DNA of 64,000 nucleotides from the NCBI GenBank assembly GCA_934445035.1, contig CAKSDI010000002.1, forward strand, positions 88,997-152,996, given 5' to 3'. The notes beneath the pieces are model-generated. The model was not told where the DNA came from. It searched no databases and saw nothing but the letters and a program-made list of their open reading frames with translations. Source of the stretch: an uncultured Eubacteriales bacterium. GTDB taxonomy: Bacteria; Bacillota; Clostridia; Oscillospirales; Acutalibacteraceae. Below, piece after piece: positions 1 through 64,000 of the stretch; positions within the stretch are counted from its first letter, which is position 1; the number at the start of each line of letters is the position of its first letter. The translations under genes were made by a program, and so were the position numbers.

Positions 1-591
1 CCCGTCATCTTCAAAGCCTACAATATCATAGGCAAACGGTCCTACCGAAAACTTGTTTGTATTATCCGCATTGAACACCCAAATAATGTCACGCTCAATT
101 TTATACATATCGGAAAAAGAACCATCAGCGTTGCGTTGGGCTAATTTTTCAATAGGCTTTCTGTCCGGGAAAAGATAATCTTTTGGATGCTTTTCCTTAT
201 GTAATGCGCATAGAAGCCTTGCTATATATATGTTCCTATATTTACTTTCGTCGGTTATTATCTCTGAAGCTACATAGGCAACTAACGGATTTTTGCTTGC
301 ATCCAAAATATTTGGATAACCTGCAAACTCTAACGATGATTTATCCATAGCATCTGCCATAACAAACGCCAATTTATAAAGGAAACTGCGATTCTCTTTT
401 GATTTTGCAACCGTCTGCAAATAATCAAAAAAATATTCCGTCTTTTTCAGCAGCGTGTTGGCAGCTGTGTATGCCACCCTCCCTTCACCCGACATAAACC
501 ATTGTGCGGTCTTTTGCAGACTGCTTGAATCGACTGCATCTTTATCCTTTAAGATGCGAATCAATGCCATTGGTGACTGTAAGAAACCCAT
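1..591 (-). CDS. hypothetical protein, N-terminal 197 aa; the ORF continues beyond the left window edge
   Basis: Hand translation of the minus strand. ATG at 591-589 with GAGGAG 7 nt upstream. The frame is open to position 1 (MGFLQSPMALIRILKDKDAV...). It is absent from the ORF track only because no stop lies in the window. It starts 22 nt downstream of the preceding gene, making it the last visible gene of the operon. Confidence 0.6.
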   Translation of the reverse strand, partial: MGFLQSPMALIRILKDKDAVDSSSLQKTAQWFMSGEGRVAYTAANTLLKKTEYFFDYLQTVAKSKENRSFLYKLAFVMADAMDKSSLEFAGYPNILDASKNPLVAYVASEIITDESKYRNIYIARLLCALHKEKHPKDYLFPDRKPIEKLAQRNADGSFSDMYKIERDIIWVFNADNTNKFSVGPFAYDIVGFEDDG

Positions 592-613
592 TTGTTTTCT
601 CCTCACTTTTTCT

Positions 614-1315
614 TTATTTATAAGATCCGCAGATCCTATTTCGTGAATTTAAAAGATTTACGACTTTTTCTATCTGCACAAGCATTGCCTCCGTATTTTT
701 ACCGAAAACGCTTGTTTTAAGAGCCTTTAATTCCTTTGTGATTTCTGATTCTATTTCTTTGGTTTCCTCAATAGAAACAGGATCGCTGTACTTGAACTTA
801 GTGGCGAGATTCTGCAAAGGCTCTCTTGCTTTTTCATCTTTGCAAGCATCTAAAATGTCTGAAATGTCTATCTGAAACCTTGTGACGTTTTTTGTTGCGT
901 TAACGGAGTTTACATCGATATTTTCTATAAAGTCTCTTGAATTGTCTGCCACAATAAAGCCGATGCTTGCTGCTCCGGTGTATATAAGAGATAGCAAAAG
1001 ACCTATCCAATAAGGAACATTGAAAAATGCACCGACAGCATAGAGAATAACGGTTGTTATCAGTTGAGCAGCGGTATACAGATACCCGATTCGGAAAATC
1101 GGATAACCGTAAAACTTGCTCATTAAATCCATCGGTTTGCCAAAGGCGTATAAACTAATACCCGCTCCGACAGCCAAGGAAATAATGGAAAAAGCAAACA
1201 TTATCCAAGAGCTTGCCGGTTTTGGAAACGGAATAAGCACCGTAAGGAGAATAAATAAAACGGCAACAATCCCGTAAATCGCAATGGCGGACTTTTTCGG
1301 TTTATTCATTTTCAT
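614..1315 (-). CDS. integral membrane protein (about 4 TM helices plus a helical cytoplasmic tail), function unknown
   Basis: ORF track 614..1318. I prefer the ATG at 1315 (MKMNKPKK) with AAGGAG 7 nt upstream, located inside the end of the upstream gene. Hydrophobic segments include AIAIYGIVAVLFILLTVLIPF, WIMFAFSIISLAVGAGISLYAF and YLYTAAQLITTVILYAVGAFF. Confidence 0.7.
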   Translation of the reverse strand: MKMNKPKKSAIAIYGIVAVLFILLTVLIPFPKPASSWIMFAFSIISLAVGAGISLYAFGKPMDLMSKFYGYPIFRIGYLYTAAQLITTVILYAVGAFFNVPYWIGLLLSLIYTGAASIGFIVADNSRDFIENIDVNSVNATKNVTRFQIDISDILDACKDEKAREPLQNLATKFKYSDPVSIEETKEIESEITKELKALKTSVFGKNTEAMLVQIEKVVNLLNSRNRICGSYK

Positions 1316-1317
1316 CA

Positions 1318-3213
1318 CTATTCTCCTTTCCGGTGTCCGCAGTCTGGACAGAATTTAGAAGTAATATTTGTGCGTCCGCATTCAGGGCAATTCCAGATTT
1401 CAGCTTTTTCGGGGCGTTTTGCACCGCAATCGGGACAGAAGTTGCTGCTTATTCCTTTACATCCGCAAGAACAGTCCCATTTTGAATTTTCCGCAGTTTG
1501 CGGTTTCGGAGCACCGCATTCAGGACAAAACATAGAGGTTATACAAGTTTTGCCGCAGGAACAGTTCCACGCTGTTGTTTTATTTGAGGTAGGAATGGCA
1601 TTGTCCGAAGCCTGCTTTCCCATATCGGCAGCGTTATTCATAATAGGGGACATTATATCCTTTGTCATATTTACAACGCCGCTCATCGCACCGAGTCCCA
1701 CACCAAGACCGACCATATTGCCAACGGCACCGCCAAGACCACCGGCGGCAGAACCCTCTGTGCCGGTGCCTGTTCCCGGCAAGCCGTTTTGCATGGCTTC
1801 CAATCCAATCTGACGAGAGGTTTCCTGACCGTATGTATAGCCTTTGGCACGCATTTCTTCCGCTTCTGCCATTGCCTGTGCAGAATATGCTTCGGCGGTG
1901 GATTGCCCTTTAAGTCTGGTCGCTTCGGCAGAACCCTGAGCCTCAAATTTGACCGCCTCGGAATGCGCCTGTGCGGAGATTTTGGTTGCTTCGCCTTCTC
2001 CTTGTGTGCGCAAAATTTTCCGCTGAGCCTCGGTTTGTTCCTCAACCAAGACTCTTCCTTGACGAGCTTCGGCTTCGGCTCGCAACACGCCTTCTTCTCT
2101 GGCTTTCAGCTTTCTCTCCGCTTCTTGCTTTCTCCAGCGTTCAACATCCTCGCTGTTATGGATTTTGATTGTAGTTAAATTAAAATGATTTGTCGGGATG
2201 ATCAATCCGTACTCATCAAAAACGGCGTTTAAGTCTTTGCGCAGAATATCGGAAATCAGAATTTTTTTGCTTTCAATATCTAAAACATTGATTTGATTTT
2301 CAATGATAATATTGGCTAACAGGTCCGATAAACGGCTTGTGATCACATCACGGAATTTTTCGGAAACATACGCCGCCGTATAGGACTCGCCGGCACCCAT
2401 CGGTTCGTTGTGCTCTGTTCCCGAAGATGTACCGATAATCATATAAACCAACTTGCGAACGCTCTCGTTGTCATCGATTACCTGTAAATCAACCGAACCG
2501 CTGATACCGATATTAACATAAAAATCCATTTCGGGATTTCTGAGCCGGATTTCCGGCACACCCCACTTGACATTTAATCGGTTTGTTCGAACAAAATAGA
2601 TCTTAGAATCAAATGTAAGCTCTGCGTCGGTCGGGAATTTCAAAACTTCTTCTAAAAGCGGAAGCTTTTGTGTTTCGAGAATATGTCGGCCCGGACCGAA
2701 AACATCCAATCCTTTTCCGTTTCGGAAAAACAAAGCTTTTTGTCCTTCTGACACGATAAGCTGTGAGCCGATATTGAAATTTTCTACGGGATGGCGGTAA
2801 ACGAAAATATCATTCATTCCCATATCCCATTTAATTACACCCGTTTTACCACTGCTTTTTTCCTGCGCCAACCTTGCCTGAACATCAATTACGGTTTTAC
2901 ACTGGGGACAGGTATAGGTTTTTGCGCTCTTGTCGGCAATTAATGCGACTTTACATGCGGGGCAGGTGATTTTAACTGTTTCCTTGCCGGAGTTGATTCT
3001 TGTATGACAGACCGGGCAGCTGGCAGTTGCGCTTTTACTTCTGTCATAGATAACTTTGTTTCCGCAATGGGGGCATGTGTCCTCAGCCATTCGTTCGGTG
3101 TTAACATCAACTACATAGCCGCAGGAACACTTAATTTTCTTTTTGGCAAATAAGCCTGTTCCGGCTTGTATCGGTTTTTTACACGCCGGACATTCTATTA
3201 CGAAATTAGCCAT
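1318..3213 (-). CDS. SPFH/band-7 (stomatin-prohibitin-flotillin) domain protein with multiple Zn-ribbons, YdjI/COG4260-like
   Basis: The N-terminus has about four CxxC...CxxC ribbons (CPACKK..CSCG, CPHCGN..CPVCH, CPACKV..CPQCK). The central SPFH-like region reads GVIKWDMGMNDIFVYRHP...LIVSEGQKALFFRNGK...IYFVRTN. This is followed by an Ala/Glu/Gln-rich coiled coil and a Gly-rich linker. The C-terminus carries three tandem W(N/D)C..CG..FCP(E/D)CG ribbons. I chose the start at ATG 3213 (MANFVIE, AAAGGA RBS) rather than the track start at 3297, which overlaps the upstream gene. Confidence 0.8.
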   Translation of the reverse strand: MANFVIECPACKKPIQAGTGLFAKKKIKCSCGYVVDVNTERMAEDTCPHCGNKVIYDRSKSATASCPVCHTRINSGKETVKITCPACKVALIADKSAKTYTCPQCKTVIDVQARLAQEKSSGKTGVIKWDMGMNDIFVYRHPVENFNIGSQLIVSEGQKALFFRNGKGLDVFGPGRHILETQKLPLLEEVLKFPTDAELTFDSKIYFVRTNRLNVKWGVPEIRLRNPEMDFYVNIGISGSVDLQVIDDNESVRKLVYMIIGTSSGTEHNEPMGAGESYTAAYVSEKFRDVITSRLSDLLANIIIENQINVLDIESKKILISDILRKDLNAVFDEYGLIIPTNHFNLTTIKIHNSEDVERWRKQEAERKLKAREEGVLRAEAEARQGRVLVEEQTEAQRKILRTQGEGEATKISAQAHSEAVKFEAQGSAEATRLKGQSTAEAYSAQAMAEAEEMRAKGYTYGQETSRQIGLEAMQNGLPGTGTGTEGSAAGGLGGAVGNMVGLGVGLGAMSGVVNMTKDIMSPIMNNAADMGKQASDNAIPTSNKTTAWNCSCGKTCITSMFCPECGAPKPQTAENSKWDCSCGCKGISSNFCPDCGAKRPEKAEIWNCPECGRTNITSKFCPDCGHRKGE

Positions 3214-3226
3214 AGTATCATCCTTT

Positions 3227-5350
3227 CTATCTGTAATAATCCGAGCTGGCATATGAATAACAGTCATTTGCTTTTGAGTTGCTGTCTTCATAGTCATATT
3301 TGGCTAACAGGGCAAATAAAAAATATGCTTTTTCGTACTCTGCGTTTTTTTGATAAGTACAAGCTTTATTGTACATATCTTTCAGTAATGCTTTTGATTT
3401 CAGCACATCGTCCCATATATCATCAAGCTTTGAAACTGCATTGACAATATCCGTTTCAAAAGTCGGACTGTTTACATCTACGGAGTCATAGGCTTTCATT
3501 GCTGCATCAAAGCTCTTTTGCAGCTTTTCATTCTTTTCTTTTTGTGCTTTCTTATTGCTTTCCGTGCTTGGTTTTATTGTTTTTTCTTTGCCATTACCAA
3601 AATCCTTAAATGTATAGTCAGAATAGTTAATTTGCGTGATGGCAAAGGTAATTTTCAATGATGCAAAGCTATAGTCTGACAGCTTTTGAACAGAATCGGA
3701 ATCAAGCGTTAAATCCAATTCCTGTTTTTTCCCGTGCGGAAGATTGGAAAGCTCCAACTTAGTTGCGCTGAGTTTTTTCCCGCTCTCGTCATAAAAATAC
3801 ATAACGCCTGAAAAGTAAGAAATATCAACAAAGCCTTTGTTTTTGAATTCCATTGGTATGGTTTCGCTTACCCAATTGTCGGAAAGCGTATCTTTGCTGA
3901 ATCCAACATATACATTGGTGTTATATTTCATCAAATTAAATACGAAAAATGCAAATACAACAAAAATCGCAACGACACTTAAATACGCTATAACTTTCTT
4001 GGATTTCTGTCTGGTTTTCTGCTTTTGTGTATAGCTCATTAACTCAGCGGTGCGGATTTCATCTCCGCAGGTTTGATATAACGCCAAGGCTTTTTTGAAT
4101 TCGGGACAATCAATCAGGTTTTCTTTTTTGTTTTCAATTTCGCTTTCGTTTCTTGCTTGCAACCGTACAAGACAAAGCCCCCAATATGCGTCGGCATTTT
4201 GTGCGTCAAAGGATAGAATCAATTGCAAAAAAGTCCGAGCCTGATTCCACAGGGCAGATTGTAAAAGAACACGGGAATATAAAAGAATTTGGGTTTTTAA
4301 TGCTTCCGGCGCTCCTGAATGATAGCCGATCAGCTTCCAAACAAATTGACTGATTCTGTCTGTTGTGACATTCTCGGAATTTACTGCGTTCAATACATCA
4401 ATAACTTCTTTGTCTGCATTATCTGAGTATTTAAGCAAGTTTTCAAAATCAATAATGCATTGCTGCATAGTGGCATCCGATTTTATATCGCATTTTAACA
4501 ATAACGAATGGATTCGCATATTACCCGGATCAGTAACAAGGAACTTTCTGTAATACTTTTGTGCAATTATCGGTGAACAGTTGCTGGCGAATTTTTCAAT
4601 GTATGAAAGATATGTATCTACTTCATTCGATTCCAGTGTTGTGCTTATCAAATAATCAAACGATTTTTCGTAAGATTTATTGATTGCATAGAGAATGGCA
4701 CCATTTGTAATGCTTTTGAATTTACTGTTTGAATAAACAGCTTCATTTTTTGCATAGGGCAAAATGGCTTTTAAGGCTGTGAACAAAGCACTGTCGGATT
4801 GATAATCATTTGAAAAAATCAATTCTATAATATGCCGTGCAAATTCAGGTGTAGCATTTGAAAGAATGACATCGATTATTTTCCCATCAGCTACGGTAAA
4901 CGCCGATAATGCCCTTAATAGTTCTCCCTCATTAGAAAGGTGGCGGCTGCACATAATTGCAAACCACCGCACCTGCGCATTGTTATGATCAGATAATAAA
5001 ACCTGATTGATTTGGGCTTGTGCTGTTTCCCATTCCTTAACACCTAAAAAGCGAGAAATCAGTTGGAGATTCTGTTCAGTATCAATATTGGAACTTTCAC
5101 GGTGAATGTCTGAGTCAATATTATCCGAAAGCTTAATTTCTTTAACGGTAATTGTATCCGTTTTAATAGTCGCCGCCTTTGCTGCCATTTGTCCGCTTTG
5201 AATTTCCTTCTTTTCAATGGGGCAATAAGTAAACGGATTTCCGGCATCATCTCGACCGAGCATATATTTTGTGCCGCAGTTTTCACATATGTAAAACTTG
5301 CCATCTTCACGCAGTGTTCCGCCGCAACCAGAACATTCAAGTTTTTTCAC
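3227..5350 (-). CDS. Zn-ribbon / helical-repeat (TPR-like) single-pass membrane protein, function unknown
   Basis: GTG start at 5350 with GAGGAGG 7 nt upstream. N-terminal ribbon CSGCGG-x15-CENCG. About 400 aa of helical repeat follows (e.g. AYWGLCLVRLQARNESEI), then one TM helix (VIAYLSVVAIFVVFAFFVFNLM), then a beta-rich region and a helical C-terminal domain. Confidence 0.7.
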   Translation of the reverse strand: MKKLECSGCGGTLREDGKFYICENCGTKYMLGRDDAGNPFTYCPIEKKEIQSGQMAAKAATIKTDTITVKEIKLSDNIDSDIHRESSNIDTEQNLQLISRFLGVKEWETAQAQINQVLLSDHNNAQVRWFAIMCSRHLSNEGELLRALSAFTVADGKIIDVILSNATPEFARHIIELIFSNDYQSDSALFTALKAILPYAKNEAVYSNSKFKSITNGAILYAINKSYEKSFDYLISTTLESNEVDTYLSYIEKFASNCSPIIAQKYYRKFLVTDPGNMRIHSLLLKCDIKSDATMQQCIIDFENLLKYSDNADKEVIDVLNAVNSENVTTDRISQFVWKLIGYHSGAPEALKTQILLYSRVLLQSALWNQARTFLQLILSFDAQNADAYWGLCLVRLQARNESEIENKKENLIDCPEFKKALALYQTCGDEIRTAELMSYTQKQKTRQKSKKVIAYLSVVAIFVVFAFFVFNLMKYNTNVYVGFSKDTLSDNWVSETIPMEFKNKGFVDISYFSGVMYFYDESGKKLSATKLELSNLPHGKKQELDLTLDSDSVQKLSDYSFASLKITFAITQINYSDYTFKDFGNGKEKTIKPSTESNKKAQKEKNEKLQKSFDAAMKAYDSVDVNSPTFETDIVNAVSKLDDIWDDVLKSKALLKDMYNKACTYQKNAEYEKAYFLFALLAKYDYEDSNSKANDCYSYASSDYYR

Positions 5351-6000
5351 AACTTTACCTCCTCGGTCGTGATAGGACCGTTTTTAATAACATAAGGCAC
5401 TTTGTTATTACGTATTTCTTCGACGGTTAACGAATGATGCCGAACTAAATCACATTCTTTACACGAAAAAGAAAACCAATCATATGCAAACCCCGGCATA
5501 TGAAGTAAAACATCTTTGAATTTTTCATTATCTATGTATGTGTTCTTGATGCTCTTAAGCAACTCTGAAAAATTAGTTGGTGGCAACAAATCGGGAATAT
5601 TTGAATAATAACGTATACACCAAACAAATACAGGTATCGTCAAGAGAACACTAATAGTGTTATTTACAGTGGAGTAATTTTTATTTGATTTCTTTTTGCA
5701 CGCATGATTTATACACTGGATAGAAAGTTCTTCAATATTATTTGTTTTAAGCTTATGATCTTTAATGTCTTTGATATATGTGGTAGTTTCTTTTTCGGTG
5801 GATGCTAAGGTTAATTCAAAAGGCATATTGTCTATTATCAAATCAGGTTCTTTTTGGTTGGCGTTTCCCCATATTATTTTTTTCTCACAAAAAAGGTCAA
5901 AACAATTTTTAAGAAGATACAATTGAAATCTCTCATTTATTTCTTTTTTGAAGAAATCTTTTGGAAAGAAATAATCAAAACTAACTTTATTCATTTTCAT
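5347..6000 (-). CDS. hypothetical protein (217 aa), first gene of the operon
   Basis: ORF track 5347..6177. I prefer the ATG at 6000 (MKMNKVSFDYFF) with GGAG upstream. The longer form has no RBS and would run through the inverted repeat at 6044-6064. Its stop overlaps the GTG start of the next gene (GTGA). Confidence 0.6.
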   Translation of the reverse strand: MKMNKVSFDYFFPKDFFKKEINERFQLYLLKNCFDLFCEKKIIWGNANQKEPDLIIDNMPFELTLASTEKETTTYIKDIKDHKLKTNNIEELSIQCINHACKKKSNKNYSTVNNTISVLLTIPVFVWCIRYYSNIPDLLPPTNFSELLKSIKNTYIDNEKFKDVLLHMPGFAYDWFSFSCKECDLVRHHSLTVEEIRNNKVPYVIKNGPITTEEVKL

Positions 6001-6043
6001 AATAATGCTCCATAGATTTGTTTGAATAGACAACTGATTAAAC

Positions 6044-6064
6044 AACATAATCCATATTATGTTG
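6044..6064. repeat. left inverted repeat (IRL) of the candidate invertible segment
   Basis: AACATAATCCATATTATGTTG. The exact reverse complement occurs at 6305-6325. The site is internally lox/dif-like: arms AACATAAT/ATTATGTT flank an asymmetric CCAT core. Confidence 0.85.
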
Positions 6065-6074
6065 TATTTAGAGC

Positions 6075-6104
6075 AATAAAAAATCTGCCGCAAACAGGGC
6101 AGAT
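6075..6104 (-). terminator. intrinsic terminator (minus strand) inside the invertible segment
   Basis: Stem ATCTGCC(6083-6089)/GGCAGAT(6098-6104) with an 8-nt loop. On the minus strand it is followed by TTTTTTATT. It lies between the recombinase gene and the operon. Confidence 0.65.
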
Positions 6105-6228
6105 CAAAAAAGAGTATAGCAAAGCAAGCCTTCTCAGAATTGTCGAAAAAGATAAGGAGAAAAGGCTTTATTGTCATGTTCGGTTTTCGACAATTTTGAG
6201 TTTTCTGTACTTTCCTTGGTTAAAGTGC

Positions 6229-6257
6229 TTTACAAACCATCCGTATTATGATATAAT
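6229..6257 (+). promoter_or_regulatory. sigma-A-type promoter with extended -10, inside the invertible segment
   Basis: TTTACA (6229-6234), a 17-nt spacer ending in TGa, then TATAAT (6252-6257). It currently points toward IRR and the 3' end of the recombinase gene, away from the operon. Confidence 0.65.
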
Positions 6258-6304
6258 ACGATATGTAAAATTGCGTTTGCTATATCCAAAAGCGAAATTT
6301 AATG

Positions 6305-6325
6305 CAACATAATATGGATTATGTT
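6305..6325. repeat. right inverted repeat (IRR) of the candidate invertible segment
   Basis: CAACATAATATGGATTATGTT is a 21/21 reverse complement of 6044-6064. The core is ATGG here versus CCAT in IRL, so the two sites are in inverted orientation. Confidence 0.85.
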
Positions 6326-6329
6326 TCTG

Positions 6330-6351
6330 CCGCCGATTTCGGTGGTTTTTT
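6330..6351 (+). terminator. plus-strand hairpin plus T-run immediately outside IRR
   Basis: CCGCCG(6330-6335)/CGGTGG(6340-6345), 6 bp including one G-U pair, with a 4-nt loop and TTTTTT (6346-6351). It would stop OFF-orientation promoter transcripts before they run antisense into the recombinase gene. Confidence 0.45.
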
Positions 6352-7192
6352 ATATTATAAGCCGCATATTTTCCATACGCTGACGATGTTCCATGCCGGT
6401 GGAGATGATATAAATTCTTGTGGTGTTTATACTTGAATGACCGAGAATATCCGCAAGTTTTGCAATATCCTTTTCAATTCCGTAAAACACCCTTGCGAAC
6501 AGGTGGCGCAGGTTATGCGGAAACACCTTTTGTGGGTTTACATTTGCTTCTTCACACAAGGCTTTCATTTCCCGCCAGATGTTGGTTCGGCTTATCGGCT
6601 TGCCCGTCCTTGTTACAAAAATCATACCGCTTTTAATATTTTGCTCTGCTGCATAGCGGAGCAATTTTTGTTTTAATTCCTTTACGATAAATACCGACCG
6701 CGTTTTCGCCTTGCAGTTCACCACCGCCTCGCCCTGTTTTACCGCCTCAACCGTTATATATTGCAACTCGCTGACGCGGATTCCCGTTCCGCATATAGTC
6801 TGCAAAATAAGATTAAGCCGCTCGTTGTGCTTGCGCTCCGCCGTTCGACAAAGCCGTGTGTATTCCGCTTTTGTCAGTTCTTTTTCTTCGGGGCAGAATA
6901 CCTGCTGCTGCAATTTCAGCGATTTCACCTTTAAATCGTGCCAGCCTAAAAAAGCAAATAGATTGTTGATACTTGCAAGCATTGAATTAACGCTTCGCAC
7001 AGCGTAAGCTTCTTGCAAATGCTTCTTATATGCAATTACGTTTTCTTTTGTAACAGCATTGTTTTGCGTATACGCTGAAAATGCCTTTACATCACGGCTA
7101 TACTTTTCAACTGTTGCCGCACTCCTTTCCTCTAAGATTAGGTGTTCCTTAAATTCGGCAATTACTTTTGCCGTAATAAATCGTCCTTTCAT
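6350..7192 (-). CDS. site-specific tyrosine recombinase (XerC/D-like size, no arm-binding domain); candidate invertase for the adjacent switch
   Basis: SAM-like N-terminal domain (AATVEKYSRDVKAF). Catalytic motifs are GTGIRVSEL (Arg), HNLRHLFA (H-x-x-R-H) and HSSINTTRIYI (His...Tyr). Start taken at ATG 7192 (MKGRFITAK) with a GGAGG RBS. Confidence 0.9.
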   Translation of the reverse strand: MKGRFITAKVIAEFKEHLILEERSAATVEKYSRDVKAFSAYTQNNAVTKENVIAYKKHLQEAYAVRSVNSMLASINNLFAFLGWHDLKVKSLKLQQQVFCPEEKELTKAEYTRLCRTAERKHNERLNLILQTICGTGIRVSELQYITVEAVKQGEAVVNCKAKTRSVFIVKELKQKLLRYAAEQNIKSGMIFVTRTGKPISRTNIWREMKALCEEANVNPQKVFPHNLRHLFARVFYGIEKDIAKLADILGHSSINTTRIYIISTGMEHRQRMENMRLII

Positions 7193-7319
7193 TTTGGTTT
7201 GCCTCCGAGTATTTTTTACTATTTTACCCGAAAAGTATGAAAACAAAAATTGTCGTCCCAAAAGGGTTGTGGTATGTTACCTTGGAAAGAACGATTTTGC
7301 AAGTTATTTTTTATTTTAG

Positions 7320-7348
7320 TTGAAAACAATTTGCCACATTGATATAAT
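7320..7348 (+). promoter_or_regulatory. consensus-like sigma-A promoter upstream of the element's regulatory genes
   Basis: TTGAAA (7320-7325), 17 nt, TATAAT (7343-7348). A structured leader of about 200 nt follows. Confidence 0.6.
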
Positions 7349-7550
7349 TAAAATATTCTTTCCGATCACAACGGCAGCAGCCGTGTGATAAATAAAATTT
7401 ATGTGCCGATGAGGTCACAACTGTGTGACCTCAGATTTCACCGAAGCTCCTAAGGCAATCAGCTGTAGATAGGATAAGCCTTGAAGTCAACAGTTTAATG
7501 GTGCTGTTTCGGCAGCCCTGTGACCTTTCCCACGGCGGAAAGGAATTCAT

Positions 7551-7946
7551 TTGGGGAATACCATTGTTAAGTACGGCGAAGGTACGGTTTCAGTTTCAAA
7601 AGAGGTTGCGGATTTTTTAGAGGCCGACAGAAAAAGGCAGGCGGCTGAAGGTCGGAGCGACCGCCGGCACACGAGTAAGAGTGATTCCGAAACAGTGCTG
7701 CAAACTGCTCAAATTACGGCTGTCAGCGATCCTACCTTTGAAACGGCTTTTAAAAACCTTTGTTTTGAAAAACTGCAAAAAATCATTGCCAACCTTGAGT
7801 TTGAAGATTTCTTTTTGATTCGGTGCTACTTTTTTGAGGAATGCACTATGCAGCAAATTGCAGACAAACTCGGAGTGAGTAAAATGGCAATATCGAAACA
7901 ACTGAAAAAACTCCTGAGCCGGATACGGGAACTTATGGAAACATAG
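7551..7946 (+). CDS. sigma-70 region-4-like helix-turn-helix protein (mobile-element regulator)
   Basis: TTG start with a GGAAAGGA RBS 6 nt upstream. C-terminal HTH reads ECTMQQIADKLGVSKMAISKQLKKLLSRIRELM. Confidence 0.7.
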   Translation: MGNTIVKYGEGTVSVSKEVADFLEADRKRQAAEGRSDRRHTSKSDSETVLQTAQITAVSDPTFETAFKNLCFEKLQKIIANLEFEDFFLIRCYFFEECTMQQIADKLGVSKMAISKQLKKLLSRIRELMET

Positions 7947-8113
7947 GTTTCCGTATTTTTTTGCAATTTTTTAAAATTTTGGTTTACAAACTGCTTTTAA
8001 CTGTCCTAATAAGTAGAGGGATAAATTTCGGAGCATAGATGGCACCTGTATATTTTGTCTGATGCCGTCCGTAATTTATCTCTCAATATTTTATATAAAG
8101 GAGCTGATGCCGA

Positions 8114-8410
8114 ATGATTGTGCCGCAAAATAAAAACGGCAATTTTTTTATGCTGTCAAACAGTATATTTAAGCAAGGTCTTAAACCGAGGGAATTTATT
8201 GTCTACTGCTGCCTTGTAAAACACAGCGATAAAAACGGTGTCTGCTTTCCGTCACGGCGGCTGATTGCCAAGGAGTGCTGTATTGATAAAAAGACGTTGG
8301 ACTCAGCAATCCAAAGTCTTGAAAAAACGGGACTTGTAAAAAAGAAAAAACGCCGCAGACAGGACGGTTCGAACACAAGCAATGCTTACACGGTCAAGCT
8401 GTTTCGGTAG
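8114..8410 (+). CDS. winged helix-turn-helix DNA-binding protein (mobile-element associated)
   Basis: AAAGGAG RBS. FPSRRLIAKECCIDKKTLDSAIQSLEKTGLV is wHTH-like. The tail is basic (KKKKRRRQ). Confidence 0.65.
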   Translation: MIVPQNKNGNFFMLSNSIFKQGLKPREFIVYCCLVKHSDKNGVCFPSRRLIAKECCIDKKTLDSAIQSLEKTGLVKKKKRRRQDGSNTSNAYTVKLFR

Positions 8411-8698
8411 TGTAATTTTTTCGTACAGGGTGGTGTAAGAAACGGTATCGCAGAACTATACCCATAGAACTAAACCCACTGAGTATATATTACAGCAGAA
8501 TAAAGAAATAAGACGGCAAACTTTTCCTCTGCCGAAACAGCCGCAGAAAACGCCCTGTTCGCCGAGCAAGCGAAAAACCGAGTAAACACCCAACCGAGCC
8601 TCACAAAGGCGAAATACGGCGCTGTAAACGGCGTGTACGCCCCTTTTTTCTTTTCTGCTGTGGTAACAGACAGAATACCGCAGGGTGACGCCTTTGTA

Positions 8699-8821
8699 CT
8701 CTCCCTTTGGGGAGAGTGCGAGCATCGCAGACGGCTGGTCGCCGGCAAAGCCGCCCCCTGCCGCTGCTGCTCGGCGGGCAGAAGCCCTGCACCCACTTAC
8801 TTTCTTTGAAAAGAAAGTAAG
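8699..8821 (+). promoter_or_regulatory. candidate oriT region (two hairpins upstream of mobC)
   Basis: Hairpin CTCTCCC(8699-8705)/GGGAGAG(8710-8716) is followed by TGCGAGCAT, so AGTGCG resembles MOBQ-type nic-proximal sequence. A second hairpin CTTACTTTCT(8796-8805)/AGAAAGTAAG(8812-8821) lies 35 nt before the mobC ATG. Confidence 0.4.
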
Positions 8822-8855
8822 CAAAGAAACTTTAATCTTCAATGAAAGGAATTTT

Positions 8856-9167
8856 ATGAAGGATAAGAAACTAAGCATCCGCATCAGCGAACAAGACCTC
8901 GCTGCCATACACCGAAAAGCGAACACGGCAAAGCTTTCCATTACGGACTATATTACACGCTCCTGCCTCAACAAACAAATCATTGTGGTGGACGGGCTTG
9001 AAAATATTATCCGAGAGCAAAAAGCGATCGGTAAAAACCTAAACCGACTCACACTGCTTTGCAATATGGGCAGAGTATCGGTTGCCGATCTGTCTGAAGT
9101 AAAGAATGAGTATGCAAGGCTGAACGAACTTCTTTGTTCTCTGCTTGACAGAAAGCGGTGGCAGTAA
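8856..9167 (+). CDS. mobC: MobC-family relaxosome accessory protein (ribbon-helix-helix)
   Basis: MKDKKLSIRISEQDLAAIHRKANTAKLSITDYITRSCL...IGKNLNRLTLLCN. Internal ATG at 8856 with a GAAAGGA RBS. The stop overlaps the relaxase ATG (TAATG). Confidence 0.8.
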   Translation: MKDKKLSIRISEQDLAAIHRKANTAKLSITDYITRSCLNKQIIVVDGLENIIREQKAIGKNLNRLTLLCNMGRVSVADLSEVKNEYARLNELLCSLLDRKRWQ

Positions 9168-10528
9168 TGGCAACGGTAAATTTAATACAGAGCAAGCGTT
9201 CACAATCGAAAGTCGGACTTAAATTTATTCTTTCCTACTGTAAGCGTGACAGCAAAACCGTGTGTGGAAATAAAAAACTGATCGGCGGTGTGAACTGCGT
9301 TGCCGAAAGCGCATACCACGAAATGCTGTCTACGAAAATGCGGTACGGAAAAACAGACGGCAGAATGTTTTATCATCTGGTGCAGTCCTTCTCGCCGGAG
9401 GAAAACATTACTCCCGAAACCGCATACGAAATTGCTTTGAAATTTGCGGAACGGGAATTTTCCGAATATGAAGTTTTGGTGGCTACCCATACCGACAGGG
9501 CGCATATCCATTCGCATTTTGTTATCAACAGCGTAAGCTGTGAGAACGGATACAAGCTCCGTCTGCCTAAGGATTTTATAGAGCAGCTGCGAAACGCATC
9601 GGACAGGCTTTGTATGGAATACGGTCTGTCGGTTATCCCTACACAACAGAAAAAGAAAATCGTGCGGCAGATGTCCTCAAAGGAATACCGTTCGGCAGTG
9701 CGGGGCGAGAGTTATAAAATGCAGCTTGCGGCAGTCATAGATGACGCAATGGCACGGGCAAAAACAAAAGAAGATTTTATTCGGTCGATGGAAGCCGAGG
9801 GCTACGGTGTGGTATGGACGGACGAGAGAAAATATATCACCTATATCACGCAGGACGGAAAGCGGTGCCGCGACCGCAGCCTGCACGAAGAAAAATATCT
9901 TAAGGAGAATATGGAATATGAATTCGGAATACGGAAGATTATCCTCGGAGGAACTGAAAACGAGAGCGCGGCAGAGTATGCAGAGAGCTGCCGAAGCGAA
10001 GCCCTGCGTAACGGTGACCGAGCCGAACTGGAAAGGAATGCTCGATACGCAGAAAGCGCAGATAGAACTGCTCTCACGGCTGATGAGCGCAACCGAAACG
10101 CTGACAACCAAAGAGGAACTGACGGAGTATATGAACGAGCAGCTGAATATTCTGACCGAGAACAACGCACAGTGCCAAGCGGCGGTGACGGAATTTCAGA
10201 ACAGAATGAGGAAATCGGCAACGGAATTTACCGACTCGATGAAAACGGCGGTGTCGGATACCGAGAAACGGGTTGGGAGGATCAGCGATTATTATTCGAA
10301 CAATCTCTCAATGCTGACGGATACGGCGGAGAAGTATTTGAGCCAGATATTTTGGATTACGGTTATTCCCTCAGCGATAACGGCACTGTATTATCTGACG
10401 CTGCTTATCTTGCGGCTGATATAACAGTCATCATTGACGATGACGCTCCTGTTGAGGATTGCACCACAAGGCACTTCCCCTCAGAGCATAAAAAGAAATA
10501 TTCCGGTCCTGTTATGGGCGGAATGTAA
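9167..10528 (+). CDS. MobA/VirD2-family relaxase (mobilization nuclease)
   Basis: Histidine triad HTDRAHIHSHFVINSV and N-terminal YCKRDSK..GGVNC. A long acidic/Gly-rich C-terminal tail follows. ATG 9167 is translationally coupled to mobC. Confidence 0.85.
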   Translation: MATVNLIQSKRSQSKVGLKFILSYCKRDSKTVCGNKKLIGGVNCVAESAYHEMLSTKMRYGKTDGRMFYHLVQSFSPEENITPETAYEIALKFAEREFSEYEVLVATHTDRAHIHSHFVINSVSCENGYKLRLPKDFIEQLRNASDRLCMEYGLSVIPTQQKKKIVRQMSSKEYRSAVRGESYKMQLAAVIDDAMARAKTKEDFIRSMEAEGYGVVWTDERKYITYITQDGKRCRDRSLHEEKYLKENMEYEFGIRKIILGGTENESAAEYAESCRSEALRNGDRAELERNARYAESADRTALTADERNRNADNQRGTDGVYERAAEYSDREQRTVPSGGDGISEQNEEIGNGIYRLDENGGVGYRETGWEDQRLLFEQSLNADGYGGEVFEPDILDYGYSLSDNGTVLSDAAYLAADITVIIDDDAPVEDCTTRHFPSEHKKKYSGPVMGGM

Positions 10529-10562
10529 AAATACCGAACAGCCTTACGGCGGAAAGGAATCT

Positions 10563-10712
10563 ATGGAGAAAAACGATTACAACATTGAACGGGTTGAGTT
10601 TTACTATAACGGCGACGATGAAAAGTTTGACCGCTTTTTAAGCTCGGCGATAAAAGAATATATCAGTACGGATAAAACGGCGGCCGATTGCGAAAACAGT
10701 AAATCGGCGTAA
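10563..10712 (+). CDS. small hypothetical protein (49 aa)
   Basis: ATG 10563 with a GGAAAGGAA RBS (MEKNDYNIERVEFYYNGDDEKF...). It lies between the relaxase and recombinase genes. Confidence 0.45.
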   Translation: MEKNDYNIERVEFYYNGDDEKFDRFLSSAIKEYISTDKTAADCENSKSA

Positions 10713-10800
10713 TTTATCTGGACTTACGGCAGGTGTTGTGGTATGTTGTTGCGTGGACAGGATATCACGCGCCTGCCGAGAAAAAAGAAAGGTGATTGCT

Positions 10801-12447
10801 ATGAGAGTATGGCTGTATTCAAGGCTTTCCCGTGATGAGGACAGCGAGTTAAATTCACTTACCAATCAGCAAAACATATTGCGGGAATATGCGGCAAACA
10901 ATAACTGCGCCGTTATCGGTGAGTCAGCCGATGACAACATCAGCGGAATGCATTTTAACCGTGAGGGGATAAATAAAATATACGCCGCCGTTGAGGATAA
11001 AAGCATTGACGCGGTAATCGTTAAAGACCTGTCCCGACTCGGACGGCACAGAACGCAGACCGCAATGTTTATAGACTATCTTCGTGAAAATGATGTGCGT
11101 GTGCTTTCGGTAACCGAAAACATAGACACAAGCAACGAGGACGATGATCTGATGGTTGGCTTTAAAGGAATATTCAACGATATGTACGCCAGAGATATAT
11201 CCAAGAAAATCCGTGCGGGATATAAGCAAAAACAAAAAAGCGGTATCGTGATGATACCGCCGCTTGGATACTTCAAGGATAAAAACACGGGCAAGGTTAC
11301 GGTTGTTGAGGAACACGCCGAAATAGTCCGTAAGATATTCAATCTGTATGTATCGGGATACGGGCTTAAAGCTATATCTAAAATTTTGAATGAGGAAGGT
11401 ATTAAATCGCCGGGATATTATCAGAAAAAACTGTTAGGTAAAAATCTCGGATATAATAAACCGGAAATTGCTCACAGATTTTTATGGGAAAATACAGGCG
11501 TAAAAAGAATATTGCAGAATGAGTTTTATATCGGGAATCTTATCTGCCACAAGTCCTATACAAGTAAAATAAATCATATAAGAAAGGAACTGCCGCCCGA
11601 AGAGCATTTCAAACATGAAAACGCCGTGCCTGCAATCATACCGAAAGAGATATGGGAGCAGGCACAGTTTTTACTTGAGCAAAAGCCGAAAAGAAATGTA
11701 AGGGCTTCAAGCGGAAATACACATCACCGATACACGGGGCTTATAAAATGCGGCGATTGCGGTTCATCATTCAGTTGTAAAACAAGATATTGGCGTAATA
11801 ATCCGCCGAGAATGGAATATGTTTGCAACGGCTACCACCGTTACGGAAAGGAAAATTGTTCGCCGCATAAGATTGGTGAGGAAGTTCTTGACAGGCTGAT
11901 ACTTAAAGAGCTTGAGGAGCTTAAAATAATGGCCCATGAAAACTTTAAAAGGGTTGACAAAGAACTGAAAAAGTGGCTTGCTGACCGACCGTCCGCCGAA
12001 AAACAGATAACAGCGCTTAAGAATAAGCTCGCGCAGCGGAAAAACGACCAACAGCAAATACTGCTTGAAAGAATACGGGACAGAGAACACGCCGAAGTAT
12101 ATACCCAAATGCTTGTTTCCTGCGAAACGGATATTAAAACAATCGAAAGCAGAATTCGGGAAATGAAGGATATTGAAACTACCGTAAAGGAACGCAAAAA
12201 GCAAATGAATAAAAGCGTAGAACTGCTTGATGGTATTATAGCCGACGGTGCGATAAACGATACGCATCTCAGGATGTTGGTGGATGAGATCGTTATATAC
12301 GAAAAAAACGGAAAGCTTGATATTCAAATAACGCTTAACGGAGAATTCCGCACGCATATCGACTACTACGATGAAAGCGGAGATATAACCGACAGGCACG
12401 CCGAAATATGGTATTTCCCGAATTGGGAAAGTATGGCGGAGGGTTAA
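10801..12447 (+). CDS. large serine recombinase (resolvase/invertase N-terminal domain, recombinase domain, Zn-ribbon, coiled coil)
   Basis: MRVWLYSRLSRDED contains the catalytic Ser motif; VKDLSRLGRH is also present. The Zn-ribbon reads CGDCGSSFSC...CNGYHRYGKENCSPH. ATG 10801 has an AAAGGTGA RBS. Confidence 0.9.
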   Translation: MRVWLYSRLSRDEDSELNSLTNQQNILREYAANNNCAVIGESADDNISGMHFNREGINKIYAAVEDKSIDAVIVKDLSRLGRHRTQTAMFIDYLRENDVRVLSVTENIDTSNEDDDLMVGFKGIFNDMYARDISKKIRAGYKQKQKSGIVMIPPLGYFKDKNTGKVTVVEEHAEIVRKIFNLYVSGYGLKAISKILNEEGIKSPGYYQKKLLGKNLGYNKPEIAHRFLWENTGVKRILQNEFYIGNLICHKSYTSKINHIRKELPPEEHFKHENAVPAIIPKEIWEQAQFLLEQKPKRNVRASSGNTHHRYTGLIKCGDCGSSFSCKTRYWRNNPPRMEYVCNGYHRYGKENCSPHKIGEEVLDRLILKELEELKIMAHENFKRVDKELKKWLADRPSAEKQITALKNKLAQRKNDQQQILLERIRDREHAEVYTQMLVSCETDIKTIESRIREMKDIETTVKERKKQMNKSVELLDGIIADGAINDTHLRMLVDEIVIYEKNGKLDIQITLNGEFRTHIDYYDESGDITDRHAEIWYFPNWESMAEG

Positions 12448-12459
12448 CCCTCCGCCATA
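12432..12459. repeat. 28-bp perfect palindrome spanning the serine recombinase stop codon
   Basis: TATGGCGGAGGGTT|AACCCTCCGCCATA. No T-run follows it. Confidence 0.9.
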
Positions 12460-12576
12460 TCATATATCAATATTCTTCTGTGCTGTAAATATAACAGACT
12501 CGGCAGGCGTGCAGCTCTATGTTATGCGCCAGTTTTTTGCTTGTGACAAGTAATTTCAGTTAAAATTTTAGGCAAA

Positions 12577-12615
12577 GAAAAACGCTCAAAGCCGCATAAA
12601 CAAAGGCTTTGAGCG
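12577..12615 (-). terminator. intrinsic terminator of tRNA-Leu
   Basis: Stem CGCTCAAAGCC(12583-12593)/GGCTTTGAGCG(12605-12615). On the minus strand it is followed by a T-run (plus-strand A-run 12577-12582). It lies directly 3' of the tRNA. Confidence 0.7.
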
Positions 12616-12616
12616 G

Positions 12617-12703
12617 TGGTGCGGGTAAGAGGACTTGAACCTCCACGACCTTGCGATCATTAGAACCTGAATCTAACGCGTCTGCCTATTCCGCCATACC
12701 CGC
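12617..12703 (-). tRNA. tRNA-Leu (anticodon CAG), CCA encoded
   Basis: The minus strand reads GCGGGTATGGCGGAATAGGCAGACGCGTTAGATTCAGGTTCTAATGATCGCAAGGTCGTGGAGGTTCAAGTCCTCTTACCCGCACCA. Acceptor stem GCGGGTA/TACCCGC, anticodon loop TTCAGGT, a long variable arm and T-loop GGTTCAAGTCC. Confidence 0.9.
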
Positions 12704-12975
12704 ATATTAAGTTTTTATCCTCTGATTTTTACACGGCGAGGATATCCGAGGCGGAGCATTTCGCTTAATCCGCAATATATACAAACAGCAATTAAGCTGT
12801 GTGTAAGCTCAAATTAAAAAGAAAGTAAGAACGAAAAAATTTCAAAAATTGAAAAGTTGAGAAGTGCGATATCGTAGAAGTTGACTTTGTCAACTTTTCG
12901 ATTTCGTCGCACTGCATTGTGCGATGAAATCGCGCCGAAAATTTCAGTTTTTAATACTTACACCAAGGTGGCGTT

Positions 12976-13014
12976 ACCTGAATCTAGCGCGTCTGCCTAT
13001 TCCGCCATATCCGC
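12976..13014 (-). pseudogene. truncated duplicate of the tRNA-Leu 5' half (acceptor 5' strand through the anticodon loop)
   Basis: 37/39 identity to 12665-12703, at an offset of 311 bp. Homology breaks in the anticodon loop, and no 3' half follows. Confidence 0.85.
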
Positions 13015-13034
13015 AAATAAGTGCCGCAAAAAAT

Positions 13035-13063
13035 ATAATACCAATTAGAAAGCGATTTGTCAA
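13035..13063 (-). promoter_or_regulatory. consensus sigma-A promoter directly upstream of the tRNA-Leu 5'-half remnant
   Basis: On the minus strand: TTGACA (13063-13058), 17 nt, TATTAT (13040-13035). It ends 20 nt before remnant position +1. Confidence 0.7.
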
Positions 13064-13080
13064 GTAAAGCGTTAAAGTTA

Positions 13081-13109
13081 TTCACAATTTATTAAAAAAT
13101 AAGTATTAT
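13081..13109 (+). promoter_or_regulatory. putative htpG promoter
   Basis: TTCACA (13081-13086), 17 nt, TATTAT (13104-13109). The MITE copy begins 5 nt downstream. Confidence 0.45.
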
Positions 13110-13113
13110 AATA

Positions 13114-13172
13114 GACAATACAATCAGACAAATTTTCCGCTATGAGAAGCGTTGTATCCTGATTGTATTGTC
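13114..13172. mobile_element. 59-bp palindromic mini-MITE flanked by a TA duplication
   Basis: Terminal inverted repeats GACAATACAATCA.../...TGATTGTATTGTC. TA is present at 13112-13113 and 13173-13174. Its reverse complement matches 15254-15312 at 57/59. Confidence 0.8.
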
Positions 13173-13203
13173 TAATCTTAATATTTAATCAAAGGTGATA
13201 ATT

Positions 13204-15093
13204 ATGGCAAAAAAGCAATTTAAATCAGAATCAAAAAAACTTATGGATATGATGATAAATTCCATTTATACCCATAAAGAGATTTTTTTGCGGGAAATTA
13301 TATCAAATTCTTCCGACGCTATCGATAAGCTCTATTTCAGAAGTCTTACCGATAACTCTATAGGAATAAAACCCGATGAATTTGCTATTAATATTTCTCT
13401 TGATAAAGAAAACAGGACAATTACCGTTTCTGATAACGGCTGCGGAATGACAAAGGAAGAGCTTGACTCAAATCTTGGTACTATCGCAAAAAGCGGATCT
13501 TCCGCTTTTAAACAGGAAAATAAGGAAACTGATGAAAATGTCAGCATAATAGGTCAGTTTGGAGTAGGTTTTTATTCTGCGTTTATGGTAAGCGATAAAG
13601 TTACCGTAAGGACAAGATCCGTCGATTCCGACAGCGGTTATGAATGGCAGTCGGAGGGCGCTTCCGGATATACTGTTGAGCCTTGTGAAAAGGAAACCGT
13701 CGGCACGGAAGTTATAATGCACATAAAGCCCGATACCGAAGATGAAAAATACAGCGAATATCTCGATCAGTACAGAATAAGCGAGCTTATCAAAAAGTAT
13801 TCCGATTATATCCGCCATCCTATAAAATTGCCTTTTGTGACTAAAAAGCCGGTTGAGGGTAAAGAGGGCGAATATGAGGATGTGACAGAGATCCGCACCC
13901 TTAACAGTATGATTCCGCTTTGGAAAAAGAATAAAAGCGAAATAAAACCCGAGGAATACAATAATTTCTACAAAGAAAAATTTATGGATTACGAAGATCC
14001 TGCCCGTGTTATCCACACCAGCACCGAAGGTCAAGCAACTTTTCACGCACTGATGTTTATTCCGCAGTCTGCACCTTTCGATTATTATACCAAAGAATTT
14101 GAAAAAGGGCTTCAGCTTTACTCGCGCGGCGTGCTTATAATGGATAAATGCGCAGATCTTTTGCCGGATTATTTCAGCTTTGTAAAAGGTCTTGTGGACA
14201 GTGAAGACTTATCGCTTAATATTTCACGCGAAATGCTCCAGCATGACAGACAGCTGAAATTGATTGCAAAAACCGTCGAGAAAAAAATTAAATCCGAGCT
14301 TGAAAAAATGCTCAAAAACGATAGGGAAGCCTACGAAAAGTTCTTTAAAAACTTCGGAACTCAATTAAAATTCGGAGTTTATAATAATTACGGTCTTAAC
14401 AAAGACACCTTAAAAGACCTTTTGCTTTTCACTTCCTCCTTTGAGAAAAAGCCTGTAACTCTTTCGGAGTATGTAAGCAGGGCTAAAGAAGATCAGAAGA
14501 ATATTTACTATGCCTGCGGGGAAACTATAGAGCGCATAGAATTGCTCCCTCAGTGTGACGCCGTGAAAGAAAAAGGCTATGAAATTCTTTATCTTACCGA
14601 AAATATCGATGAATTCGCTCTTAAAATGATGAGGGATTACGACGGAAAAGCGTTTATAAACGTATGCGACGAAAACCTCGATCTCGACACCGAAGAAGAG
14701 AAAAAAGAGCTTGAAAAGATAAACACTGATCAAAAAGAGCTTTTAGACGCTATAAAAGAAAGCTTAGGCACGAAAGTAAATTCCGTAAGATTTACTAATA
14801 AGCTTAAAAATCATCCTGTTTGCCTTACAAGCGAGGGCGGAATTTCGGTTGAAATGGAAAAAACGCTTAACTCTATGCCCGGGCAGAACACGCCTGTAAA
14901 AGCGCAGACCGTTCTTGAAATAAGTACCACGAACCCTGTTGCCGATAAACTGAAATCACTCTTTGATTCAAATAAAGATTTACTTAAGGATTATTCAAAG
15001 CTTCTTTATGACGAGGCTTGCCTTATCGGCGGAAGATCAATAGATGATCCTGCCGAACATACAAGAATAATCTGTGAACTTATGACAAAATAA
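13204..15093 (+). CDS. htpG: molecular chaperone HtpG (Hsp90 family)
   Basis: Hsp90 N-terminal signature YTHKEIFLREIISNSSDAIDKL and GQFGVGFYSAFMV. Length is about 629 aa. ATG 13204 has an AAAGGTGA RBS. Confidence 0.95.
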   Translation: MAKKQFKSESKKLMDMMINSIYTHKEIFLREIISNSSDAIDKLYFRSLTDNSIGIKPDEFAINISLDKENRTITVSDNGCGMTKEELDSNLGTIAKSGSSAFKQENKETDENVSIIGQFGVGFYSAFMVSDKVTVRTRSVDSDSGYEWQSEGASGYTVEPCEKETVGTEVIMHIKPDTEDEKYSEYLDQYRISELIKKYSDYIRHPIKLPFVTKKPVEGKEGEYEDVTEIRTLNSMIPLWKKNKSEIKPEEYNNFYKEKFMDYEDPARVIHTSTEGQATFHALMFIPQSAPFDYYTKEFEKGLQLYSRGVLIMDKCADLLPDYFSFVKGLVDSEDLSLNISREMLQHDRQLKLIAKTVEKKIKSELEKMLKNDREAYEKFFKNFGTQLKFGVYNNYGLNKDTLKDLLLFTSSFEKKPVTLSEYVSRAKEDQKNIYYACGETIERIELLPQCDAVKEKGYEILYLTENIDEFALKMMRDYDGKAFINVCDENLDLDTEEEKKELEKINTDQKELLDAIKESLGTKVNSVRFTNKLKNHPVCLTSEGGISVEMEKTLNSMPGQNTPVKAQTVLEISTTNPVADKLKSLFDSNKDLLKDYSKLLYDEACLIGGRSIDDPAEHTRIICELMTK

Positions 15094-15109
15094 AAAGGAG
15101 AGATAATTT

Positions 15110-15942
15110 ATGAGAAAAAACTTCGGAGCAAAACCGCTTTGTTATCCGCAGCCCGTATTTATACTTGCCGCATTTGATGAATTCGGAACGCCTAACGCTA
15201 TGAACGCGGCGTGGGGAGGAATAAGCGACTCAAACGAAATATCAATGTGCATAGACAATACAATCAGGATACAACGCTTCTCATAGCGGAAAATTTGTCC
15301 GATTATATTGTCTCGTCATTTGAAATACGGCAGTATTCCTGCATTCCTCGACTTCATAATCAAAAAAATTTTCTCGCTATGAGTCGAAGATTTTGTAAGA
15401 TAACGGCGCTGTTTAGCGGCGCGGCGCCCGACCGAGGAATACTGTCGTATTGTGAGCGGAGGGCAACAAAGTTGATAAATGCGCCGTTTCTTCAAAAAAG
15501 CATTGTACCCTGATTGTATTGTCTAAGCGCTTCTCACAAGACCACGAAAAATATTTTGCTTAAAAAAGCTTTTACCGTGAGTATGGCGGACGAGGCTCAT
15601 ATTGCCGCCTGCGATTATGTGGGAATAATTTCTGGAAACAGTGAAAAGGATAAATTTAAAAAAGCGGGATTTACCGCTTTAAAATCAGAATTTGTTGACG
15701 CTCCGCTTATAAGCGAGCTTCCCGTTTCTCTTGAATGCAGGCTTAAAAGCTACGATCAAAAAACAGGCAGACTTGTAGGGGAGATCGTCAATGTAAGCGT
15801 AGACGAAAGCGTTTTGGATGAAAACGGAAAAGTGGATATAAATAAGGCAAAACCTATAACATTCGATCCTTTCAATAACACTTATGCCGTTATCGAAAAG
15901 CAGGTAGGAAAAGCTTTCAGCGACGGAAAGAAATTAAAATAG
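15110..15942 (+). pseudogene. flavin reductase-like (FMN-binding split-barrel) gene disrupted by a MITE insertion
   Basis: The N-terminal 47 codons (MRKNFGAKPLCYPQPVFILAAFDEFGTPNAMNAAWGGISDSNEISMC) hit a stop inside the insert. The C-terminal part (SASHKTTKNILLKKAF...) continues in another frame from 15526. Removing 15254-15525 restores one ORF of about 186 aa. Confidence 0.85.
15254..15523. mobile_element. 270-bp composite MITE with 15-nt terminal inverted repeats and a TA target-site duplication
   Basis: GACAATACAATCAGG (15254-15268) pairs with CCTGATTGTATTGTC (15509-15523). TA is present at 15252-15253 and 15524-15525. The first 59 bp form a complete mini-unit, and a further degenerate core lies at about 15366-15390. 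There is no transposase-sized ORF. Confidence 0.85.
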
Positions 15943-15951
15943 AATAAAAAG

Positions 15952-15978
15952 AACCGCTTTTTATAAAGCGGTTTTTTT
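15952..15978. terminator. bidirectional intrinsic terminator
   Basis: AACCGCTTT/AAAGCGGTT stem with A-run and T-run flanks. It lies between convergent genes. Confidence 0.7.
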
Positions 15979-15982
15979 ATGC

Positions 15983-18037
15983 CTATAATAAATTTCTGAA
16001 ATAGAGGCCTCTTGTGTAATCACCGTCAGGTTCCAAACCAGATCTATATTTACGCACTGTTACTTCTATTTCTTTTTTGCTCTCTTTTTCAAAGCTTAAA
16101 AGAAGATATTTAACATTTAATTCATTTAACCTATCGGCAAGATAAGTGACTTTCGAATTTAATATCTCACAGTATCCGTTTTTACAGCAAACGGGAAAGC
16201 TTATTCCCATTCTGTCTTTTACAGCTCCGCTTTTTTTGCAAATGGAGCATTCGGTGGAATTATTTACAGGGCAGTTTGCCGTTATCATCAAGGGCAGCCT
16301 GCCGTAAGCAAAGCAACCTAAGTTTTCGCTCTTTAAAAGAGGAATTTCTTCAGCCTGGATTTCTGCGGAAACGAAAGTGATACTAACGCCTGACTTTTCA
16401 AACTCTCTTACCGACTCATAATTGCAGATATTAAGCGCAGGTGCGCCTATCGGTATAAGCCCTGCTTTCTTTGATAAAGCTATTGCTGAAAGCTCCGAGC
16501 AAAACGCATATGAAAATCCGACACTTTTCATATTTTTCAATTCATTTAATACTGCATTTTCGTCAGTTATAAGCCTTGGAATTTCGGCTATTAGCTTTGT
16601 GTTCGGATAAAATCTTTCCGGTCTGCTTTTAAGCGGAAGAATTATTCCGAAAACATCATCGGTGTTATCAGGAATACGCTTAGAATCAGGAATTTTAAGT
16701 ATAATTTCCTTATTTATGTTATTGTTTTTAACAACGGTTTTATCATAATTATAAACCACATTTACAACATTCTTTTTATCTTGTATTCTTTTTTTGCTTA
16801 AGCTTTCGCAAAGATTTCTTCTGATCTCGTTCAGATCTTTGCTCGGAATAAAAATATTTTCTTCGATTTTAATGTCCGAATTGTTTAAAAAGTAGGGCGT
16901 GGAACCGAGCTTTTTAAAGCTCTCTTCAATATCCGAAACAGTCAGCGCTTTGTTTATTGCTTTTTGCGGAGCAGGCCCTGACTTTGTCACGGTGAATTTT
17001 CCGTCTGTCATAGAACTTTCGCAGGGCTTATCGGCTGCGGCTTTAAAAGTGATATTTACAGGAACTGAATTTCTCTCTTTTCTGTAAAGTCCGTGAATTT
17101 TTTTAATTGCCTCCGAGGAAGAGATTACATCTTCCTTAGTTCTTATTCCGAACATCTCTTTTCCTTTTTCGCCTTTAAAATATCCGTCGGTAAAGCCCGA
17201 GCGCGAAAATATTTTTTTAAGGTCGCACTCTAGCTCTTTATCGCAGCCGCCGTCCGCTCTCGTTCTGCAAACCGCCGTTGCCGCGGCGACATATTCCGGC
17301 CTTTTCATTCTGCCCTCTATTTTAAGGGAGCTGACTCCCATTTCGCTTAATTCCCCGATATGGTCTATAAGGCTCAGGTCTTTAAGACTCAGATCGTGCC
17401 TTGATCTATCATCGGAAGCTGAAAACGGAAGTCTGCAGGGGCCTGCGCAAAGTCCTCTGTTGCCGCTTCTTCCTCCGAGCATAGAAGACATCAGGCATTG
17501 CCCGGAAACACTCATACACAGAGCGCCGTGGACAAATACTTCTGTTTCAATACCAAGCTCGTCTGCTTTTTTGCAGAATTCGGCAAGGTCTTCTTTACTC
17601 ATTTCTCTTGCCGCAACGACCCTTTTAAAGCCTTTTTCTTTTAATATTTCAAGAGCGGCAGGGGAGTGGACCGACAGCTGAGTTGAAGCGTGAAGCTCAA
17701 ATCCGGGGATCTCTTTTCTTAAAATACCCGCGAGTCCGAGATCGGAGATGATAAGTGCGTCTGCCCCGAATTCATAGGCTTTCTTTGCCGTGTCAAATGC
17801 CGAAGACAATTCTTTTGATTTTATCATTGTGTTGAGAGTCAGATAAACTTTCACATTTCTTTCGTGGCAGTAGTCAATAGCTTTTTCAAGCTGAAAATCG
17901 TCAAAGTTATCCGCATTTCTTCTTGCGCTGAAATCTTTAGCACCGAGATATACCGCGTCTGCTCCGCTGAGTACCGCCGCGGCAAGGCTTTCTTCGGAGC
18001 CTGCCGGAGAAAGCACTTCGGGTCTTTTTTTTAACAT
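15983..18037 (-). CDS. U32 family peptidase (long form with a C-terminal extension)
   Basis: N-terminus PEVLSPAGSEESLAAAVLSGADAVYLGAKDFSARR and the E-x-F-x-HGALC motif (EVFVHGALCMSVSGQC) are characteristic of U32/PrtC-like proteins. Confidence 0.85.
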   Translation of the reverse strand: MLKKRPEVLSPAGSEESLAAAVLSGADAVYLGAKDFSARRNADNFDDFQLEKAIDYCHERNVKVYLTLNTMIKSKELSSAFDTAKKAYEFGADALIISDLGLAGILRKEIPGFELHASTQLSVHSPAALEILKEKGFKRVVAAREMSKEDLAEFCKKADELGIETEVFVHGALCMSVSGQCLMSSMLGGRSGNRGLCAGPCRLPFSASDDRSRHDLSLKDLSLIDHIGELSEMGVSSLKIEGRMKRPEYVAAATAVCRTRADGGCDKELECDLKKIFSRSGFTDGYFKGEKGKEMFGIRTKEDVISSSEAIKKIHGLYRKERNSVPVNITFKAAADKPCESSMTDGKFTVTKSGPAPQKAINKALTVSDIEESFKKLGSTPYFLNNSDIKIEENIFIPSKDLNEIRRNLCESLSKKRIQDKKNVVNVVYNYDKTVVKNNNINKEIILKIPDSKRIPDNTDDVFGIILPLKSRPERFYPNTKLIAEIPRLITDENAVLNELKNMKSVGFSYAFCSELSAIALSKKAGLIPIGAPALNICNYESVREFEKSGVSITFVSAEIQAEEIPLLKSENLGCFAYGRLPLMITANCPVNNSTECSICKKSGAVKDRMGISFPVCCKNGYCEILNSKVTYLADRLNELNVKYLLLSFEKESKKEIEVTVRKYRSGLEPDGDYTRGLYFRNLL

Positions 18038-18114
18038 TTTAACCCTCCGTAAGGATTTTTTCTGATTATAACATATTTTGCTTTATAAAACAATTTAAAT
18101 TTGCAAAAAAATCC

Positions 18115-18143
18115 TTGACAGGGAGGTTTGTTTGCGGTATAAT
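18115..18143 (+). promoter_or_regulatory. consensus sigma-A promoter for rpoBC
   Basis: TTGACA (18115-18120), 17 nt, TATAAT (18138-18143). It lies about 175 nt upstream of rpoB. Confidence 0.7.
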
Positions 18144-18319
18144 ATTAAATCACTAATGATGATGGGGGATTTTGCGCCTTTTTTCAGGAAACGGGCATAT
18201 TTTTGCCTGATTTTCAGGCCTTTATTTCTTTTATTATTAAGGATTTGAGCAGGAGCGCGCATTCGCTTTAAAATTCACGCTCGCTGTGTAAAAATTTATT
18301 TAGGAGTGATCGTTAACCT

Positions 18320-21300
18320 ATGGAGCCAAGTGCAATGGTGAAAGAAGTCCAAATGGGTAAAAACACTCGTATGACCTTTTCAAAGATCAATGAAGTTATC
18401 GATATGCCTAACCTCATTGAGATCCAAAAGGATTCGTACAATTGGTTTATAACCGAGGGCCTTCGGGAAGTTTTTAAGGATATGTCATCGATTACCGATT
18501 ACAGCGGTAATTTAGAGCTTAGCTTTATCGATTACAGGATCGATGAGCAGCCGAAGTATGATGTTACCGAATGTAAATCCCGCGATACCACATATGCCGC
18601 ACCCTTGAGAGTTACAGCCCGCCTTTTCAATAAAGAAACGGGCGAGATCAAGGAAAGCGAAGTGTTTATGGGTGATTTCCCACTTATGACAGAGGCAGGC
18701 ACTTTTGTTATAAACGGTGCCGAAAGAGCGGTAGTTTCACAGCTCGTTCGTTCGCCCGGAGTATACTATGCGGTAAAAGCCGATGAAAAGACCGGCGCAA
18801 AGCTTTTTTCTTCAACTATCATTCCTAACCGCGGTGCGTGGCTTGAATACGAAACTGCCGTTAACGAGGTTTTGTATGTTCGTATAGATAAGAATAAAAA
18901 GCTCCCGATCACTACATTTATCCGCGCTCTCGGAATTGCTACAAATAATGAAATAAGAGAGCTTTTAGGAGCGGACGAGCGGTTAGACGCTACTTTGAAT
19001 ATCGATGAAACCAAAACCGTCGAAGAGGCTCTTATAGAAGTTTATAAAAAGCTTCGCCCGAGCGAGCCTGTTACCATTGACGGCGCTAAGGCTTATCTTG
19101 AGCAGCTGTTCTTTGATGTTCACCGCTATGATCTTTCAAGAGTAGGAAGATATAAATATAATAAGAAATTGAGCCTCGGTGCAAGACTTCGCGGCAAAGT
19201 ATTGTCACGCCCGGTCGTAGATCCTATGACAGGCGAAGTTTTAGCCGAGCCCGATACCACCGTTTCAAAAGACCTTGCGTCTTTGATAGAGAAAAAAGGC
19301 GTTCGCGAAGCGTATGTCAATGTTACCGACCTTGAAGGAAAGGTAACGGAAGTCAAGATCCTTTCAAACGGAATGGTAGACCTTAAAGACTTTACCGATT
19401 TTACCGAAGAAGAGCTTGAAAAGCTTGACTATGAGGGAATCAATGAAAAGGTAAGCTTTGAGGTATTAAAAGAACTCTTAGAAGAAAATAAGACAAAAGA
19501 AGATCTTTATGACGCGCTTTTGGAAAATGCAGACGCACTTATTCCGAAACACATCGTTTATGATGATATCTTTGCTTCTATCAACTATTTCCTCGGTCTT
19601 ACTAAAGATGTAGGAAATGTTGACGATATCGACCATTTGGGCAACCGCCGAATTCGTTCGGTAGGCGAGCTTTTGCAGAATCAGTTCCGCATAGGCTTTA
19701 CAAGAATGGAAAGAGTCGTAAGAGAAAAAATGACTCTTATGTCACAGGACAGCGAGAATATCACCCCGCAGTCACTTATTAATATAAGACCCGTTGTTGC
19801 GGCTATCAAAGAGTTTTTCGGTTCTTCTCCGCTTTCACAGTTTATGGACCAGACCAATCCTCTTTCAGAGCTTACGCACAAGCGCCGTCTTTCTGCATTA
19901 GGCCCCGGCGGTCTTTCGCGTGACCGCGCGTCTTTCGAGGTTCGTGACGTTCACTATACTCACTACGGCCGTATGTGCCCGATCGAAACTCCTGAAGGTC
20001 CTAACATCGGACTTATCTCTTATCTTGCAACCTATGCTAAGATCAATAAATACGGATTTATCGAGGCTCCTTTCCGCCATGTAAAAGACGGAAAAGTTCT
20101 TGATGAAGTTGTTTATATGACAGCCGATGAGGAAGACGATTATATTGTTGCCCAGGCAAACGAGCCTTTGGATGAAAACGGATATTTCGTTCATAAAAAG
20201 GTCAATGCGCGTTATCGTGACGGCTTCAGAGAAGTAGAAGCCAAGCGCGCAGAATTTATGGATGTTTCGCCGAAAATGGTCGTTTCCGTTGCAACGGCGA
20301 TGATCCCGTTCCTTGAAAACGACGATACAAACCGTGCGCTTATGGGATCGAACATGCAGAAGCAGGCTGTTCCGCTTTTAAAACCCGAAAACCCGATCGT
20401 CGCGACAGGTATGGAATATAAAGCGGCTGTTGATTCCGGTGTTGTTGTTCTTGCAAAGCGTGCAGGTACAGTTTCGTATGTAAGCGCAGATATTATTAAA
20501 ATTCGTGCTAAAAACGGCGAGATCGATGAATATAAGCTTATAAAATTCCTCCGTTCCAACCACGGAACCTGTATCAACCAGCGCCCGATCGTAAGCGTTG
20601 GTCAGAAGATAGAGGAAAAAGAAGTTATTGCCGACGGTCCTGCAACAAGCAACGGCGAAATTTCTCTCGGAAGAAACGCGCTTATCGGATTTATGACCTG
20701 GGAGGGTTATAACTACGAGGACGCCGTTCTTCTTAACGAGCGCTTAGTAAGAGATGATGTTTATACATCTATTCATATAGAAGAATATGATGTTGAATGC
20801 CGCGATACAAAGCTCGGCCCCGAAGAGATCACACGCGATATTCCGAATGTCGGAGAAGACGCGCTTAAGGATCTTGATGAAAACGGTATTATCCGCGTCG
20901 GCGCTGATGTAACCGCAGGCGATATCCTTGTAGGTAAGGTCACACCTAAGGGTGAAACCGATCTTACCGCCGAAGAAAGACTTCTCCGCGCTATATTCGG
21001 AGATAAGGCACGCGAGGTAAGAGATACATCTTTGCGCGTTCCGCACGGCGAATACGGCACGATAGTTGATGTTAAAGTATTTACCCGTGAAAATTCTTCC
21101 GAATTAAGCCCCGGAGTAAATGTTATAGTCCGCTGCTATATAGCACAGAAGAGAAAGATCTCCGTCGGAGATAAAATGGCGGGCCGCCACGGAAATAAGG
21201 GTGTTGTTTCGAGAATTCTTCCGAGCGAAGATATGCCTTTCTTACCCGATGGCACTCCGCTTGATATAGTTTTAAACCCACTCGGCGTTCCTTCCCGAAT

Positions 21301-22036
21301 GAATATCGGTCAGGTACTTGAAGTTCACTTAGGATATGCCGCAAAGGCTTTGGGCTGGAATATCTGCACACCTGTATTTGACGGCGCTCACGAGGCGGAT
21401 ATCCGCGAATGCTTTAAAATGGCAGGAATGCCTGAAGACGGTAAAGTCCAGCTTTACGACGGAAGAACAGGCGAGCCTTTTGATAACCGCGTAACAGTAG
21501 GTTATATGTATTATCTTAAACTTCATCACCTTGTTGACGATAAGATTCACGCCCGCTCTACAGGACCTTATTCTCTTGTTACTCAGCAGCCGCTCGGCGG
21601 TAAAGCGCAGTTCGGCGGTCAGCGTTTCGGAGAAATGGAAGTTTGGGCTCTTGAAGCTTACGGCGCAGCTTACACACTTCAGGAGATCCTCACCGTCAAG
21701 TCCGATGATGTTGTCGGCCGTGTTAAAACCTATGAGGCTATCGTTAAGGGTCAGAATGTTCCTAAAGCAGGAATCCCCGAATCGTTCAAGGTTCTTATCA
21801 AAGAGCTTCAGTCGCTCGGTCTTGATATTCGCGTTCTCAATAAAGAGGGCTTCGAAGTCGATTTAAGACAGAATTTTGACGATGACGATATAGGTCTTGC
21901 TGCTCCCGTAATTCCCGAGGGCGGATTTGATGAAGACGACGCTGTGTCCGACGGCGATATTTCGAGCGGATTCAGCTTTGAAGACGAAAACGGCGACGCT
22001 ATAATTGATGACGAAACCGTCAGCGATGAGAATTAA
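18320..22036 (+). CDS. rpoB: DNA-directed RNA polymerase subunit beta
   Basis: 1238 aa with canonical RpoB blocks ([65 protein letters not shown]). AGGAG lies 13 nt upstream of ATG 18320. An in-frame ATG at 18335 is an alternative start. Confidence 0.97.
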
Positions 22037-22051
22037 GGAGGAGCAGATATA

Positions 22052-25000
22052 ATGGCTAACGAAAACGAATTTGATTTTGAATCCGTAAAAATAGGTCTTG
22101 CCTCTCCCGAACAGATCAGAAGCTGGTCTTACGGTGAAGTCACCAAAGCGGAAACTATAAATTACCGTACTTTAAAACCTGAGATCGGAGGTCTTTTCTG
22201 TGAAAAGATCTTCGGGCCTCAGAAAGACTGGGAATGTCACTGCGGTAAATATAAAAGAATTCGCTATAAAGGCAAGGTCTGCGAGCGCTGCGGAGTTGAA
22301 GTGACCCGCGCAAAGGTCCGCAGAGAGAGAATGGGCTCTATTGAGCTTGCGGCGCCTGTTTCGCATATCTGGTATTTCAAGACTATCCCGTCAAGAATGG
22401 GTCTTGCTCTTGATATCACACAAAAAGCTCTTGAGCAGGTTCTTTATTTCTCACAGTATATAGTTACCGATCCGGGAACTACTCCTCTTGAGAAAAAACA
22501 ACTTTTAAATGAAACTCAGTATCACAATATGCGTGAAAAATATGAGGATGATTTTAAGGCTGAAATGGGAGCTGAGGCAATTAAAAAATTGCTCAGCGAA
22601 ATCGATCTTGAAAAATCCTGCGAAGAGTTAAGGAATGAACTTGAAGACGCAACAGGGCAGAAGAGAGTCCGCATATTAAAGCGCCTTGAGGTTTTGGAGG
22701 CATTCAGAGCATCGGGTAACAGACCCGAATGGATGATACTTGATGTTATCCCGGTAATTCCTCCCGATCTTCGCCCGATGGTCCAGCTTGACGGCGGCAG
22801 ATTTGCAACCTCCGATCTTAACGACCTTTACAGAAGAGTTATAAACCGTAATAACCGCTTAAAAAGACTTCTTGAATTAAGCGCTCCCGATATAATCGTC
22901 AGAAACGAAAAGCGTATGCTTCAGGAAGCGGTTGACGCTCTTATTGATAACGGCAGAAGAGGAAAACCCGTAACTGGTCCTAACAACCGCGCTCTTAAAT
23001 CCCTTTCGGATATGCTTAAGGGTAAGCAGGGAAGATTCCGTCAGAACTTGCTCGGTAAGCGTGTTGACTATTCGGGCCGTTCGGTTATCGTCGTAGGTCC
23101 TGAACTTAAAATGTATCAGTGCGGTCTTCCTAAAGAAATGGCTCTTGAGCTGTTTAAGCCTTTTGTTATGAAAAGACTTGTTGAGACCAAAGCTGTTACG
23201 AATATAAAATCAGCGAGAAAAATGGTTGAGCGCGCGTCTACCGAGATATGGGACGCTTTGGAGCTCGTTATTAAAGAACATCCCGTTCTGCTTAACCGTG
23301 CGCCTACGCTTCACCGCCTCGGTATCCAGGCATTCGAGCCTGTGCTCGTAGAAGGTAAAGCATTAAAGCTTCATCCGCTCGTTTGTACCGCTTATAACGC
23401 GGACTTCGACGGTGACCAGATGGCTGTACATGTTCCGCTTTCTGCGGAAGCTCAGGCAGAGGCAAGATTTTTAATGCTCGCCGCTAATAACCTGCTTAAA
23501 CCGTCAGACGGTAAGCCGGTTGCCGTTCCTACACAGGATATGGTACTCGGATCTTACTATCTCACACTTGTAAAATCCGAAGAGCCGGGAGCAAATAAGG
23601 TCTTCCGTGATAAAAATGAGGCTATTATGGCTTATGAAGACGGAATTATCGGTCTTCACGCTCCTATCAGAGTCCGTTTTACAAATGAAAACGGAAAAAG
23701 CGGCCTTGTTTGGTGTACAGTTGGATTTATCATATTCAATGAATCAATTCCCCAGGATCTCGGTTTTGTGGACAGAACCGATCCTGCTCACGAGCTTGAT
23801 CTTGAATGGACTTATACAGTCAAGGATCCGAGCAAGCTTTTGATTGAAAGCAACGACGATGTTATTCAGAACAAAGTCGGCAAAAAACAGCTCGGAATTA
23901 TAATTGACAGATGTATCGATAAATACGGCACAAGCAGATCTTCTATAGTGCTTGACAATATCAAGGCGACAGGATTTAAGTATTCCACTAAGGGTGCTAT
24001 CACCGTTGCAGTTATAGATGCGGTCATTCCGCCTGCCAAGAAAGACATTCTTGCGGCAGCGGAAAAGGAAATTGACGAGGTTTCCAAGAACTACCGCAGA
24101 GGTCTTATCAGTAATGATGAGCGCAGCCGCCATGTTATAGATATCTGGAACAAAGCAACTGAAGATGTTGCCGACGCTCTTAAGGGCAACCTTGATGAAT
24201 TTAACCCGATATTTATGATGGCAGACTCCGGTGCCCGTGGTTCTATGAGCCAGATAAGACAGCTTGCCGGAATGCGCGGACTTATCGCTAATACAGCCGG
24301 TAAGGTCATAGAAGTTCCGATAAGAGCTAACTACCGTGAGGGACTTAATGTTCTCGAATACTTCATTTCTTCCCGCGGTGCCCGTAAAGGACTTGCCGAT
24401 ACGGCGCTTCGAACTGCCGACTCCGGTTATCTTACAAGAAGACTTGTTGATGTTTCACAGGATGTTATCGTCAGAGAAAACGACTGCGGAACGGAAGAGG
24501 GACTTCTCGTTTCCGATATCAAAGACGGAAATCATATCCTCGAAACTCTTGAAGAAAGACTTATCGGCAGATTCTTGCTTCATCCCGCTGTTTCTCCCGA
24601 AACAGGCGAAGTTATCTGTGACAACGATCATATGATGACTAAGGAAGACGCGAAGAGAATTGTCGACGCAGGAATTAAAGAGATCGAGATCCGCTCAATT
24701 CTTACCTGCCACAGCCACCACGGCGTGTGTCAGAAGTGCTATGGTTCTAACCTTGCTACAAATAAACCTGTTACTGTCGGCGAGGCAGTCGGTATAGTTG
24801 CGGCTCAGTCTATAGGCGAGCCGGGTACACAGCTTACTATGAGAACATTCCATACCGGCGGTATCGCTTCTACAGAAGATATCACACAGGGTCTTCCGAG
24901 AGTTGAAGAACTGTTCGAGGCAAGAAGACCTAAGCGCTGCGGTCTTATCGCTAAAATTTCCGGAAGAGTCCGTCTTGTTGAAGAGAAAAAGAGCAATGTA

Positions 25001-25669
25001 ATCGTTATAAATAACGAAGAAACTATGGAAGAAGAAAAGATCGTTATTCCGTATGGCTCTAGAACTCTTGTTAACGACGGCGATTATGTCGAGGCAGGTC
25101 AGCTTCTCGTTCCCGGCGCTAAATATCCGCAGGATATCTTAGAGGCTCAGGGCCCGCAGGCTGTTCAGGAATATATCATTGCCGAAATTCAGAATGCTTA
25201 CCGCACACAGGGTGTTGATATCAATGATAAACACATTGAGATCATTGTCCGCCAGATGATGCGCAAGCTTAAGATAACAGATCCGGGCAGCACCGATCTT
25301 ATTCAGAATGTAAGCTATGAATATAAAGAAATAGCCGAGGCAAATGCCAAGATCAAGGAAAGAATTGAAGCAGGTGAAGAGAATTTGAGCCTTGCTCAGT
25401 ACAGAGCTACGCTCCTCGGAATCACTAAGGCTTCTCTCGCAACCGAATCCTTTATGTCCGCCGCTTCTTTCCAGGAAACCACCAAGGTTCTCACAGAGGC
25501 TGCTATTAAAGGAAAGGTCGATCCGCTGTTCGGTCTTAAAGAAAATGTTATTATCGGTCAGCTTATCCCTGCAGGTACAGGTATGCGCTGCCCCGAAATA
25601 AATCCCGAGGACAGCTGCGATTGCTGCCACGGCGAAGAGATTTCACCTGATACGGAAATTTCTGATTAA
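22052..25669 (+). CDS. rpoC: DNA-directed RNA polymerase subunit beta'
   Basis: 1205 aa. Zn-binding [20 protein letters not shown] and catalytic NADFDGDQM are present. AAGGAGG RBS. Confidence 0.97.
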
Positions 25670-25670
25670 T

Positions 25671-25707
25671 AATCAAGTCGGCTGATTTCAGCCGACTTGA
25701 TTTTTTT
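25671..25707 (+). terminator. intrinsic terminator after rpoC
   Basis: AATCAAGTCGGC/GCCGACTTGATT stem followed by TTTTTTT. Confidence 0.85.
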
Positions 25708-25771
25708 AACTTGAAAATACAAAAAAGATATGTTAAAATTCTTTAAGAGAGTTTTTGCGGAGGATATGGCT

Positions 25772-27322
25772 ATGAAGCATAGAAAAAACATTCGTCTTAA
25801 GCATAAGCGCGGTATTCCTATTCCTACAAGGATTATTTTTTCGGCGCTTTTTTTGCTTGTTCAGCTTGCAATATTTTTTGCGATTTTTTTCAATCTTTCA
25901 ACCAAATCTCTTTCAATTTACTTTTTATCGGAATTTTTCGGAATTGTAACAGTCGTTTATATAATAAACCGCAGGGGAAACCCCAGCTATAAATTAATGT
26001 GGGCGGTATTTATCCTCGTTTTCCCGATTTTCGGAATTTTCATTTTTCTTCTGCTCGGCGGCGAAAGAGTTATGCCGCATTTGAAGAAAAAAATGAAAAA
26101 ATGCCAGGAACACTATCTTCCTTTGCTTGAAAAAAACACGGAGGTTTCAAAAAAATTAAGATATAATGATCCCCGCCATGCAAGGCAGTCGGAATTTCTC
26201 ACTAACGAGGCGGGCTATCCTTTGACTGATACTTCATCGCTTGAATATCTCTCTCCCGGAGAAAAGTTTTTCCCGAGGTTTTTAGAAGAGCTTGAAAGCG
26301 CGCAAAAGTACATATTTATCGAGTTCTTCATTATCGCCGAGGGTAAGATGTGGGACGGCGTGTATAAGATCCTCTGTGAAAAAGCCAAAGCAGGCGTTGA
26401 AGTTAAAGTGATGTTTGATGATTTCGGATCTATCAAGCGCCAACACAAGGATTTTATTTCAAGACTTAATTCAAACGGAATAGAAGTTGCTGTTTTCAAT
26501 AAAATAAGGCCTTCTTTCAATATTTTTATGAACAACAGAAATCATAGAAAGATTGCTGTGATAGACGGTAAAACTGCCGTAACCGGCGGCCTTAACCTTG
26601 CTGACGAATATATCAATCAGTTTAAAAGATTCGGCTATTGGATGGATTGCGCTGCAATTATCAAAGGCGAGGCTGTTAAAAGCTTTCTTGCGATGTTTTG
26701 CACCACCTGGGAATTCACAACAGGCGAAATGATAGATATGAAATCTCATATCGCAGATTTTAAGGTTTCTTCCGAGGGATTTGTTCAGCCTTATTGCGAC
26801 GGTCCCTTAAATTCGAGAAATCCCGCCGAGGGAATCTATATGTCAATTCTTAACACTGCGGAAGATTATGTTTATATCGCAACGCCTTATCTTATTATAG
26901 ATAATACTATGCTGACAACGCTTAAAAACGCCGCAAGATCGGGCATAGATGTTAGGATCTTAACCCCGTTTATCCCCGATAAGTGGTATGTTCATCCGGT
27001 CACGCAGTATTATTATCTTGAGCTTTTGGAGGCAGGGGTAAAGATATACGAATATACTCCGGGTTTTATCCATTCAAAGCTGTTTGTTTCCGATGACAGA
27101 ATAGCCACCGTCGGCACTGTTAATATGGACTATAGAAGCTTTGTTTTCCATTTTGAATGCGGAGCGTGGGTGGATGATATCGACACTGCGATTTCAATCA
27201 AATCTCACTATGAGCAAATGCTCAGAGCATCTAAGCAGATAACTCTCGAAGATTGGAAAAAAGAAAAGTTCGGCGATAAATTCAAAAGAACTTTTTTGCA
27301 TTTATTTTCTCCATTTATGTAA
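25772..27322 (+). CDS. cls: cardiolipin synthase (phospholipase D family)
   Basis: Two N-terminal TM helices. Two HKD motifs: NHRKIAVIDGKTAVTGGLNLADEY and IHSKLFVSDDRIATVGTVNMDYRS. I prefer ATG 25772 (GGAGGA 7 nt upstream) over the track start at 25730. Confidence 0.85.
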   Translation: MKHRKNIRLKHKRGIPIPTRIIFSALFLLVQLAIFFAIFFNLSTKSLSIYFLSEFFGIVTVVYIINRRGNPSYKLMWAVFILVFPIFGIFIFLLLGGERVMPHLKKKMKKCQEHYLPLLEKNTEVSKKLRYNDPRHARQSEFLTNEAGYPLTDTSSLEYLSPGEKFFPRFLEELESAQKYIFIEFFIIAEGKMWDGVYKILCEKAKAGVEVKVMFDDFGSIKRQHKDFISRLNSNGIEVAVFNKIRPSFNIFMNNRNHRKIAVIDGKTAVTGGLNLADEYINQFKRFGYWMDCAAIIKGEAVKSFLAMFCTTWEFTTGEMIDMKSHIADFKVSSEGFVQPYCDGPLNSRNPAEGIYMSILNTAEDYVYIATPYLIIDNTMLTTLKNAARSGIDVRILTPFIPDKWYVHPVTQYYYLELLEAGVKIYEYTPGFIHSKLFVSDDRIATVGTVNMDYRSFVFHFECGAWVDDIDTAISIKSHYEQMLRASKQITLEDWKKEKFGDKFKRTFLHLFSPFM

Positions 27323-27387
27323 AACCTCTTGTAAATTGTTTTGATTTATGATAAAATATATTCAGTATTAAAAGGTAGGTGCTGATA

Positions 27388-27558
27388 ATGAAGAATTTTT
27401 TAAAGGTTATTTTGGGGATCGCCGGAATATTAAGCGCGGCTGTGGGAGCTTTAGCAATTATAGACTGTTGCTTTAATAAGCACCGTATTAAAGGCAAATA
27501 TTTCAAATGCGGCAGTGATGAATCGATCGATGAAGCCGCAGAAGAAACAAACGAATAA
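27388..27558 (+). CDS. small membrane protein (56 aa), below the ORF-track length cutoff
   Basis: AGGTAGGTG RBS. MKNFLKVILGIAGILSAAVGALAIIDCCFNKHRIKGKYFKCGSDESIDEAAEETNE has one TM helix and an acidic tail. A terminator follows directly. Confidence 0.55.
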   Translation: MKNFLKVILGIAGILSAAVGALAIIDCCFNKHRIKGKYFKCGSDESIDEAAEETNE

Positions 27559-27568
27559 AAAAATTTAA

Positions 27569-27597
27569 GCTGAGCGTGAAAGCGCTCAGCTTTTTTT
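27569..27597 (+). terminator. intrinsic terminator
   Basis: GCTGAGCG/CGCTCAGC stem followed by TTTTTTT. Confidence 0.8.
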
Positions 27598-27598
27598 A

Positions 27599-27627
27599 TT
27601 GACAAATAAATGCTATTGTGATAGAAT
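27599..27627 (+). promoter_or_regulatory. promoter of the GntR-ABC operon
   Basis: TTGACA (27599-27604), a 17-nt spacer ending in TGa, then TAGAAT (27622-27627). Confidence 0.6.
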
Positions 27628-27632
27628 ATAAC

Positions 27633-27653
27633 TGTACTACATTATATAGAACA
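27633..27653. promoter_or_regulatory. possible GntR operator (imperfect inverted repeat)
   Basis: TGTACTA-N7-TAGAACA, with 6/7 complementary arms. It lies between the promoter and the RBS of the regulator gene. Confidence 0.3.
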
Positions 27654-27680
27654 CTTTGTGTTTTAAAAAGGAGGTAAATT

Positions 27681-28049
27681 ATGTTTCAGCTTGATTTGAA
27701 AAGCGGTCTTTCGATCTGCGATCAGATAGTTAACGGCTTTATCCGGCTGAAAGCCATAGGCGTTCTGAAAAGCGGAGATCGCCTGCCGAGCGTAAGAGCG
27801 CTTGCTTCTAAATTCTCTGTAAATCCTAATACCATTCAGAAAGCTTACGGAATTCTTGAATCAAAGAATATAATTTATTCCGTTAAAGGAAAAGGCTCGT
27901 TTATATCGGATGACAGCGAATCCGTTGCCGCAATAAAAGAAGCGGCAATGGAAAAATTCAAAGGTTCTGTAAAAGAAGCCTTTGATGTCGGAATAAGCAG
28001 AGGAGAGCTTATAAATTCTATAGAGAAATGGGGAGAGATCAATGATTAA
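27681..28049 (+). CDS. GntR family transcriptional regulator (YtrA-like short form)
   Basis: The HTH reads LPSVRALASKFSVNPNTIQKAYGILESKNIIYSVKGKGSFI. The protein is 122 aa. Confidence 0.9.
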   Translation: MFQLDLKSGLSICDQIVNGFIRLKAIGVLKSGDRLPSVRALASKFSVNPNTIQKAYGILESKNIIYSVKGKGSFISDDSESVAAIKEAAMEKFKGSVKEAFDVGISRGELINSIEKWGEIND

Positions 28050-28941
28050 GGCAGTGGAGCTTTCAAAAAAATTCGATAATAAGATAGCTCTCGATAAGGT
28101 CACATTCCGCATTCCGGATGGCTCTGTGTTCGGCCTTGTCGGGTCTAACGGTTCGGGAAAATCCACACTTTTAAGGCTTATTTCGGGAATCTATCCGCCC
28201 GATAGCGGAAGGCTCGAAATGAACGGAATAGCTGTGTTTAATAATCCGACGGTGAAATCACAGATAGCTTTTTTAAGCGATATTCCTTATTTTCTTCCTC
28301 AGACAAACCTTGATGATATGGCTGTGCTTTATGAAAAAATGTACCCGAATTTCAGCAGGGAAGAGTATAAAAGGCTTTTAGGGATTTTCCCTCTCGACTG
28401 CAAAGCTAAGCTTTCCTCGTTTTCAAAAGGAATGCAAAGGCAAGCGTCTTTGATATTAGCTCTTGCCTCAATGCCGAGGTATCTTCTTCTCGACGAGGCG
28501 TTTGACGGGCTTGATGTCGTAATGCGAAAGGTGCTTATTAATCTTTTGCTTGAAGGAATTGAGAAAAACAGCATAACAGCCGTTGTTTCTTCGCATAACT
28601 TAAGAGAGATAGAGGAAATGTGCGATCATATCGCGGTTATTCATAACGGCAAGCTTATCACAAGCGGAAGCGTGGAAGAAGCTAAAAATAATATCCATAA
28701 ATTTCAGGCGGCGTTTAATTCAGTACCTGAAATCAAGGCGTTCGATTCTCTTGATATACTCAAGATCGAAAGAACAGGCTCGCTTATTCAGATAATCGCA
28801 AAGGGCGATGAAAAGGAAATAGAAGCTTTTATAAAGCAATTTGATCCTATATTTATCGAATGTATTGAGCCTACTTTGGAAGAAACTTTTATTTATGAAT
28901 TGGAGGTGCTCGGTTATGATATTAAGAACATCCTCGAATAA
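28042..28941 (+). CDS. ABC transporter ATP-binding protein
   Basis: Walker A GSNGSGKST, signature FSKGMQRQ and Walker B LLLDEAFDGLD. It overlaps the regulator's stop codon. Confidence 0.9.
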   Translation: MIKAVELSKKFDNKIALDKVTFRIPDGSVFGLVGSNGSGKSTLLRLISGIYPPDSGRLEMNGIAVFNNPTVKSQIAFLSDIPYFLPQTNLDDMAVLYEKMYPNFSREEYKRLLGIFPLDCKAKLSSFSKGMQRQASLILALASMPRYLLLDEAFDGLDVVMRKVLINLLLEGIEKNSITAVVSSHNLREIEEMCDHIAVIHNGKLITSGSVEEAKNNIHKFQAAFNSVPEIKAFDSLDILKIERTGSLIQIIAKGDEKEIEAFIKQFDPIFIECIEPTLEETFIYELEVLGYDIKNILE

Positions 28942-30634
28942 AACTATCAATCCTTCTTTCAATATGTTTAAATTCACTTTAAGGCGAAACCTCGGCGTTT
29001 TGCTTCTTATCACCGCCTGTGCGCTGCTGATAAGCCCGGGATATTCTTTGATGAAGATCAGAGAAACAGTGGAGAATATGGGGTATTCTTCTTATGATGT
29101 TAGATATTTTATAAGATTAATGTTTTATTGCGGCACTTTTGCAGGCTGCGCAATTTCCGTTATCTTTAATATCATAAATTTCTCTTTCCTTTATCAGAAA
29201 AGATCCGTCGATGTGTTTTTGTCATTTCCGCTCACTCGGTTTGAAATGATATCATCGCGATTTTTTGCCGGAGTGTTTTTAAGTATTATCCCTGTCACAG
29301 TAGGTTACTTGGGACTTCTCGGAATTCTTCTATTCTATCCGCCTGCAGTGGGAAGTGTGGGAACATTATCCGTATATCTTTTATATTCTTTGTTTTCCAT
29401 ACTTATTTGTTCTGCGTTTTCTCTTATCTTCCTTGTTTGCGCAGGAAATGCCTTTGATTTTATTCTTTCGTTTTTCGGAATAAATATAGGTATTATAGGC
29501 ATTTCTTTTATGGTAAGCTATACTTTACAGCAAACGGTTTACGGCTATGATGAATCGGGCTCCGAAAATTTCTTAATGAAATACGGCTCGCCTTTTTCTT
29601 TCATTATCCGAGGCATAAAAAATTATCACGATAACCCGAGCGGGAAAACAGTTGTAATCTTTGTTATAAAAGCTATTATTTTGTCTGTGATTTTTTATGT
29701 GATAGCCTGCGTTTTGTTTTATCGCAGAAAATCTGAAAAAAGCGGTGAATCCTATGCTTTCAGGTTTATTTATTATGTTTCCAGCATAGTTTACGGTATT
29801 TGCGGAGCTTTCATAATAGGAATTCTTTTCGAGAGCGAAGTTGCAACTTTGAAGTTTGTTATCACCGCGGTGTTAGGCGCGCTGATTTTCTGTATAGCGT
29901 ACGGCGCGATAAGCAACCGCGGATTTAAGACGGTCAAAAAATCCGCTTTGCTCGGAGTTATTTCCTCGCTGATGATAATAAGCGTTATTTTAGGCGGACA
30001 TTTTGATATCTTCGGAGTGGTAAAAAAAGTTCCTGCCAAGGAAGATATCCAATCGGCGAGCATTAATTTTTCCGGGCTTAAAATAGAAGTTAAGGATTTT
30101 GATGTTGTTACCACTCTTCATAAAGAGATAATTCTTGATAAAAACATAAAGCGATTAAATCAGCATAATGACGGCGATATCCGTGATACTATAGATATTA
30201 ATTATAAGCTGAAAAGCGGAAACAAATTAGTCAGGAGCTATAATGTCGTTAAAAATGCGATGGAAGATAAACTTCTTTCTTTTTACCGCAGTTCCGATTT
30301 TAAAAATGCTGTGGAAGAAACAGCTTCAAGAAATTCTGCGATCGGGGCAGTTATCGATATCAACGGCGATAATTTAATTATTAAAACCGATGATTATAAG
30401 GCTTTTATCAAAGCTTATTTTTCCGATATTAAATCCGCAGGTAAATCTTTAGTTACTTCGGATGAATTATTTATCACCGTTCAGGAAAACGCAGATTATA
30501 GGGATTACAGCAAAAACTATTATTTCAGTCTTCCTGTGTCCGAAGAATTCAAGCAAACTGAAAATCTTTTAAATGAATTTATATTAAAATACGGATTTAA
30601 TAATAAGGACGATACGGTAGTTTCCGGTTCTTAA
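28916..30634 (+). CDS. ABC-associated multi-pass membrane protein (putative permease) with a C-terminal extracytoplasmic domain
   Basis: ATG 28916 has a GGAGGTG RBS. There are multiple hydrophobic helices over the first ~380 aa, followed by a soluble domain. Confidence 0.7.
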   Translation: MILRTSSNKTINPSFNMFKFTLRRNLGVLLLITACALLISPGYSLMKIRETVENMGYSSYDVRYFIRLMFYCGTFAGCAISVIFNIINFSFLYQKRSVDVFLSFPLTRFEMISSRFFAGVFLSIIPVTVGYLGLLGILLFYPPAVGSVGTLSVYLLYSLFSILICSAFSLIFLVCAGNAFDFILSFFGINIGIIGISFMVSYTLQQTVYGYDESGSENFLMKYGSPFSFIIRGIKNYHDNPSGKTVVIFVIKAIILSVIFYVIACVLFYRRKSEKSGESYAFRFIYYVSSIVYGICGAFIIGILFESEVATLKFVITAVLGALIFCIAYGAISNRGFKTVKKSALLGVISSLMIISVILGGHFDIFGVVKKVPAKEDIQSASINFSGLKIEVKDFDVVTTLHKEIILDKNIKRLNQHNDGDIRDTIDINYKLKSGNKLVRSYNVVKNAMEDKLLSFYRSSDFKNAVEETASRNSAIGAVIDINGDNLIIKTDDYKAFIKAYFSDIKSAGKSLVTSDELFITVQENADYRDYSKNYYFSLPVSEEFKQTENLLNEFILKYGFNNKDDTVVSGS

Positions 30635-30640
30635 ATAATT

Positions 30641-30666
30641 ATGCCGCGGATATCCGCGGCATTTTT
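30641..30666 (+). terminator. intrinsic terminator
   Basis: ATGCCGCGGA/TCCGCGGCAT palindrome followed by TTTTT. Confidence 0.75.
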
Positions 30667-30716
30667 GTTGCCGATTTTAAAAAAGTCTGTTATAATAAAT
30701 CAAGAGGTGAGTTGCT

Positions 30717-31379
30717 TTGGATATTGAAAAAATTTTAAGATGCGTCGATCACACGGAGCTTAAGGTCACGGCAACGATGAGCGATATTATAAATCTCTGC
30801 GACGATGCGGTGCGGTATAATACAGCGTCAGTGTGCATTGCGCCCTGCTTTGTAAAGGGAGCAAAAGATTACCTTAAAGATAAAAAAAGCATTTGCACCG
30901 TTATCGGTTTTCCAAACGGTTATAATAATACAAAAATAAAGCTTTTTGAAACCGCTCAGGCTTTATCAGACGGGGCTGACGAGATCGATATGGTAGCAAA
31001 TATCGGCGATATAAAAAGCGGCGGCTATGACTTTGTTTTAAATGAAATAAAAGAAATCAAAAAAATATGTGATAAAAAAATTCTTAAAGTTATAATCGAA
31101 ACCTGCCTTTTAACCGATGAAGAAAAGATCAATATGTGTAAAATCGTTTCTGAATCAGGCGCTGATTTTATTAAAACCTCCACGGGATTTTCTACAAGCG
31201 GAGCCACAATAGAAGATATCATTTTGATGAAGAATAATGTCTTCGGCGGCGTTAAGATAAAAGCTGCAGGAGGAATAAAAACTCTTGAAGACGCAGAACT
31301 TTTTCTAAATTCGGGCGCATCAAGACTCGGAACCAGCAGAATTGTTAAAATAGTTAAGGAGAATGAGAAAAATGGCTGA
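30717..31379 (+). CDS. deoC: deoxyribose-phosphate aldolase
   Basis: TTG start with an AGAGGTGA RBS. Motifs IDHTELK, IDMVANIG, FIKTSTGF (Schiff-base Lys) and KAAGGIK are present. Confidence 0.9.
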   Translation: MDIEKILRCVDHTELKVTATMSDIINLCDDAVRYNTASVCIAPCFVKGAKDYLKDKKSICTVIGFPNGYNNTKIKLFETAQALSDGADEIDMVANIGDIKSGGYDFVLNEIKEIKKICDKKILKVIIETCLLTDEEKINMCKIVSESGADFIKTSTGFSTSGATIEDIILMKNNVFGGVKIKAAGGIKTLEDAELFLNSGASRLGTSRIVKIVKENEKNG

Positions 31380-32100
31380 TTATCCTACCCCTCATATTAA
31401 CGCAAAACCCTCCGATTTTGCAAAAACAGTTATAATGCCGGGCGATCCGCAAAGAGCGGAAATGATAGCAAACAGATATCTTGAAAACCCTGTTTTAATA
31501 AACGAGGTCAGAGGTGTTTTAGGCTTTACGGGCAAATTTAAGGGCAAAGAAGTAACAGTTATGGCGAGCGGAATGGGAATGCCCTCAATGGGAATTTATT
31601 CTTATGAGCTTTTTAATATCTTCGGAGTTGAAAGTATCATCAGGGTAGGCTCGGCAGGAGCTTACAGCAAGGATATTAAATTAAGAGATATTATTTTAGC
31701 CTCCGCCGCTTCGACCGATTCGAATTACTGCTCTTCATTCAAGCTCCCCGGCACTTTTGCACCTATTGCCGATTTCGGCCTGCTCAAAAAAGCCGCTGAA
31801 AATGCAAAAAATATGAATTTGCCCTGCCATATAGGAAATATTTTATCAACAGATGTTTTTTATAAGGACTCTTCAGATCTTCCGTTTGAGAAAACAGACG
31901 CATATAAATGGGCGAATATGGGAATAAAAGCCGTGGAAATGGAGGCGGCAGCTCTTTATATCAATGCCGCAGCAAGCAATAAAAAAGCGCTGTGCATTTG
32001 CACTGTTTCCGATTCGCTTGTAACAAAAGAATCTCTAAGCTCTGATGAAAGGCGCGATACCTTTGATCAAATGATAAAACTCGCTTTAACTTTGATTTAA
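31372..32100 (+). CDS. deoD: purine nucleoside phosphorylase, DeoD type
   Basis: TPHINAKPSDFAKTVIMPGDPQRAEMIA...GFTGKFKGKEVTVMASGMGMPS resembles E. coli DeoD. ATG 31372 has an AAGGAG RBS. Confidence 0.9.
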   Translation: MADYPTPHINAKPSDFAKTVIMPGDPQRAEMIANRYLENPVLINEVRGVLGFTGKFKGKEVTVMASGMGMPSMGIYSYELFNIFGVESIIRVGSAGAYSKDIKLRDIILASAASTDSNYCSSFKLPGTFAPIADFGLLKKAAENAKNMNLPCHIGNILSTDVFYKDSSDLPFEKTDAYKWANMGIKAVEMEAAALYINAAASNKKALCICTVSDSLVTKESLSSDERRDTFDQMIKLALTLI

Positions 32101-32111
32101 AGAGGTAAAAT

Positions 32112-32525
32112 ATGAAAAGCACTTATTTATCGCTTTGCAAGACTGCCGAAAAGATATCAAAAAACGCCTATGCGCCGTATTCCGGCTGCTTTGTAGGTGC
32201 GGCACTGCTTACAAAAACAAACAAAGTTTACACAGGGGTAAATATAGAAAACGCCTCTTTTCCTGCCGGAATTTGCGCCGAAAGGTCGGCTTTTTGCTCC
32301 GCAATTTCTAATAATGAAAGAGAATTTGAGGCAATAGCAATAGCAGGAGGGAAAGACGGAAAATTCTCACCCGACTTTATGCCCTGCGGAATTTGCAGGC
32401 AGTTTATTTCCGAATTCGTTTCTGAAGATTTTAAAATTCTTATCTGTGATGATAAAGGTTATAAGGAATACACATTATCCGAGCTTTTACCGCGCTCTTT
32501 TAAAGGAAGTGAAGTTAAAAAGTGA
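32112..32525 (+). CDS. cdd: cytidine deaminase
   Basis: Zn-binding motifs CAERSAF and PCGICRQ. The protein is 137 aa. Confidence 0.9.
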   Translation: MKSTYLSLCKTAEKISKNAYAPYSGCFVGAALLTKTNKVYTGVNIENASFPAGICAERSAFCSAISNNEREFEAIAIAGGKDGKFSPDFMPCGICRQFISEFVSEDFKILICDDKGYKEYTLSELLPRSFKGSEVKK

Positions 32526-33820
32526 GAATGTATGATATTATCGCTAAAAAAAGAGATAATTTAAAGCTTACAAAAGAAGAATTGGCTTTTTTTATAAACG
32601 GCTATGATGAAGGTCAGATCCCCGATTATCAGGTTTCAGCTCTTTTAATGGCAATTTATTTAAACGGCCTCGATGATGAAGAAACTTCAATTCTTACAAA
32701 ACTTATGGCAGATTCGGGAGAAAAACTCGATCTTTCCACTCTCGGCGAATTCACCGTGGATAAGCACTCCACGGGCGGCGTGGGGGATAAGACCACTCTT
32801 ATAGTCGCTCCTATAGCCGCCGCGGCAGGCTGCACGGTCGCGAAAATGTCCGGCAGAGGTTTAGGATTTACAGGCGGCACTGTCGATAAACTTGAATCGA
32901 TAAAAGGTTATAATTCTTCTCTTAACCCGGAAGAATTTGAAAATCAGGTAAAAAATATCGGAATTGCGGTAACAGGTCAGAGCGGAAAGCTGACGCCTGC
33001 CGATAAAAAACTTTATGCATTAAGAGATGTCACGGCGACGGTGGAAAGTATCCCTCTTATAGCTTCAAGCATAATGAGCAAAAAAATAGCCGCGGGCGCG
33101 AAATCCATAGTTTTGGATGTTAAGTTCGGAAGCGGCGCTTTTATGAAAACTCCGAAAAGCGCTTGCCTGCTTGCGGAAAAAATGATTGAAATAGGTAAGA
33201 GAAACGGCAGAAACACAGCGGCTGTTATTTCCGATATGGATTCTCCGCTCGGTAATAATATCGGAAATCTTTTAGAGGTCGAAGAAGCGGTAAAAATTTT
33301 AAAATGCGAAGAAAAGGGAGAATTAAGAGAGATTTGCCTGGCTCTTTCTGCGGAAATGATCGCTTTGAGCAAAAAAATACCATTTGATAAAGCATTAGAC
33401 ACGGCTACTCGGATTTTAGACGAAAAAAAGGCCTATGCCAAATTCCTTGAATGGATATCGGCACAGGGCGCAGATTTAAGCTTTATTGAAAACTCGGATT
33501 TTAAAAAGGCAGAATTTTCGTTAGAGGTTAAAAGTGAAAAGTCAGGCTTTGTCTATAAAACAGATACTGCTTTAATAGGCAGTGCCGCAGGCGCTTTGGG
33601 AGCGGGAAGAATTGCAAAAGATGATAAGATCGACTTCCTTGCAGGAATTATAATAAATAAGAAAAAAGGAGATTTCGTAAAAGATTCAGAAGTGCTTTGC
33701 ACACTCTATTCAAGCGATAAGAATAAATTAGCCGAAGCAAAAGCGCTAATCTTTAGGGCTTATGAATTTTCAGATAAAAAGCCCGAAAAAACTCCTCATA
33801 TTTACAAAATAATAGAATAA
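32522..33820 (+). CDS. pdp: pyrimidine-nucleoside (thymidine) phosphorylase
   Basis: The MRMYDIIAKKRD N-terminus resembles Bacillus Pdp. HSTGGVGDKTTL is present. The GTG start overlaps the cdd stop. Confidence 0.9.
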   Translation: MRMYDIIAKKRDNLKLTKEELAFFINGYDEGQIPDYQVSALLMAIYLNGLDDEETSILTKLMADSGEKLDLSTLGEFTVDKHSTGGVGDKTTLIVAPIAAAAGCTVAKMSGRGLGFTGGTVDKLESIKGYNSSLNPEEFENQVKNIGIAVTGQSGKLTPADKKLYALRDVTATVESIPLIASSIMSKKIAAGAKSIVLDVKFGSGAFMKTPKSACLLAEKMIEIGKRNGRNTAAVISDMDSPLGNNIGNLLEVEEAVKILKCEEKGELREICLALSAEMIALSKKIPFDKALDTATRILDEKKAYAKFLEWISAQGADLSFIENSDFKKAEFSLEVKSEKSGFVYKTDTALIGSAAGALGAGRIAKDDKIDFLAGIIINKKKGDFVKDSEVLCTLYSSDKNKLAEAKALIFRAYEFSDKKPEKTPHIYKIIE

Positions 33821-33858
33821 AATTGAGTCCCTGCTTTTTAGCAGGGACTCAATTTTAT
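33821..33858. terminator. bidirectional terminator between convergent genes
   Basis: AATTGAGTCCCTGC/GCAGGGACTCAATT stem with T-rich flanks on both strands. Confidence 0.8.
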
Positions 33859-35567
33859 TAAAATCCTAAAAGCTTAGTTCCGGCATTGATAATTTCTTCT
33901 CTGCGCTTTTCGGCTTTTTCACAAGAATCGGAAACCGCGCCGATATAAATTTTTATTTTAGGCTCTGTTCCGGAGGGGCGGACTATGAGAGAGTCGCCGT
34001 CTTCAAGATAGTAGCACAAAACATTTGATTTCGGAAGATTGATCTTGGTTTCTTCGTTTGTCTTTAAATTTTTGCAAACGGATGTTTTGATATCTTTAAT
34101 AACCGCTACTTTGCTTCCGGCAATTTCCGCAGGCGGGTTTGCGCGGAGCTCTTCGGTTATACCCTTTATCTTTTCAATTCCGCTCTGACCTTCGCAGGTA
34201 AAGCTCTTTTGAGCGCAGAAGAAATATCCGTATTTCTCATAAAGCTCGAAAAGCACCTGCTTTAAGTTTTTACCCTTGGATTTATAATAAGCCGTCATTT
34301 CGCAGATAAGCATTGATGCCGTTACGGCGTCTTTATCTCTTACATAACTACCTGCAAGATATCCGTAGCTTTCCTCAAAGCCGAGAATATATCTGTCCTG
34401 CTCGTTAGTCTTTGCAAGCTCTGTTATCTGCTCGCCGATAAATTTAAAGCCTGTTAAGGTTTCGATAAGCTCACAGCCGAAATCAGCGGCTATTTTCTTG
34501 CACATACCGGTGGAAACTATCGTTGTAACAGCCACGGGATTTTTCGGAAGCTTGCCTGTTTCCTTTTTAACAGAGAGCATATAGTAAAGAAGTAAAACTC
34601 CCACATCGTTGCCTGAAAACAGCTCAAAGTTTCCGTTGACATTTACTGCAATTCCCACTCTGTCGCAATCGGGATCGGTTGCAAGCAGAATGTCGGGGTT
34701 ATATGATTTTGCCATTTCAAGCGCAATTTCGAAAACCTGCTTGATCTCGGGATTGGGATAGGGTACGGTGGGGAAGTTGCCGTCGGGGTTTTCCTGCTCT
34801 TTTACAACTTCGATATTTTTAATTCCTATTCTGTCAAGAATTTTTCTTACAGGCTTGTTTCCCGTTCCGTTTAAAGGAGTATAAATGATTTTAAGATCGG
34901 AAAGATCCATATCCTTTGAAACTCTCGAAGACTCGACCCTGTCTAAAAACGCATTTATAACATCTTCGCCGATATATTCGATAATTCCGCTTTTAAGACC
35001 TTCGTCAAAATCAGAGGTCTTAACTCCCGTGAAAATATCCACACTCTGCATAATGTTTAAAACATAGTCCGCAGCTTCGGGACCTAACTGACAGCCGGTT
35101 TCATCGTAAGCTTTATAACCGTTATATTTAGACGGGTTGTGACTCGCCGTGACAACAACGCCCGCGTCGCACTTTAAATATCTTATCGCAAACGAAAGCA
35201 TAGGAGTGGGCATAAGCTCTTTGTAAATATATACTTTCACGCCGTTAGCCGCGAAAACCTCCGCAGTTGTCCTTGCAAAAAGATCGGATTTTATTCTGCT
35301 GTCGTAAGCTATAGCCACAGAGGGCTTATCGCTTCGGGAGAGAACATACTGTGCAAGTCCCTGCGTTGCCTGAGCGACTGTATAAACATTCATTCTGTTG
35401 CAGCCTGCGCCTATCACGCCTCTGAGACCTGCCGTGCCGAATTCAAGGTCGGTATAAAAAGCGTCGTTAACGGCGTTTTCATCGTCTTTTATCTCTTTTA
35501 GCTCTTTAATAAGATCGGGATCTTTCACGGCATTTTTCAGCCAAAGCTCATATTTTTCTTTTATCAT
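33858..35567 (-). CDS. phosphoglucomutase/phosphomannomutase family protein
   Basis: Active-site loop TASHNPSKYNGYK and metal loop DPDCDR. The protein is 569 aa. Confidence 0.9.
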   Translation of the reverse strand: MIKEKYELWLKNAVKDPDLIKELKEIKDDENAVNDAFYTDLEFGTAGLRGVIGAGCNRMNVYTVAQATQGLAQYVLSRSDKPSVAIAYDSRIKSDLFARTTAEVFAANGVKVYIYKELMPTPMLSFAIRYLKCDAGVVVTASHNPSKYNGYKAYDETGCQLGPEAADYVLNIMQSVDIFTGVKTSDFDEGLKSGIIEYIGEDVINAFLDRVESSRVSKDMDLSDLKIIYTPLNGTGNKPVRKILDRIGIKNIEVVKEQENPDGNFPTVPYPNPEIKQVFEIALEMAKSYNPDILLATDPDCDRVGIAVNVNGNFELFSGNDVGVLLLYYMLSVKKETGKLPKNPVAVTTIVSTGMCKKIAADFGCELIETLTGFKFIGEQITELAKTNEQDRYILGFEESYGYLAGSYVRDKDAVTASMLICEMTAYYKSKGKNLKQVLFELYEKYGYFFCAQKSFTCEGQSGIEKIKGITEELRANPPAEIAGSKVAVIKDIKTSVCKNLKTNEETKINLPKSNVLCYYLEDGDSLIVRPSGTEPKIKIYIGAVSDSCEKAEKRREEIINAGTKLLGF

Positions 35568-35839
35568 AAACTTTTTTCCTCCGTATTTTATTATTTCTGA
35601 ATTTATTGTATTATTTTTTTATCCGTTTGTCAATATAAACAAAGGCGTTTATAATAATTTTACTTGACTTTTTAGTGCAAATGGTATAAAATTATAAATG
35701 TAATAAAAATGTTTTTGGTATAATTTACAATTTTCGACAAAATTTGTGAATATCCCTCAAATTATCGGTCTGATTTCTTGCAAATGAACCGATAAAAGTG
35801 TTATAATTTGTTTTACACTTATTTCGGTTTGGAGTATTT

Positions 35840-36397
35840 ATGGAAGATTTTTTAAAATCAGGCGCCGCGCTCAGCGATAAAGAGATCATTTCTAAAATAA
35901 AAAGCGGAGATCGCGTTTATCTTAGAATTTTGATTGAAAGATATATGCCTTATATTATTAATGCGGCGAGGAATTATCCTTATATCGACCGCGAGGATCT
36001 TATTCAGGAGGGCAGGCTTGCCGTGTTTTCCGCGGCGGAAAGCTATGATGAAAAAATCGCCGCTTTTTCAACCTTTGTTTTCCTTTGTATAAACAGGGCG
36101 ATTTCTTCTTTTGCGAGAAGCTTTTCAGCAAAAAAGCGCGTTCCTGCGGAGCTTATTGATCCATTGGGCGAAACCGATATTCTTTCGCTTGAGGATCCCG
36201 AAAAGCTTATTATCGAAAGAGAAAATTTTGAAAATTTAAAAAATAATATAAAAAGTCTTTTATCCGAAACGGAATATAAAGTGCTTATCGGGTTTTTATC
36301 CGCAAAGAGTTACGGCGAGATAGCGGCGGAGCTTAATATATCGGAAAAATCAGTTGATAACGCACTGAGCCGCGTAAGAAAAAAGCTTAAAAAATAA
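35840..36397 (+). CDS. sigma-70 family RNA polymerase sigma factor (regions 2 and 4)
   Basis: Region 2 reads REDLIQEGRLAVFSAAESYD. The region 4 HTH reads SYGEIAAELNISEKSVDNALSRVRKKL. Confidence 0.8.
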   Translation: MEDFLKSGAALSDKEIISKIKSGDRVYLRILIERYMPYIINAARNYPYIDREDLIQEGRLAVFSAAESYDEKIAAFSTFVFLCINRAISSFARSFSAKKRVPAELIDPLGETDILSLEDPEKLIIERENFENLKNNIKSLLSETEYKVLIGFLSAKSYGEIAAELNISEKSVDNALSRVRKKLKK

Positions 36398-36498
36398 ATA
36401 TGGCCTTGGTAGCTTAAATAGCAGAGCGTTGAAAGCAAAATCAAAGATGTCGGTGCGAACCCGTCCGGGCTAATTAGAAAACAAGAGAGGTACAAAAA

Positions 36499-36795
36499 AT
36501 GTTCGAAGACAAGACTTTAGTTTGCAAGGAGTGCGGAGCGGAATTCGTTTTCACTGCAAGGGAGCAGGAGTTTTATCAGGAAAAAGGCTTTGAGAACGAG
36601 CCCCAGCGCTGTAAGGCGTGCCGCGACAAGCGCAAGAATGCAAACAGAGCGCCCCGTGAAATGCACGAGGCAGTCTGCGATGCCTGCGGCGGCGTAGCAA
36701 AGGTTCCTTTCGTTCCCCGTGACGACCGACCCGTTTATTGCAGCGAATGCTTTGCAAAAATGAAAGAGCAGAATCAGAACGACGACGCTGAATAA
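36499..36795 (+). CDS. CxxC-x17-CxxC zinc-ribbon protein (two repeats)
   Basis: CKECGAEFVFTAREQEFYQEKGFENEPQRCKAC and CDACGGVAKVPFVPRDDRPVYCSEC. Confidence 0.75.
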   Translation: MFEDKTLVCKECGAEFVFTAREQEFYQEKGFENEPQRCKACRDKRKNANRAPREMHEAVCDACGGVAKVPFVPRDDRPVYCSECFAKMKEQNQNDDAE

Positions 36796-36813
36796 TTTTT
36801 GACAATGAACCTG

Positions 36814-36851
36814 CCGCCCGGAATTTCTTTTCCGGGCGGTAAGTTTGTTTT
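36814..36851 (+). terminator. intrinsic terminator
   Basis: CCGCCCGGA/TCCGGGCGG stem followed by a T-rich tract. Confidence 0.7.
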
Positions 36852-36933
36852 CAAAAAATAATACAAATATTCATATTTTAGTAATAAAATTATTGTAAAA
36901 TTTTTTCATAAAGTTTATCAGGGGGACAGGATT

Positions 36934-37623
36934 ATGAACCGTCAAACGATCTTAATCGCGGATGATGATATAAATATTTGCGAGCTTTTAAGGCTCTATC
37001 TTGAAAAAGACGGATTTAATACCGTGGTTGCTCACGACGGAAAAGAAGCGCTTGAGCAGGCGGAAAAATTCGATGTGGACTTAATAGTGCTTGATATTAT
37101 GATGCCCCGGCTTGACGGTTGGCAGGTCTGCCGCGAGATCCGCAAGAAGAGCAATACTCCTATAATTATGCTTACTGCTAAGGGCGAGACCTTTGATAAG
37201 ATATTAGGTTTAGAATTAGGGGCTGACGATTATGTCAGCAAGCCTTTTGATTCAAAAGAGGTTGTAGCAAGAATAAAAGCCGTTCTCCGCAGAACTAACG
37301 GGGAGGACTCGCAGACCGATATAAAAGAAGTCCGCTTTGATAAGCTTATTATCAATCTTACCAATTATGAGCTGATAGTCGACGGCAAGAGGATAGACAC
37401 TCCTCCGAAAGAGCTTGAGCTTATTTATCATCTTGCAAGCAATCCGAACAGGGTTTATACCCGCGATCAGCTTCTTGATGAGGTTTGGGGCTTTGATTAC
37501 TACGGCGATTCGAGAACAGTCGATGTTCATGTTAAAAGACTCAGAGAAAAGCTTGAAAACGTTTCCGAAAAATGGTCGCTCAAAACCGTTTGGGGCGTTG
37601 GATACAAATTTGAGGTAAAGTGA
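36934..37623 (+). CDS. OmpR-family response regulator
   Basis: Receiver domain (ILIADDD...DLIVLDIMMP...LTAK) plus a winged-helix output domain (VWGFDYYGDSRTVDVHVKRLREKL). Confidence 0.9.
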   Translation: MNRQTILIADDDINICELLRLYLEKDGFNTVVAHDGKEALEQAEKFDVDLIVLDIMMPRLDGWQVCREIRKKSNTPIIMLTAKGETFDKILGLELGADDYVSKPFDSKEVVARIKAVLRRTNGEDSQTDIKEVRFDKLIINLTNYELIVDGKRIDTPPKELELIYHLASNPNRVYTRDQLLDEVWGFDYYGDSRTVDVHVKRLREKLENVSEKWSLKTVWGVGYKFEVK

Positions 37624-39056
37624 TGCGACAGCGTCTTTTCGGAAAATATTTTTTAGCATTTATGCTGATAATCATTTTAAGCCTGGGAACTTTAATGGCG
37701 ACGCTTACCCTCGTTTATAATGATTATGTTGCAGATTTAAAATATGATTCGCTCAAAAAAGTAAGCGAAAGCGTGGCGGATTTTGCCGGCGGTCAGATAT
37801 ACACTATTGATGAAGCGGCAGATAATAAAGGGCTCTACTATATTATTAAAAATCTCTGCGCTGTAAACGACAGCGATGTTTTTGTGACCAACAGTTACGG
37901 GATTATAAAGGTCTGCAGTTGCGAAGAATTCGGGATAAACGGATTTTGCGGCCATTCGGGCTCGAAAATTCCCGACAGCGTTATAAAAGGCTTCGGCAGA
38001 AAAGAGCCGAAAGGAATTGATAATCTCGATCTTTATAAGGAACAGCAATATTTCTATTCCTGCAAGCTTGTTTCTAAAAATGACAAGCAAATGGGATATG
38101 TTGTAGCCGCCTCCTCGCTTGCAAGCGTTAAGCATTTGACAAAGAAAGTCACAAGACTGTTTTTGTTCTCTTCTATTCTTCCGGTTGTGCTGATGTTCTT
38201 TGCGCTGTACGGAATGACGGTCAAGATATCTAAGCCGATAAAGCTTATGTCAGACGCTTCTAAAGCAATGGCGGGAGGAGATTTCTCAAAGCGAATTCCC
38301 GTCACGAGCGACGATGAGATAGGCGAGCTTGCCGCATCGTTTAATCAGATGACGAATTCTATTTCAAGACTTGAGGAAACAAGAAAAAGCTTTGTTGCGA
38401 ATGTTTCGCACGAGCTTAAGACTCCGATGACAACTATAAGCGGATTTGTCGACGGAATTATCGACGGTACTATAGAGCCGGAAAAACAGAATTATTACCT
38501 TAATATTGTTTCCGAAGAGATAAAAAGGCTTTCGAGAATGGTTCAGTCGATGCTCAGCATTTCAAAGCTTGAATCGGGAGAATTTGCTCTTAAATATGAG
38601 AAGTTTGATTTCAGAGAACTTCTTCTAAGGATAGTTGTAAGCCAGGAGCAGAGAATAGAGGAAAGAAATCTTGAAATTTCAGGGCTTGATTCGATAGAAA
38701 GTATCACTTTAAATGCCGATAAGGATCTTATTTACAGGGTTATTTATAATCTTGTGGATAATGCCGTTAAATTCACGGATGAGGGCGGATCGATCTCTTT
38801 CGCGCTCAGTGCGGACTCTAAGGATATGGACTTTAAGATAAGAAATACAGGCAAGGGAATACCGCAAAGCGAATTACCGCTTGTTTTCGAAAGATTTTAT
38901 AAGCTTGATAAATCGAGGTCTGCTAATAAAAACAGTATGGGACTCGGTCTTTATATAGTAAAAACAATAGTAAAATCCCACGGCGGAACGATCTCTGTAT
39001 CAAGCGTTGAAAATGAATTTACAGAATTTGAAGTAAAACTCCCTCTTATAAAATAA
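37620..39056 (+). CDS. sensor histidine kinase (HAMP, HisKA, HATPase)
   Basis: H-box FVANVSHELKTPMTTI, N-box YNLVDNAVKFT and G-box GLGLYIVKTIV. There are two TM segments. The gene overlaps the regulator's stop. Confidence 0.9.
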   Translation: MMRQRLFGKYFLAFMLIIILSLGTLMATLTLVYNDYVADLKYDSLKKVSESVADFAGGQIYTIDEAADNKGLYYIIKNLCAVNDSDVFVTNSYGIIKVCSCEEFGINGFCGHSGSKIPDSVIKGFGRKEPKGIDNLDLYKEQQYFYSCKLVSKNDKQMGYVVAASSLASVKHLTKKVTRLFLFSSILPVVLMFFALYGMTVKISKPIKLMSDASKAMAGGDFSKRIPVTSDDEIGELAASFNQMTNSISRLEETRKSFVANVSHELKTPMTTISGFVDGIIDGTIEPEKQNYYLNIVSEEIKRLSRMVQSMLSISKLESGEFALKYEKFDFRELLLRIVVSQEQRIEERNLEISGLDSIESITLNADKDLIYRVIYNLVDNAVKFTDEGGSISFALSADSKDMDFKIRNTGKGIPQSELPLVFERFYKLDKSRSANKNSMGLGLYIVKTIVKSHGGTISVSSVENEFTEFEVKLPLIK

Positions 39057-39087
39057 TTTGTATTATTGATTTTGAAAGGAAATTTTT

Positions 39088-40434
39088 ATGAGCGAAGAAA
39101 TTAATAATAATCTTAATTCAAATGACGAGGAAATAAAGCAGGAGCCTGAAACAGTTGCGGAAGAAAGCTTTAATGAGCCGGAAAAAGTCCCTGTTCCGAC
39201 TACGCTTGTCAAAGTTGAATATACTGACGACGAGCCAAATAAGGACTATTCTTCTTCCGTCAGAGGACTTAAGCTTTTTGCTTTGATAATGGCTTGCGTT
39301 ATGCTTCTTACCGCCACCTGCCTTACGGGATTTTTTATGGGCAGAAGCACTTCGCAGTATGCGAGAAATAAAAATATTACTGTAGACCTTGCGGCAAAGC
39401 CTAAGAAAACAGATCAGATGACACCTGCCCAGGTTTACGAAAAGGTCGATAAAAGCATCGTTGGAATAGTCGTTTACAATTCCGCCGGCTCCTCGGCTAA
39501 TGCAACGGGAGTTATAATTTCCGAAGACGGATATATCGTTACAAACGACCATATCTATGCCGATATAGGCGCTCCTAAATTCCTTGTTTATATGAGCGAC
39601 GGTTCTGAAAGAACAGCGGAATATATAGCAGGCGATTCTATAAGCGATCTTGCAGTGCTTAAGCTTACTAAAACCTCCGGTATAACCGCCGCCACTTTGG
39701 GAAATTCTTCAGAGCTTATTTGCGGCGAATCGGTCGTAGCGATAGGCAGACCGAGCTCCGCACAGGATAAATCGACTATCACGAGCGGAATAGTATCTCT
39801 TACCGAGCGCAGAGTTAAAACGACCTCTAATTATTCTTCAAAGCTTATTCAGACAGACAGTGCCATAAACCCCGGCAGTTCCGGAGGCGCGCTTGTAAAT
39901 ATGTACGGTCAGGTAGTAGGAATCACTTCTTCAAAGCTTGCCGGCGCTCAATATGATTCAATAGGCTTTGCAATTCCCACAACCACAGTTTCGAGAGTAA
40001 CAAAACAGCTCATCAAATACGGAAAGGTAACAGACAGGGCAAAACTCGGAATTACTTATCAGATGATAAATACTCCCGAAGCAAATGCAAAAGATCTTTC
40101 AAGCACCGGCCTTTATGTTGTTTCCGTCGGTGAGGACAGCGATCTTTACGGAAAGGTAAAAGAGGGCGATATAATTACTCATATCAACGGCACTAAAATA
40201 ACCTACGACGATATGGTGCTTAATATTATCGACGATTGCCGTGCAGGAGATACAATCAAGGTCACCGTGGTGGAATCAAACGGCGGAGTAAAAGAATACT
40301 CCGCAAAGCTTAAAGCAAATATCGGTGAATCAAGCTATTCTTCTTCTGTAAAATCAAATTCTTCCGATAAATCAAGCAGTTCTTCGGACAGCAGTTCTTC
40401 CGGCAAAACATTCGATTTCCCTTACGGCGGATAA
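39088..40434 (+). CDS. htrA: HtrA/DegP-family serine protease with a PDZ domain
   Basis: TM anchor, catalytic triad context (TNDHI, DLAVLK, GSSGGALVN), a PDZ region and a Ser-rich tail. Confidence 0.85.
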   Translation: MSEEINNNLNSNDEEIKQEPETVAEESFNEPEKVPVPTTLVKVEYTDDEPNKDYSSSVRGLKLFALIMACVMLLTATCLTGFFMGRSTSQYARNKNITVDLAAKPKKTDQMTPAQVYEKVDKSIVGIVVYNSAGSSANATGVIISEDGYIVTNDHIYADIGAPKFLVYMSDGSERTAEYIAGDSISDLAVLKLTKTSGITAATLGNSSELICGESVVAIGRPSSAQDKSTITSGIVSLTERRVKTTSNYSSKLIQTDSAINPGSSGGALVNMYGQVVGITSSKLAGAQYDSIGFAIPTTTVSRVTKQLIKYGKVTDRAKLGITYQMINTPEANAKDLSSTGLYVVSVGEDSDLYGKVKEGDIITHINGTKITYDDMVLNIIDDCRAGDTIKVTVVESNGGVKEYSAKLKANIGESSYSSSVKSNSSDKSSSSSDSSSSGKTFDFPYGG

Positions 40435-40454
40435 ACTTATAAAGTTTTTTTAAA

Positions 40455-40494
40455 AAACCGTTTCAGGATTTTCCCTATGAAACGGTTTTATTTT
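40455..40494 (+). terminator. intrinsic terminator
   Basis: AAACCGTTTCA/TGAAACGGTTT stem followed by a T-run. Confidence 0.7.
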
Positions 40495-40536
40495 GCAAAG
40501 TTCCGGGAATAATTATATTACTTTGAGGGTGATATA

Positions 40537-41781
40537 ATGAAATTTGCAAAAACGGCGGTCAGAGCGACGGCAATTTTATTTGCCGTAATTTCTTTTGCTC
40601 TGTTTTTAACGCTTTATGTTATGAAAAAAGATGTGGCTTCAAGCTATAAGGTAAATCCCGGAGAAAGCTTCAGCCTTGATTCAAAACTGCCTGTCACGGC
40701 TGTTTATAAGGGCGCAAAATTCAGGCAGGTTTCGGCGTCGTCTGTAGGGGAAAAATATAATATCGATTTAAAGCTTTTCGGCTTTATTCCTTTTTCTTCG
40801 ACCAATGTTGAGGTCGTCGATCCGTCGTATGTAACGGTGCTTGGAAATCCTTTCGGAATGAAGCTTTATACAAACGGCGTGCTTGTAATAGAAACATCAA
40901 GCGTTAACACATCAAACGGATCCGTTGATCCGGCGAAAGAAGCAGGGCTTAAAGTCGGAGATTATATCGAAACGATTGACGGCATAAGCGTTACCTGCAA
41001 CGAAGATGTTTCGGAAATTGTGAGCGGTTCTAATGGCAAAGAACTTGCGCTTAAAATAAACAGAAAGAAAAATTCTGTAAATCTTAAAATAAAACCCGTT
41101 AAAGACGAGTCCGACGGGGTTTACAGAATAGGCGTGTGGGTAAGGGACAGCTCGGCGGGAATAGGCAGCCTTACTTTTTACAGTCCGTCAGACAATGTTA
41201 TCTGCGGCCTCGGCCACGGAATATGCGATGAAGATACGGGAAGTCTGCTTGATCTGTCGTCGGGAGAAATGGTCGGAGCGGAAATATTATCCGTAAACAA
41301 AGCGTCCAACGGCAACCCCGGCGAGCTGAAAGGCAAATTCACCTTTTCTTCTTTAGCTGATATTGCCGCAAATAAATCAGACGGCGTATATGGTTTTTTA
41401 AAGGGCGAGCTTAATTTCGGCAACCTTACTAAAGTTGCGAATAAGCAGGAAGTAACCGACGGCGAAGCACAGATCTTATGCACGGTTTCAGGCGAACAGC
41501 CTAAGCTTTATTCCTGCAGTATTAAAAAGAGAAACCTGACCTATCTTTCTAAAACTCAAAATCTTTTGGTGACTGTTACCGATCCCGAGCTTTTGGATAA
41601 GGCAGGCGGAATAGTGCAGGGAATGAGCGGAAGCCCGATAATTCAAAACGGCAAGCTTGTCGGAGCGGTGACTCATGTTCTTGTTGACGATCCTAAAACG
41701 GGTTACGGAATATTTGCCGAAAATATGTTAAAAGAGGCTAAATCGGCTGCGGATGCCAAAAAACTTAAAAATGCGTCTTAA
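40537..41781 (+). CDS. spoIVB: SpoIVB peptidase (S55), sporulation signalling protease
   Basis: PDZ region (GLKVGDYIETIDG) plus the S55 domain (GIGSLTFY...GLGHGICD...GMSGSPIIQNGKLVGAVTHV). Confidence 0.85.
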   Translation: MKFAKTAVRATAILFAVISFALFLTLYVMKKDVASSYKVNPGESFSLDSKLPVTAVYKGAKFRQVSASSVGEKYNIDLKLFGFIPFSSTNVEVVDPSYVTVLGNPFGMKLYTNGVLVIETSSVNTSNGSVDPAKEAGLKVGDYIETIDGISVTCNEDVSEIVSGSNGKELALKINRKKNSVNLKIKPVKDESDGVYRIGVWVRDSSAGIGSLTFYSPSDNVICGLGHGICDEDTGSLLDLSSGEMVGAEILSVNKASNGNPGELKGKFTFSSLADIAANKSDGVYGFLKGELNFGNLTKVANKQEVTDGEAQILCTVSGEQPKLYSCSIKKRNLTYLSKTQNLLVTVTDPELLDKAGGIVQGMSGSPIIQNGKLVGAVTHVLVDDPKTGYGIFAENMLKEAKSAADAKKLKNAS

Positions 41782-41966
41782 AATAATAAAACTGCCGCGA
41801 AAAGATTTTTTCTTAACGCGGCAGAGTTTTTAAAGATACGATATTATTTAATAGGCAAAAATGTTGCTATAATTTTCAAATGTGGTATAATATTAATATT
41901 GTGTTTTAAAAAAATCCATAATTGTGCTTTATAATATAGGTATATTATGGTTAAGAGGATGAAATA

Positions 41967-42668
41967 ATGGCACTTTTTAATAAGAACGGAAAAATAATTG
42001 AGCAGTTTCTTAAAAGCAAGATAAATGAAGACGAAATAAGGCTTTTGGCACAGGAATATACAATGCCCTTTAAAGAGCTTATGGCTTATTACAGATGCGC
42101 TATGATGGAAGTTTCAACTAAGTTTAATGTTTTAAATGAAGAGCTTTCCCTGCAATATGACCGAAATCCGATAGAAAGCATCAAAACGAGGCTTAAATCT
42201 CCCGAAAGTATTCTTGAAAAATGCAAGAGAAAAAATATTCCTGTCAATGCTAAAAGTATAGAAGATAATATTTATGATATCGCGGGAGTAAGAGTTATAT
42301 GCGCTTTCCCGTCGGACATATATATGATGGCTGACGCGCTTTTAAAGCAAGACGATATTAAGCTTATAAATTTGAAAGACTATATAAAAAATCCTAAAGA
42401 AACGGGTTACAGAAGTCTTCATCTTATAGTGGAAATTCCGATTTTCCTGCACGATGAGAAAAAGTTTATGAAAGTTGAGGTCCAATTCAGGACTATTTCT
42501 ATGGATTGGTGGGCAACACTGGAACATAAAATCAAGTACAAGAAAAATTACGAGCTTACCCGCCAGACCGAAGACGAACTTAAGGAATGCGCGAGAGTGA
42601 GCGCTGAACTTGATAAAAAAATGGAACAGATACATAAGAATGTTGAAAAGTTTATTTCAATAGATTAA
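41967..42668 (+). CDS. small alarmone synthetase (RelQ/RelP-type GTP pyrophosphokinase)
   Basis: RelA/SpoT synthetase motifs DIAGVRVIC, GYRSLHLIVEIP and EVQFRTISMDWWATLEHK. The single-domain protein is 233 aa. Confidence 0.85.
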   Translation: MALFNKNGKIIEQFLKSKINEDEIRLLAQEYTMPFKELMAYYRCAMMEVSTKFNVLNEELSLQYDRNPIESIKTRLKSPESILEKCKRKNIPVNAKSIEDNIYDIAGVRVICAFPSDIYMMADALLKQDDIKLINLKDYIKNPKETGYRSLHLIVEIPIFLHDEKKFMKVEVQFRTISMDWWATLEHKIKYKKNYELTRQTEDELKECARVSAELDKKMEQIHKNVEKFISID

Positions 42669-42691
42669 AATCCGATTTAAGGAGAGATAAT

Positions 42692-44623
42692 ATGCAGGAT
42701 TTTATAAGAGTTGCGGCGGCAGTACCTGACGCGGCGGTAGCCGACCCTTTAAAGAACACCGAGAATATTCTGAATTTAGCTTATAAAGTGGCGCAAAGCG
42801 ATCCGGATATTATAGTTTTTCCCGAGCTTTGCATAACGGGATATACCTGCGCCGATCTTTTCTTTAATAATAATCTTTTGTCTTCTGCGATAGCCGGACT
42901 TAAGGAAACAGCGGAAAAAACAAAGGAAATAAAATCAGTTATAGCGGTAGGTCTGCCTATAGGAATCAGCGGCAGGCTCTATAACTGCGCCGCAGTTATT
43001 TTCGGCGGAAAGATACTCGGAATCGTTCCGAAAACCTATATCCCTACCTATAATGAATTTTATGAGGGCAGATGGTTTTCTTCGGGATCGGAACTATTAA
43101 ACGGCGAAATTTCTTTGCCTTTTGCCGATTATAAAATACCTGTCGGCACAGATCTAATTTTTGATACAGGCTCATTTAAATTCGGCTGCGAGATTTGCGA
43201 GGATCTTTGGGCAGCTGTTCCGCCAGGAAACATTCTTTCGCTTGCGGGAGCAGAGGTAATATTAAACCTTTCTGCCAGCAATGAAACGATTTCTAAAAGA
43301 AATTACCGCCGAAACCTTATCAGCCAGCAGTCGGCGTCAAGCCTTAATGCATATGTATATGTTTCGGCAGGCTGTAAGGAATCGACGACCGATCTTATTT
43401 TTTCAGGCCATAGCTTAGTCTGTGAAAACGGAAGAATTATCGCTGAAAACAAGAAAAAGATAGATACCGATTATGTGCTTATCAGCGATATAGATCTCGG
43501 TAAGATCCGCACGGACAGGTATAAGATAAAAACCTTTTCGCAATCGGCAAGCCTTAATCTTAAAAATAAAAATTTCAGAACAGTTCGTATTGATTCGGAT
43601 AAAAAGGAAAATGACGCTTTATTTTATTCAGTGTTTAAATATCCTTTCGTTCCCGAGTCTGAAAAGGACCGTGCGCAAAGGTGTATGGAAATTTTCGAAA
43701 TGCAGGTTATGGGGCTTAAAAAGCGAATGGAAATAACTAATAGCCTTCCTGTGATCGGCGTTTCGGGAGGCCTTGATTCAACGCTTGCTCTTCTTGTAAG
43801 CGCAAGAGCCGCCGCCCTTTCGGGACTTGATTCTAAATCTGTCACCGGTATCACAATGCCCGCTTTCGGAACTACCGACCGCACTCATTCGAACTCCGTT
43901 AAGCTTATGGAGCAATTAGGCGTAAATTCAGTAGAAATTCCGATAAGCAATGCTGTTATGCAGCATTTTAAAGATATCGGGCAGGATCCCGATAATAAGG
44001 ATCTAACCTATGAAAACTCTCAGGCAAGAGAGCGCACGCAGGTGCTTATGGATTATGCCGGAAAATCTCACGGCTTTGTCGTCGGCACAGGCGATCTAAG
44101 CGAGCTTGCCCTCGGGTGGTGCACCTATAATGCCGATCATATGAGTATGTACGGCGTTAATTCCTCCGTTCCTAAAACTCTCATAAGATGGATGATAGAC
44201 AGTATCATAGAAAACAATATTTTTGAAAACTGCAAAGAGGTTTTAAAGGATATTTTAGATACTCCCGTAAGCCCCGAGCTTCTTCCTCCCGATGAAAACG
44301 GAAAAATAGCTCAGCAAACTGAGGAAATCGTCGGTCCATATGCTCTCCACGATTTTTTCCTTTATTATTTTGTAAGATTCGGATTTACTCCGAAAAAAAT
44401 CTATGATCTGGCACTCCTGGCATTTAAAGGGGAATATGACAGCAATACTATAAAAAAATGGCTTATCGTTTTCCTTAAAAGATTTTTCTCACAGCAGTTT
44501 AAAAGAAGCTGTTTGCCTGACGGCGTTAAAATAGGAAGCATTTGTCTTTCTCCCAGAGGAGATTGGCGAATGCCGAGCGACGCCGAGGCGGAGATTTGGA
44601 TAAAACAGGCGGAAGAACTTTAA
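42692..44623 (+). CDS. nadE: glutamine-dependent NAD+ synthetase
   Basis: N-terminal CN-hydrolase domain (FPEL...EICEDLW) and a C-terminal PP-loop (GVSGGLDSTLALLV). Confidence 0.9.
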   Translation: MQDFIRVAAAVPDAAVADPLKNTENILNLAYKVAQSDPDIIVFPELCITGYTCADLFFNNNLLSSAIAGLKETAEKTKEIKSVIAVGLPIGISGRLYNCAAVIFGGKILGIVPKTYIPTYNEFYEGRWFSSGSELLNGEISLPFADYKIPVGTDLIFDTGSFKFGCEICEDLWAAVPPGNILSLAGAEVILNLSASNETISKRNYRRNLISQQSASSLNAYVYVSAGCKESTTDLIFSGHSLVCENGRIIAENKKKIDTDYVLISDIDLGKIRTDRYKIKTFSQSASLNLKNKNFRTVRIDSDKKENDALFYSVFKYPFVPESEKDRAQRCMEIFEMQVMGLKKRMEITNSLPVIGVSGGLDSTLALLVSARAAALSGLDSKSVTGITMPAFGTTDRTHSNSVKLMEQLGVNSVEIPISNAVMQHFKDIGQDPDNKDLTYENSQARERTQVLMDYAGKSHGFVVGTGDLSELALGWCTYNADHMSMYGVNSSVPKTLIRWMIDSIIENNIFENCKEVLKDILDTPVSPELLPPDENGKIAQQTEEIVGPYALHDFFLYYFVRFGFTPKKIYDLALLAFKGEYDSNTIKKWLIVFLKRFFSQQFKRSCLPDGVKIGSICLSPRGDWRMPSDAEAEIWIKQAEEL

Positions 44624-44648
44624 TAGAATTCGGATAAACTGTCAGTAG

Positions 44649-44681
44649 AAAGCGGCTCTAACATTGGTAGAGCCGCTTTTT
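44649..44681 (+). terminator. intrinsic terminator
   Basis: AAAGCGGCTCTA/TAGAGCCGCTTT stem followed by a T-run. Confidence 0.75.
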
Positions 44682-44773
44682 AAACGGTAGATTGAAATTA
44701 CCTTTAATTTGCCATAATATGTATATAAAGCGCTTTATTTAAAAGCCGCTTTAAAAATTTAAAAGGTGATAAT

Positions 44774-45631
44774 ATGATAACTTTGTTTACCGATACTTCG
44801 GCAAATCTTACAAAAAATATAACGGATGAATATAATATAAAAGTCATTCCTTTCGGCTATACCGTAAACGGGGAAGAGATATCCTATAAAGATACGGTCG
44901 ATTTTGACGGAAAGAAATTTTATGACGCTATGCGCGGCGGCGCAGATGTAAAAACATCAATGATAAATATTTCTTTGATTTCCGAAGCTTTGGAAGAAGA
45001 ATTAAAGCAAGGCAACGATGTTATTTATATCACAATGTCGGGCGGCATAAGCGGCACGGCTCATTCAGCAAAGCTTGCCGCGGAAGAATTAAGAGAAGAA
45101 TATAAAGATAGAAAAATAGCCGTGATAAATTCGCTTGCCGCCTCTTTAGGCGAGGGACTTCAGGTAATAAGAGCCGCAAAATATTTAAAAGCGGGCGCAA
45201 GCTTCGAAGAGGTTGTAGATTACTGCGAAGATATGAAAAATAAAATATGTCAGTATTTCACTGTCGATGATCTTGAATATTTAAAGCGCGGAGGAAGAAT
45301 AAGCCGCCTTGCAAGCGCAGTCGGCACAGTTCTTAAAATAAAGCCTGTTTTAAGAGGCGACGATGATGGAAAAATCGTTATGTGCGCAAAGATACGCGGC
45401 AGAAAAAACGCGCTTTCATCGCTTGCGGATTATTATGAAGAGCTGTGCGAAGATAAATCTTCGGATATAGGAATTGCCCACGCCGATGATGAAAACGACG
45501 CTTCCCACTTGCTTGAGATCTTAAAAGAAAGAGGCTTTAAGGGAAATTGCCTTACTGTCTGTTATGAACCCGTGACCGGCGCTCATGTGGGCCCCGGAAC
45601 GGTTGCGCTTTTCTTCTTTAAGAATATGTAA
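44774..45631 (+). CDS. DegV family fatty-acid-binding protein
   Basis: DTSANL...KTSMIN...ISGTAHSA...RGGRISRLASAVGTVLKIKPVL...HADDEN. The protein is 285 aa. Confidence 0.85.
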   Translation: MITLFTDTSANLTKNITDEYNIKVIPFGYTVNGEEISYKDTVDFDGKKFYDAMRGGADVKTSMINISLISEALEEELKQGNDVIYITMSGGISGTAHSAKLAAEELREEYKDRKIAVINSLAASLGEGLQVIRAAKYLKAGASFEEVVDYCEDMKNKICQYFTVDDLEYLKRGGRISRLASAVGTVLKIKPVLRGDDDGKIVMCAKIRGRKNALSSLADYYEELCEDKSSDIGIAHADDENDASHLLEILKERGFKGNCLTVCYEPVTGAHVGPGTVALFFFKNM

Positions 45632-45636
45632 TAAAT

Positions 45637-45664
45637 AAAAGACGGCGATTATTCGCCGTCTTTT
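45637..45664. terminator. bidirectional terminator overlapping the 3' end of the deacetylase gene
   Basis: AAAAGACGGCG/CGCCGTCTTTT. Confidence 0.7.
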
Positions 45665-46410
45665 ATTCTGCACTGGGTTCCGTCGTGCTTTATTTCATAA
45701 TTTTCTTTATAAATAAGGTCGCTAATAAATACGAATTCATAGCCCTCGTCTTTTAGGCATTTTAAAATCGTGGGGAGAGCCTCGGGGGTGTGGTCGGCGT
45801 CGTTATGGAATAATACGATACTGCCGTTCGTCACTTTTGAAGTTACCCTTTTGCAAATGCTGTCGGGAGTAGCGCTGTCTTTCCAGTCAAGACTGTCTAC
45901 CGACCATTGAATTGCGTGCATTCTTTCGTTTTCAACAGCCTCTACCACGCAGTTATCATAATCTCCGTATGGAGGTCTGAAAAGGGTGGGGCACTTGCCT
46001 GTAATACTTTTGATTTTTTCGTTGCATGTTTCTATTTCATTTTTCATTTGCTCTGTGGAAAGCTTTGTCATATAAGGGTGGGAATTTGAATGGTTTTGTA
46101 TCTGATGACCTGCTTTATCCAAAGCCTCGACCGATTCGGGGTATTTATCCACCCAACTGCCGACCACAAAAAATGTGGCGGGAACATTATATTCTTTTAA
46201 AATATCTATGAGCGTCTGAGTGTCGTCATTGCCCCAAGCCGCGTCAAATGAGATCGCAATTTGCTTTTTATCGGTTTCAACGCAGTATATAGGCAGTTTG
46301 GTTTCCTTTGCCGCAAAAGCCGCCGTTGATCCTATTGCTATTATGATGGCGCTGAGCAATACTCCGAAGCTAAGCATCAGCTGTTTTTTACTTAAAATAA
46401 AGCATTTCAT
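45649..46410 (-). CDS. polysaccharide deacetylase (NodB homology domain), secreted or anchored
   Basis: Signal/TM sequence at the N-terminus. FDAAWGNDDT, HSNSHPYM, RPPYGDY and LFHND motifs are present. Confidence 0.85.
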   Translation of the reverse strand: MKCFILSKKQLMLSFGVLLSAIIIAIGSTAAFAAKETKLPIYCVETDKKQIAISFDAAWGNDDTQTLIDILKEYNVPATFFVVGSWVDKYPESVEALDKAGHQIQNHSNSHPYMTKLSTEQMKNEIETCNEKIKSITGKCPTLFRPPYGDYDNCVVEAVENERMHAIQWSVDSLDWKDSATPDSICKRVTSKVTNGSIVLFHNDADHTPEALPTILKCLKDEGYEFVFISDLIYKENYEIKHDGTQCRIKDGE

Positions 46411-46459
46411 AAAATTAGCCCGCCTTTCACATACTTAAATATATGAAAGCGGGCTTGTA

Positions 46460-47209
46460 TTATATGTGCAATATATTTTCGTTATTTATTAAAATAAATT
46501 CCACATTTTTAAAATTTTCACTGAGCAGATTTTTAAGCGGCTTTATTATAACGTTTTCCGTCGCATAATGGCCTGCGTCAAAAAGAGATATTTCCGCGTT
46601 TTGAGCGTCAATAAACACATTGTGCTTGACATCGGCTGTCAAAAGCGCGTCAAAATTTTCTTTTATGGCATCGCTTAAATAATCTCCGCCCGATCCCGAG
46701 CAGACGAGGACTCTTTTTAAGTCTGTTTTACCGGGAACATATCTTACCGATGTATTAAGCTTTTGCGAAAGCATTTTTGCAAAAGCCATTGGAGATAAGC
46801 TGTCCGTTTCGCCCTCGCGGAGGGTAAATCCGTCGGAAGCTGTAAAAGGCTTAATATTTTTAAGACCGATTTTTTTGCATAGCTCGTCGCTTACTCCGCC
46901 GTCTGCAATATCTAAGTTCGTGTGGCAGGATATTACGCTTATACCTGATTTAACGCAGTCGAAAACAACGCTTTGTGCGGTAACGCTTTTGATTCCGTTA
47001 AAAATCACGGGGTGGTGGGTAATAATAAGGTCCGCTGATAAAGCTTTCGCTTTTTTAAGCACATCTTTATTGCAGTCAAGAGCTATAACCGCTTTTTTTA
47101 CCTGCGCGTTTTTATCTCCTATCAGGATACCCGTGTTGTCAAAATCAAGCGAGGTATCAAAAGGGAAGCAGAGGTCCAAAAAATCATAAATATCTTGTAA
47201 CTTTATCAT
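46460..47209 (-). CDS. Nif3-like dinuclear metal centre protein
   Basis: NTGILIGD, ITHHPVIF and CHTNLD motifs. The protein is 249 aa. Confidence 0.8.
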   Translation of the reverse strand: MIKLQDIYDFLDLCFPFDTSLDFDNTGILIGDKNAQVKKAVIALDCNKDVLKKAKALSADLIITHHPVIFNGIKSVTAQSVVFDCVKSGISVISCHTNLDIADGGVSDELCKKIGLKNIKPFTASDGFTLREGETDSLSPMAFAKMLSQKLNTSVRYVPGKTDLKRVLVCSGSGGDYLSDAIKENFDALLTADVKHNVFIDAQNAEISLFDAGHYATENVIIKPLKNLLSENFKNVEFILINNENILHI

Positions 47210-48882
47210 TTCTTTTTTACAAACGAGTCCTTAAGGGCAACGGTCCTGTTGAACACGAGATCATTTTCTTTAGAGTCTTTATCAACGCAGAAATAACCTT
47301 GTCTCATAAATTGGAAAGTATCTCCGACCTTTGAACTTAAGAGCGATTTATCGACCTTGCAGTTTTTGATCTCTTTTAAGGAATCTTTATTTAAGTTTTC
47401 CGCAAAGGAGGAAACGCCCTCTTCATCGCTCGGATTTTCAACATTGAAAAGTCTGTCGTAAAGTCTTACGGTCACATCGGCGCAGTCCTCGGCGCTTACC
47501 CAATGAAGCGTGCCTTTGACCTTTCTGCCGTCGGGAGAATCTCCGCCCTTGGTTTCGGGATCATAAGTGCAGTGAACGGCGGTGATATTGCCGTTTTCAT
47601 CCGTTTCGTGGGAAGCATATTTAATATAATAAGCGCCTTTTAAGCGGACTTCTTTTTCAGGGCAGAGCCTGAAATACTTTCCCGGAGGATCAAGCATAAA
47701 GTCGCTTTTTTCAATATAAATTTCTTTTGAAAATGTCACGCTGCTTTTGCCTGCTGACGGATCGTTCGGGTTTTTATCAAACTCTATTTTTTCGGTCTTA
47801 TTCTCATCATAATTATCTATAATGATCTTAAGTGGATCGATAACAGCCATTGCGCGCTCTGCGTGCTCATTAAGATAATCGCGCACGCAGGATTCGAGCA
47901 GGGCATAATCGATAACGCTGTAGGCTTTGGATACTCCTATTTTATCGACAAACGCTCTGACAGCCTGCGCCGGATAACCTCTTCTTCTCATTCCGCAAAG
48001 AGTGGCCATTCTCGGATCGTCCCATCCTGTTACAAGCTTATCGTTTACAAGCTTTAAGCATTTTCTTTTGCTTGTAAGAGTGTAATTTACATTCATTCTT
48101 GCAAACTCTATCTGTCTGGGAGGATTTTTGATATCCGCGGCTTTTAATACCCAGTCGTAAAGCGGGCGGTGGTTTTCAAATTCAAGAGAGCATAAAGAAT
48201 GTGTAACTCCCTCTTTGGCGTCGCTTAAAGGATGTGCAAAATCATACATCGGATAAACGCACCATTTATCGCCCGTTCTGTGATGAGTGGCTTTAAGAAT
48301 TCTGTAAATTACGGGATCTCTCATATTGAGATTTGGAGAAGCCATATCGATCTTTGCTCTTAAAACCATTGAGCCTTCTTCAAATTCACCTTTTGTCATT
48401 TTAAGGAAAAGCTCTTTGTTTTCTTCTATAGGGCGGTTTCTGTAAGGGCTCTCGATACCGGGCTCTGTTAAAGTCCCGCGCATTTCACGGATTTTATCCG
48501 CGCTTGATTCGTCTACAAATGCAAGTCCCTTATCTATAAGATAAAGAGCGCAGTCATAAATATAATCAAAGTAATCGGAAGCATGATACACATTGTCCCA
48601 GTCAAACCCGAGCCATTTAATATCTTCCTTGATAGCGTCAACATACTCGACATCTTCTTTGGTGGGGTTAGTATCGTCAAGTCTTAAATTGCATTTTCCG
48701 TTATATTTTTCCGCTGTACCGAAATCTATGCAAATAGCTTTTGCGTGGCCGATGTGCAGATAACCGTTCGGCTCGGGCGGAAATCTTGTCTGAATATGAT
48801 CGTAAACTCCGTCTTTCAGGTCTTCGTCAATAAAATCAAGTATAAAGTTAGACGGAAGCTCGTTATTCTTTATTTCTTCCAT
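47206..48882 (-). CDS. glnS: glutamine--tRNA ligase
   Basis: RFPPEPNGYLHIGHAKAICIDFG (HIGH) and LTSKRK (KMSKS-like). The protein is 558 aa. Confidence 0.92.
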   Translation of the reverse strand: MEEIKNNELPSNFILDFIDEDLKDGVYDHIQTRFPPEPNGYLHIGHAKAICIDFGTAEKYNGKCNLRLDDTNPTKEDVEYVDAIKEDIKWLGFDWDNVYHASDYFDYIYDCALYLIDKGLAFVDESSADKIREMRGTLTEPGIESPYRNRPIEENKELFLKMTKGEFEEGSMVLRAKIDMASPNLNMRDPVIYRILKATHHRTGDKWCVYPMYDFAHPLSDAKEGVTHSLCSLEFENHRPLYDWVLKAADIKNPPRQIEFARMNVNYTLTSKRKCLKLVNDKLVTGWDDPRMATLCGMRRRGYPAQAVRAFVDKIGVSKAYSVIDYALLESCVRDYLNEHAERAMAVIDPLKIIIDNYDENKTEKIEFDKNPNDPSAGKSSVTFSKEIYIEKSDFMLDPPGKYFRLCPEKEVRLKGAYYIKYASHETDENGNITAVHCTYDPETKGGDSPDGRKVKGTLHWVSAEDCADVTVRLYDRLFNVENPSDEEGVSSFAENLNKDSLKEIKNCKVDKSLLSSKVGDTFQFMRQGYFCVDKDSKENDLVFNRTVALKDSFVKKK

Positions 48883-48895
48883 AAGTGATCCTTTC

Positions 48896-50554
48896 TTAAA
48901 TCCCTTTTATCATTTCATCGATTCTTTCAAAGCATTTATCAATGCCCAGCACCTGCATAATTGCGCAAAGATCGGGAGTATTTCTCCTGCCTGTGACTGC
49001 AATTCTCAGTATAGTGCTTAGATCTCCGGCACTTCCTTTATAGTTATCGGGATTGTTTTTATATTCTTTTGTATCGGAAGCAAAGCCGAGATCGGGGCAA
49101 AGAGATTTGATCTTGTCAAACCATTGCTGTCGGTCGTCACTCATATTATAGACATCTTTATAACGCTTTAAAAACAGCTTTGCGTCATCAGGATCGATAT
49201 TCTCGGGAATTTCGAATGACGGCGTAAAAAGTTCGTCAAAAAAGTAAGAAAAATAATCCTTGGCGTCAGACCATTTAATAAGGTCTTTTCTCGGCTTTTT
49301 AGCGTCGTCACGGTCGATAGAAAGCATTTTTACCGTATAATCGGGATCGCGGGTCAAAATTTCATAAAATTCCGCGTCGAATTCTTTCGCCCAGAGAGTA
49401 AGCTTTTCATAGACCTCGTTGCTCTTAAGTCTGGATATCTGAGTTTTACTGACATCGTTTAACTTATCGTTATCAAAAAGCGCTCCCGAAACGCTCATTT
49501 TCTTTAGATTGAATTTGAAAGTTCTGTAATCAGCGTCGGGATTTGCTTTGCGCCAATCCTCATAATCGGAAGCGGCAATAGTCATAAGATATTCTATCAC
49601 GCTTTGCGGATCGTAACCCTCAAGCGCAAAATATTTTACAGCCGCTTCCGGGTCTTTTCTTTTTGAAATTTTTCTCTTAGCACCGTTTTCGGACTTCATA
49701 ATAGGGGATATATGCCCGTATTTAACAGGCTTAAATCCGAGAAGCTTGAAAAGCTCTATATGCTTAGGCACCGATGATATCCATTCGTCTCCGCGGAGCA
49801 CATGAGTAGTTCTCATCAAATGATCGTCAATCGCGTGAGCGAAGTGATAGGTAGGAATACCGTCGGATTTAAGGATAACGAAGTCCTCGTCGTTTTCCGG
49901 CATTTCTATTTTGCCCTTTATGCAGTCGTCAAATGTGATTCGGTTTTCTTCGCTGCCCTGGGATTTAAGTCTTATAACAAAGGGCTTGCCGAGTTTAAGC
50001 TCGGATCTGACCTCTTCTAAAGTTATATTTCTGTGCTTTGCCCACTCGCCGTGGTAACCCGTGCGTATTTTTTTGCTTTCCTGCTCGTGCCTTACCTCTT
50101 CAAGCTCTTCGGGTGTGCAGAAGCAGGGGTATGCAAGACCTCTTTTGATAAGATCCTTAGCATAAGTTCTGTAAATTTCAGCTCTTTTGCTTTGCTGATA
50201 AGGGCCGTACTTTCCGCTCTCTTCTTCGCCGCTGATAAAGCCTTCGTCAATTTCAATTCCGAAACGCTTTAATCCGTCGATAATATCGGCAATTCCGCCC
50301 TCTATTTCACGCTTTTTATCGGTGTCTTCAATTCTTGTAAAGAAAACTCCTCCGCTTGCAGTGGCGGTTATTCTGTTTACAAGCGCGGTAAAAAGAGTGC
50401 CTAAATGAAGATATCCTGTGGGGCTCGGCGCCACTCTTGTCACTCTTGCGCCTTCCTTTAAGTCCCTTAAAGGATAAAAATTCTCATAGTATGACGGTTC
50501 TTTATCTATATCGGGCAAAAGTAATTGCGCCATTAATTCGTAATCGTTCATCAA
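48896..50554 (-). CDS. gltX: glutamate--tRNA ligase
   Basis: RVAPSPTGYLHLGTLFTAL (HIGH-like) and KISKRK (KMSKS). Confidence 0.88.
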   Translation of the reverse strand: MMNDYELMAQLLLPDIDKEPSYYENFYPLRDLKEGARVTRVAPSPTGYLHLGTLFTALVNRITATASGGVFFTRIEDTDKKREIEGGIADIIDGLKRFGIEIDEGFISGEEESGKYGPYQQSKRAEIYRTYAKDLIKRGLAYPCFCTPEELEEVRHEQESKKIRTGYHGEWAKHRNITLEEVRSELKLGKPFVIRLKSQGSEENRITFDDCIKGKIEMPENDEDFVILKSDGIPTYHFAHAIDDHLMRTTHVLRGDEWISSVPKHIELFKLLGFKPVKYGHISPIMKSENGAKRKISKRKDPEAAVKYFALEGYDPQSVIEYLMTIAASDYEDWRKANPDADYRTFKFNLKKMSVSGALFDNDKLNDVSKTQISRLKSNEVYEKLTLWAKEFDAEFYEILTRDPDYTVKMLSIDRDDAKKPRKDLIKWSDAKDYFSYFFDELFTPSFEIPENIDPDDAKLFLKRYKDVYNMSDDRQQWFDKIKSLCPDLGFASDTKEYKNNPDNYKGSAGDLSTILRIAVTGRRNTPDLCAIMQVLGIDKCFERIDEMIKGI

Positions 50555-50563
50555 ATAATCTCC

Positions 50564-51019
50564 TCAGCTCTTTTCAAGAAGCTTGTTAAGCTCCTCCATA
50601 AAGGTGTTAATGTCTTTAAACTGCCTGTAGACCGACGCAAATCTGACATACGCAACCTCGTCGATACCTTTAAGCTTTTCCATAACAAGCTCGCCTATTC
50701 TGTCGCTGCTGACCTCGCGGTCCATAGAGTTTTGAATAGACTGCTCAATATCGTCTATCGCTTTTTCAAGCGTTTCAAGAGAAACCTGTCTTTTTTCGCA
50801 GGCTCTTATCATACCGTTTAAGAGCTTTTCGCGGTTAAAAGGCTCGCGCGATTTGTCTTTTTTAATAACTATTATCGGCAGGCTTTCTATAAGCTCATAA
50901 GTTGTAAACCGCTTGCCGCATTTTAAGCATTCTCTTCTTCTTCTGATTCTTTCGCCCTCGTCAGTAGGTCTTGAATCGATAACTTTGCTTTCTTCGAAAG
51001 CGCAAAAAGGACATTTCAT
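50564..51019 (-). CDS. nrdR: transcriptional repressor NrdR
   Basis: MKCPFC...SKVIDSRP...[18 protein letters not shown] Zn-ribbon plus an ATP-cone. Confidence 0.95.
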
Positions 51020-51166
51020 ACTATTTCTCCCGATATATAAATTAAAATAATTATAACATATTATCTTTTTAATTACAAGATAAATAATTGATAAGAAAAG
51101 GTCTTGTTATTAAGATTGGTTTTGTGGTATAATGTACTAAATTGATTTTTCTTCGGAGTGATAGAT

Positions 51167-52438
51167 TTGCCTTTAAAATCAAAAAAAATTGCAGAAAATG
51201 CAGACGGAATTTTTATAAGAAGCAATAAGTTCAACACGACCTTGATCTCGTTTAATTTTTATCTTCCTTTAAGCGAGGAAACTGTGGCTGAATATGCGCT
51301 TTTGCCGTTTGTTCTTACAACCTGCGGAAAAAAATATCCCGATTTTTCGGAGCTTAATTTCAAGCTCAGCCGTCTTTACGGCGCCGAGCTGATTGCTTCA
51401 AGCGAAAAAGTCGGCGATCTTCAGCTTTTAAAAATCGGTATTTCGGTTATAAACAACAGGTTTACTCTTGATAACGACGATCTCGTCGGCAGTGCGGCTG
51501 ATATGCTTGAAAGTCTTATTTTTGAGCCGAAAGCGGAAAATGAAGAATTTTCATTATCCGATGTTGAAAGAGAAAAGAATAAAGCTGTTCAGCATATTTT
51601 AGGCGAATTCAGCGAAAAAAGAATTTATGCCAAAAAGCGTCTTATTGAAGAAATGTATAAAAATATGCCTTACGGCGTTCCGAAATGCGGAACGCCCGAG
51701 CAGATAAAGAAAATTACCGGAAAGTCGCTTTATAAGGCTTATAAAGAAGTACTTTCAAAAGCGTATTTAAGAGTAAATGTAATTTCCGATAATCTGCCCA
51801 TAACGCTTTTCTCGGAAATCGGTGAAAAATTATCCTTATTTGACCGCGGGAATAAAGCGGATATCACAGGCAATATAAATCTCGATCCGGCATTAAAGCC
51901 TGTAAGGATCGATGAAAAAGAAGATGTTACACAGTGCAAGCTTGCAATGGGATTTACAAGCGAGCTTAAAGGCTCCGATAAAGACACGGCGGCTTTAATG
52001 CTTGCCTGCGATATTTTCGGCGGCGGCCCTTACTCAAAGCTTTTTTCAAATGTCAGAGAAAAAATGAGCCTTTGCTATTACTGCGCCGCAAGATGCGTTA
52101 AAATAAAGGGACTCGTAACGGTGGAAAGCGGAGTCGAGCTTGAAAATATCGAAAAAACCGAATCTGCCGTATTAGCCGAGCTTGAAAAGCTGCAAAGCGG
52201 CGAGATAACCGATTTTGAATTTGAATCGTCAAAGAAAAGCTGTGTTGATTCGCTCAATTCGTTCAGCGACGGTCAAGGTCTGCTCGATACCTGGTATTCG
52301 CTTAAAATTTTTGAAAGCGAGCCTTTGGATCCCGAAAGCCTTGCAGAGCTTTTAAAGCAAGTAACTAAAGAAGAGATAATAGAGGCGGCAAAGGGAATTA
52401 AACTGCACACGGTATTCCGTCTGTTACCTAAATCCTGA
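51167..52438 (+). CDS. M16 (insulinase) family protein lacking the HxxEH motif (non-catalytic partner)
   Basis: Its length and placement match the partner gene. No HxxEH motif is found. I prefer TTG 51167 (GGAG 8 nt upstream) over the in-frame GTG at 51158. Confidence 0.7.
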   Translation: MPLKSKKIAENADGIFIRSNKFNTTLISFNFYLPLSEETVAEYALLPFVLTTCGKKYPDFSELNFKLSRLYGAELIASSEKVGDLQLLKIGISVINNRFTLDNDDLVGSAADMLESLIFEPKAENEEFSLSDVEREKNKAVQHILGEFSEKRIYAKKRLIEEMYKNMPYGVPKCGTPEQIKKITGKSLYKAYKEVLSKAYLRVNVISDNLPITLFSEIGEKLSLFDRGNKADITGNINLDPALKPVRIDEKEDVTQCKLAMGFTSELKGSDKDTAALMLACDIFGGGPYSKLFSNVREKMSLCYYCAARCVKIKGLVTVESGVELENIEKTESAVLAELEKLQSGEITDFEFESSKKSCVDSLNSFSDGQGLLDTWYSLKIFESEPLDPESLAELLKQVTKEEIIEAAKGIKLHTVFRLLPKS

Positions 52439-52450
52439 AAGGAAATTGCT

Positions 52451-53740
52451 ATGAAAAAAGAATATTTTGAGGGACCTTTAGGCGAGGGCTATACAAAAGC
52501 TGTTCATAGTTCGGGTCTTGAAATTTACATTATGGAAAAGCCGCAGTTTTCGTCTTGCTACGCGATATTCGGAACTAAATACGGCTCTATAGATACGGAA
52601 TTTTCCGTTGACGGTAAGGATACGGTAAAGGTTCCCGAGGGAATAGCACACTTTCTTGAGCATAAGCTCTTTGAGAGCGAAGACGGCGACGCTTTTAATA
52701 AATACGCTCTTACCGGCGCTTCCGCCAATGCTTACACTTCTTTTGACAGAACCTGTTACCTTTTTTCCTGCAGTGATAAATTTTATGAAAATCTCGATAT
52801 CCTTTTAAATTTTGTTCAGTCGCCTTATTTTACTGAGGCAACCGTATCAAAAGAGCAGGGAATTATCGCGCAGGAAATAAAAATGTATGACGACAGCCCC
52901 GCCTGGAGAGTAATGTTCAATATGCTTAAAACGATGTTTAAAAAGCACCCTGTGAGCATTGATATCGCTGGAACGGTCGAGTCCATAGCCGAGATAGACG
53001 CAGGTCTTCTTTATAAATGCTATGAAACATTTTATAACCCGTCAAATATGTTTATCTGTATCGCAGGTAACATTGATACAAACGCTGTTTTAAAAGAAAT
53101 AGATAAAAAAATCATATTAAAGCCTGCTCTGACTATTGAAAAAGGCAATTTTACTGACGGCGAAAAGGTCGAAAAGCATTTTGTTTCTCAGGAATTATCA
53201 GTATCAATTCCTATGTTCTGTTTAGGTTTCAAGCAAAGTATAACCACTGCTTTTCAGAGCCTTAAAACTAAGGTGTGCCTTTCATTGCTTCTTGAAATGA
53301 TCTGCGGCGACAGCTCTCCGCTTTATGCCGAGCTTATAAGAAAAGGTCTTATAAACGATGAGTTCGGAAGCGAATATTTCACGGGCAACGGTTACGCGGC
53401 GCTTATTTTTGAGGGGGAGTCCTCCGATCCTAAAAGAGTGAGCGAGGAAATAAAGGGCGAAATAAACAGGATTAAGAAAAACGGAATTGATAAAAAGCTC
53501 TTTGCGGCTGTTAAAAACGCGGCTTACGGCGACGCCGTAAGGTCTTTCCAAAGCACGGAGGGAATTGTAATGCAGTTTGTAAACGGCGCGGTATCAGGCT
53601 ACAATATATTTGATGAGATAAAGTATATAAAATCCGTTACTTCGGAAGATCTTTTAAGATGCTTAAATGAATTTGATGTTACAAACAGGGTTTTATCGGT
53701 TATCGATCCTGTAAAGCAGACAGGGGAGGAAAATCTCTGA
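52451..53740 (+). CDS. M16 family zinc peptidase
   Basis: The inverted zincin motif HFLEH is present in GIAHFLEHKLFE. Confidence 0.85.
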   Translation: MKKEYFEGPLGEGYTKAVHSSGLEIYIMEKPQFSSCYAIFGTKYGSIDTEFSVDGKDTVKVPEGIAHFLEHKLFESEDGDAFNKYALTGASANAYTSFDRTCYLFSCSDKFYENLDILLNFVQSPYFTEATVSKEQGIIAQEIKMYDDSPAWRVMFNMLKTMFKKHPVSIDIAGTVESIAEIDAGLLYKCYETFYNPSNMFICIAGNIDTNAVLKEIDKKIILKPALTIEKGNFTDGEKVEKHFVSQELSVSIPMFCLGFKQSITTAFQSLKTKVCLSLLLEMICGDSSPLYAELIRKGLINDEFGSEYFTGNGYAALIFEGESSDPKRVSEEIKGEINRIKKNGIDKKLFAAVKNAAYGDAVRSFQSTEGIVMQFVNGAVSGYNIFDEIKYIKSVTSEDLLRCLNEFDVTNRVLSVIDPVKQTGEENL

Positions 53741-54681
53741 TGACGCAGAATGTTACCATTTTCGGAATTCACTTAAAGCTTGATCCTATCGCATTCACCC
53801 TGCCGATAGGGGAAAACGGCTGGGATATCTATTGGTACGGCATTATAATCGCCGCGGGATTTCTTTTGGCGATCATCTACGCTTATAAAAACGCGGACAG
53901 ATTTAATATAAATATCGACAGAATGCTCGATGTTATCCTTGTGACGACGCCTGTGGCTATTCTGTGCGCGAGAACTTATTATCTTATTTTTGACGGAGAA
54001 AAGCTTGAATCTTTTTCCGATTTCTTCGGATTCGGTAATTCCGGGTTTACAGGTCTTGCGATCTACGGCGGCGTAATAGGCGCTTTCGGCTGCGGAATGC
54101 TTATGTGCAAACTAAGAAAAGTTAAAGTGCTTGATATGTTTGATCTTGCCGCAATAGGATTTTTGATAGGTCAGGGAATAGGCCGCTGGGGTAACTTTAT
54201 GAATCAGGAAGCTTTCGGCGGACCGACGGGCAGTTCCTTTTTCGGAATGACGAGCGAAAATGTTGTAAGAGATTTTGCTATGAAAGGTTATGATCCCACT
54301 GCTCTCGCGCATCCGTGCTTTTTATATGAATCTATTTGGTGTATCGCGGGATTTTTCGTTCTTAATCATTTTTCTAAGAAAAGAAAATATTCAGGTCAAA
54401 TAATTCTGATGTACTGCGCGTGGTATGGCTTCGGAAGAGGTTTTATCGAGCTTTTAAGAACCGATAGCTTAATGCTCGGTCCCTTAAAGGTATCGAGTCT
54501 GCTATCTTTCCTTATTTGTATCGGCTCGGTTATAACAATGATCTGCCTGCATAAGAAAGCAAAGGTTAAGGCTGAAAACGCCGGATATGAAAGCGTTTTC
54601 GAAGAAAATAACATAAATAAAAACATAGAAATAACAGAAAATATAACCAAAGAGGATGAGGAAAATGGCTCAGATACTTGA
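53740..54681 (+). CDS. lgt: prolipoprotein diacylglyceryl transferase
   Basis: GRWGNFMNQEAFG signature and multiple TM helices. Confidence 0.9.
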   Translation: MTQNVTIFGIHLKLDPIAFTLPIGENGWDIYWYGIIIAAGFLLAIIYAYKNADRFNINIDRMLDVILVTTPVAILCARTYYLIFDGEKLESFSDFFGFGNSGFTGLAIYGGVIGAFGCGMLMCKLRKVKVLDMFDLAAIGFLIGQGIGRWGNFMNQEAFGGPTGSSFFGMTSENVVRDFAMKGYDPTALAHPCFLYESIWCIAGFFVLNHFSKKRKYSGQIILMYCAWYGFGRGFIELLRTDSLMLGPLKVSSLLSFLICIGSVITMICLHKKAKVKAENAGYESVFEENNINKNIEITENITKEDEENGSDT

Positions 54682-55531
54682 CGGTAAAGCAGTAGCGGCG
54701 GCAGTAAAAGCCGAAGTGAAAGAAAAGGTAAATGAATTAAATAAAAAAGGGATAGAAGTTTGCCTTGCAGTCATTCTTGTGGGCGACGATCCCGCTTCTA
54801 AAATTTATGTTTCAAATAAGAAAAAGACCTGCGAGGCGCTCGGAATAATTTCGAAAGAATTTATTTTAAGCTCCGATACAAAAGAGGATGAGCTCATAGA
54901 GCTTATTAATAAGCTGAACGCCGATAAATCGGTTAACGGAATTTTGTGCCAGCTGCCTTTGCCTAAAGGAATAAATGAGAAAAATGTTTTGAATTCTATT
55001 TCTCCGCTAAAGGATGTTGATGCTTTTCATCCTGTAAATGTCGGCAAAATTATGATAGGCGAGTATGATTTTGTTCCTTGCACGCCTGCGGGAATTATGG
55101 AGATCCTTAAATTCTATAATATTGATCCGAGCGGTAAAGACTGTGTTGTGATCGGAAGATCAAATATAGTAGGAAAGCCTATGGCTATGCTCCTTTTACA
55201 TAAAAACGGGACTGTTACCGTATGTCATTCAAAAACCACCGATCTTAAAAGTAAATGCAAGAGCGCGGATATTTTAGTAAGCGCTGTAGGAATTGCAGGA
55301 TTTGTAACGGCAGATATGGTAAAGGAAAACGCGGTTGTAATAGATGTCGGAATGAACAGAAAAGACGGCGTGCTTTGCGGCGATGTTGATTTTGAACAAG
55401 TAAGTAAAAAAGCGGGCTTTATTACTCCTGTTCCGGGAGGAGTAGGACCGATGACTATCGCTATGCTTATGAAGAACACCTTAACTGCAGCCTACAAGCA
55501 AAACGGTATAAAGCCTTCGGAGGAAAAATGA
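54665..55531 (+). CDS. folD: bifunctional methylenetetrahydrofolate dehydrogenase/cyclohydrolase
   Basis: MAQILDGKAVA..., CTPAGIMEIL, GRSNIVGKPMAMLL and PVPGGVGPMTIAML. Confidence 0.95.
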   Translation: MAQILDGKAVAAAVKAEVKEKVNELNKKGIEVCLAVILVGDDPASKIYVSNKKKTCEALGIISKEFILSSDTKEDELIELINKLNADKSVNGILCQLPLPKGINEKNVLNSISPLKDVDAFHPVNVGKIMIGEYDFVPCTPAGIMEILKFYNIDPSGKDCVVIGRSNIVGKPMAMLLLHKNGTVTVCHSKTTDLKSKCKSADILVSAVGIAGFVTADMVKENAVVIDVGMNRKDGVLCGDVDFEQVSKKAGFITPVPGGVGPMTIAMLMKNTLTAAYKQNGIKPSEEK

Positions 55532-56199
55532 AAAAGCACTATTTTTTTCTCATATTTTTGATTTTAATGCCGATCGTTTTCTTTTCTTCCTGCGCCGAGC
55601 AAAGGGAATACAATATAGGAATTCCCAAAGGATTTTCTTCCGCTCAAAGCGATGAGGATCTATCCGAGCTTGCAGAAATTATCGGTGTGGATAAAAAAGA
55701 ATTAAAGGACTATTTTAAAGAGGACAGAATTGTTTTAATGGCGGTAAACAGCGATAATTCCGTACAGATAAAATTAAGCTGTTTTGAAAACGATTATTCA
55801 AAGGCTATCGGCTCTTTTGAATTTTTGAAGACCGAGGAAATAAACAACTATGCCGCTGCCGCTGTTAAGAGCAAATATGAAATAGTAAAGAATAACGATA
55901 ATTCTTTTATATATGTTCAGGAACATATAACGAGCGAAGATAAAGAATATGTTTCTTCAAGGTATATCACGGTTAAAAACGATAAATTTTATGTTTTGTC
56001 CTGCTATAATACAGGCAGCACACAGGATAAAACAATAAAAAATGTTTTTAAATCTCTTGAAATTGATTCTCAGACAGCGGCGATACCCGTGTGGCAGACG
56101 ATATTGATTTCTCTCGGAATTGCATTGTTTACCGCGGCGGCATTCGGAATAATTATAAGCTTTATAAACGACAGAAAAGCAAAAGAACAAGAAATTTGA
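55528..56199 (+). CDS. hypothetical lipoprotein with a C-terminal TM anchor
   Basis: Signal peptide plus lipobox-like FFSSC. The C-terminal helix reads ILISLGIALFTAAAFGIIISFI. Confidence 0.6.
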   Translation: MKKHYFFLIFLILMPIVFFSSCAEQREYNIGIPKGFSSAQSDEDLSELAEIIGVDKKELKDYFKEDRIVLMAVNSDNSVQIKLSCFENDYSKAIGSFEFLKTEEINNYAAAAVKSKYEIVKNNDNSFIYVQEHITSEDKEYVSSRYITVKNDKFYVLSCYNTGSTQDKTIKNVFKSLEIDSQTAAIPVWQTILISLGIALFTAAAFGIIISFINDRKAKEQEI

Positions 56200-56247
56200 A
56201 AAACAGCGCCTTTTTCGGGAAATATAAAACCGAGGGAGGCGCTTTTT

Positions 56248-57657
56248 TTGACGGAACTTTATAAAAACTATATAAATAAGATCGACGGTGTGTTAAAGCC
56301 GGAATTAAGCTTCGATATTATTAAGCGGAATATCGAAGTGGGCGGCAACAGCGCGACTCTGTATTTTGTAGACGGATTTATTAAAGACGAGGTTTTTGAG
56401 AAGATACTTGAATATCTTTTTACACTCGATACCGAAAAAATGAACTCTGTGAAAACTATGGAGGAGTTTGAAAAATTCGGTCTTCCGTATGTTGAAACGG
56501 AGGTATCGTCGGACCCGGAGGAGGCGGCAAGATCTGTGCTTTGCGGGCCTGCAATGCTTGTGATCGATAAAATTTCAGGTCTGCTTGTTATCGATACAAG
56601 AACTTATCCCGTAAGGGGGATAGAGGAGCCCACAAAAGATAGGTCGCTGAGAGGCTCAAGAGACGGTTTTGTTGAAACACTGATAATGAATACCGCGCTT
56701 TTAAGAAGACGGATAAGAACAGAAGATCTAAGAATGGAATATATGCAGATAGGTGAAAATTCCAAGGTGGATATCGCTATTTCTTATCTCGAAAGCTCGG
56801 TGGATAAAAAGACTCTTGACCTTTTAAGAAAAAGACTTGAAAAAATAAACCTTAAAAGTATCTCGATGACAGGGCAGGCGATAAGCGAAAGCATAATTCC
56901 GCACAATGTTTTAAATCCTTTTCCTAAATTCAGATTTACCGAAAGACCTGATTTTGCCTCGGCGGCTGTGCTCGACGGCAAGATTGTGCTTTTAATGGAT
57001 AACTCGCCGTCGGTAATAATCATTCCCGATTCCTTTGCGGATTTTTTCAGGGAGGCGGACGATTATTATTTTCTGCCCGCAATATCCTGCTATACAAGGC
57101 TTTTGAGGTTTGCAGTCACTTTATCAACTATAATTATTTCGCCTCTTTATTTGATGTTTATGAACGATCAGTCGCTTATCCCTAAATTTTTAAGCTTTTT
57201 AAAAAATGCAAAATCGGGATCCTTGCCGCTTCTTGTTCAGTTTTTAATACTTGAGCTTATTGTTGACGGTCTGCGGCTCGCTTCGATAAATACCCCCGAT
57301 TCTCTTTCAAATTCTTTGGGAATTATCGGAGGACTTATTCTTTCGGAATTTGCAGTCAGCGCAGGGTGGTTTGTGGGAGAAACTATCTTGCTCACGGCTT
57401 TCGTAACTATAGCCGCTTATTCGCAGCCGAGCTTCGAAATGGGATACGCTATGAAATTTCAAAGAATTTCGCTTTTGATATTAACACAGCTGTTTTCCTA
57501 TTTCGGGCTTATTTTCGGAATAATATTCTGGGTAATAGTTTTATGCTGTAATAAGACCTTGTCGGGGAAAGGCTATTTTTACCCCGTTATACCATTTAAT
57601 CTAAAGGCATTTTTAGGGATTTTTTCACGAAAAAAACTCGATCCGAAAAAATATTAA
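56248..57657 (+). CDS. GerA-family spore germination protein (SpoVAF-like orphan A subunit)
   Basis: TTG start. LDGKIVLLMDNSPSVIIIPDSFADFFREADDYYF followed by about five C-terminal TM helices. No adjacent B or C subunit genes are present. Confidence 0.75.
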   Translation: MTELYKNYINKIDGVLKPELSFDIIKRNIEVGGNSATLYFVDGFIKDEVFEKILEYLFTLDTEKMNSVKTMEEFEKFGLPYVETEVSSDPEEAARSVLCGPAMLVIDKISGLLVIDTRTYPVRGIEEPTKDRSLRGSRDGFVETLIMNTALLRRRIRTEDLRMEYMQIGENSKVDIAISYLESSVDKKTLDLLRKRLEKINLKSISMTGQAISESIIPHNVLNPFPKFRFTERPDFASAAVLDGKIVLLMDNSPSVIIIPDSFADFFREADDYYFLPAISCYTRLLRFAVTLSTIIISPLYLMFMNDQSLIPKFLSFLKNAKSGSLPLLVQFLILELIVDGLRLASINTPDSLSNSLGIIGGLILSEFAVSAGWFVGETILLTAFVTIAAYSQPSFEMGYAMKFQRISLLILTQLFSYFGLIFGIIFWVIVLCCNKTLSGKGYFYPVIPFNLKAFLGIFSRKKLDPKKY

Positions 57658-57665
57658 AAAATAAC

Positions 57666-57694
57666 TTGCATTTTTTTGAAACCTATGGTATTAT
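57666..57694 (+). promoter_or_regulatory. rpsT promoter
   Basis: TTGCAT (57666-57671), 17 nt, TATTAT (57689-57694). Confidence 0.55.
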
Positions 57695-57747
57695 TAATAT
57701 TACTGTGATAAATGTGGTTTAATGCCGCGTGGTTGGGAGGTGCTTCA

Positions 57748-58008
57748 ATGCCTAATATCAAATCAGCGAAAAAGCGTGTTGTTATAAGCAAAGCGAATTA
57801 TGAGCGCAATAAAGCTTACCGTTCCGCTTTGAAAACAGCCGTTAAAAAGGCCGACGCCGCTATTGAATCTAATTCTGCCGACGCTGCCGCAACTGTTAAA
57901 GCAGCTGTTGTAAAGCTTGATCAGGCTGCCGTTAAAGGTCTTATTCATAAGAACAATGCCGCAAGAAAGAAATCGGCTCTTATGACAAAGCTTAATTCCA
58001 AAGCATAA
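57748..58008 (+). CDS. rpsT: 30S ribosomal protein S20
   Basis: MPNIKSAKKRV...KGLIHKNNAARKKS. GGGAGGTG RBS. Confidence 0.95.
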   Translation: MPNIKSAKKRVVISKANYERNKAYRSALKTAVKKADAAIESNSADAAATVKAAVVKLDQAAVKGLIHKNNAARKKSALMTKLNSKA

Positions 58009-58033
58009 TATTATTTTTTGCAAAGAATAATAT

Positions 58034-58067
58034 TGCGTTGCTCCTATCTTGGAGCAACGCAGTTTTT
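58034..58067 (+). terminator. intrinsic terminator
   Basis: TGCGTTGCTCC/GGAGCAACGCA stem followed by GTTTTT. Confidence 0.8.
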
Positions 58068-58144
58068 CTGGATTTTTTTATGTTATAAAATTAAACATAT
58101 TATATGGTCTTTAAATCAGTTATATTAAATGTGAGGTGTATGTT

Positions 58145-58333
58145 ATGCAGGAGAAACTTATTTTAAGACAGAAGAATTTAAAAGGCGAGGACGGATTTAA
58201 AACCTTTTCTATCCGAATTAAAAATGACACGGTAGCTTCGCTTGACGATCTTTCAAAGCAGACAAAGCGCTCGAGAAATGAGCTTATAAATGTTCTGCTT
58301 GATTTTGCTCTGCGCAACTGCATAGTTAAATGA
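58145..58333 (+). CDS. small ribbon-helix-helix (CopG-like) protein
   Basis: FSIRIKNDTVASLDDLSKQTKRSRNELINVLLDFAL fits a beta-strand/helix/helix pattern. GAGG RBS 8 nt before ATG 58145. Confidence 0.55.
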   Translation: MQEKLILRQKNLKGEDGFKTFSIRIKNDTVASLDDLSKQTKRSRNELINVLLDFALRNCIVK

Positions 58334-58353
58334 TACTTGATTTTAATACCAGC

Positions 58354-58384
58354 AAAACCCGTGCTTAATCAGCGCGGGTTTTTA
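58354..58384. terminator. bidirectional terminator between convergent small genes
   Basis: AAAACCCG/CGGGTTTT stem with flanking runs. Confidence 0.6.
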
Positions 58385-58720
58385 TTAAGGCTTGCATATT
58401 TTGCAGGGAGAATATCCTTTTTGGATCAGATCTTCACGGCTTGAAGATGTGATAATATTACCGGATTTTTTGGATTTTGAATATCTGCATGTTTCAAGGT
58501 GAAACTTCTTTGTAGAGATATTTGCGTAATATCCGCCGCTTGATTCGGGCTCGGAGGAGGCGGTTTTGTAGCCGTTGACCGTGCCTGTGGAATCTTTTAA
58601 AACTTCCACTTCTTCGGCTTTGTTACTGCATAAATCGTCGCTGTCATTCAAATCTTTGCAGCCGCAAAGAAATATTGATAAAACTGCCGCAAGTATCAAT
58701 GAAATTTTTCGGATATTCAT
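58385..58720 (-). CDS. lipoprotein with a C-terminal H-x3-C...C-x2-C (Ada-like) metal-binding motif
   Basis: MNIRKISLILAAVLSIFLCGC carries the lipobox. The C-terminus reads KFHLETCRYSKSKKSGNIITSSSREDLIQKGYSPCKICKP. Confidence 0.65.
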   Translation of the reverse strand: MNIRKISLILAAVLSIFLCGCKDLNDSDDLCSNKAEEVEVLKDSTGTVNGYKTASSEPESSGGYYANISTKKFHLETCRYSKSKKSGNIITSSSREDLIQKGYSPCKICKP

Positions 58721-58786
58721 AAATTCATCACCGAAAATCAATTATAATCTTTTTTAATAACAAAATCAATCGAAAGGAGAATTTTT

Positions 58787-60619
58787 TTGAATATTTATGC
58801 CGACGCGGATAAGCTTAAGGAATTAAAAGCCAAAGCAAACAGGCTGCCGAAAAGCCCGGGTGTATATATAATGAAAAACTCCGGCGGTAAAATTATATAT
58901 ATCGGAAAAGCCAAAGCTTTGAAAAACAGGGTAACGCAATATTTCGGCTCGGGAAATCAGCATACCGAAAAGGTTAAAAGAATGGTCGGCTCGGTCGACG
59001 ATTTTGAATATATAATCTGCGACAGTGAATTTGAAGCGCTTGTTCTTGAGAACTCGCTTATCAAGCAAAATCTGCCTAAATATAATATTCTTCTTAAAGA
59101 TGATAAGGGTTACCATTATATAAAAATAACCAAAGAAAAATGGCGCAGGATAGAAACTGCCAATCAGATATCGGACGACGGCACTTATATCGGACCTTAT
59201 TATTCTTCTTATATCGTTAAAGATACTCTTGATGAGGTCAGAAAAATATTCAGGCTTCCCGATTGTAACAGGTCATTTGATAAATACTCGAAACCCTGCC
59301 TTAATTATCATATTGACAAATGCTTTGCTCCCTGCAAAGGAAATATCAGCCTTGATGAATATAATTCCGCCGTGAATTCGGCGATAGAGTTTATTAAACA
59401 CGGCAACACCAAAAAGTTTTCCGAAGAAATGAAAGTTAAAATGCTGGAAGCCTCCGAAAGGCTTGACTTTGAAACAGCGGCTAAATTAAGGGATAGAATA
59501 AACGCTGTGAAAAAGCTTTCCGAGCGGCAAAAGGTGGTTATGTGTTCTTATAAATCGCAGGATGTTTTTTCAGGCGTTATATTAGGAGAAAAAGCTTGCG
59601 TGAGCGTGTTTATTTTCAGAAACAGACGGCTTACCGATAAACAGCATTTTATTATCGAGGGTATTACCGATATAAAAGAGCTTTACGCAGAATTTCTCTT
59701 AAGCTTTTATTCCGATAAAGATGATATTCCGCCGAGAATTCTTTTAGACAGCGAGCCTGACGATCTTGCAATTCTAAAAAAATTTTTAAGTGAAAAGGCA
59801 GATCACGCGGTTTCGATCATATCACCGAAAGCAGGCGAGCAAAAGGCGCTTTGCGATATGTGCCGAAAAAATGCCTCGGATAATTTGGCTTTAAATCTTG
59901 AAAAAAGCGGTAAATATATGACGGGGCTCGGCGAGCTTGCACATCTTTTAAATCTTGAAAAACTGCCGAAATATATAGAGGCTTACGATATTTCAAATAC
60001 TGCCGGTGAAGAAAATGTCGCAGGAATGGTGGTATTTAAAGACGGCAAACCTTTTAAAGAAGCCTATAAAAAATTCAAGATAAAAAGCTTTTCCGGGCAA
60101 GACGATTACAGATCGCTCGCCGAGGTGCTTGACAGGCGTTTTTGCGAATATGAAACCTCTTCAGACGAGGGATTTAAAACTCTGCCCGATCTTATTTTGC
60201 TTGACGGCGGCAAGGGGCAGATTTCGGCTGTTTTACCCGTTCTTAAAAAGCATAATATTTCTGTTCCTATTTTCGGAATGGTCAAGGACTCAAAGCACCG
60301 CACAAGGGCAATTTCAGCTTCGGGCGGAGATCTCACTCTTAAATCAAACAGGCAGGCTTATACCTTTGTCACCACTGTACAAGACGAGGTGCATAGGTTT
60401 GCGATAGGTTATCACCGCAAAAAAAGAACGCAGAAAATGCTTGATTCTGAGCTTACAAAAATTCCCGGTATCGGTGAAAAGAAAGCGGCACTGCTTCTTA
60501 AAAGCTTTAAAACCGTTTCCGCTGTAAGGCAGGCGGATATTTCCGAACTTGAAAAAATTAAGGGAATTAATAAGGATAATGCCGAAAATATATATAATTT
60601 TTATCATTCTGATAAATAA
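58787..60619 (+). CDS. uvrC: excinuclease ABC subunit C
   Basis: GIY-YIG domain (GVYIMKN...IIYIGKAKALKNRV), a UvrB-interacting region, an endonuclease domain and C-terminal HhH motifs. TTG start. Confidence 0.93.
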   Translation: MNIYADADKLKELKAKANRLPKSPGVYIMKNSGGKIIYIGKAKALKNRVTQYFGSGNQHTEKVKRMVGSVDDFEYIICDSEFEALVLENSLIKQNLPKYNILLKDDKGYHYIKITKEKWRRIETANQISDDGTYIGPYYSSYIVKDTLDEVRKIFRLPDCNRSFDKYSKPCLNYHIDKCFAPCKGNISLDEYNSAVNSAIEFIKHGNTKKFSEEMKVKMLEASERLDFETAAKLRDRINAVKKLSERQKVVMCSYKSQDVFSGVILGEKACVSVFIFRNRRLTDKQHFIIEGITDIKELYAEFLLSFYSDKDDIPPRILLDSEPDDLAILKKFLSEKADHAVSIISPKAGEQKALCDMCRKNASDNLALNLEKSGKYMTGLGELAHLLNLEKLPKYIEAYDISNTAGEENVAGMVVFKDGKPFKEAYKKFKIKSFSGQDDYRSLAEVLDRRFCEYETSSDEGFKTLPDLILLDGGKGQISAVLPVLKKHNISVPIFGMVKDSKHRTRAISASGGDLTLKSNRQAYTFVTTVQDEVHRFAIGYHRKKRTQKMLDSELTKIPGIGEKKAALLLKSFKTVSAVRQADISELEKIKGINKDNAENIYNFYHSDK

Positions 60620-60681
60620 CTGTTGAAAAAAGAAGAAATAATTGGTAAAATAAAATAAATATTAATAAGGAGAAGTGATCT

Positions 60682-61278
60682 ATGGCTTCTGTTCAGCTTT
60701 CAAAGCCGTCTAAAGGCGAATCGGTTGCAGTAATGCACACAAATATGGGAGATATATCAATTAGATTTTTCCCGGAGTATGCCCCTAAAGCGGTTGAGAA
60801 TTTCATCACCCATTCGAAAAACGGTTATTATAACGGTCTGATCTTTCATAGAGTAATAAATGATTTTATGATTCAGGGCGGCGATCCCACAGGCACGGGT
60901 ATGGGCGGAGAGTCTATATATAAAAGAAGCTTTGAAGATGAATTTTCAAAAGAGCTTCACAATATCAGAGGCGCTCTTTGTATGGCTAATGCCGGTCCTA
61001 ATACCAACGGAAGTCAGTTCTTCATCGTGCAGGCAAAATCAGTTCCCGAAAATATGATCTCGCAGATGAAAGATATGCCCGAGTCTTTTCCTGAAGATAT
61101 AGTTGATTATTATGAGTCGGCAGGAGGAACGCCCTGGCTTGATTTCAGGCACACGGTTTTCGGTCAGGTGTTTGACGGAATGGATGTTGTAGATAATATC
61201 GCAGGCGTCGAAGTAGGGAATGCTGATAAGCCGATAAATGATGTAGTAATAAATTCAATAGAAATTAAAACTATTTAA
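60682..61278 (+). CDS. ppiB: cyclophilin-type peptidyl-prolyl cis-trans isomerase
   Basis: [26 protein letters not shown] and NGSQFFI. Confidence 0.9.
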
Positions 61279-61290
61279 GGAGATATAATT

Positions 61291-62169
61291 ATGAAAGGTA
61301 TTATTCTTGCAGGCGGCAGCGGAACAAGACTTTATCCGCTTACTATGGTAACTTCAAAACAGCTTTTGCCGGTTTATGATAAGCCGATGATATATTATCC
61401 GCTTTCTACTCTTATGCTTGCGGGTATCAGGGATATTCTTATAATTTCCACACCTACCGATCTTCCGAATTTTGAGCGCCTTTTAGGTGACGGCTCGGAT
61501 TACGGAATAAATCTTTCCTATGCTGTTCAGCCTTCGCCCGATGGTCTTGCACAGGCATTCATAATCGGCGAGGAATTTATTAACGGCGATAGCTGCGCTA
61601 TGGTGCTCGGCGATAATATTTTCTATGGGAACGGTCTTAAAGCTCACTTAAAGAGCGCCGCTGAAAAGACAAACGGCGCCACGGTCTTCGGCTATTATGT
61701 TGACGATCCAGAGAGATTCGGAATTGTTGAGTTTGATGAAAACGGTAAGGCAATATCTATCGAAGAAAAGCCTGAACATCCTAAATCAAATTACTGTGTA
61801 ACAGGACTTTATTTCTATGATAACAGGGTCGTAGAGCTTGCTAAAAAGGTTAAGCCGTCAGCAAGAGGCGAGCTTGAAATAACCGATCTTAACAGAATGT
61901 ATCTCGAAGAGGGCTCGCTCAGCGTGGTAACTCTCGGCAGAGGCTACGCTTGGCTTGATACCGGCACAATGGATGCTTTGAGCGAGGCGGGAGAATTCGT
62001 TAAGGTTATTGAAAACAGACAGGGAATCAAAATTTCCGCAGTTGAAGAGATCGCTTATAAAAACGGCTGGATAACTAAAGACGAGCTTCTTGCTTCCGCT
62101 GATAAATACGGCAAATCTCCTTACGGCCAGCACTTAAGAAAAGTTGCCGAGGGAAAGATCCTATACTGA
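61291..62169 (+). CDS. rfbA: glucose-1-phosphate thymidylyltransferase
   Basis: [18 protein letters not shown]...[17 protein letters not shown]. Confidence 0.92.
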
Positions 62170-62170
62170 T

Positions 62171-63094
62171 ATGATATCTGTTTTACTTGCAACGTTTAAC
62201 GGTGAAAAATTTTTAAAAGAGCAAATAGATTCTATCATTGAGCAAACATTTAAAGATTTTAAGATCATTATCCGCGACGACGGGTCGACTGACTCCACTA
62301 ATGAAATAATTGAGTCTTACGCAGTTAAATATCCTGAAAAAATATCTGTGATAAAGGGTAACCCCACGGGCAGCTCGCTCGGAAATTTCTTTGAGCTTTT
62401 ATCTGCCTGCCCCGAAGGGTATGCAATGCTTTGCGATCAGGATGATTTCTGGTGCAGCGATAAGATAGAAAAAACCTTTAATGCTATGCGTAAAAAAGAG
62501 GAAGAAGCAGGGGTAGACACCCCAATATTAGTCCACACCGACGCTTTCGTTGCGGACAGCGAATTAAATATTATTTCCGAGTCATTCATAAAATTTGAGG
62601 CGCTCTCGCCCGAATTTAATAAGCTTAATAATCTGCTTGTTCAGAACAATGTAACAGGCTGCACGGTTATGATAAACAATGCTCTTTTAAAACTCGTAAG
62701 GAAAAGGCCGGAAAACTGCGTGATGCACGATTGGTGGATAGCGCTTGTCGCTTGTCTTTTCGGAGAAACCGTGTTTGTAAACGAGCCTTTAATGTATTAC
62801 CGCCAGCACGGAAACAATCAGGTAGGAGCGAAGCAGGCAACGGGTTTAAATTTCATTGTTACTAAATTCAAAAACAGGAAAAATGTGAAAAAGAATTACC
62901 TTGACGCTTATTCGCAGGCAAATTCTCTTTTAAAGGAATTTTCATCCAATTTAAAAAAAGAGGATAGAAAAATCATTTCCGTTTATGCGGCAATGCCGTG
63001 CCTTTCAAAAGCTGAAAAAATAAAAGCGATCAATAAATATTCTTTTAAAAAGAATACGGCTCTCAGAAATATCGGGCAATATTTTTCCGTTTAG
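62171..63094 (+). CDS. family 2 glycosyltransferase
   Basis: ISVLLATFNGEKFLKEQIDSIIEQTF...IIIRDDGSTDST and a DxD-like CDQDD. ATG 62171 lies directly after the rfbA stop. Confidence 0.8.
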   Translation: MISVLLATFNGEKFLKEQIDSIIEQTFKDFKIIIRDDGSTDSTNEIIESYAVKYPEKISVIKGNPTGSSLGNFFELLSACPEGYAMLCDQDDFWCSDKIEKTFNAMRKKEEEAGVDTPILVHTDAFVADSELNIISESFIKFEALSPEFNKLNNLLVQNNVTGCTVMINNALLKLVRKRPENCVMHDWWIALVACLFGETVFVNEPLMYYRQHGNNQVGAKQATGLNFIVTKFKNRKNVKKNYLDAYSQANSLLKEFSSNLKKEDRKIISVYAAMPCLSKAEKIKAINKYSFKKNTALRNIGQYFSV

Positions 63095-63096
63095 AT

Positions 63097-63131
63097 CATT
63101 CGGTGTACAAAATTTTGTACACCGAATATTT
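63097..63131 (+). terminator. intrinsic terminator
   Basis: ATTCGGTGTACAAAA/TTTTGTACACCGAAT palindrome followed by ATTTT. Confidence 0.7.
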
Positions 63132-63190
63132 TATTATTTTAATCGGAGCCAAAATGTGTTAAAATGTATTTTAAAAGGGGGACTTTAAAA

Positions 63191-64000
63191 ATGCTTCAGT
63201 TTATAATCGGAAGAATAAAAAGCGGCAAATCCGCTGAAATAATTAAGAAAATTAAAGAAGATGTAAAAGAAAATAAAGAGAGCATTATAATTGTCCCCGA
63301 GCAGTATTCTTTTGAAACAGAAAAAAATCTTTTGGAAGTTTTGGGCGAGTATAATGCGCACAAAGTCGCGGTGTTAAGCTTTTCGAGGCTCTGTGATGAA
63401 TACCGAAGGGTTAACGGGGGCGAAGCAGGAAGAGTTCTCGGCGATTGCGACAAGATAATTCTTACAAAAAGAGCGCTCGCCGATGTATCAAGCGAGCTTG
63501 AAGCTTTCGGAAAGAATAAGTATTATACGGGCTTTGTAAGAAGTATGGCGGACACGATATCAGAGCTTAAGCTAAACGCCGTTACGCCGCAGGAAATATT
63601 GACTTGCGCCGAAAATGTAAAAGCAGAGTCATTTTCCGGCAAGCTTAGGGATACCGCTAAAATTTTCGAGAGGTATAATGTCCTTTTGTCCGAGGAGTTT
63701 ATCGATCCGTCGGACAGGCTTACAAGACTTTATATCGAGCTGGAGGGCAAAAATTATTTTAAAGGCAAAAATGTTTATATTGATGAATTTAAAGGGTTTA
63801 CAGGTCAGCAATTTAAGCTGATAGAAAGAATTTTAGGAAGCGCGGATAATCTCACGGTCGCTTTATGCTGTGATAATTCCTTAGATCAGCCTTTCGGCAT
63901 ATTTGCAAATGTTATAAGCGCTAAAAACCGCATTTTAAAATCCGCTTTAAAATATAACTGTGAAATAAAAGAAGATAAAGTACTTTTAAAAAGTTATTAT
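63191..64000 (+). CDS. addB: helicase-exonuclease AddAB subunit AddB, N-terminal part (runs off the right edge)
   Basis: Hand translation from ATG 63191 (AAGGGGGA RBS) gives MLQFIIGRIKSGKSAEIIKKI...IIIVPEQYSFETEKNLL. It has the degenerate Walker A plus VPEQ(Y/F)SFE pattern typical of AddB/RexB. The frame is open to the window end. Confidence 0.65.
   Translation, partial: MLQFIIGRIKSGKSAEIIKKIKEDVKENKESIIIVPEQYSFETEKNLLEVLGEYNAHKVAVLSFSRLCDEYRRVNGGEAGRVLGDCDKIILTKRALADVSSELEAFGKNKYYTGFVRSMADTISELKLNAVTPQEILTCAENVKAESFSGKLRDTAKIFERYNVLLSEEFIDPSDRLTRLYIELEGKNYFKGKNVYIDEFKGFTGQQFKLIERILGSADNLTVALCCDNSLDQPFGIFANVISAKNRILKSALKYNCEIKEDKVLLKSYY

Follow-up and report, generated by a model that had tools for sequence, protein, structure and literature searches.

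Operon Organization

All features of the operon are located on the minus strand of the window, i.e., the whole 64-kb stretch of DNA analyzed here. In order of transcription, these are gene A (5347–6000; 217 aa, ATG start preceded by GGAG), gene B (3227–5350; 707 aa, GTG start), gene C (1318–3213; 631 aa), gene D (614–1315; 233 aa) and gene E (1–591), which is cut by the window edge with 197 of its 210 codons inside. The GTG start of B overlaps the TGA stop of A as GTGA, a 13-nt gap follows the TAG of B, 2 nt separate the TAG of C from the ATG of D, and a 22-nt gap follows the TAA of D; a Shine–Dalgarno-like purine run precedes every gene start. This order, with its overlaps and gaps, agrees with an earlier note on this DNA.

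The same note described a five-gene operon. Coupling of A–E holds, but the actual operon is longer: identical contigs, L001 among them, extend it past the window edge and add the full E (210 aa), F (346 aa; its start adjoins the stop of E) and G (136 aa), followed by a terminator-like hairpin 3′ of G, and therefore a seven-gene unit A–G is delineated. It ends approximately 1.2 kb past the window edge, and the next gene beyond the hairpin possesses its own promoter-like site. GC content varies by gene (A 30%, B 37%, C 46%, D 38%, E 39%, F 41%). The five-gene set was not encountered elsewhere as a co-occurring unit, which counts in part against the reading in the note; only C–D (widely) and B–C–D (in close relatives) recur. 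The operon is a composite of three separable modules: B–C–D, E–F(–G) and A.

Gene A and the E–F–G Module

Gene A encodes an alpha/beta protein with the motif EPD...ExT...K..K.Y and invariant residues D53, E62, K104, K107 and Y109. A search of 1.84 billion proteins yielded no more than 36 representative clusters of its family, and the gene is missing from the closest relative, locus L084. A Foldseek search with the AF2 model (pLDDT 86, pTM 0.85) returned nothing at E < 0.01, with weak CdiA-CT nuclease-like hints only; this orphan protein is possibly restriction-endonuclease-like or nuclease-like. B–G could also be driven independently of the switch described below, from a promoter-like sequence within gene A (5900->5873).

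Gene E encodes a soluble protein from a family of 43 clusters with no Pfam domain, F a coiled-coil protein with two transmembrane (TM) helices, and G a small protein. E–F is an independent cassette: L090 and L091 carry it but have no SPFH gene. In L091, a recombinase with 85% identity and a perfect inverted repeat precede it, and it adjoins ApeA and a Schlafen/AlbA_2-like gene.

SPFH Protein C and Its Membrane Partner D

Gene C encodes a protein with a Pfam Band_7_1 domain (E = 6.6e-26, residues 138–342). Three zinc ribbons precede it (Cys 8/11/29/31, 47/50/66/69 and 84/87/102/105), all of their cysteines being invariant across 11 homologues, and three more (WxCxCG...FCPxCG) lie at the C-terminus; of the previous estimate of about four plus three ribbons, the C-terminal number stands and the N-terminal one is corrected to three. 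A coiled coil and a hydrophobic patch rich in Gly are further features of the protein, which is soluble, with no TM helix of its own. More than 120 full-length clusters of homologues are present among the matches listed, and the sole hits to solved structures are weak ones to flotillin-1/2 and erlin-2. Like flotillin, HflK/C, stomatin and erlin, C has an SPFH domain followed by an Ala/Glu-rich coiled coil; unlike them, it lacks its own membrane anchor, matches Band_7_1 rather than Band_7, and has no NfeD or FtsH-type client gene nearby.

Protein D has four TM helices, the last running on into a cytoplasmic helical bundle (AF2 model pLDDT 85.8); neither a PDB fold nor a family in Pfam, NCBIfam or PADLOC matched it. 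In 53 of 81 loci (28/33 close and 25/48 distant), across which C identities range from 23% to 97%, the gene directly follows a C homologue. We presume that D is the membrane anchor of C.

A third component is commonly located nearby. Among ORFs on the same strand, the ribbon pattern CxxCG[GAS]...C[ED][YF]CG occurs in 44 of the 295 that lie no more than 5 kb from a C–D pair vs. 4 of 414 farther off, and proteins bearing it are present in 35 of the 53 C–D loci. In locus L033 (3922-5430), a Rosetta-stone fusion joins a D-like domain to TPR and DUF6273. Cultured Paenibacillus, Gorillibacterium, Anaerocolumna and Thomasclavelia carry the C–D pair, together with a third membrane protein that bears a ribbon, in an ordinary chromosomal context, a setting that fits a housekeeping envelope role.

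Protein B and Its TIR-Bearing Relatives

Protein B carries one cytoplasmic ribbon (Cys6/9/22/25; CxxCGG...CExCG), TPR-like repeats recognized by sub-threshold matches, and a single TM helix (453–471) followed by a 236-aa ectodomain, making it a single-pass receptor-like protein. Orthologues with 31–60% identity occupy the same position in L084–L087, the one in L087 having LRR_5 in place of the ectodomain. The core trio of B, C and D (receptor-like protein, SPFH scaffold and four-helix anchor) is previously undescribed.

In most relatives, the slot of gene B is occupied by TIR paralogues, a new finding that the earlier note had not foreseen. In 22 of the 33 close loci, it holds 1–4 ribbon-TPR-TIR paralogues, in tandem arrays of up to four, with TIR assigned by Pfam TIR_2 matches that exceed the gathering score (1e-9 to 5e-12). 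The TIR consensus AVWVKNEWSRFL retains the W..E motif with the catalytic Glu conserved; similarity to the ThsB, ThcB4 and retron-TIR models is weak and sub-threshold. The C-termini of these paralogues vary between RCC1, LRR_5, Flg_new and DUF6273; some paralogues display a TLR-like topology, and approximately half of the TIR-family partners lack a TM helix. B itself has no TIR domain. Its membrane-proximal, pre-TM TPR module nevertheless aligns with the post-TIR module of the ribbon-TPR-TIR family (hhalign 95% probability, E = 3.7e-8).

The ectodomain of B, together with LRR_5, Flg_new or RCC1 located after the TM helix in orthologues and relatives, brings to mind a phase-variable surface-display or adhesion module, in which an SPFH–D scaffold would place B-type surface proteins and the switch would vary surface antigenicity or adhesion in the gut. 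LRR_5, Cu_amine_oxidN1 and PG_binding_1 proteins among the neighboring genes would suit this possibility, as would the fact that gut invertons often control surface structures (PMC11892184). We consider it rather unlikely, as the conserved parts (ribbons, TPR, TIR, SPFH) are all cytoplasmic, the RCC1 and DUF6273 domains of the TM-less partners must be cytosolic, and reading of the sequences revealed neither a sortase signal nor a signal peptide.

Predicted Invertible Promoter Switch

Upstream of gene A, two inverted-repeat arms of 25 nt (96% complementary), one operon-proximal (6044..6068) and one recombinase-proximal (6301..6325), enclose a 232-bp segment (6069..6300). Their core, ACATAAT-N4-ATTATGT, occurs exactly twice in 64 kb vs. 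0.01 expected. The segment contains a plus-strand promoter-like site, TTTACA-17-TATAAT with a TG extension (6229..6257; 11/12 consensus matches), and a terminator-like hairpin on the operon strand (6082..6105, minus), just upstream of A in the OFF state, which would block read-through in that state. As assembled, the promoter faces away from the operon, i.e., the switch is OFF; inverting the segment in silico turns it toward gene A and leaves a leader of some 100 nt. Next to the segment, a minus-strand gene (6350..7192) encodes a 280-aa tyrosine recombinase (Pfam Phage_integrase, 1.8e-25, with a SAM-like N-terminal domain), presumably the invertase of the switch.

Recombinase homologues with 54–85% identity lie beside equivalent inverted repeats in four other loci (L084, L091, L037 and L054), where the invertible segments measure 206–278 bp; L054 has a perfect TTGACA-17-TATAAT, likewise OFF. 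In every assembly where the orientation is readable, it is OFF, and no ON orientation was seen. The ON/OFF switch suggested earlier thus takes the form of a putative invertible promoter with an adjoining recombinase, well supported by its anatomy and conservation, and we infer that the segment does invert.

Inverted repeats around a short promoter segment beside a site-specific recombinase gene are typical of invertons such as Bacteroides capsule promoters and the RecV-controlled switches of C. difficile (PMC11602134). The present cassette differs in that its cargo is an SPFH scaffold operon with the E–F module rather than capsule, flagella or fimbriae, each arm has a palindromic core, and it travels on mobilizable elements. 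In our literature search, no paper came up that connects SPFH genes with invertons.

The cargo behind the recombinase-and-repeat cassette differs from locus to locus, which, along with the occurrence of E–F alone elsewhere and the orphan gene A with its deviant GC content, could mean that adjacent but functionally unrelated genes accumulated as one insertion after another entered a cargo slot behind an invertible promoter, and that they share co-regulation only. This seems improbable for the operon as a whole: translational coupling is tight at all junctions, and the adjacency of C–D and B–C–D is kept among deeply diverged loci, which marks the core as a genuine unit.

Mobile Element and Defense Context

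Beyond the recombinase, a plus-strand mobilizable-element backbone of this gut member of the Clostridia (7551..12447), annotated by Pfam on the identical contig L001 and from the ORF list, comprises a Sigma70_r4-like gene, HTH_36, NikA-like, relaxase and large serine recombinase genes. The latter adjoins a minus-strand tRNA-Leu(CAG) (12617..12703; ARAGORN and Rfam). These mobilization genes and the tRNA support the accessory-DNA setting proposed for the locus. In the relatives L084, L085 and L091, too, genes for relaxase and NikA flank the locus.

A phage-exclusion role, another earlier suggestion, remains hypothetical. Nothing matched the operon proteins in PADLOC or PHROGs, and neighborhoods of related loci displayed no evident excess of defense genes, as judged without a background control. 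The 126 neighboring ORFs around close relatives are mostly housekeeping; their PADLOC hits are only generic, kinase- or helicase-like, and hence give no defense-island signal.

Relation to Known Systems and Proposed Function

In B. subtilis, YdjG and YdjH recruit the SPFH protein YdjI/SamI to the membrane (PMC8581546; bioRxiv 10.64898/2026.02.06.704340); YdjH is a TPM-domain protein, and YdjG combines two ribbons with an NTF2-like domain (PMC11237479). The likeness to a ydjGHI module claimed previously is partial. C shares with YdjI/SamI its solubility, a Band-7/SPFH domain, a stretch of low complexity and zinc-ribbon structure at the C-terminus (PMC8581546, PMC11237479, bioRxiv 10.64898/2026.02.06.704340), and in both cases two membrane proteins are encoded alongside, one of them bearing a zinc ribbon. 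However, B and D were ruled out as YdjG and YdjH homologues: B has one ribbon, TPR and a variable ectodomain with no NTF2-like module, and D is a four-TM protein with a helical bundle but no TPM domain. The likeness is therefore a functional analogy, not family membership. Further differences are the three extra N-terminal and the three C-terminal ribbons of C, and a mobile, phase-variable locus instead of sigma-W control. No pspA gene is present at this locus; the earlier remark that PspA is not visible extends to the full operon (Pfam, E <= 1).

An envelope-stress or membrane-homeostasis module of the YdjGHI/SamGHI type, with SPFH recruited to stabilize damaged membrane or to signal stress and no role in conflict, would account for the YdjI-like C (Band_7_1, C-terminal ribbons, no TM; PMC8581546, PMC11237479), its two membrane partners, one of them ribbon-bearing, and the widespread C–D pair in ordinary chromosomal surroundings lacking an evident defense-gene excess. 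PspA is absent from the operon and from beside the relatives inspected; it might be supplied from elsewhere or be dispensable. Phenotypes of SamGHI that are independent of PspA are reported (bioRxiv 10.64898/2026.02.06.704340). The missing TPM and NTF2-like domains (PMC11237479) speak against this explanation, as do features unusual for a housekeeping stress system, namely carriage on a mobile element, ON/OFF switching, ectodomains that vary and TIR paralogues in tandem; we regard it as unlikely, though less so than the other alternatives.

Taking gene anatomy, domain content, co-occurrence and the conserved switch together, we tentatively favor, as the best reading, a membrane platform for sensing or conflict that is phase-variable and carried by a mobile element. 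Thoeris-type defense employs several TIR sensor paralogues with one effector. The relatives resemble this arrangement in placing tandem TIR paralogues beside one conserved gene pair. Unlike Thoeris, the operon in the window has no TIR and no ThsA-like SIR2, Macro or SLOG effector, no PADLOC model matched above noise, and the TIR proteins of relatives are large, with a ribbon-TPR-TIR-TPR layout to which some add a TM helix and an ectodomain. Since B in the window lacks TIR, the conflict reading rests on these relatives.

SPFH proteins oligomerize. We hypothesize that the seven-gene operon is cargo of a mobilizable element, switched by the 232-bp invertible promoter and its dedicated tyrosine recombinase. 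Once expressed, the YdjI-type soluble C would presumably oligomerize, D would tether it to the membrane, for which the recruitment of YdjI/SamI by YdjG and YdjH offers a precedent, and B may dock onto the resulting platform, yielding a physical C–D–B complex. Because TIR paralogues fill the B slot in most relatives, the platform may cluster sensor or effector proteins upon envelope events, e.g., phage attack or other conflict. The window would then represent a TIR-less version, with output possibly exerted via membrane remodeling or the co-transcribed modules.

Organization and Extent of the Operon

The locus at the left end of the window appears to encode an SPFH scaffold with membrane partners under the control of an invertible promoter, and we infer its function from the comparisons presented here. 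Five packed genes in 1–6000, all on the minus strand and with the overlaps and gaps described in the earlier note, were confirmed from ORF coordinates. The GTG start of gene B (3227–5350, 707 aa) overlaps the TGA stop of gene A (5347–6000, 217 aa) as GTGA; gene C (1318–3213, 631 aa) follows after a 13-nt gap, the ATG of gene D (614–1315, 233 aa) lies 2 nt past the TAG of C, and gene E (1–591) begins after a further 22-nt gap and leaves the window. Identical contigs from Hadza gut metagenomes complete E (210 aa) and add, beyond the window edge, gene F (346 aa; coiled coil, two-TM hairpin, coiled coil), which starts directly after the stop of E, and gene G (136 aa). A terminator-like hairpin lies behind G, and H, the gene beyond it, has a strong promoter-like site of its own. 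The operon therefore comprises A–G (~7.5 kb), so that the five genes are as described in the note and the unit they belong to is longer.

A promoter-like site inside gene A (TTGACC-16-AATAAT, 10/12, 5873–5900, minus strand) could express B–G independently of the invertible promoter. Past the left edge of the window, an identical contig (L001, 15295–17346) carries two low-GC genes after the operon, H (204 aa) and I (334 aa; Zn_Ribbon_1, TM, outer domain), each with its own promoter and terminator. The product of I matches PHROG families of unassigned function (up to 6.5e-25).

A Predicted Invertible Promoter and Its Mobile Element Context

Upstream of A, two inverted repeats (6044–6068 and 6301–6325; 25-nt arms, 96% complementary) enclose a 232-bp segment containing a promoter-like site, TTTACA-17-TATAAT with a TG extension (11 of 12 consensus matches), on the plus strand and directed away from the operon (the OFF state; ON would face A). 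The 64 kb contain exactly two copies of the core ACATAAT-N4-ATTATGT, where 0.01 would be expected, and a tyrosine recombinase gene (6350–7192, 280 aa) starts 25 bp from the nearer arm. Inversion in silico brings the promoter to ~100 nt upstream of the start codon of A; in the OFF state a terminator-like hairpin (6105–6082, operon strand) lies just upstream of this gene. With repeats, internal promoter and adjacent recombinase all present, the ON/OFF switch suggested earlier can be called an inverton on anatomical grounds, its orientation being seen in contigs at the assembly level only.

The cassette recurs in four other loci (L084, L091, L037 and L054) with a recombinase 54–85% identical, palindromic-core inverted repeats and a segment of 206–278 bp. 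The promoter is clearly OFF in the window, in L001, L002, L084 and L054. In L037 the orientation is ambiguous, as the best promoter-like site (10/12) faces the SPFH gene and another faces away. A search for further copies of the locus returned only OFF-oriented contigs, two of which (L003 and L093) break inside the segment. The switch at 6044–6325 is predicted to give, in the inverted orientation, the junction sequence 'GAATAGACAACTGATTAAAC-IR-AAATTTCGCTTTTGGATATA'. Scans of JGI metagenomes for the ON junction and in an orientation-agnostic form produced 0 matches each; this collection has no copy of the locus, so the result is silent on inversion.

The two broken contigs end independently within the segment, position 1 of L003 and of L093 corresponding to window positions ~6085 and ~6116, respectively. 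A mixture of orientations during assembly would be expected to produce such ends; both fragments have the OFF orientation. The middle of the segment also holds a 17-nt inverted repeat (6133–6149 and 6184–6200, 94% complementary, 34-nt loop), found in L001 as well. An Rfam scan of 1–13000 identified only tRNA-Leu, and thus no riboswitch in the leader.

Beyond the recombinase lie genes for Sigma70_r4-like, HTH_36, NikA-like, relaxase and large serine recombinase proteins, followed by tRNA-Leu, which bears out the location beside mobile-element genes and a tRNA reported in the earlier note; relaxase and NikA genes also adjoin L084, L085 and L091. The large serine recombinase gene ends ~170 bp from tRNA-Leu(CAG), with htpG beyond, and this region (10738–12703) is likely the integration end of a mobilisable element.

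In the Erysipelotrichaceae locus L037, the recombinase-plus-inverton cassette stands upstream of that locus's own SPFH operon. A 262-aa protein with weak similarity to DUF2971 (12079–12867) is encoded there between the D-like gene and a gene for a protein with ribbon, TPR and TIR domains.

Proteins Encoded by the Operon

The assignment of C to the SPFH proteins is upheld by a match to Pfam Band_7_1 (PF13421; 91.7 bits, cut-off 24, E = 6.6e-26, residues 138–342). The protein consists of three ribbons, the SPFH domain, an Ala/Glu-rich coiled coil, an invariant KGYTY motif, a Gly-rich hydrophobic patch and three more ribbons; the C-terminal three agree with the earlier count, and the N-terminal ribbons, previously put at about four, number three, formed by twelve invariant Cys residues. 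A hydrophobicity scan predicts a soluble protein, with the maximum window value (1.54, at the Gly-rich patch) below the TM threshold. The nearest solved structures are flotillin-1/2 and erlin-2 (E ~1e-3), and the matches listed include more than 120 full-length homologue clusters from gut and rumen metagenomes.

The domains previously ascribed to B were all found: an N-terminal ribbon (Cys6/9/22/25), helical repeats with sub-threshold Pfam TPR matches, and a single TM helix (453–471). D does have the four TM helices claimed for it; its confident model (pLDDT 85.8) extends TM4 as a cytoplasmic helical bundle, and the motifs SKFYGYP, KYSDPVS and RNRIC are conserved. Foldseek returned no PDB fold match for D at E < 0.01, and no curated family includes the protein. 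In Thomasclavelia cocleata, the D-like protein (L064, 11310–11984) weakly resembles the membrane region at the N-terminus of polyprenyl glycosylphosphotransferases (TIGR03025, E = 1.9e-5, 24 bits, far sub-threshold), a likeness that may be compositional.

Gene A encodes an alpha/beta protein with a confident model (pLDDT 86, pTM 0.85), invariant residues D53, E62, K104, K107 and Y109, and an EPD...ExT motif. A PD-(D/E)xK-like nuclease fold is possible; it is still a guess from the motif, since Foldseek searches of PDB and BFVD gave no match at E < 0.01 and only weak hints of CdiA-CT nucleases. Outside the window's own lineage A was not found; its GC content is 30%, compared with 46% for C; the contigs carrying its homologues are too short to inform on context. 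A 276-aa form of A was rejected, as its upstream ATG falls within the invertible segment, and the ATG of the 217-aa form, with its GGAG ribosome-binding site, is where homologues and gene calls begin.

The E family comprises 43 clusters and contains no Pfam domain, and searches of PDB sequences with A and E found nothing. G matched no family in Pfam, PADLOC, PHROGs or NCBIfam scans, and the last three gave no meaningful match for any operon product.

Comparison with Known Systems

The earlier note regarded the operon as a ydjGHI-like module. In the pspA-ydjGHI (SamGHI) operon, the SPFH protein is needed for the formation of PspA foci at the membrane. C resembles YdjI/SamI in being soluble, in having no TM or hairpin anchor and in its C-terminal low-complexity region and zinc ribbons (YdjI features, PMC8581546). 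A PspA gene is part of that operon and not of this one: Pfam searches detected no PspA in A–E, nor in E–I at E ≤ 1, nor beside the relatives inspected, so the earlier remark that none is visible holds for the extended operon. YdjH possesses a TPM-phosphatase domain (PMC11237479), whereas D and the other operon products have no TPM match. YdjG is described as having two zinc ribbons, a YpeB/NTF2-like domain and a TM helix (PMC11237479); against that description, B has one ribbon and one TM helix with TPR-like repeats between them, and no NTF2-like domain was detected.

Since PspA and the TPM-domain partner were both looked for and are absent, the operon appears to stand outside the pspA-ydjGHI family; C has the YdjI-type architecture. 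A YdjGHI-like envelope-stress module, suggested by this architecture and opposed by the missing partners, is in our opinion unlikely; even if envelope stress were the only role, the locus would extend the YdjI/SamI paradigm to other partners.

A search of PADLOC-DB 2.0 found no match for A, B, C, E, F or G, and only 14 bits for D, to a TM region; by this measure the operon corresponds to no known defence system. It also differs from Thoeris-like TIR immunity in that a TIR domain is absent from every window protein and present only in relatives. A search of the published literature found no paper on SPFH-TIR linkage, on SPFH genes under invertons or on the D family.

A Ribbon-TPR-TIR Partner Family in Related Loci

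Homologues of C were compared at 33 close and 48 distant loci. At most close loci, the adjacent C and D genes are flanked by one to four tandem paralogues of 570–1900 aa, with N-termini of the form MAIFKCKMCGGDLEV...ECEYCGTKQTVP. In the Pfam architecture of these proteins, a ribbon at the N-terminus is followed by a TIR_2 domain (E 1e-9 to 5e-12, above the gathering score) with TPR repeats on either side of it, and then by a variable C-terminus with RCC1 repeats, Flg_new, LRR_5, DUF6273 or multi-TM segments. TIR proteins occur at 22 of the 33 close loci versus 2 of the 48 distant ones; arrays beside SPFH-D pairs include L013 (3771–15323), L039 (7512–20759), L020 (4213–7134) and L016 (3011–8737). 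The TIR consensus keeps AVWVKNEWSRFL, which contains W..E, whose Glu we take to be the catalytic residue of TIR NADases; the TIR segment matched no PDB sequence at E ≤ 0.01. About half of these proteins have a TM helix at ~550–640 followed by the variable domain, and the rest are soluble. The TM-bearing members would combine a cytoplasmic TIR domain with an extracellular repeat domain, in a TLR-like topology. A phase-variable surface or adhesion module, a reading that ON/OFF control and such variable C-termini would suit and the TIR domains would not, seems to us distinctly improbable.

We assign B to this partner family, as defined here, as a member without TIR. Its residues 1–35 match the family ribbon HMM (CxxCGG...CE[YF]CG), and residues 352–449, just ahead of the TM helix, align with the post-TIR TPR module (37 bits by hmmsearch; hhalign probability 95%, E = 3.7e-8). 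Of 295 same-strand ORFs lying no more than 5 kb from a C-D pair, 44 encode ribbon-bearing proteins, compared with 4 of 414 farther off; such proteins are present in 35 of 53 C-D loci. In addition, a 502-aa protein (L033, 3922–5430) fuses a D-like 4-TM domain (residues 5–226) to TPR and DUF6273, a Rosetta-stone fusion that in our reading ties D to the variable partner family.

A CxxCG[GAS]...C[ED][YF]CG ribbon also closes 'fam2', the third gene of distant C-D modules. This family was rejected as a homologue of F, E or B, with which it shares no homology beyond the ribbon type.

Conserved Core and Separable Modules

A genome scan with C yielded 80 loci, with which all operon proteins were compared by tblastn. 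D alone accompanies C and lies directly downstream of it; an HMM for D recovers the pair at 28 of 33 close and 25 of 48 distant loci, the latter including cultured Paenibacillus, Gorillibacterium, Anaerocolumna, Thomasclavelia cocleata and Lachnoclostridium. B is kept in the same position only in closer relatives (C 54–83% identical), which retain its cytoplasmic part (1–470), the ectodomain being replaced by LRR_5 in L087. E-F-G adjoins the core only in L084. The five-gene set of the earlier note was thus not found together elsewhere, although its core does co-occur.

The E-F pair also stands alone. At L090 (9001–10694) it lies near WYL, AAA and Tpt1 genes with no SPFH gene, and at L091 (7334–10852), likewise without one, it comes immediately after a recombinase of 85% identity and a perfect 23-nt inverted repeat, on a relaxase/NikA element where ApeA and a Schlafen/AlbA_2-like gene are its neighbours. 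E-F may represent a separate candidate conflict module. Because C-D(-B) is conserved, E-F(-G) also occurs elsewhere and A is lineage-restricted with deviant GC, the operon is best described, from these distributions, as a stack of three modules behind one invertible promoter. Such stacking leaves room for wholly unrelated cargo that is simply co-regulated, a reading that the conserved C-D(-B) association speaks against and that we hold very unlikely. In mobilisable elements of gut Clostridia, the recombinase-plus-inverton cassette would act as a 'cargo slot' placing different modules under ON/OFF control; one slot adjoins ApeA, and slots of this kind may be a good hunting ground for costly accessory or defence functions.

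L084 (7878–9985 and 11899–12607; C 83% identical) is the nearest relative whose cargo differs. Its B is split into ORFs of 436 and 265 aa and its D is split too, which could reflect frameshifts, decay or assembly errors.

A Putative Membrane-Proximal Scaffold

SPFH proteins are universal membrane scaffolds, and to our knowledge the clients of bacterial members are mostly unknown. The locus points to a conserved, unnamed partnership in which a Band_7_1 SPFH protein is joined by a 4-TM anchor and by a partner carrying a ribbon, which is a concrete candidate client set. In the best-supported model, soluble C would oligomerise as SPFH proteins do, D would keep it at the membrane, and ribbon-TPR partners such as B would dock on the C-D platform. 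B. subtilis offers a precedent: its soluble SPFH protein YdjI/SamI is recruited by YdjG/H (SamG/H) (PMC8581546; bioRxiv 10.64898/2026.02.06.704340).

The tandem, diversifying TIR partners of relatives, some of them receptor-like, together with the mobile and ON/OFF-controlled version in the window, suggest that the scaffold serves sensing or conflict and not pure housekeeping; we favour this role tentatively, at slightly less than an even chance. From bacteria to animals, TIR domains form the enzymatic core of innate immunity, and relatives place SPFH scaffolds beside them, in part within proteins of receptor-like topology. Against a conflict role stand the TIR-less B, the lack of PADLOC matches and the ordinary chromosomal contexts of C-D pairs in cultured Firmicutes. 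The test for defence-island enrichment proposed earlier was negative as well: housekeeping genes make up most of the 126 neighbouring ORFs at related loci, and defence genes are in no evident excess as judged without a background set.

We further speculate, with considerable doubt, that B-C-D represents, without a TIR domain, a so far undescribed family of platforms for membrane signalling or immunity in gut and rumen Clostridia. Members of it would use a YdjI-like SPFH protein and a 4-TM anchor to organise arrays of ribbon-TPR-TIR receptors, some with TLR topology (outer LRR, RCC1 or Flg_new domain, one TM helix, inner TIR), and SPFH clustering would trigger the TIR domains. In the window, this platform, E-F-G and the nuclease-like gene behind one invertible promoter on a mobilisable element would then constitute a phase-variable, horizontally mobile conflict cassette.

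A module of three genes occurs in cultured Firmicutes (L042, L044, L045, L047, L052 and L064, at ~10000–12800 in each) with no adjoining pspA; its D-like and ribbon-bearing proteins belong to no Pfam family. The SPFH protein of this module (~430 aa) has five ribbons at the C-terminus and is encoded alongside a D-like 4-TM protein and a membrane protein that ends in a CxxCG...CEYCG ribbon; the hosts are Gorillibacterium, Paenibacillus, Anaerocolumna, Lachnoclostridium and Thomasclavelia.

Follow-up and report, generated by a model that had tools for sequence, protein, structure and literature searches.

The locus at 6044-6325 of the window (the whole 64-kb stretch of DNA that was analysed) is very probably a fimS-type promoter inverton, and we infer that its own copy can invert. 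With its repeats the piece measures 282 bp and adjoins the gene of a tyrosine recombinase. The architecture, first proposed from the sequence alone, is that of a real, fimS-like switch: the module is conserved in dozens of loci, and sister modules are naturally inverted. The copy in the window was captured OFF, as had been proposed, in that the promoter faces the recombinase gene from its 3′ side and the inside terminator separates that gene from the SPFH operon. The features of the locus are as follows.

6044-6064: IRL, the distal (operon-side) recombination site, AACATAAT-CCAT-ATTATGTTG, extending to 6042-6068
6065-6304: invertible interior of 240 bp; the homologous interior is reverse-complemented in sister loci
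6075-6105, minus strand: predicted inside intrinsic terminator, a hairpin at 6105-6082 plus a T run
6110-6200: conserved central block upstream of the promoter, GAGTATAGCAAAGCAAGCCTT ... AAAAGGCTTTATTGT
6229-6257, plus strand: predicted switch promoter TTTACA-17-TGaTATAAT, directed toward the recombinase gene from its 3′ side (OFF)
6305-6325: IRR, the proximal (recombinase-side) recombination site, CAACATAAT-ATGG-ATTATGTT
6329-6352, plus strand: predicted outside terminator between IRR and the recombinase stop codon, a hairpin at 6329-6346 followed by T6
6350-7192, minus strand: Xer-like tyrosine recombinase, the presumed invertase, 280 aa, with a core-binding (SAM-like) and a catalytic domain
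Predicted ON junctions, from an in-silico flip: CTGATTAAAC-IRL-CATTAAATTTCG and TTGCTCTAAATA-IRR-TCTGCCGCCG

The inverted repeats around the 240-bp interior were found exactly where they had been described: IRL and IRR are perfect reverse complements over 21 nt, and the match continues at 96% over 25 nt (6044-6068 and 6301-6325). The repeat 20-mer has two occurrences in the 64 kb, both at IRL/IRR, with none of 100 shuffles giving a match, and the arm-only pattern ACATAATNNNNATTATGT, allowing up to one mismatch, likewise occurs in the window only at IRL/IRR, where 0.01 occurrences would be expected. The sequence-only reading had described each site as lox/dif-like, with arms around a centre that alone sets polarity. 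The arms and the centre stand, but the claim about polarity does not, since the inner arm is conserved as ATTATGTTG(T/C)A, 3-4 nt further than the outer arm. Within the interior, the central block includes a 17-nt inverted pair (6133-6149 and 6184-6200) in which TTCGACAATT appears twice, and an exact 10-mer of the block occurs twice in the 64 kb, both times inside the block itself. Our guess is that this block might bind an architectural or regulatory protein.

The product of the adjacent gene belongs to the tyrosine recombinase superfamily by its PF00589 match (1.8e-25; 90.1 bits versus a cut-off of 27.1) and its R-K-H-R-H/W-Y residues. The only other Pfam match is PF02899 (2.8e-10), so that there is no extra N-terminal domain, in line with the proposal that the enzyme lacks an arm-binding domain. 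Residues R139, K163, H226, R229, H252 and Y261 align with the catalytic residues of XerD, giving an intact set; the matching XerD positions we take to be R148, K172, H244, R247, H270 and Y279. The protein scores below the NCBIfam cut-offs of XerA (139.4 versus 220), XerD (118.9 versus 329.6) and XerC (110.9 versus 335), and also below those of FimB and FimE (NF007370 and NF007371; 30.9 versus 221 and 25.6 versus 222), and its closest solved or curated relatives are the XerA-like 4a8e (1.3e-21) and XerD. The gene ends close to IRR, with 24 nt between stop codon and repeat where 25 bp had been counted. The adjacent recombinase is presumably the enzyme that performs the inversion.

The near-consensus promoter that had been read at 6229-6257, facing away from the operon, scores 11/12 as TTTACA-17-TATAAT with an upstream TG, which is the joint best promoter score in 5300-7700. 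Between 6000 and 6044 the sole promoter-like match is a 9/12 site that overlaps the start codon, and this agrees with the earlier view that no other convincing promoter lies there. A 10/12 site inside the first cargo gene (5900-5873, minus strand) could, judging by its sequence, drive some orientation-independent expression of downstream genes. The inside terminator folds with a dG of −11.6 kcal/mol (z −4.6) and lies within 1-2 nt of the place first given for it; the outside terminator (dG −11.3 kcal/mol, z −3.6) was likewise recovered as a plus-strand hairpin plus T6, setting the predicted OFF transcript at ~88 nt instead of about 85. Flipping the interior in silico places the −10 element at about 6112 and gives a leader of ~105 nt, the distance upstream of the operon that had been estimated. 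Transcription is predicted to begin near 6264 (plus strand) in OFF and near 6105 (minus strand) in ON. At the sequence level, the locus carries an orientation-specific promoter that would serve the flanking gene, whose ATG lies at 6000 with GGAG 7 nt upstream. The promoter and the recombinase of the window module are probably active, judging by these motifs and residues, and the hairpins at 6105-6075 and 6329-6352 probably act as terminators.

We propose that the recombinase would bind the constant arms ACATAAT/ATTATGT of both sites and exchange strands across the central 4 nt (CCAT in IRL, ATGG in IRR). Since these centres face in opposite directions, recombination would invert 6065-6304. In the OFF state the promoter would fire toward the 3′ end of the recombinase gene, and the outside terminator would cut the transcript short before it becomes antisense to that gene. 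The inside terminator would halt read-through out of the recombinase gene before it reaches the operon. With the promoter facing away and both terminators in place, the operon would be promoterless in the OFF state. In the ON state the promoter would instead read out through IRL toward the ATG, and, since the inside terminator would then be reversed, read-through from the recombinase gene is predicted to be released as well.

A scan with the repeat 20-mer yielded 71 stretches, ~35 of which have a recombinase homologue beside a site pair 220-295 bp apart. Sixty-four loci consist of a recombinase homologue (46-100% identical) followed by two ACATAAT-NNNN-ATTATGT sites, and the 4-nt centres of the paired sites are reverse complements in every one of them (64/64). 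Recombinases 91-96% identical to that of the window are accompanied by five different centres: CCAT, ACTG, CCTC, ATCA and TCTC. In the two-site relatives the proximal site begins 20-63 nt past the recombinase stop codon, mostly 28-31 nt, while four distant loci (50-56% identity) have it at 142-152 nt. What recurs in dozens of loci is the complete set of recombinase, two sites, inside promoter, opposite-strand inside terminator and outside terminator. All five centre variants keep the promoter, the two terminators and the central block, with the −35 TTACA and the −10 TG.TA.AAT invariant among them, and the promoter position is unchanged in most relatives. The inside terminator of relatives is a hairpin plus T run in the same place with a different stem sequence; of 36 distinct loci, 24 have a recognisable outside hairpin followed by a T run, again with differing stems.

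The genes behind related modules include an MmeI/Eco57I-type methyltransferase with a T5orf172/ResIII nuclease-helicase, a DNA methylase with a SacI-like endonuclease, lipoproteins, FliF/FliG, a sugar epimerase and SPFH proteins. These are classic phase-variable functions, typical of a switch. Across metagenomes, modules of this family are widespread in Lachnospiraceae, Oscillospiraceae and other Clostridia. A scan of viral contigs with two repeat variants gave five isolated single sites and no usable pair, and BLAST of 5990-7200 against plasmids and phages gave just two short, weak matches to the recombinase gene.

Inversion is directly visible in sister modules, which have 94-95% identical recombinases, the same arms and a homologous interior, and which occur in both orientations between identical flanks. 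The clearest case is the pair L076 and L077 (94% recombinase identity), whose flanks of 3892 nt and 2714 nt align without a mismatch, while the 237-nt interior between them is exactly reverse-complemented, again with 0 mismatches. Further flipped (ON) copies are L082, L084, L129 and L119, and a more distant clade, at 74-77% identity, has L007 in the opposite orientation to L009, L015, L018, L025, L061 and L075. In the close clade as a whole, 5 assemblies are ON versus about 49 OFF. Two contigs (L100 and L102) stop precisely where the proximal repeat meets the interior, which is the branch point expected of samples that hold both orientations.

These loci also bear on whether the inverted repeat could be a chance palindrome pair, the ends of a MITE or a large transcriptional hairpin, unrelated to the recombinase. 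A 282-bp structure with terminal inverted repeats does resemble MITEs, and each site is a near-palindrome able to fold in RNA. However, no matches are expected by chance, the 64-kb window holds no further copies, the site pair always sits at a near-fixed distance past a homologous recombinase gene, and inversion has occurred in place between identical flanks. On the last two grounds we rejected a MITE or chance repeat, which we regard as hardly conceivable.

For the switch reading of the window's own copy, the expectation that related genomes would show the opposite orientation was borne out in the sister modules and in the 74-77% clade, but not for the exact locus: the window's own type (CCAT centre, SPFH cargo) is OFF in 10/10 assemblies. 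One carrier of the element is ERZ4561109 (Hadza sample A-D_B_19_1591), whose contig NODE_44 (about 54x) matches 350-13192 of the window at 100% identity. An exact search with the 43-nt ON-left junction of the window locus returned 0 matches in the genome-contig and metagenome-contig collections, which is weak negative evidence because assemblies report the majority orientation only. The 217-aa product of the first cargo gene is encoded on 19 contigs, and the two places among the matches listed are both OFF. Two scaffolds of ERZ28615872 (L004 and L122) were considered as a possible mixed sample and set aside; they break near the distal repeat with a ~55-nt overlap, which is compatible with OFF and the wrong position for mixed orientation.

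These counts, together with the mostly OFF state of the family and the missing junction in both collections, are what would be seen if the CCAT-centre copy no longer flipped, or were so OFF-biased that the cargo operon is effectively silenced. We consider this improbable. The sites are perfect (21/21 nt), and the recombinase reading frame and its catalytic residues are intact. The CCAT module has been kept across recombinases that are 91-100% identical and across differing cargo heads, which argues for purifying selection on a working switch. Furthermore, at the ON fraction of the sister modules (4/30 for the ACTG centre) a run of 10/10 OFF has a chance of ~0.24 and is not unusual. A switch that still inverts remains our preferred reading of the window locus.

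The predicted operon downstream of IRL comprises four to five genes, all on the minus strand, of which the following four were characterised.

5347-6000, minus strand: first cargo gene, 217 aa, no family match; a variable slot
3227-5350, minus strand: second cargo gene, 707 aa, with an N-terminal zinc-ribbon-like CxxC pair and weak TPR matches
1318-3297, minus strand: third cargo gene, SPFH (Band_7_1), with zinc ribbons at both termini; start at 3213 according to gene callers
614-1318, minus strand: fourth cargo gene, a 234-aa membrane protein and conserved partner of the SPFH gene

That the cargo is an SPFH operon was correctly read, with the qualification that the SPFH gene is third in the operon and not first. 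Its product matches Pfam PF13421 (7.3e-26; 91.5 bits versus a gathering cut-off of 24). SPFH homologues lie behind related invertons in L008, L015, L018, L025, L044, L075 and L123, and a homologue of the 234-aa protein (24-31% identity) follows the SPFH gene in L008, L015, L018, L025, L044 and L075. The pair of SPFH/zinc-ribbon protein and membrane protein stands behind switches in at least four recombinase clades; this recurrence suggests that it may serve a costly, conditionally useful envelope or defence function that is not yet recognised. SPFH proteins are only one among many cargos gated by related modules. The CxxC pair of the 707-aa protein comes from sub-threshold Pfam hints, and the protein also has a hydrophobic stretch resembling a transmembrane segment; it is kept at 94-96% in L022, L046, L056 and L074. 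Against PADLOC-DB 2.0 the cargo gave no defence-system match except a marginal one for the 234-aa protein (E 0.0054), and searches of PADLOC, PHROGs and NCBIfam left the 217-aa, 707-aa and 234-aa proteins without an assigned function. Module and cargo ride on a mobilisable element that encodes a sigma-70 region-4 protein, an HTH protein, a NikA-like protein, a relaxase and a large serine recombinase, and that adjoins tRNA-Leu.

In close relatives the first cargo gene is swapped for unrelated genes of 177, 284 (DUF2971) or 80 aa. Unrelated cargo in the same backbone slot would fit a role of the sites in cassette exchange or integration, integron- or shufflon-like, with inversion as a by-product. 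So would the finding that, among close relatives, cargo-side homology stops 0-2 nt from the outer edge of the distal site and five different sequences follow, as well as a partial site, ACATAAT-TGAT-ATT, upstream of the 707-aa gene in L056. However, on its far side the variable first gene runs directly up to the start codon of the conserved 707-aa gene, where there is no further site, and for this reason we set exchange aside as the main role of the sites; homologous replacement between conserved flanks accounts for the variable first gene, though for that gene alone. A conserved promoter with two opposed terminators makes sense only for an orientation switch, and clean inversion is the sole rearrangement observed. 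We therefore hold cassette exchange to be very improbable as the main role, and continue with the promoter switch.

More tentatively, the recombinase and its ~280-bp cassette may form a portable, self-contained phase-variation module that gates a single cargo slot, with the 4-nt centre as its natural address; we put this forward as a possibility rather than as the expected outcome. Mobilisable elements of gut Clostridia may use such a module for whatever cargo occupies the slot, be it restriction-modification-like or defence-like genes, surface proteins or SPFH membrane modules. In Cre/lox, variants such as lox511 and lox2272 combine constant arms with a variable spacer, and only matching spacers recombine. 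The five natural centres, always matched within a locus, resemble such heterospecific lox sites, and by this analogy mismatched centres would prevent recombination between co-resident modules; the likeness is one of analogy only, Cre being no close relative. With their near-identical recombinases, the naturally occurring centres lend themselves to working out spacer-homology rules in a compact Xer-like invertase.

Surveys of gut invertons have concentrated on Bacteroidota. In gut Firmicutes, the cargo of mobilisable elements appears often to be phase-variable and mostly OFF in assemblies, and it includes restriction-modification-like systems as well as an uncharacterised SPFH operon. OFF-state cargo affects studies in which the presence or absence of defence or surface genes in metagenomes is read as phenotype. 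Such modules can be annotated by a simple signature: a recombinase stop codon, a short gap and ACATAAT-NNNN-ATTATGT twice, ~260 bp apart. The concept of phase variation is unchanged and the mechanism is textbook; near-identical copies from other gut samples, present in both orientations, mark the module as an undescribed switch of a known kind whose mechanism is ordinary. Our literature search found the repeat sequences in no searchable paper, no paper describing the module family and none linking SPFH cargo to phase variation. The repeat motif is also absent from the examined part of the supplementary files of the hCom2 inverton paper (which cites S5, S7 and S8).

Several known systems offer points of comparison. 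The fimS switch of E. coli, acted on by FimB/FimE and controlling type 1 fimbriae, is a ~300-bp invertible element whose sigma-70 promoter turns the downstream operon ON or OFF; the fim recombinase transcript reads into the switch, so that orientation decides transcript fate. The window locus shares with fimS a short invertible promoter element upstream of an operon and a recombinase transcript that would read into the switch. Unlike FimB/FimE, the window recombinase is two-domain and Xer-like (the better of its two Fim scores being the 30.9 bits against 221 given above), its repeats are 21-25 nt and lox/dif-like where those of fimS are 9 bp, and the module has two dedicated intrinsic terminators and rides on a mobilisable element in gut Clostridia. 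The Xer/dif systems (XerC/D, XerA, XerH) likewise have two inverted arms around a short central region. Unlike dif, however, the sites here are inverted, lie 240 bp apart beside the gene and sit on a mobile element, and they would lead to inversion and not to dimer resolution.

The RecV switches of Clostridioides difficile (cwpV, flgB, cmrRST and others) are Firmicute invertons worked by a tyrosine recombinase; they measure a few hundred bp and precede surface, flagellar or signalling genes. RecV serves several sites in trans, whose repeats are unrelated and most of which do not adjoin its gene (PMC5903667). Similar to the C. difficile flagellar switch, a distant relative of the present family lies upstream of fliF/fliG (L019, L024). 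Unlike RecV, as described, the present modules nearly always have a recombinase of their own at 20-63 nt and share one arm sequence. Invertible promoters of gut Bacteroidales, known from PhaseFinder-type analyses, in some cases gate mobile-element cargo, including antibiotic-resistance genes, and so lower its cost (PMC8748976, PMC11892184). The window locus differs from these in phylum, in repeat motif, in cargo and in its promoter, which has sigma-A −35/−10 elements in place of the Bacteroides −33/−7 motif.

For the cargo, the closest parallel is the PspA-YdjGHI (SamGHI) membrane-stress system of Bacillus subtilis. There YdjI, a soluble member of the SPFH proteins with a zinc-finger motif at its C terminus, has membrane proteins from the same operon as partners (PMC8581546). 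By this description the window operon is similar, with a Band_7_1 SPFH protein carrying zinc ribbons followed by a membrane protein. Unlike the case in B. subtilis, no gene for PspA stood out in the gene calls of the window, and the 217-aa and 707-aa genes are without counterpart. The B. subtilis operon is sigma-W regulated and not phase-variable, unlike what we predict for the operon in the window.

Direct sequence comparison confirmed that exact inverted repeats bracket the cassette, as the sequence-only reading had held. The switch promoter and both terminators of that reading were recovered in a consensus scan, and folding showed both terminator hairpins to be far more stable than shuffled sequences.

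Features of the probable inverton, the recombinase gene and the cargo operon
6044-6064: IRL, the distal (operon-side) repeat, AACATAATCCATATTATGTTG, exact reverse complement of 6305-6325
6305-6325: IRR, the proximal (recombinase-side) repeat, exact reverse complement of 6044-6064
6105-6082, minus strand: inside terminator, hairpin (dG -11.6, z -4.6)
6229-6257, plus strand: switch promoter, TTTACA-17-TATAAT with TG in front, 11/12 in the consensus scan
6329-6346 followed by T6, plus strand: outside terminator, hairpin (dG -11.3, z -3.6)
6350-7192, minus strand: tyrosine recombinase gene, 280 aa, with SAM-like core-binding and Phage_integrase catalytic domains only
5347-6000, minus strand: first cargo gene, 217 aa, ATG at 6000, GGAG 7 nt upstream
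Second cargo gene, minus strand: 707 aa
Third cargo gene, minus strand: Band_7_1 SPFH protein with zinc ribbons
Fourth cargo gene, minus strand: 234-aa membrane protein

The inverted repeat can be extended to 25 nt with one mismatch. Its 20-mer has no third copy in the 64-kb window, with no match in shuffles, and a window scan with the arm-only pattern ACATAATNNNNATTATGT, allowing at most one mismatch, hit IRL and IRR only. In the OFF orientation, with the promoter facing the 3′ end of the recombinase gene, the promoter transcript would be terminated after ~88 nt, and transcription running on from the recombinase gene would be stopped before the operon. Inversion to ON would release both blocks and place the promoter ~105 nt from the first ATG. 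Since OFF would impose two transcription blocks that are both lifted in ON, the conserved promoter and terminator layout makes sense only as an orientation switch. We also observed that TTCGACAATT occurs exactly twice in the 64 kb, as an inverted pair within the inverton (6133-6149 and 6184-6200) upstream of the promoter; a (T/C)GACAAT motif is retained at the equivalent position in relatives, and the related CGACAATTTT lies at 7246-7255, upstream of the recombinase gene. A regulator or an architectural protein might bind this pair.

The recombinase indeed carries no extra arm-binding domain, and its residues R139, K163, H226, R229, H252 and Y261 align with the catalytic residues of XerD. Among curated models those of Xer type match it best, all well under cut-off, and FimB/E-type models reach only ~30 bits; by curated scores it belongs to neither the FimB/E nor the Xer equivalog families. 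Only weak promoter-like sequences lie upstream of the gene itself. A second near-consensus extended -10 promoter (7320-7348, plus strand, TTGAAA-17-TGaTATAAT, 11/12) is divergent from it and aimed into the gene for a sigma-70 region-4 protein.

A scan for the repeat 20-mer returned 71 DNA stretches, with host names including Lachnospiraceae, Acetatifactor, Ruminococcus, Oscillospiraceae and other Clostridia MAGs. In about 35 of the 71, a recombinase homologue (46-93% identical) ends beside a pair of sites 220-295 bp apart. A protein search revealed many closely grouped recombinases at 93-96% identity to that of the window, and contigs fetched for several of the close recombinases carry this module with its arms unchanged but with other centres, the centre being the four nucleotides between the arms (CCAT in the window); further pairs are ACTG/CAGT, CCTC/GAGG, ATCA/TGAT and TCTC/GAGA. 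Paired centres were mutually reverse-complementary in 64 of 64 two-site loci. In these loci the proximal site starts 20-63 nt, mostly 28-31 nt, after the recombinase stop, the only exceptions being four distant loci (50-56% identity) in which the distance is 142-152 nt. Written inwards, the site consensus is (c)aACATAAT-NNNN-ATTATGTTG(t/c)a, conservation of the inner arm reaching slightly further than that of the outer.

An OFF-oriented alignment of four centre types left invariant the arms, the -35 TTACA, the -10 TG.TA.AAT, the outside terminator and a central block, GAGTAT..AAGCC...AAAAGGCTTTATT; the inside terminator retains its hairpin and T run with an altered stem sequence. By a simple scan of 36 distinct loci, a promoter lies near one end and an opposite-strand terminator near the other, and in 24 of the 36 an outside terminator lies in the gap from the recombinase stop to the proximal site. 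Four loci (L019, L024, L039 and L069; L024 is from Lachnospiraceae bacterium CE91-St56, AP025576.1) have recombinase relatives 47-48% identical to the window's upstream of a fliF-fliG operon, with the same arms, reversed centre polarity (ATGG then CCAT) and 301-bp spacing, and may represent a flagellar phase switch in Lachnospiraceae.

Inversion is seen directly between two loci from different samples, L076 and L077, which encode an identical recombinase, 94% identical to that of the window. Their recombinase-side flanks match without mismatch over 3892 nt and their cargo-side flanks over 2714 nt, and the 237-nt interior of one is the exact reverse complement of the other. Other flipped copies are L082, L084, L129 and L119, and L007, in a more distant clade (74-77% identity), has the orientation opposite to that of six relatives. 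The ON copy L119 (CCTC centre) departs from the expected flipped interior after ~170 nt and, because its coverage is low (1.9x), could be either a variant form or a chimeric assembly.

Among recombinases at least 90% identical to the window's, ~49 copies were OFF (46 full and 3 partial), 5 were ON and 2 lay on contigs ending at the repeat, assemblies recording the majority orientation only. The sequence-only reading had suggested searching related genomes for the opposite orientation, and sister modules (94% identity) and the 74-77% clade supply it, but the window's own CCAT type does not, being OFF in 10 of 10 places. That count is unremarkable at the ON fraction of the ACTG group (4/30). The exact ON-left junction of the window locus had no match in genome or metagenome collections. 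When a sample holds both orientations, the assembly graph forks at the inner edge of the proximal repeat, and two contigs with the recombinase (L100 and L102) end exactly there. Another, L110, ends 23 nt past the recombinase stop codon, and many family contigs are just 1-5 kb long; such ends fit breaks from mixed orientation or multi-copy modules. Two scaffolds of the window's element from one sample (L004 and L122; ERZ28615872) break near the distal repeat with ~55 nt overlap; both are OFF-compatible, and the break position is not that of simple orientation heterogeneity.

Taken together, the anatomy, the conserved module and the inversion of sister elements support the proposed invertible promoter switch, and the window element is very probably a promoter inverton. 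We infer that the window's own copy inverts, that its promoter is active and that the adjacent recombinase is the invertase. The switch works like C. difficile and Bacteroidales invertons (PMC5903667, PMC11892184, PMC8748976) and like fimS, with a promoter cassette of ~300 bp coming after a recombinase gene that is upstream of the cargo and on its strand. Our literature search found no paper with these repeat sequences or describing this recombinase-inverton family, which survey tables of inverton studies may list. The modules form a large, uncharacterised family within a familiar class of switch, of most interest for the range of natural crossover centres among near-identical recombinases, the habitual gating of mobile-element cargo and the recurrent SPFH cargo.

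In sister elements the cargo slot holds an MmeI/Eco57I-type methyltransferase paired with a T5orf172/MUG113/ResIII protein, a DNA methylase together with a SacI-like endonuclease, a 919-aa collagen-repeat lipoprotein or a Big_3/dockerin surface protein; more distant relatives carry lipoproteins, ResIII/HA helicase, FliF-FliG, sugar epimerase or SHOCT membrane proteins. The SPFH/zinc-ribbon cargo recurs in four recombinase clades (the window; L123; L015/L018/L025/L075/L044; and L008, whose architecture is ON), with a homologue of the 234-aa membrane protein after the SPFH gene in six of these relatives' loci, L123 being too short for comparison. The window's cargo proteins had no match among known defence systems and phage families. 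In domain make-up the SPFH protein is like B. subtilis YdjI (PMC8581546), a likeness that may serve as a lead only.

Within the window's clade, the slot directly after the switch holds unrelated genes of 217, 177, 284 (DUF2971) or 80 aa, and the conserved 707-aa gene comes next. When the slot was compared across the window (5347-6000), L046, L074, L022, L056 and L060, homology ended 0-2 nt from the outer edge of the distal site and resumed ~3 nt past the 707-aa start codon. Locus L056 has a partial site (ACATAAT-TGAT-ATT) ~45-60 nt before the 707-aa gene begins, overlapping the stop codon of the 80-aa gene, and L022 has a counterpart (ACATAAT-CGAT-TTT) in the same region; the partial site resembles the TGAT-centre distal site of L124. 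The partial site may be the footprint of an older switch-cargo junction, or chance.

Window positions 350-13192 recur at 100% identity within a 218-kb contig from a Hadza gut metagenome, and mobilisable-element genes (7551-12447) lie on the opposite side of the recombinase from the cargo operon.

Features of the mobile-element context
7551-7946: sigma-70 region-4 protein gene
8114-8410: HTH_36 protein gene
8856-9167: NikA-like protein gene
9167-10528: relaxase gene
10801-12447: large serine recombinase gene
12617-12703, minus strand: tRNA-Leu(CAG)

Since the relaxase, NikA-like and large serine recombinase genes and tRNA-Leu(CAG) lie beside the switch, an integrated mobilisable element carries the switch and its operon as cargo. 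The element's left end is beyond the window start, and tRNA-Leu(CAG) is probably the integration site, marking its right end. Further along, at 18320-25669 (plus strand), two adjoining ORFs (1238 and 1205 aa) would fit rpoB and rpoC in length and order; this would suggest that the remainder of the window is host chromosome.

Follow-up and report, generated by a model that had tools for sequence, protein, structure and literature searches.

The native gene for tRNA-Leu(CAG) in the analyzed genome very probably contains an integrative mobilisable element of ~15.76 kb, which split the gene by site-specific recombination and compensates for its loss with a tRNA-Leu(CAG) of its own. This reading is built on a split gene, an empty site in a relative, inverted-repeat ends and the gene content of the element, all of which are directly observed. 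The window, the whole stretch of DNA that was analyzed, comprises 64,000 nucleotides from an uncultured Eubacteriales bacterium; positions refer to this window unless they begin with G000:C2.

The single tRNA in the window is a complete tRNA-Leu(CAG) on the minus strand at 12617-12703, called by both ARAGORN and Rfam in agreement with the original prediction, and we assign it to the element. A repeat search recovered a 43-nt direct repeat (12665-12707 versus 12976-13018, 93% identity, 311-nt spacing), consisting of a 39-nt copy of the tRNA 5' half (37/39 identical) and 4 nt upstream of it, and this is the partial copy 311 bp upstream of the intact gene that had been pointed out before. The same remnant with the same flanks is also found in the congeners G066 and G020 and is therefore not a product of chance. 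In front of the remnant, on the minus strand at 13063-13035, the promoter scan found the previously noticed TTGACA-17-TATTAT sequence, a sigma-70-type promoter with an extended -10 TG and a score of 11/12. It is the native promoter of the host tRNA-Leu(CAG) gene: the same promoter precedes the intact gene in the congener G208 and is also present in G066, and in the genome studied here it is directed towards the element. No promoter-like site was revealed by the scan on the minus strand between 12704 and 13034, so that the earlier statement that no good promoter lies in front of the intact gene holds.

A whole-genome scan for tRNA-Leu 3' ends identified an orphan 3' end on the same strand, 15.4 kb downstream of the intact gene (G000:C2:86161-86189). 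The orphan half extends from the anticodon loop to the CCA, is followed by a terminator and reads ..TTTCACTGAGGTGGCGTTACC-A-TC-AGGT-TCTAG-TGGTAGCAATACCATG-CAGGTTCAACTCCTG-TTATCCGC-ACCA. This native right half, accompanied by the native terminator, is located at G000:C2:86161-86214, 15.8 kb from the remnant and 2.8 kb before the window start. Its acceptor strand TATCCGC pairs with GCGGATA of the remnant and not with GCGGGTA of the intact gene, and its anticodon-stem strand TCTAG pairs with CTAGA of the remnant and not with the intact tRNA. The 3' half of the intact tRNA (TCTAA..TACCCGC) mismatches this native 3' half (TCTAG..TATCCGC). The two copies thus have different histories, as had been supposed from the A at position 5 of the remnant: this base marks another allele, matching the 3' strand TATCCGC 15.8 kb away. 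On the 5' side of the orphan half lies the reverse complement of the window sequence that follows the remnant (..GAT-TC-AGGTAACGCCACCTTGGTG..).

Joining the left flank from the window to the distal right flank produced a tRNA that ARAGORN called Leu(cag) and that is 87/87 identical to the uninterrupted gene in G208. The G208 locus is an empty site: it shares htpG, the palindromic repeat, the promoter and the type of terminator with the locus studied here, its tRNA-Leu(CAG) is intact, and it provides the uninterrupted tRNA-Leu for which a comparison with relatives had been suggested. The downstream flank in G019 is too divergent to give an empty site. Because of the distal 3' half, the inverted-repeat ends and the empty site of G208 we conclude that the native gene was cut in two by ~15.76 kb of inserted DNA. 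Neither of the two junctions rebuilds a tRNA, as the 3' half is missing from attL and the 5' half from attR. The split gene halves and the G208 empty site bear out the earlier proposal that a mobile element had integrated with a crossover in the anticodon loop.

Other parts of that proposal have to be replaced. One could assume a small or decayed element, represented by the 272-bp spacer, which was inserted by a tyrosine integrase and carried a 5' half as a replacement, so that the working tRNA would be a hybrid of an element 5' part and a host 3' part. A 39-nt direct repeat breaking in the anticodon loop and the units of 34-165 nt between the 5' halves in relatives would agree with such an element. 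We consider it very improbable all the same, since the 3' half of the intact tRNA is unlike the native half, which is joined to the other end of the element 15.8 kb away, since the empty site of G208 equals the remnant plus the distal half, and since the sequence behind the remnant is one arm of an inverted repeat with its partner 15.8 kb away. What had been taken for a replacement 5' half belongs to a complete element-borne gene with a 3' half unlike the native one. The supposed duplication of a 5' half, which had been described as the less common polarity, turned out to be no duplication at all; the native gene was cut, and its 3' half is located at the far end of the element. A tandem duplication with subsequent decay is ruled out by the distal 3' half and the empty site, and miniature circles integrating by homology to the 5' half became unnecessary once attR had been found.

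The inserted element spans G000:C2:86214-101976, which corresponds to window positions 1-12980 plus 2.78 kb upstream. Its ends are inverted repeats of about 28 bp, GGTAACGCCACC.. and ..GGTGGCGTTACC, which flank the 6-bp core TCAGGT; they are 25/30 identical as inverted repeats and have the 12-mer GGTGGCGTTACC as an exact match at both ends. The P' half-site of the left end (AGGTAACGCCACCTTGGTGTAAGTATTAA) is located on the minus strand at 12951-12979 and is the inverted repeat of the other end at G000:C2:86215-86243. attR, read together with the native 3' half, lies at G000:C2:86213-86245. The core common to the host anticodon loop (attB) and the element attP was placed at 12976-12981 on the minus strand, and within it we infer the dinucleotide TC (12981-12980), at the centre of the attP dyad, as the position of the crossover. 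The host attB reads ..CTAGAT-TC-AGGTTCTAG.. and the attP ..CACTGAGGTGGCGTTACCA-TC-AGGTAACGCCACCTTGGTG... The reconstructed attP, ..CACTGAGGTGGCGTTACC-ATCA-GGTAACGCCACCTTGGTG.., is nearly palindromic about A-TC-A, and identity between the element site and attB is confined to TCAGGT. Against the proposed TC crossover stands that the anticodon stem-loop is asymmetric about it.

The left half (B arm) of the disrupted native gene is found on the minus strand at 12982-13014. It comprises nt 1-33 with the A5 allele and the anticodon-stem strand CTAGA, and shows no difference from the same stretch of the intact G208 gene. Of the remnant, no more than about nt 1-35 are of native origin; the AGGT at its end belongs at the same time to the beginning of the element end. 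Because the TCAGGT core is common to both recombination sites, a break placed at the end of the anticodon loop makes the native part seem a few bases longer than it is.

Serine-integrase sites are built of long dyad-symmetric half-sites around a very small centre common to both partners. Judged from their sequence, the ends of the element are of the attP type of large serine recombinases. The same arrangement of the ends and the same attR, 15-18 kb from the tRNA, are present in G020 and G066. A version in tRNA-Leu(UAG) follows the same logic, with ..GATTT-AGGTGATGTCACCTCAGTG as attL and TTTCACTAAGGTGACATCGCC-TT-TAGGTTCTCG.. followed by the 3' half as attR, so that the right junction of the UAG type has a TT centre.

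The inserted DNA is far from the small or decayed 272-bp insert that had been envisaged, and its ~15.76 kb comprise an intact large serine recombinase, a relaxase and cargo. The recombinase gene (10738-12447, plus strand) runs convergently to the tRNA, at a distance of about 530 bp from attL. It encodes 569 aa with the Pfam domains Resolvase (PF00239), Recombinase (PF07508) and Zn_ribbon_recom (PF13408). Pfam also identified a mobilisation module on the plus strand (7551-10528) with a sigma-r4 HTH protein, HTH_36, NikA/MobC (8685-9167) and a MobA/VirD2-type relaxase (PF03432; 9158-10528), and a tyrosine recombinase on the minus strand at 6350-7261. No conjugation-pore or type IV secretion domains were detected by Pfam among the element ORFs of >=90 aa. 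With a relaxase and an accessory protein and without a conjugation pore, the element is, by its predicted gene products, integrative and mobilisable. Cargo genes fill positions 1-6177 on the minus strand and continue for 2.78 kb past the window start to attR. Among them are genes for an SPFH/Band-7 and zinc-ribbon protein (1318-3297) and a TPR protein (3227-5350), and PADLOC gave no match on the cargo genes.

Integration is assigned to the large serine recombinase because of the anatomy of the att sites, the gene content shared with the G066 element and the recurrence of this enzyme beside tRNA-Leu. Ten other loci have a homologue with 25-99% identity next to tRNA-Leu, convergent with it as in the window. 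In the G066 element the att sites are the same and the serine recombinase is 98% identical; homologues of the tyrosine recombinase and of the relaxase were not found in it, and the large serine recombinase is the only recombinase that both elements have in common. From these comparisons the large serine recombinase is likely to have catalysed the integration, and the class of the integrase is most likely serine and not tyrosine. One of the 10 loci with a homologue is a viral contig.

We regard it as unlikely that the catalyst of this same insertion was instead the tyrosine recombinase (6350-7261) or a helper supplied in trans. The tyrosine recombinase is encoded inside the element, and the 6-bp core TCAGGT falls within the overlap range of simple tyrosine recombinases. 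An overlap of 6-8 bp centred on the attP dyad A-TC-A would, however, differ between attP and attB, two half-sites of ~28 bp are typical of a serine-integrase attP, and the G066 element uses the same att sites without a homologue of the tyrosine enzyme. Moreover, divergent elements repeatedly have a serine recombinase gene next to tRNA-Leu, whereas only one other locus has the tyrosine recombinase. The latter is probably not the integrase for the tRNA-Leu site.

The tRNA-Leu(CAG) of the element is located ~270 bp inside the left element end and has the same orientation as the disrupted gene. It is the sole tRNA-Leu(CAG) among the 42 tRNAs of the genome and represents a different allele with the anticodon stem TTAGA/TCTAA and a variable arm and T arm of its own. 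The single genomic copy is consistent with a requirement of the element tRNA for survival. The gene is followed by an intrinsic terminator on the minus strand (12575-12612, -18.8 kcal/mol, then a T-run), and it is preceded by a conserved leader of 60 nt, the Y motif, which is described below. Between Y and the left element end lies a non-coding spacer (12774-12950, minus strand) without a conserved ORF. Two hairpins lie in it: a conserved one at about 12896-12935, and one at 12785-12800 that is weak and terminator-like (-10.5 kcal/mol). G066 has a version of the spacer that is 115 nt shorter, and G020 one with a 13-nt insertion. A 41-codon ORF in the spacer was dismissed, being frame-shifted in G020 and, in L036, interrupted by a stop codon behind the only ATG. 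A group I intron or other ribozyme in the spacer was discarded as well, since the tRNA begins again at its first nucleotide after the spacer, units of this kind are too small, and Rfam gave no match.

As the scan gave no promoter-like site between the tRNA and the junction, and only the weak hairpin lies between promoter and gene, the most economical reading is that the element tRNA is read through from the captured host promoter with a leader of ~325 nt, as the earlier proposal had it. The hairpin at 12785-12800 is also the reason why the read-through is less than certain. Two candidates for an internal promoter were rejected: a TTGACA at 12893-12888 has no usable -10 element, and a TATATT just 5' of Y is too near to Y to serve as the -10 element for transcription of the full motif. 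The upstream host promoter remains the only predicted source of transcription for the element tRNA, and an unrecognised internal promoter in front of it is possible.

The events at this locus can be pictured as follows. The element attP and the attB in the host anticodon loop recombined, most likely by means of the large serine recombinase of the element. The 5' part of the host gene was left behind the host promoter as the remnant in attL, and the 3' part with the native terminator came to lie at the far end of the element as attR. The complete tRNA-Leu(CAG) of the element with its Y leader would take over the function of the host gene; the captured host promoter would transcribe it by read-through, and RNase P would presumably cut the tRNA out of the transcript. 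Excision would restore attB as ..CTAGATTCAGGTTCTAG.. and produce a circular attP of the form ..GGTGGCGTTACCATCAGGTAACGCCACC...

The Y motif (12714-12773, minus strand; 82.6 bits with covariance model R1) is a structured RNA conserved as a leader of tRNA-Leu genes, with two helices and the invariant sequences CUCGG and CCGUGUAAAA. A 5-bp helix (GCGGA/UCCGC) encloses a short or long hairpin; 3' of this helix follow CUCGG and then a helix of 6-7 bp, with CCGUGUAAAA in its loop. The covariance model was built from 56 copies, and 80 copies were re-aligned with it. Among the 80 copies, 13 of the 14 pairs have changed on both sides, and pairing is retained in 90% of the cells compared with 42-55% after the 3' partners have been shifted by 1-3 columns, in an alignment that is fitted to the model and somewhat favours it. 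None of 500 shuffles reached the observed covariation values. Rfam gave no match for Y, and only the tRNA was reported at the gathering threshold and at E values up to 10. A description of Y was not found in the literature.

In the genome studied here Y occurs once, and it was detected in 25 of the 101 genomes sampled from the genus and in 11 of 151 from the order. Such a scattered occurrence is in keeping with carriage on mobile DNA. In G019, however, a Y-like leader follows the native promoter, so that Y may not be exclusive to elements. Scans of a species collection with the 15-mers CCTCGCCGTGTAAAA and GATTCAGGTAACGCC listed matches that are mostly due to chance, and at least ~47 true copies of Y were recovered with the Y 15-mer. 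Among the matches listed, true Y copies are almost all from Oscillospiraceae, Acutalibacteraceae, Ruminococcaceae or 'Clostridia' assemblies, and almost all are located 10-60 nt upstream of a tRNA-Leu gene or fragment. As a guess, Y may mature or insulate the tRNA within long chimeric precursors.

Relatives were searched with the 1.1-kb region. Their tRNA-Leu genes are preceded by one to three truncated 5' parts, most of which break after nt 39. The sequence after the break is conserved and reads rACGCCAyCTyGGTG in CAG genes and GATGTCACCTyAGTG in UAG genes; further downstream, directly 5' of the next tRNA start, follows the conserved block Y (..CTCGG..CCTCGCCGTGTAAAA..GAGG..). Within the genus, one to three 5' halves are present at roughly half of the Y loci. 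In another class the 5' part breaks after nt 22 in the D-loop and continues into a GC-rich, apparently structured segment of ~165 nt, and in yet another CTAACGCG follows the loop. G018 has an orphan 3' half joined to a different element end. These other break classes suggest that further element families use the same gene.

G020 contains three tandem 5' halves and one attR, and its element body is collinear with the window element at 94-97% identity. We consider the likeliest origin of the arrays to be repeated integration, in which a second element inserts into the tRNA gene that a resident one has brought in. Excision could pair the outer attL with the inner right junction, whereby the inner scar would be carried along. 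Because three 5' halves in G020 are accompanied by one attR, this model needs extra steps; nested attR sites were searched for in G020 and not found. We found no description of such 5'-half arrays in the literature.

The recurrence of the units in many genomes could also be taken to mean that the 5' half and its tail form a functional tRNA-like regulatory RNA, a decoy or attenuator, or that a decaying tandem copy is kept by selection on structure. The CAG and UAG types have a conserved sequence behind the loop in common, this tail can be drawn as paired with nt 8-12 with apparent compensatory changes, and it is similar to the variable arm found in some tRNA-Leu(UAG) genes. Against a regulatory RNA stands that the conserved stretch is a recombinase half-site in the DNA with an inverted copy at the other element end, and that G066 is mutated in both the loop and the half-site. 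The pairing with nt 8-12 is also achieved by an intact tRNA via G-U pairs, which makes this test powerless, and the empty site reveals the 5' half as one half of a normal gene. It is thus hardly probable that such an RNA accounts for the remnant, and insertion of the element into the native gene is the reading that we prefer. A terminator/antiterminator switch formed by the half tRNA and its tail had been dropped when the inverted copy was found at the other end of the element.

Classical genomic islands and prophages with tyrosine integrases target tRNA genes. In classical tRNA islands the element brings a 3' part of the tRNA, the gene is restored and the displaced 3' fragment is left as a direct repeat. 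The present locus resembles them in that a tRNA gene is targeted and tRNA fragments are found at the element ends. Unlike them it has no tRNA direct repeat of more than 6 bp, the gene is unrestored and the two halves are complementary. Large serine recombinases are responsible for the splitting of spsM by SPbeta, of sigK by skin, of comK by A118 and of rumA, mutT and hsdM by streptococcal ICEs. With these elements the present one has in common the recombinase gene near one end, the very short identity of the att sites and a split target that precise excision could restore. Their targets are, however, protein-coding genes, the loss of which is tolerated or developmentally reversed, whereas here a single-copy tRNA is disrupted and a substitute is provided. 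The splitting of protein-coding genes by serine-recombinase elements is well known (PMC4701971), and two further sources (PMC9897764, PMC4383910), through which Williams 2002 (NAR 30:866) is cited here, present tRNA genes as integration sites and the anticodon loop as a known sublocation of the crossover. A literature search for a serine-recombinase attB in a tRNA anticodon loop, or for integration of serine-recombinase elements into tRNA genes, retrieved no report.

Tentatively, and with more doubt than confidence, one could go further and propose that mobilisable elements and prophages with serine recombinases form a guild, so far undescribed, in gut Oscillospirales-type Clostridia. Its members would use the anticodon loop of tRNA-Leu (CAG, UAG) as attB by means of an attP centre that copies the loop, replace the host gene and take over its promoter. 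Arrays generated by super-integration would record the invasions, and Y would be a new class of RNA needed to mature or insulate the tRNA in a chimeric transcript led by a half tRNA. The locus points to a second route to the disruption and replacement of an essential single-copy tRNA, which has so far been described for mycobacteriophages with tyrosine integrases and may extend to serine-recombinase elements in gut anaerobes. A serine integrase family with a short and universally conserved target, the anticodon loop of tRNA-Leu, could be of interest in prospecting for genome-engineering enzymes. Orphan 5' halves of tRNA-Leu, sometimes arrayed, upstream of tRNA-Leu genes are a recurrent annotation artefact which now has an explanation. 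Y itself is a 60-nt structured RNA with strong covariation that is outside Rfam and tied to tRNA-Leu genes.

The closest known system is the tRNA-dependent lysogeny of actinobacteriophages (Guerrero-Bustamante & Hatfull, mBio 2024, PMC10865867), in which a tyrosine integrase uses a short core in a tRNA gene, the gene is not rebuilt and a phage tRNA compensates for it (PMC10865867). In both cases a host tRNA gene overlaps attB and is not made functional again by the integration, and the integrating DNA carries its own tRNA, which in the present genome is the sole tRNA-Leu(CAG). The phage system is known from temperate mycobacteriophages with a tyrosine integrase and a core of ~10 bp, whereas here the enzyme is most likely a serine recombinase and the core has 6 bp with a putative 2-bp crossover. 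In contrast to the phages, the present element is mobilisable, with a relaxase and no phage genes in this copy, and resides in a gut-type Clostridia genome. Further differences are the position of the replacement tRNA directly behind the captured host promoter, with a conserved structured leader, and the serial half-gene arrays in relatives. Because the enzyme class differs, the present element is a variant of tRNA-dependent lysogeny and not a member of it.

The intact tRNA-Leu(CAG) carried by the element (window 12617-12703, minus strand) is unlike its counterparts in two congeners with a related element (L362 of genome G066 and L010 of genome G020), although the elements themselves are near-identical. 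The anticodon stem reads TTAGA in the window versus TATGA in both congeners, and the variable and T arms differ as well. The DNA on either side of the tRNA is 94-98% identical between the window and these two genomes. The tRNA body seems to have been exchanged as a module.

In other genomes protein genes intervene between the left junction and the tRNA of the element. Locus L121 contains at this position a gene for a GIY-YIG and DUF4357 protein of 280 aa (5223-6065), and locus L066 a gene for a Cys-rich protein of 90 aa (5574-5846). In both cases the captured tRNA promoter and an RBS-like GAAGG stand immediately in front of the gene. In genomes G019 (L013, 1953-2303) and G020 (L185), the tRNA promoter and tRNA-Leu(CAG) flank a gene of the 23S_rRNA_IVP family (PF05635), whose product is a four-helix bundle. 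In G019 a leader similar to Y, the 60-nt structured leader of the element-borne tRNA, accompanies the promoter ahead of this gene.

Genome G021 (L182, 3031-4167) carries the same tRNA allele together with Y and its own promoter, without the half tRNA. Here, 1.1 kb with two small ORFs separate the tRNA and Y from the end of the serine-recombinase element, a distance which places this copy of the element at another site.

Two large genes in the cargo of the element (window 1318-5350) encode proteins of 659 aa, with SPFH/Band-7 and zinc ribbon domains, and of 707 aa, with a weak match to TPR. The five ORFs flanking these two genes gave no match in Pfam or PADLOC.

A second kind of truncated tRNA-Leu, broken after nucleotide 22 (D-loop GGCAG), was identified at L044, L183 (G023), L020 (G018), L081, L105 and L146. 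Between the break and an intact tRNA-Leu further on lies a conserved, GC-rich stretch of about 165 nt. This stretch shows compensatory changes, e.g. GCCCG..CAGGGC versus GACCG..CAGTC, and has no match in Rfam; it may represent either the terminus of a different element family or a further structured leader. At least one further element family apparently also uses the anticodon loop of tRNA-Leu(CAG), because an orphan 3' half beginning at this loop (ATTCAGGTTCTAG..) adjoins an element end of a different kind at L407 (G018:C160, minus strand).

A short repeat of about 135 nt is located outside the window, downstream of attR (about 85080-85220 of the same contig, G000:C2); it has many copies in genomes of the genus and accounts for most matches to query positions 312-447 in one search. 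Another, a 63-nt palindromic repeat with perfect arms of 16 nt, is situated between htpG and the promoter of the tRNA (window 13112-13175). This copy is solo, and the empty site of congener G208 has it too. The G000 genome contains at least ten further copies, and since the majority have an inverted partial copy as a partner at a distance of about 250 bp, the pairs look like MITE-like elements of about 270 bp.

Follow-up and report, generated by a model that had tools for sequence, protein, structure and literature searches.

A 270-bp non-coding MITE within the flavin reductase gene of an htpG operon in an uncultured gut bacterium

The interrupted gene and its operon

The stretch of DNA analysed here (the window, 64,000 nucleotides) belongs to a genome of 1.70 Mb in six contigs that is 99.8% complete (G000). 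On its plus strand it carries an htpG gene of 629 aa (13204..15093; HSP90 and HATPase_c matches) and, in the same operon, a flavin reductase gene that lies in two parts: codons 1-48 at 15110..15253 (+), placed by open reading frame, joined frame, Pfam match and alignment, and codons 49-186 plus the stop at 15526..15942 (+), placed by open reading frame, joined frame and alignment. The reductase begins 16 nt past the htpG stop, in keeping with the first-pass annotation of this DNA, which had put it directly downstream of htpG. A promoter-like site precedes htpG at 13081-13109, and a terminator scan finds a bidirectional terminator-like hairpin past the reductase gene at 15952..15973. Between the promoter-like site and the htpG start sits a TA-flanked 59-bp mini copy, on the minus strand (13114..13172), of the repeat described below; as it is also found in relatives (L032-L037, L078 and L101), it is an older insertion. 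Further upstream, positions 6350-12447 hold an integrative mobilisable element adjoining a tRNA-Leu gene (12617-12703), with a tyrosine recombinase, a relaxase-like ORF of 456 aa and a large serine recombinase of 569 aa. The last of these is 98.7% identical to a recombinase in another species of the genus (G020), a resemblance that suggests recent horizontal transfer.

The two parts of the reductase gene are separated by a 270-bp element at 15254..15523, a family 1 copy that runs from its left to its right end on the plus strand, with a TA at each flank (15252..15253 and 15524..15525). These limits can be read from the sequence to the base, and the insert, 15-nt terminal inverted repeats (TIRs) and TA flanks given in the first-pass annotation are exact. 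The left end, GACAATACAATCAGG (15254-15268), has its exact reverse complement, CCTGATTGTATTGTC, at 15509-15523. Beyond these 15 perfect nucleotides the left TIR extends to about 26 nt with two or three mismatches (15254..15279, plus strand) and pairs, in the inverted-repeat analysis, with the right TIR (15498..15523, minus strand), the inverted repeat reaching 26-31 nt at 90% complementarity. The TIR consensus over family copies is GACAATACAATCAGGRTACAAYRCTT, and this feature of bacterial MITEs is conserved across all of them.

Both TAs are taken as copies of the target on the same two grounds, namely that relatives have a single TA and that the reading frame is restored only by excising the element together with one TA. 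Joining 15110-15253 to 15526-15942 yields one open frame of 186 aa (...ISMCI-SASHKTT...), and stops appear in the joined gene when both TAs are kept or both removed. The joined protein matches Pfam Flavin_Reduct (PF01613) over residues 11-146 with E=1.1e-15, has the length of nearly all among the 120 homologues listed, and aligns to its best match, P0001, at 96% identity without a gap at the junction. The in-frame, flavin reductase-like product of about 186 aa predicted from the letters alone is thereby borne out.

The metagenome contigs that encode P0001 likewise have htpG followed by the reductase, and their DNA passes directly from ATGTGCATA to AGCGCTTCTCAC, a single TA standing in place of the TA-element-TA of the window. 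The empty site and its single TA (ATGTGCATA joined to AGCGCT) occur on L032, L034, L037 and L078, the last of which (CAKSGV) is a species-representative MAG, and remoter orthologs, at 74-80% identity, are also uninterrupted and 186 aa long. Given that the gene is uninterrupted in close and distant orthologs alike, it is the interrupted form that is derived, and the duplication of 2 bp is genuine. Relatives with htpG synteny thus carry a continuous gene, the opposite of sharing the same 270 bp, and the clean, TA-duplicating split of a gene by a MITE that the first-pass annotation proposed, and for which it had suggested a comparison of strains, agrees with the empty single-TA site.

The same annotation called the insertion recent, which holds relative to species divergence and fails if a private event is meant, as the allele is fixed and present in at least five samples. 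Against the intact ortholog the two gene halves show 28 synonymous and 7 non-synonymous codon differences (93.6% nucleotide identity), mostly synonymous divergence with neither stop nor frameshift, and so are otherwise intact, as had been stated. The neighbouring htpG has a similar ratio (96:17), from which it follows that purifying selection acted on the reductase for most of the divergence. This copy of the element has no private substitution, its four differences from the family consensus all being shared variants. The insertion post-dates the split from the lineage that is about 94% identical. Within the window's own lineage, about 20 contigs, drawn from at least five independent samples, have a called N-terminal product of 58 aa that includes 10 residues encoded by the element, a 119-aa C-terminal remnant (P0121) is called on 21 contigs, and contigs with the interrupted allele match the window at 99.8-100% identity. 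The records contain no intact allele of the type found in this lineage, the full-length members of the cluster all being of the sister-lineage type, and the insertion is therefore fixed in this lineage.

The point of insertion is the TA of codons 48/49 (ATA-AGC). The 5' fragment now runs into 10 element-encoded codons (DNTIRIQRFS) and a stop at 15284-15286, and since the remaining 138 codons lack an upstream translation signal, the reductase gene has presumably been knocked out. No paralog was found in a search of the window's genome. With the next gene downstream on the opposite strand and the reductase last before the terminator, no polar effect on downstream genes is expected. In a third relative, UMGS949 (L101:7380-7500, contig URFG01000003.1), the reductase gene is absent and the htpG stop runs straight into the terminator. 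As the gene is intact in a sister lineage and deleted in this third one, the group can do without it and is losing it in more than one way. The locus therefore captures a gene loss in progress (intact in one lineage, MITE-split in a second, deleted in a third), and strains can be told apart by its clean states, whether filled, empty or deleted. The split also has a consequence for annotation, with gene callers dividing the reductase into products of 58 and 119 aa.

The repeat family and its short form

The genome that holds the window contains about 20 full-length copies of the element, this one included, at 92-100% identity, together with about 13 stand-alone 59-bp copies, each flanked by TA, and a few deletion derivatives. 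A repeat structure shared by so many full copies at such identity is not due to chance, and the genome-wide count that the first-pass annotation had suggested reveals a multi-copy family. When one genome of each prokaryote species was scanned for the 26-nt TIR, 69 loci emerged, all of them within about 14 MAGs that are labelled as uncultured Ruminococcaceae or Eubacteriales and were obtained from rumen and from human gut, Hadza included; a metagenome scan added at least 120 loci, with the family present on more than 100 gut-metagenome contigs. Plasmid, phage and viral collections gave no match to the element. As far as searched, the family is confined to a group of uncultured Ruminococcaceae of the human and animal gut, and it constitutes a so far undescribed MITE family in abundant but uncultured bacteria.

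Among the genome loci and the metagenome matches listed, element sizes fall into two sharply separate peaks, at 270 and 59 bp. Of 56 distinct sites, 50 have TA on both sides of the element, and a second case of an empty site, again with a single TA, is seen on L110 opposite C3:42697. That the element is transposable rests on insertion polymorphism, target duplication and copy number. In the window's genome, 18 of the 20 full copies lie between genes or at gene ends, leaving only two within genes: the copy in the flavin reductase and one in an ECF-type sigma factor of 396 aa (C1:130945-131214). The latter is inserted at a TA just past Sigma70 region 4 and leaves the sigma domains on one side and about 240 aa of C-terminal extension on the other.

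Several observations in the vicinity of other copies deserve mention in their own right. Two full copies in the same orientation surround a 3.4 kb ABC-transporter operon at C1:211219-215153, a layout like that of a composite transposon that is probably coincidental. At C4:31800-33500 and C5:108500-109400 (L039 and L038), tandem arrays of near-identical 82-aa ORFs, with an ORF of 185 aa beside them, adjoin MITE copies; the 82-aa arrays look like the immunity-gene arrays of a polymorphic toxin locus. On five metagenome contigs (L163:1-1070, L186:7706-8793, L190, L205 and L255), the left end of the MITE survives as 43 nt, 26 of them exact, that directly abut a module with a 50-aa ORF, to which the L163 copy adds a serine recombinase gene; the module has the appearance of an integrative element that landed inside a MITE copy or next to one. 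A second TA-flanked MITE family, of about 277 bp, occurs in G020 and G019 (L143-L152, e.g. L150:965-1239) at 92-99% identity between the two species and is absent from the window's genome. Its TIRs are unrelated to those of family 1 and are themselves hairpins resembling a tRNA T-arm (GTGTGACAGGACTCGAACCTGTCAC), but the two families have in common an internal module of 56-86 nt at 77-79% identity, with the core TTGAAATACGGCAGTATTCCTGC.

The 270-bp element is non-coding. The first-pass annotation had reported an insert free of any transposase, whose only long ORF, 15211..15513, starts in the host gene; that ORF does exist (100 aa, GTG start, in a frame differing from that of the host gene), and neither it nor a 59-aa ORF on the minus strand has a match in a Pfam search. 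Across 42 distinct copies no frame stays open throughout and the ratio of synonymous to non-synonymous change is flat in all six frames, which together establish the absence of coding function. No Rfam family matches the element, the only match being a sub-threshold one to DicF that lies outside it, and a consensus scan detected neither promoter nor terminator within it.

The predicted RNA of the element folds into a Y, with the TIRs as stem and two long arms (-102.9 kcal/mol, z = -7.9). Two-sided changes are found at several stem pairs in both arms and in the TIRs; alignment pair 29:130, for instance, is U-A in 29 copies and C-G in 12. Palindromes are able to correct themselves via template switching, and since the copies are related, such two-sided changes show that the hairpins have been maintained across copies, from which no function of an RNA follows.

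The short form can be found within the long one. The first 59 bp of the element in the window (15254..15312, plus strand) comprise the left TIR, a core of 29 nt and, on the inner side, a second copy of the TIR in inverted orientation, a layout identical to that of the dispersed 59-bp copies. Repeat analysis identifies a direct repeat, GATTATATTGTCT at 15301..15313 (+) and GATTGTATTGTCT at 15512..15524 (+), with a spacing of 211 bp, and 270 - 211 = 59. At three orthologous TA sites the 270-bp form in one genome faces the 59-bp form in another (C1:251562 and L053; C5:151594 and L111/L112; C4:73446 and L060). Orientation fits simple deletion in two of these three pairs, and the third has an inverted mini copy, which needs an extra step or an independent event. 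The 59-bp form thus probably arises by in-situ deletion of 211 bp between the direct repeats of 12-13 nt. A 59-bp copy at C3:42697 faces the empty site in UMGS949, so that either the mini form moves too or a full copy inserted there and then shrank.

Target preference and the mobilising enzyme

Elements with a TA duplication and short TIRs bear the hallmark of the IS630/Tc1-mariner group, and the first-pass annotation had expected both such a derivation and an autonomous partner elsewhere in the genome. Neither expectation is supported by the searches. Profiles of 13 transposase Pfam families (DDE_3, DDE_Tnp_1, DDE_Tnp_1_2, Y1_Tnp, rve, Transposase_1, the TnpB Zn-ribbon, IS1595, Mutator, IS110, ISL3, DUF772 and DDE_Tnp_4) were negative in the window's genome, where sub-threshold matches are false, such as one of 16 bits in a beta-lactamase-like ORF. 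The IS630 profile DDE_3 (PF13358) was also negative in G019, G020, G021 and G011, among them three further MITE-bearing genomes; the mariner profile Transposase_1 (PF01359) was negative in the same five genomes, but the control genomes were silent as well. Apart from the MITE and paralogs, no repeat in the window's genome exceeds 300 bp, and the contig ends bear no IS. The transposase-bearing parent for which the earlier annotation had proposed a search does not appear: neither in that genome, nor at the 69 genome loci, nor among the metagenome loci listed (at least 120) do TIRs enclose an ORF-bearing element of more than 272 bp.

Candidate parents, taken individually, were likewise rejected. 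Pairs of TIRs 0.5-4 kb apart in the window's genome enclose only housekeeping genes, and solo TIRs (C1:19528, C4:26036 and C5:108574) abut ordinary genes, isolated TIR ends being truncations beside host genes. The rve matches in G019 and G021 are IS3-like and lack the TIRs. DDE_3 occurs in 22 of 301 genomes of the bacterial family and only once in the genus (G130), where the IS630 TIR, ATACTAAACACCA..., is unrelated; none of the 20 DDE_3 loci of the bacterial family has a TIR-like match flanking the gene at up to four mismatches. Large serine recombinases, considered as mobilisers, have no shared ortholog among the hosts, and the one in the window sits in an unrelated integrative element. The family thus exceeds 30 copies per 1.7-Mb genome and is polymorphic in its insertions among closely related lineages, yet its hosts have no recognisable transposase.

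The target sites have a signature of their own. Pooling 100 target half-sites gives the consensus TTGnnTA, with T, T and G at frequencies of 0.53, 0.45 and 0.48, compared with 0.28, 0.28 and 0.19 at random TA sites. These bases, at -5 to -3, are the same and have the same spacing as in the element end, TTGTC-TA, a likeness that involves only three positions per half-site; the mean number of half-site matches to the element end is 1.46, against 0.75 at random TA sites. The preferred target, TTGnnTAnnCAA, is palindromic and resembles the joined ends of the element. Site-specific recombinases that act on a 2-bp core, such as those of Tn4451 and Tn5397, typically show likeness of this kind between target and joined ends, which is not a known feature of Tc1/mariner elements. 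The likeness offers a testable handle on the puzzle of mobilisation.

The account that best fits these data, and that we consider highly probable as a whole, is that of a MITE copy whose insertion knocked out a gene and became fixed in the lineage, in a family mobilised in trans without a resident enzyme and giving rise to mini copies by deletion. The element would have integrated at the TA of codons 48/49 of the last gene of the htpG operon, duplicating the TA; the protein would be truncated after residue 48, followed by 10 residues encoded by the element, and the gene would be inactive. A protein supplied in trans would recognise the 26-bp TIRs, join them to TA and prefer the palindrome TTGnnTAnnCAA, and the 59-bp mini copies would mostly be secondary products. 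This protein appears to be encoded neither in the window's genome nor in the relatives examined, in which case the family may be the fossil of a lost autonomous element, or its enzyme may come from unassembled or foreign DNA.

Explanations that differ from this account chiefly concern the enzyme. In its strong form, descent from IS630/Tc1-mariner elements supposes that an autonomous IS630-type parent elsewhere in this genome supplies the transposase. The 2-bp TA duplication and short TIRs are what such an origin would leave, RUP of S. pneumoniae provides a precedent (PMC2229807), and DDE_3 genes do circulate in the bacterial family; set against these are the five genomes negative for DDE_3, the window's genome among them, the dearth there of long repeats and of IS at contig ends, TIR pairs that enclose no transposase in any of the genome or metagenome loci listed, and the unrelated TIRs of the genus's one IS630, so that a resident parent of this type is very unlikely. 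A weaker form, in which an IS630-type enzyme, now lost or external, once moved the element, is a serious possibility, falling only somewhat short of even chances. Strand exchange at a 2-bp TA core could instead be the work of a site-specific recombinase resembling TnpX of Tn4451, TnpA of IS607 or IS110-type enzymes. The element would then move as a circle, closed by the perfectly palindromic joint TTGTC-TA-GACAA, and the apparent target duplication would be the shared crossover dinucleotide. The T, T and G common to target half-sites (TTGnnTA) and element end (TTGTCTA) would fit such an enzyme; a palindromic core would also permit inversion in situ, and so explain the inverted mini copy, and the 43-nt TIR remnant abuts a serine-recombinase element in five metagenome contigs. 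However, the MITE-bearing genomes have no recombinase in common: the large serine recombinases of the window's genome (three) and of G021 (one) are at most 28% identical, the recombinase in the window has its near-identical counterpart in G020, which lacks family 1, the window's genome has no IS110 DEDD match, and no recombinase locus is flanked by the TIRs. A preference for palindromic targets is, moreover, also possible with dimeric DDE transposases, and this mechanism is accordingly rated improbable. There is an outside chance that both MITE families are moved by an enzyme beyond the known transposase families that reads TTGnnTA at ends and target and resembles a site-specific recombinase. 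Were that so, it would explain the lack of a host transposase, the likeness of target and ends and the inverted copy at the same TA, as well as the conservation across species of the 270-bp length and of the stem pairings.

Two further explanations dispute the insertion itself. Both gene halves are intact and the predicted RNA fold is very stable (the energy and z-score given above), as might be expected if the 272 nt were an intervening sequence, intron-like or bypassed in translation, with the reductase still made; but the element has no Rfam intron or ribozyme match and occurs at more than 50 unrelated, mostly intergenic sites, 272 is not a multiple of three, and the deletion of the gene in a relative marks it as dispensable, all of which makes this extremely improbable. 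The chance that an assembly artefact misplaced a repeat copy inside the gene is close to negligible, as both junctions recur in independent assemblies from at least five samples and the 119-aa remnant is called on 21 contigs. It is worth noting, however, that assemblers do break or mis-join contigs at these repeats, and that one metagenome contig (L139) switches at the MITE to the flank of another copy (C4:33543). On that contig (L139:3143-4285), htpG and the 5' reductase fragment are followed by the MITE and then by the flank of the other copy (C4:33815-32672 in the window's genome); the contig is either chimeric through misassembly at the repeat or the product of a genuine recombination event between copies.

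Comparison with known mobile repeats

As a mechanistic analogy only, the serine-recombinase transposons of the Tn4451/Tn5397 type share with the element a 2-bp core on both sides, targets that resemble the joined ends, and a single copy of the core left on excision. They differ in carrying their own recombinase and in using a GA core, whereas the hosts of the MITE have no conserved cognate recombinase. Closer in kind are ERIC/IRU of enterobacteria and Nezha of cyanobacteria, which are small, structured, TIR-bearing repeats flanked by TA, with filled and empty sites among strains; hosts and sequences are different, and the family described here is without a detectable partner, whereas Nezha has an ISNpu3-like one. 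RUP, with IS630-Spn1, is likewise a Firmicute MITE with TA insertion and short TIRs that lands in genes, and it lands in IS elements as well. Its TIRs match those of the resident IS630-Spn1, in contrast to the present family, for which the searches turned up neither an IS630 nor any other IS with TIRs that match.

TIRs, TA termini, duplicated targets and long stem-loops are the usual features of bacterial MITEs, and RUP is the only one among those described for which a partner IS has been proposed (PMC2229807); in lacking a cognate IS with matching TIRs, the 270-bp element is like most of them (PMC2229807). It is most fully paralleled by the Correia elements of Neisseria (NEMIS, CREE), which are non-coding, have many dispersed copies and duplicate TA, with TIRs of about 24-26 bp (PMC2229807); the likeness is one of features, and none of sequence is expected. 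Correia elements also have size variants related by an internal deletion (about 155 and 107 bp), form a long hairpin when transcribed, are mostly intergenic with occasional disruption of a gene, and have no cognate transposase identified in the host (PMC2229807), so that the puzzle of mobilisation is the same one that Correia and ERIC elements pose. Unlike Correia elements, the element described here is 270 bp long, has a Y fold with two internal arms and a short form of only 59 bp, and lives in a Gram-positive gut anaerobe. It is a non-autonomous TIR element, a MITE, and its family is a new one of a well-known kind.
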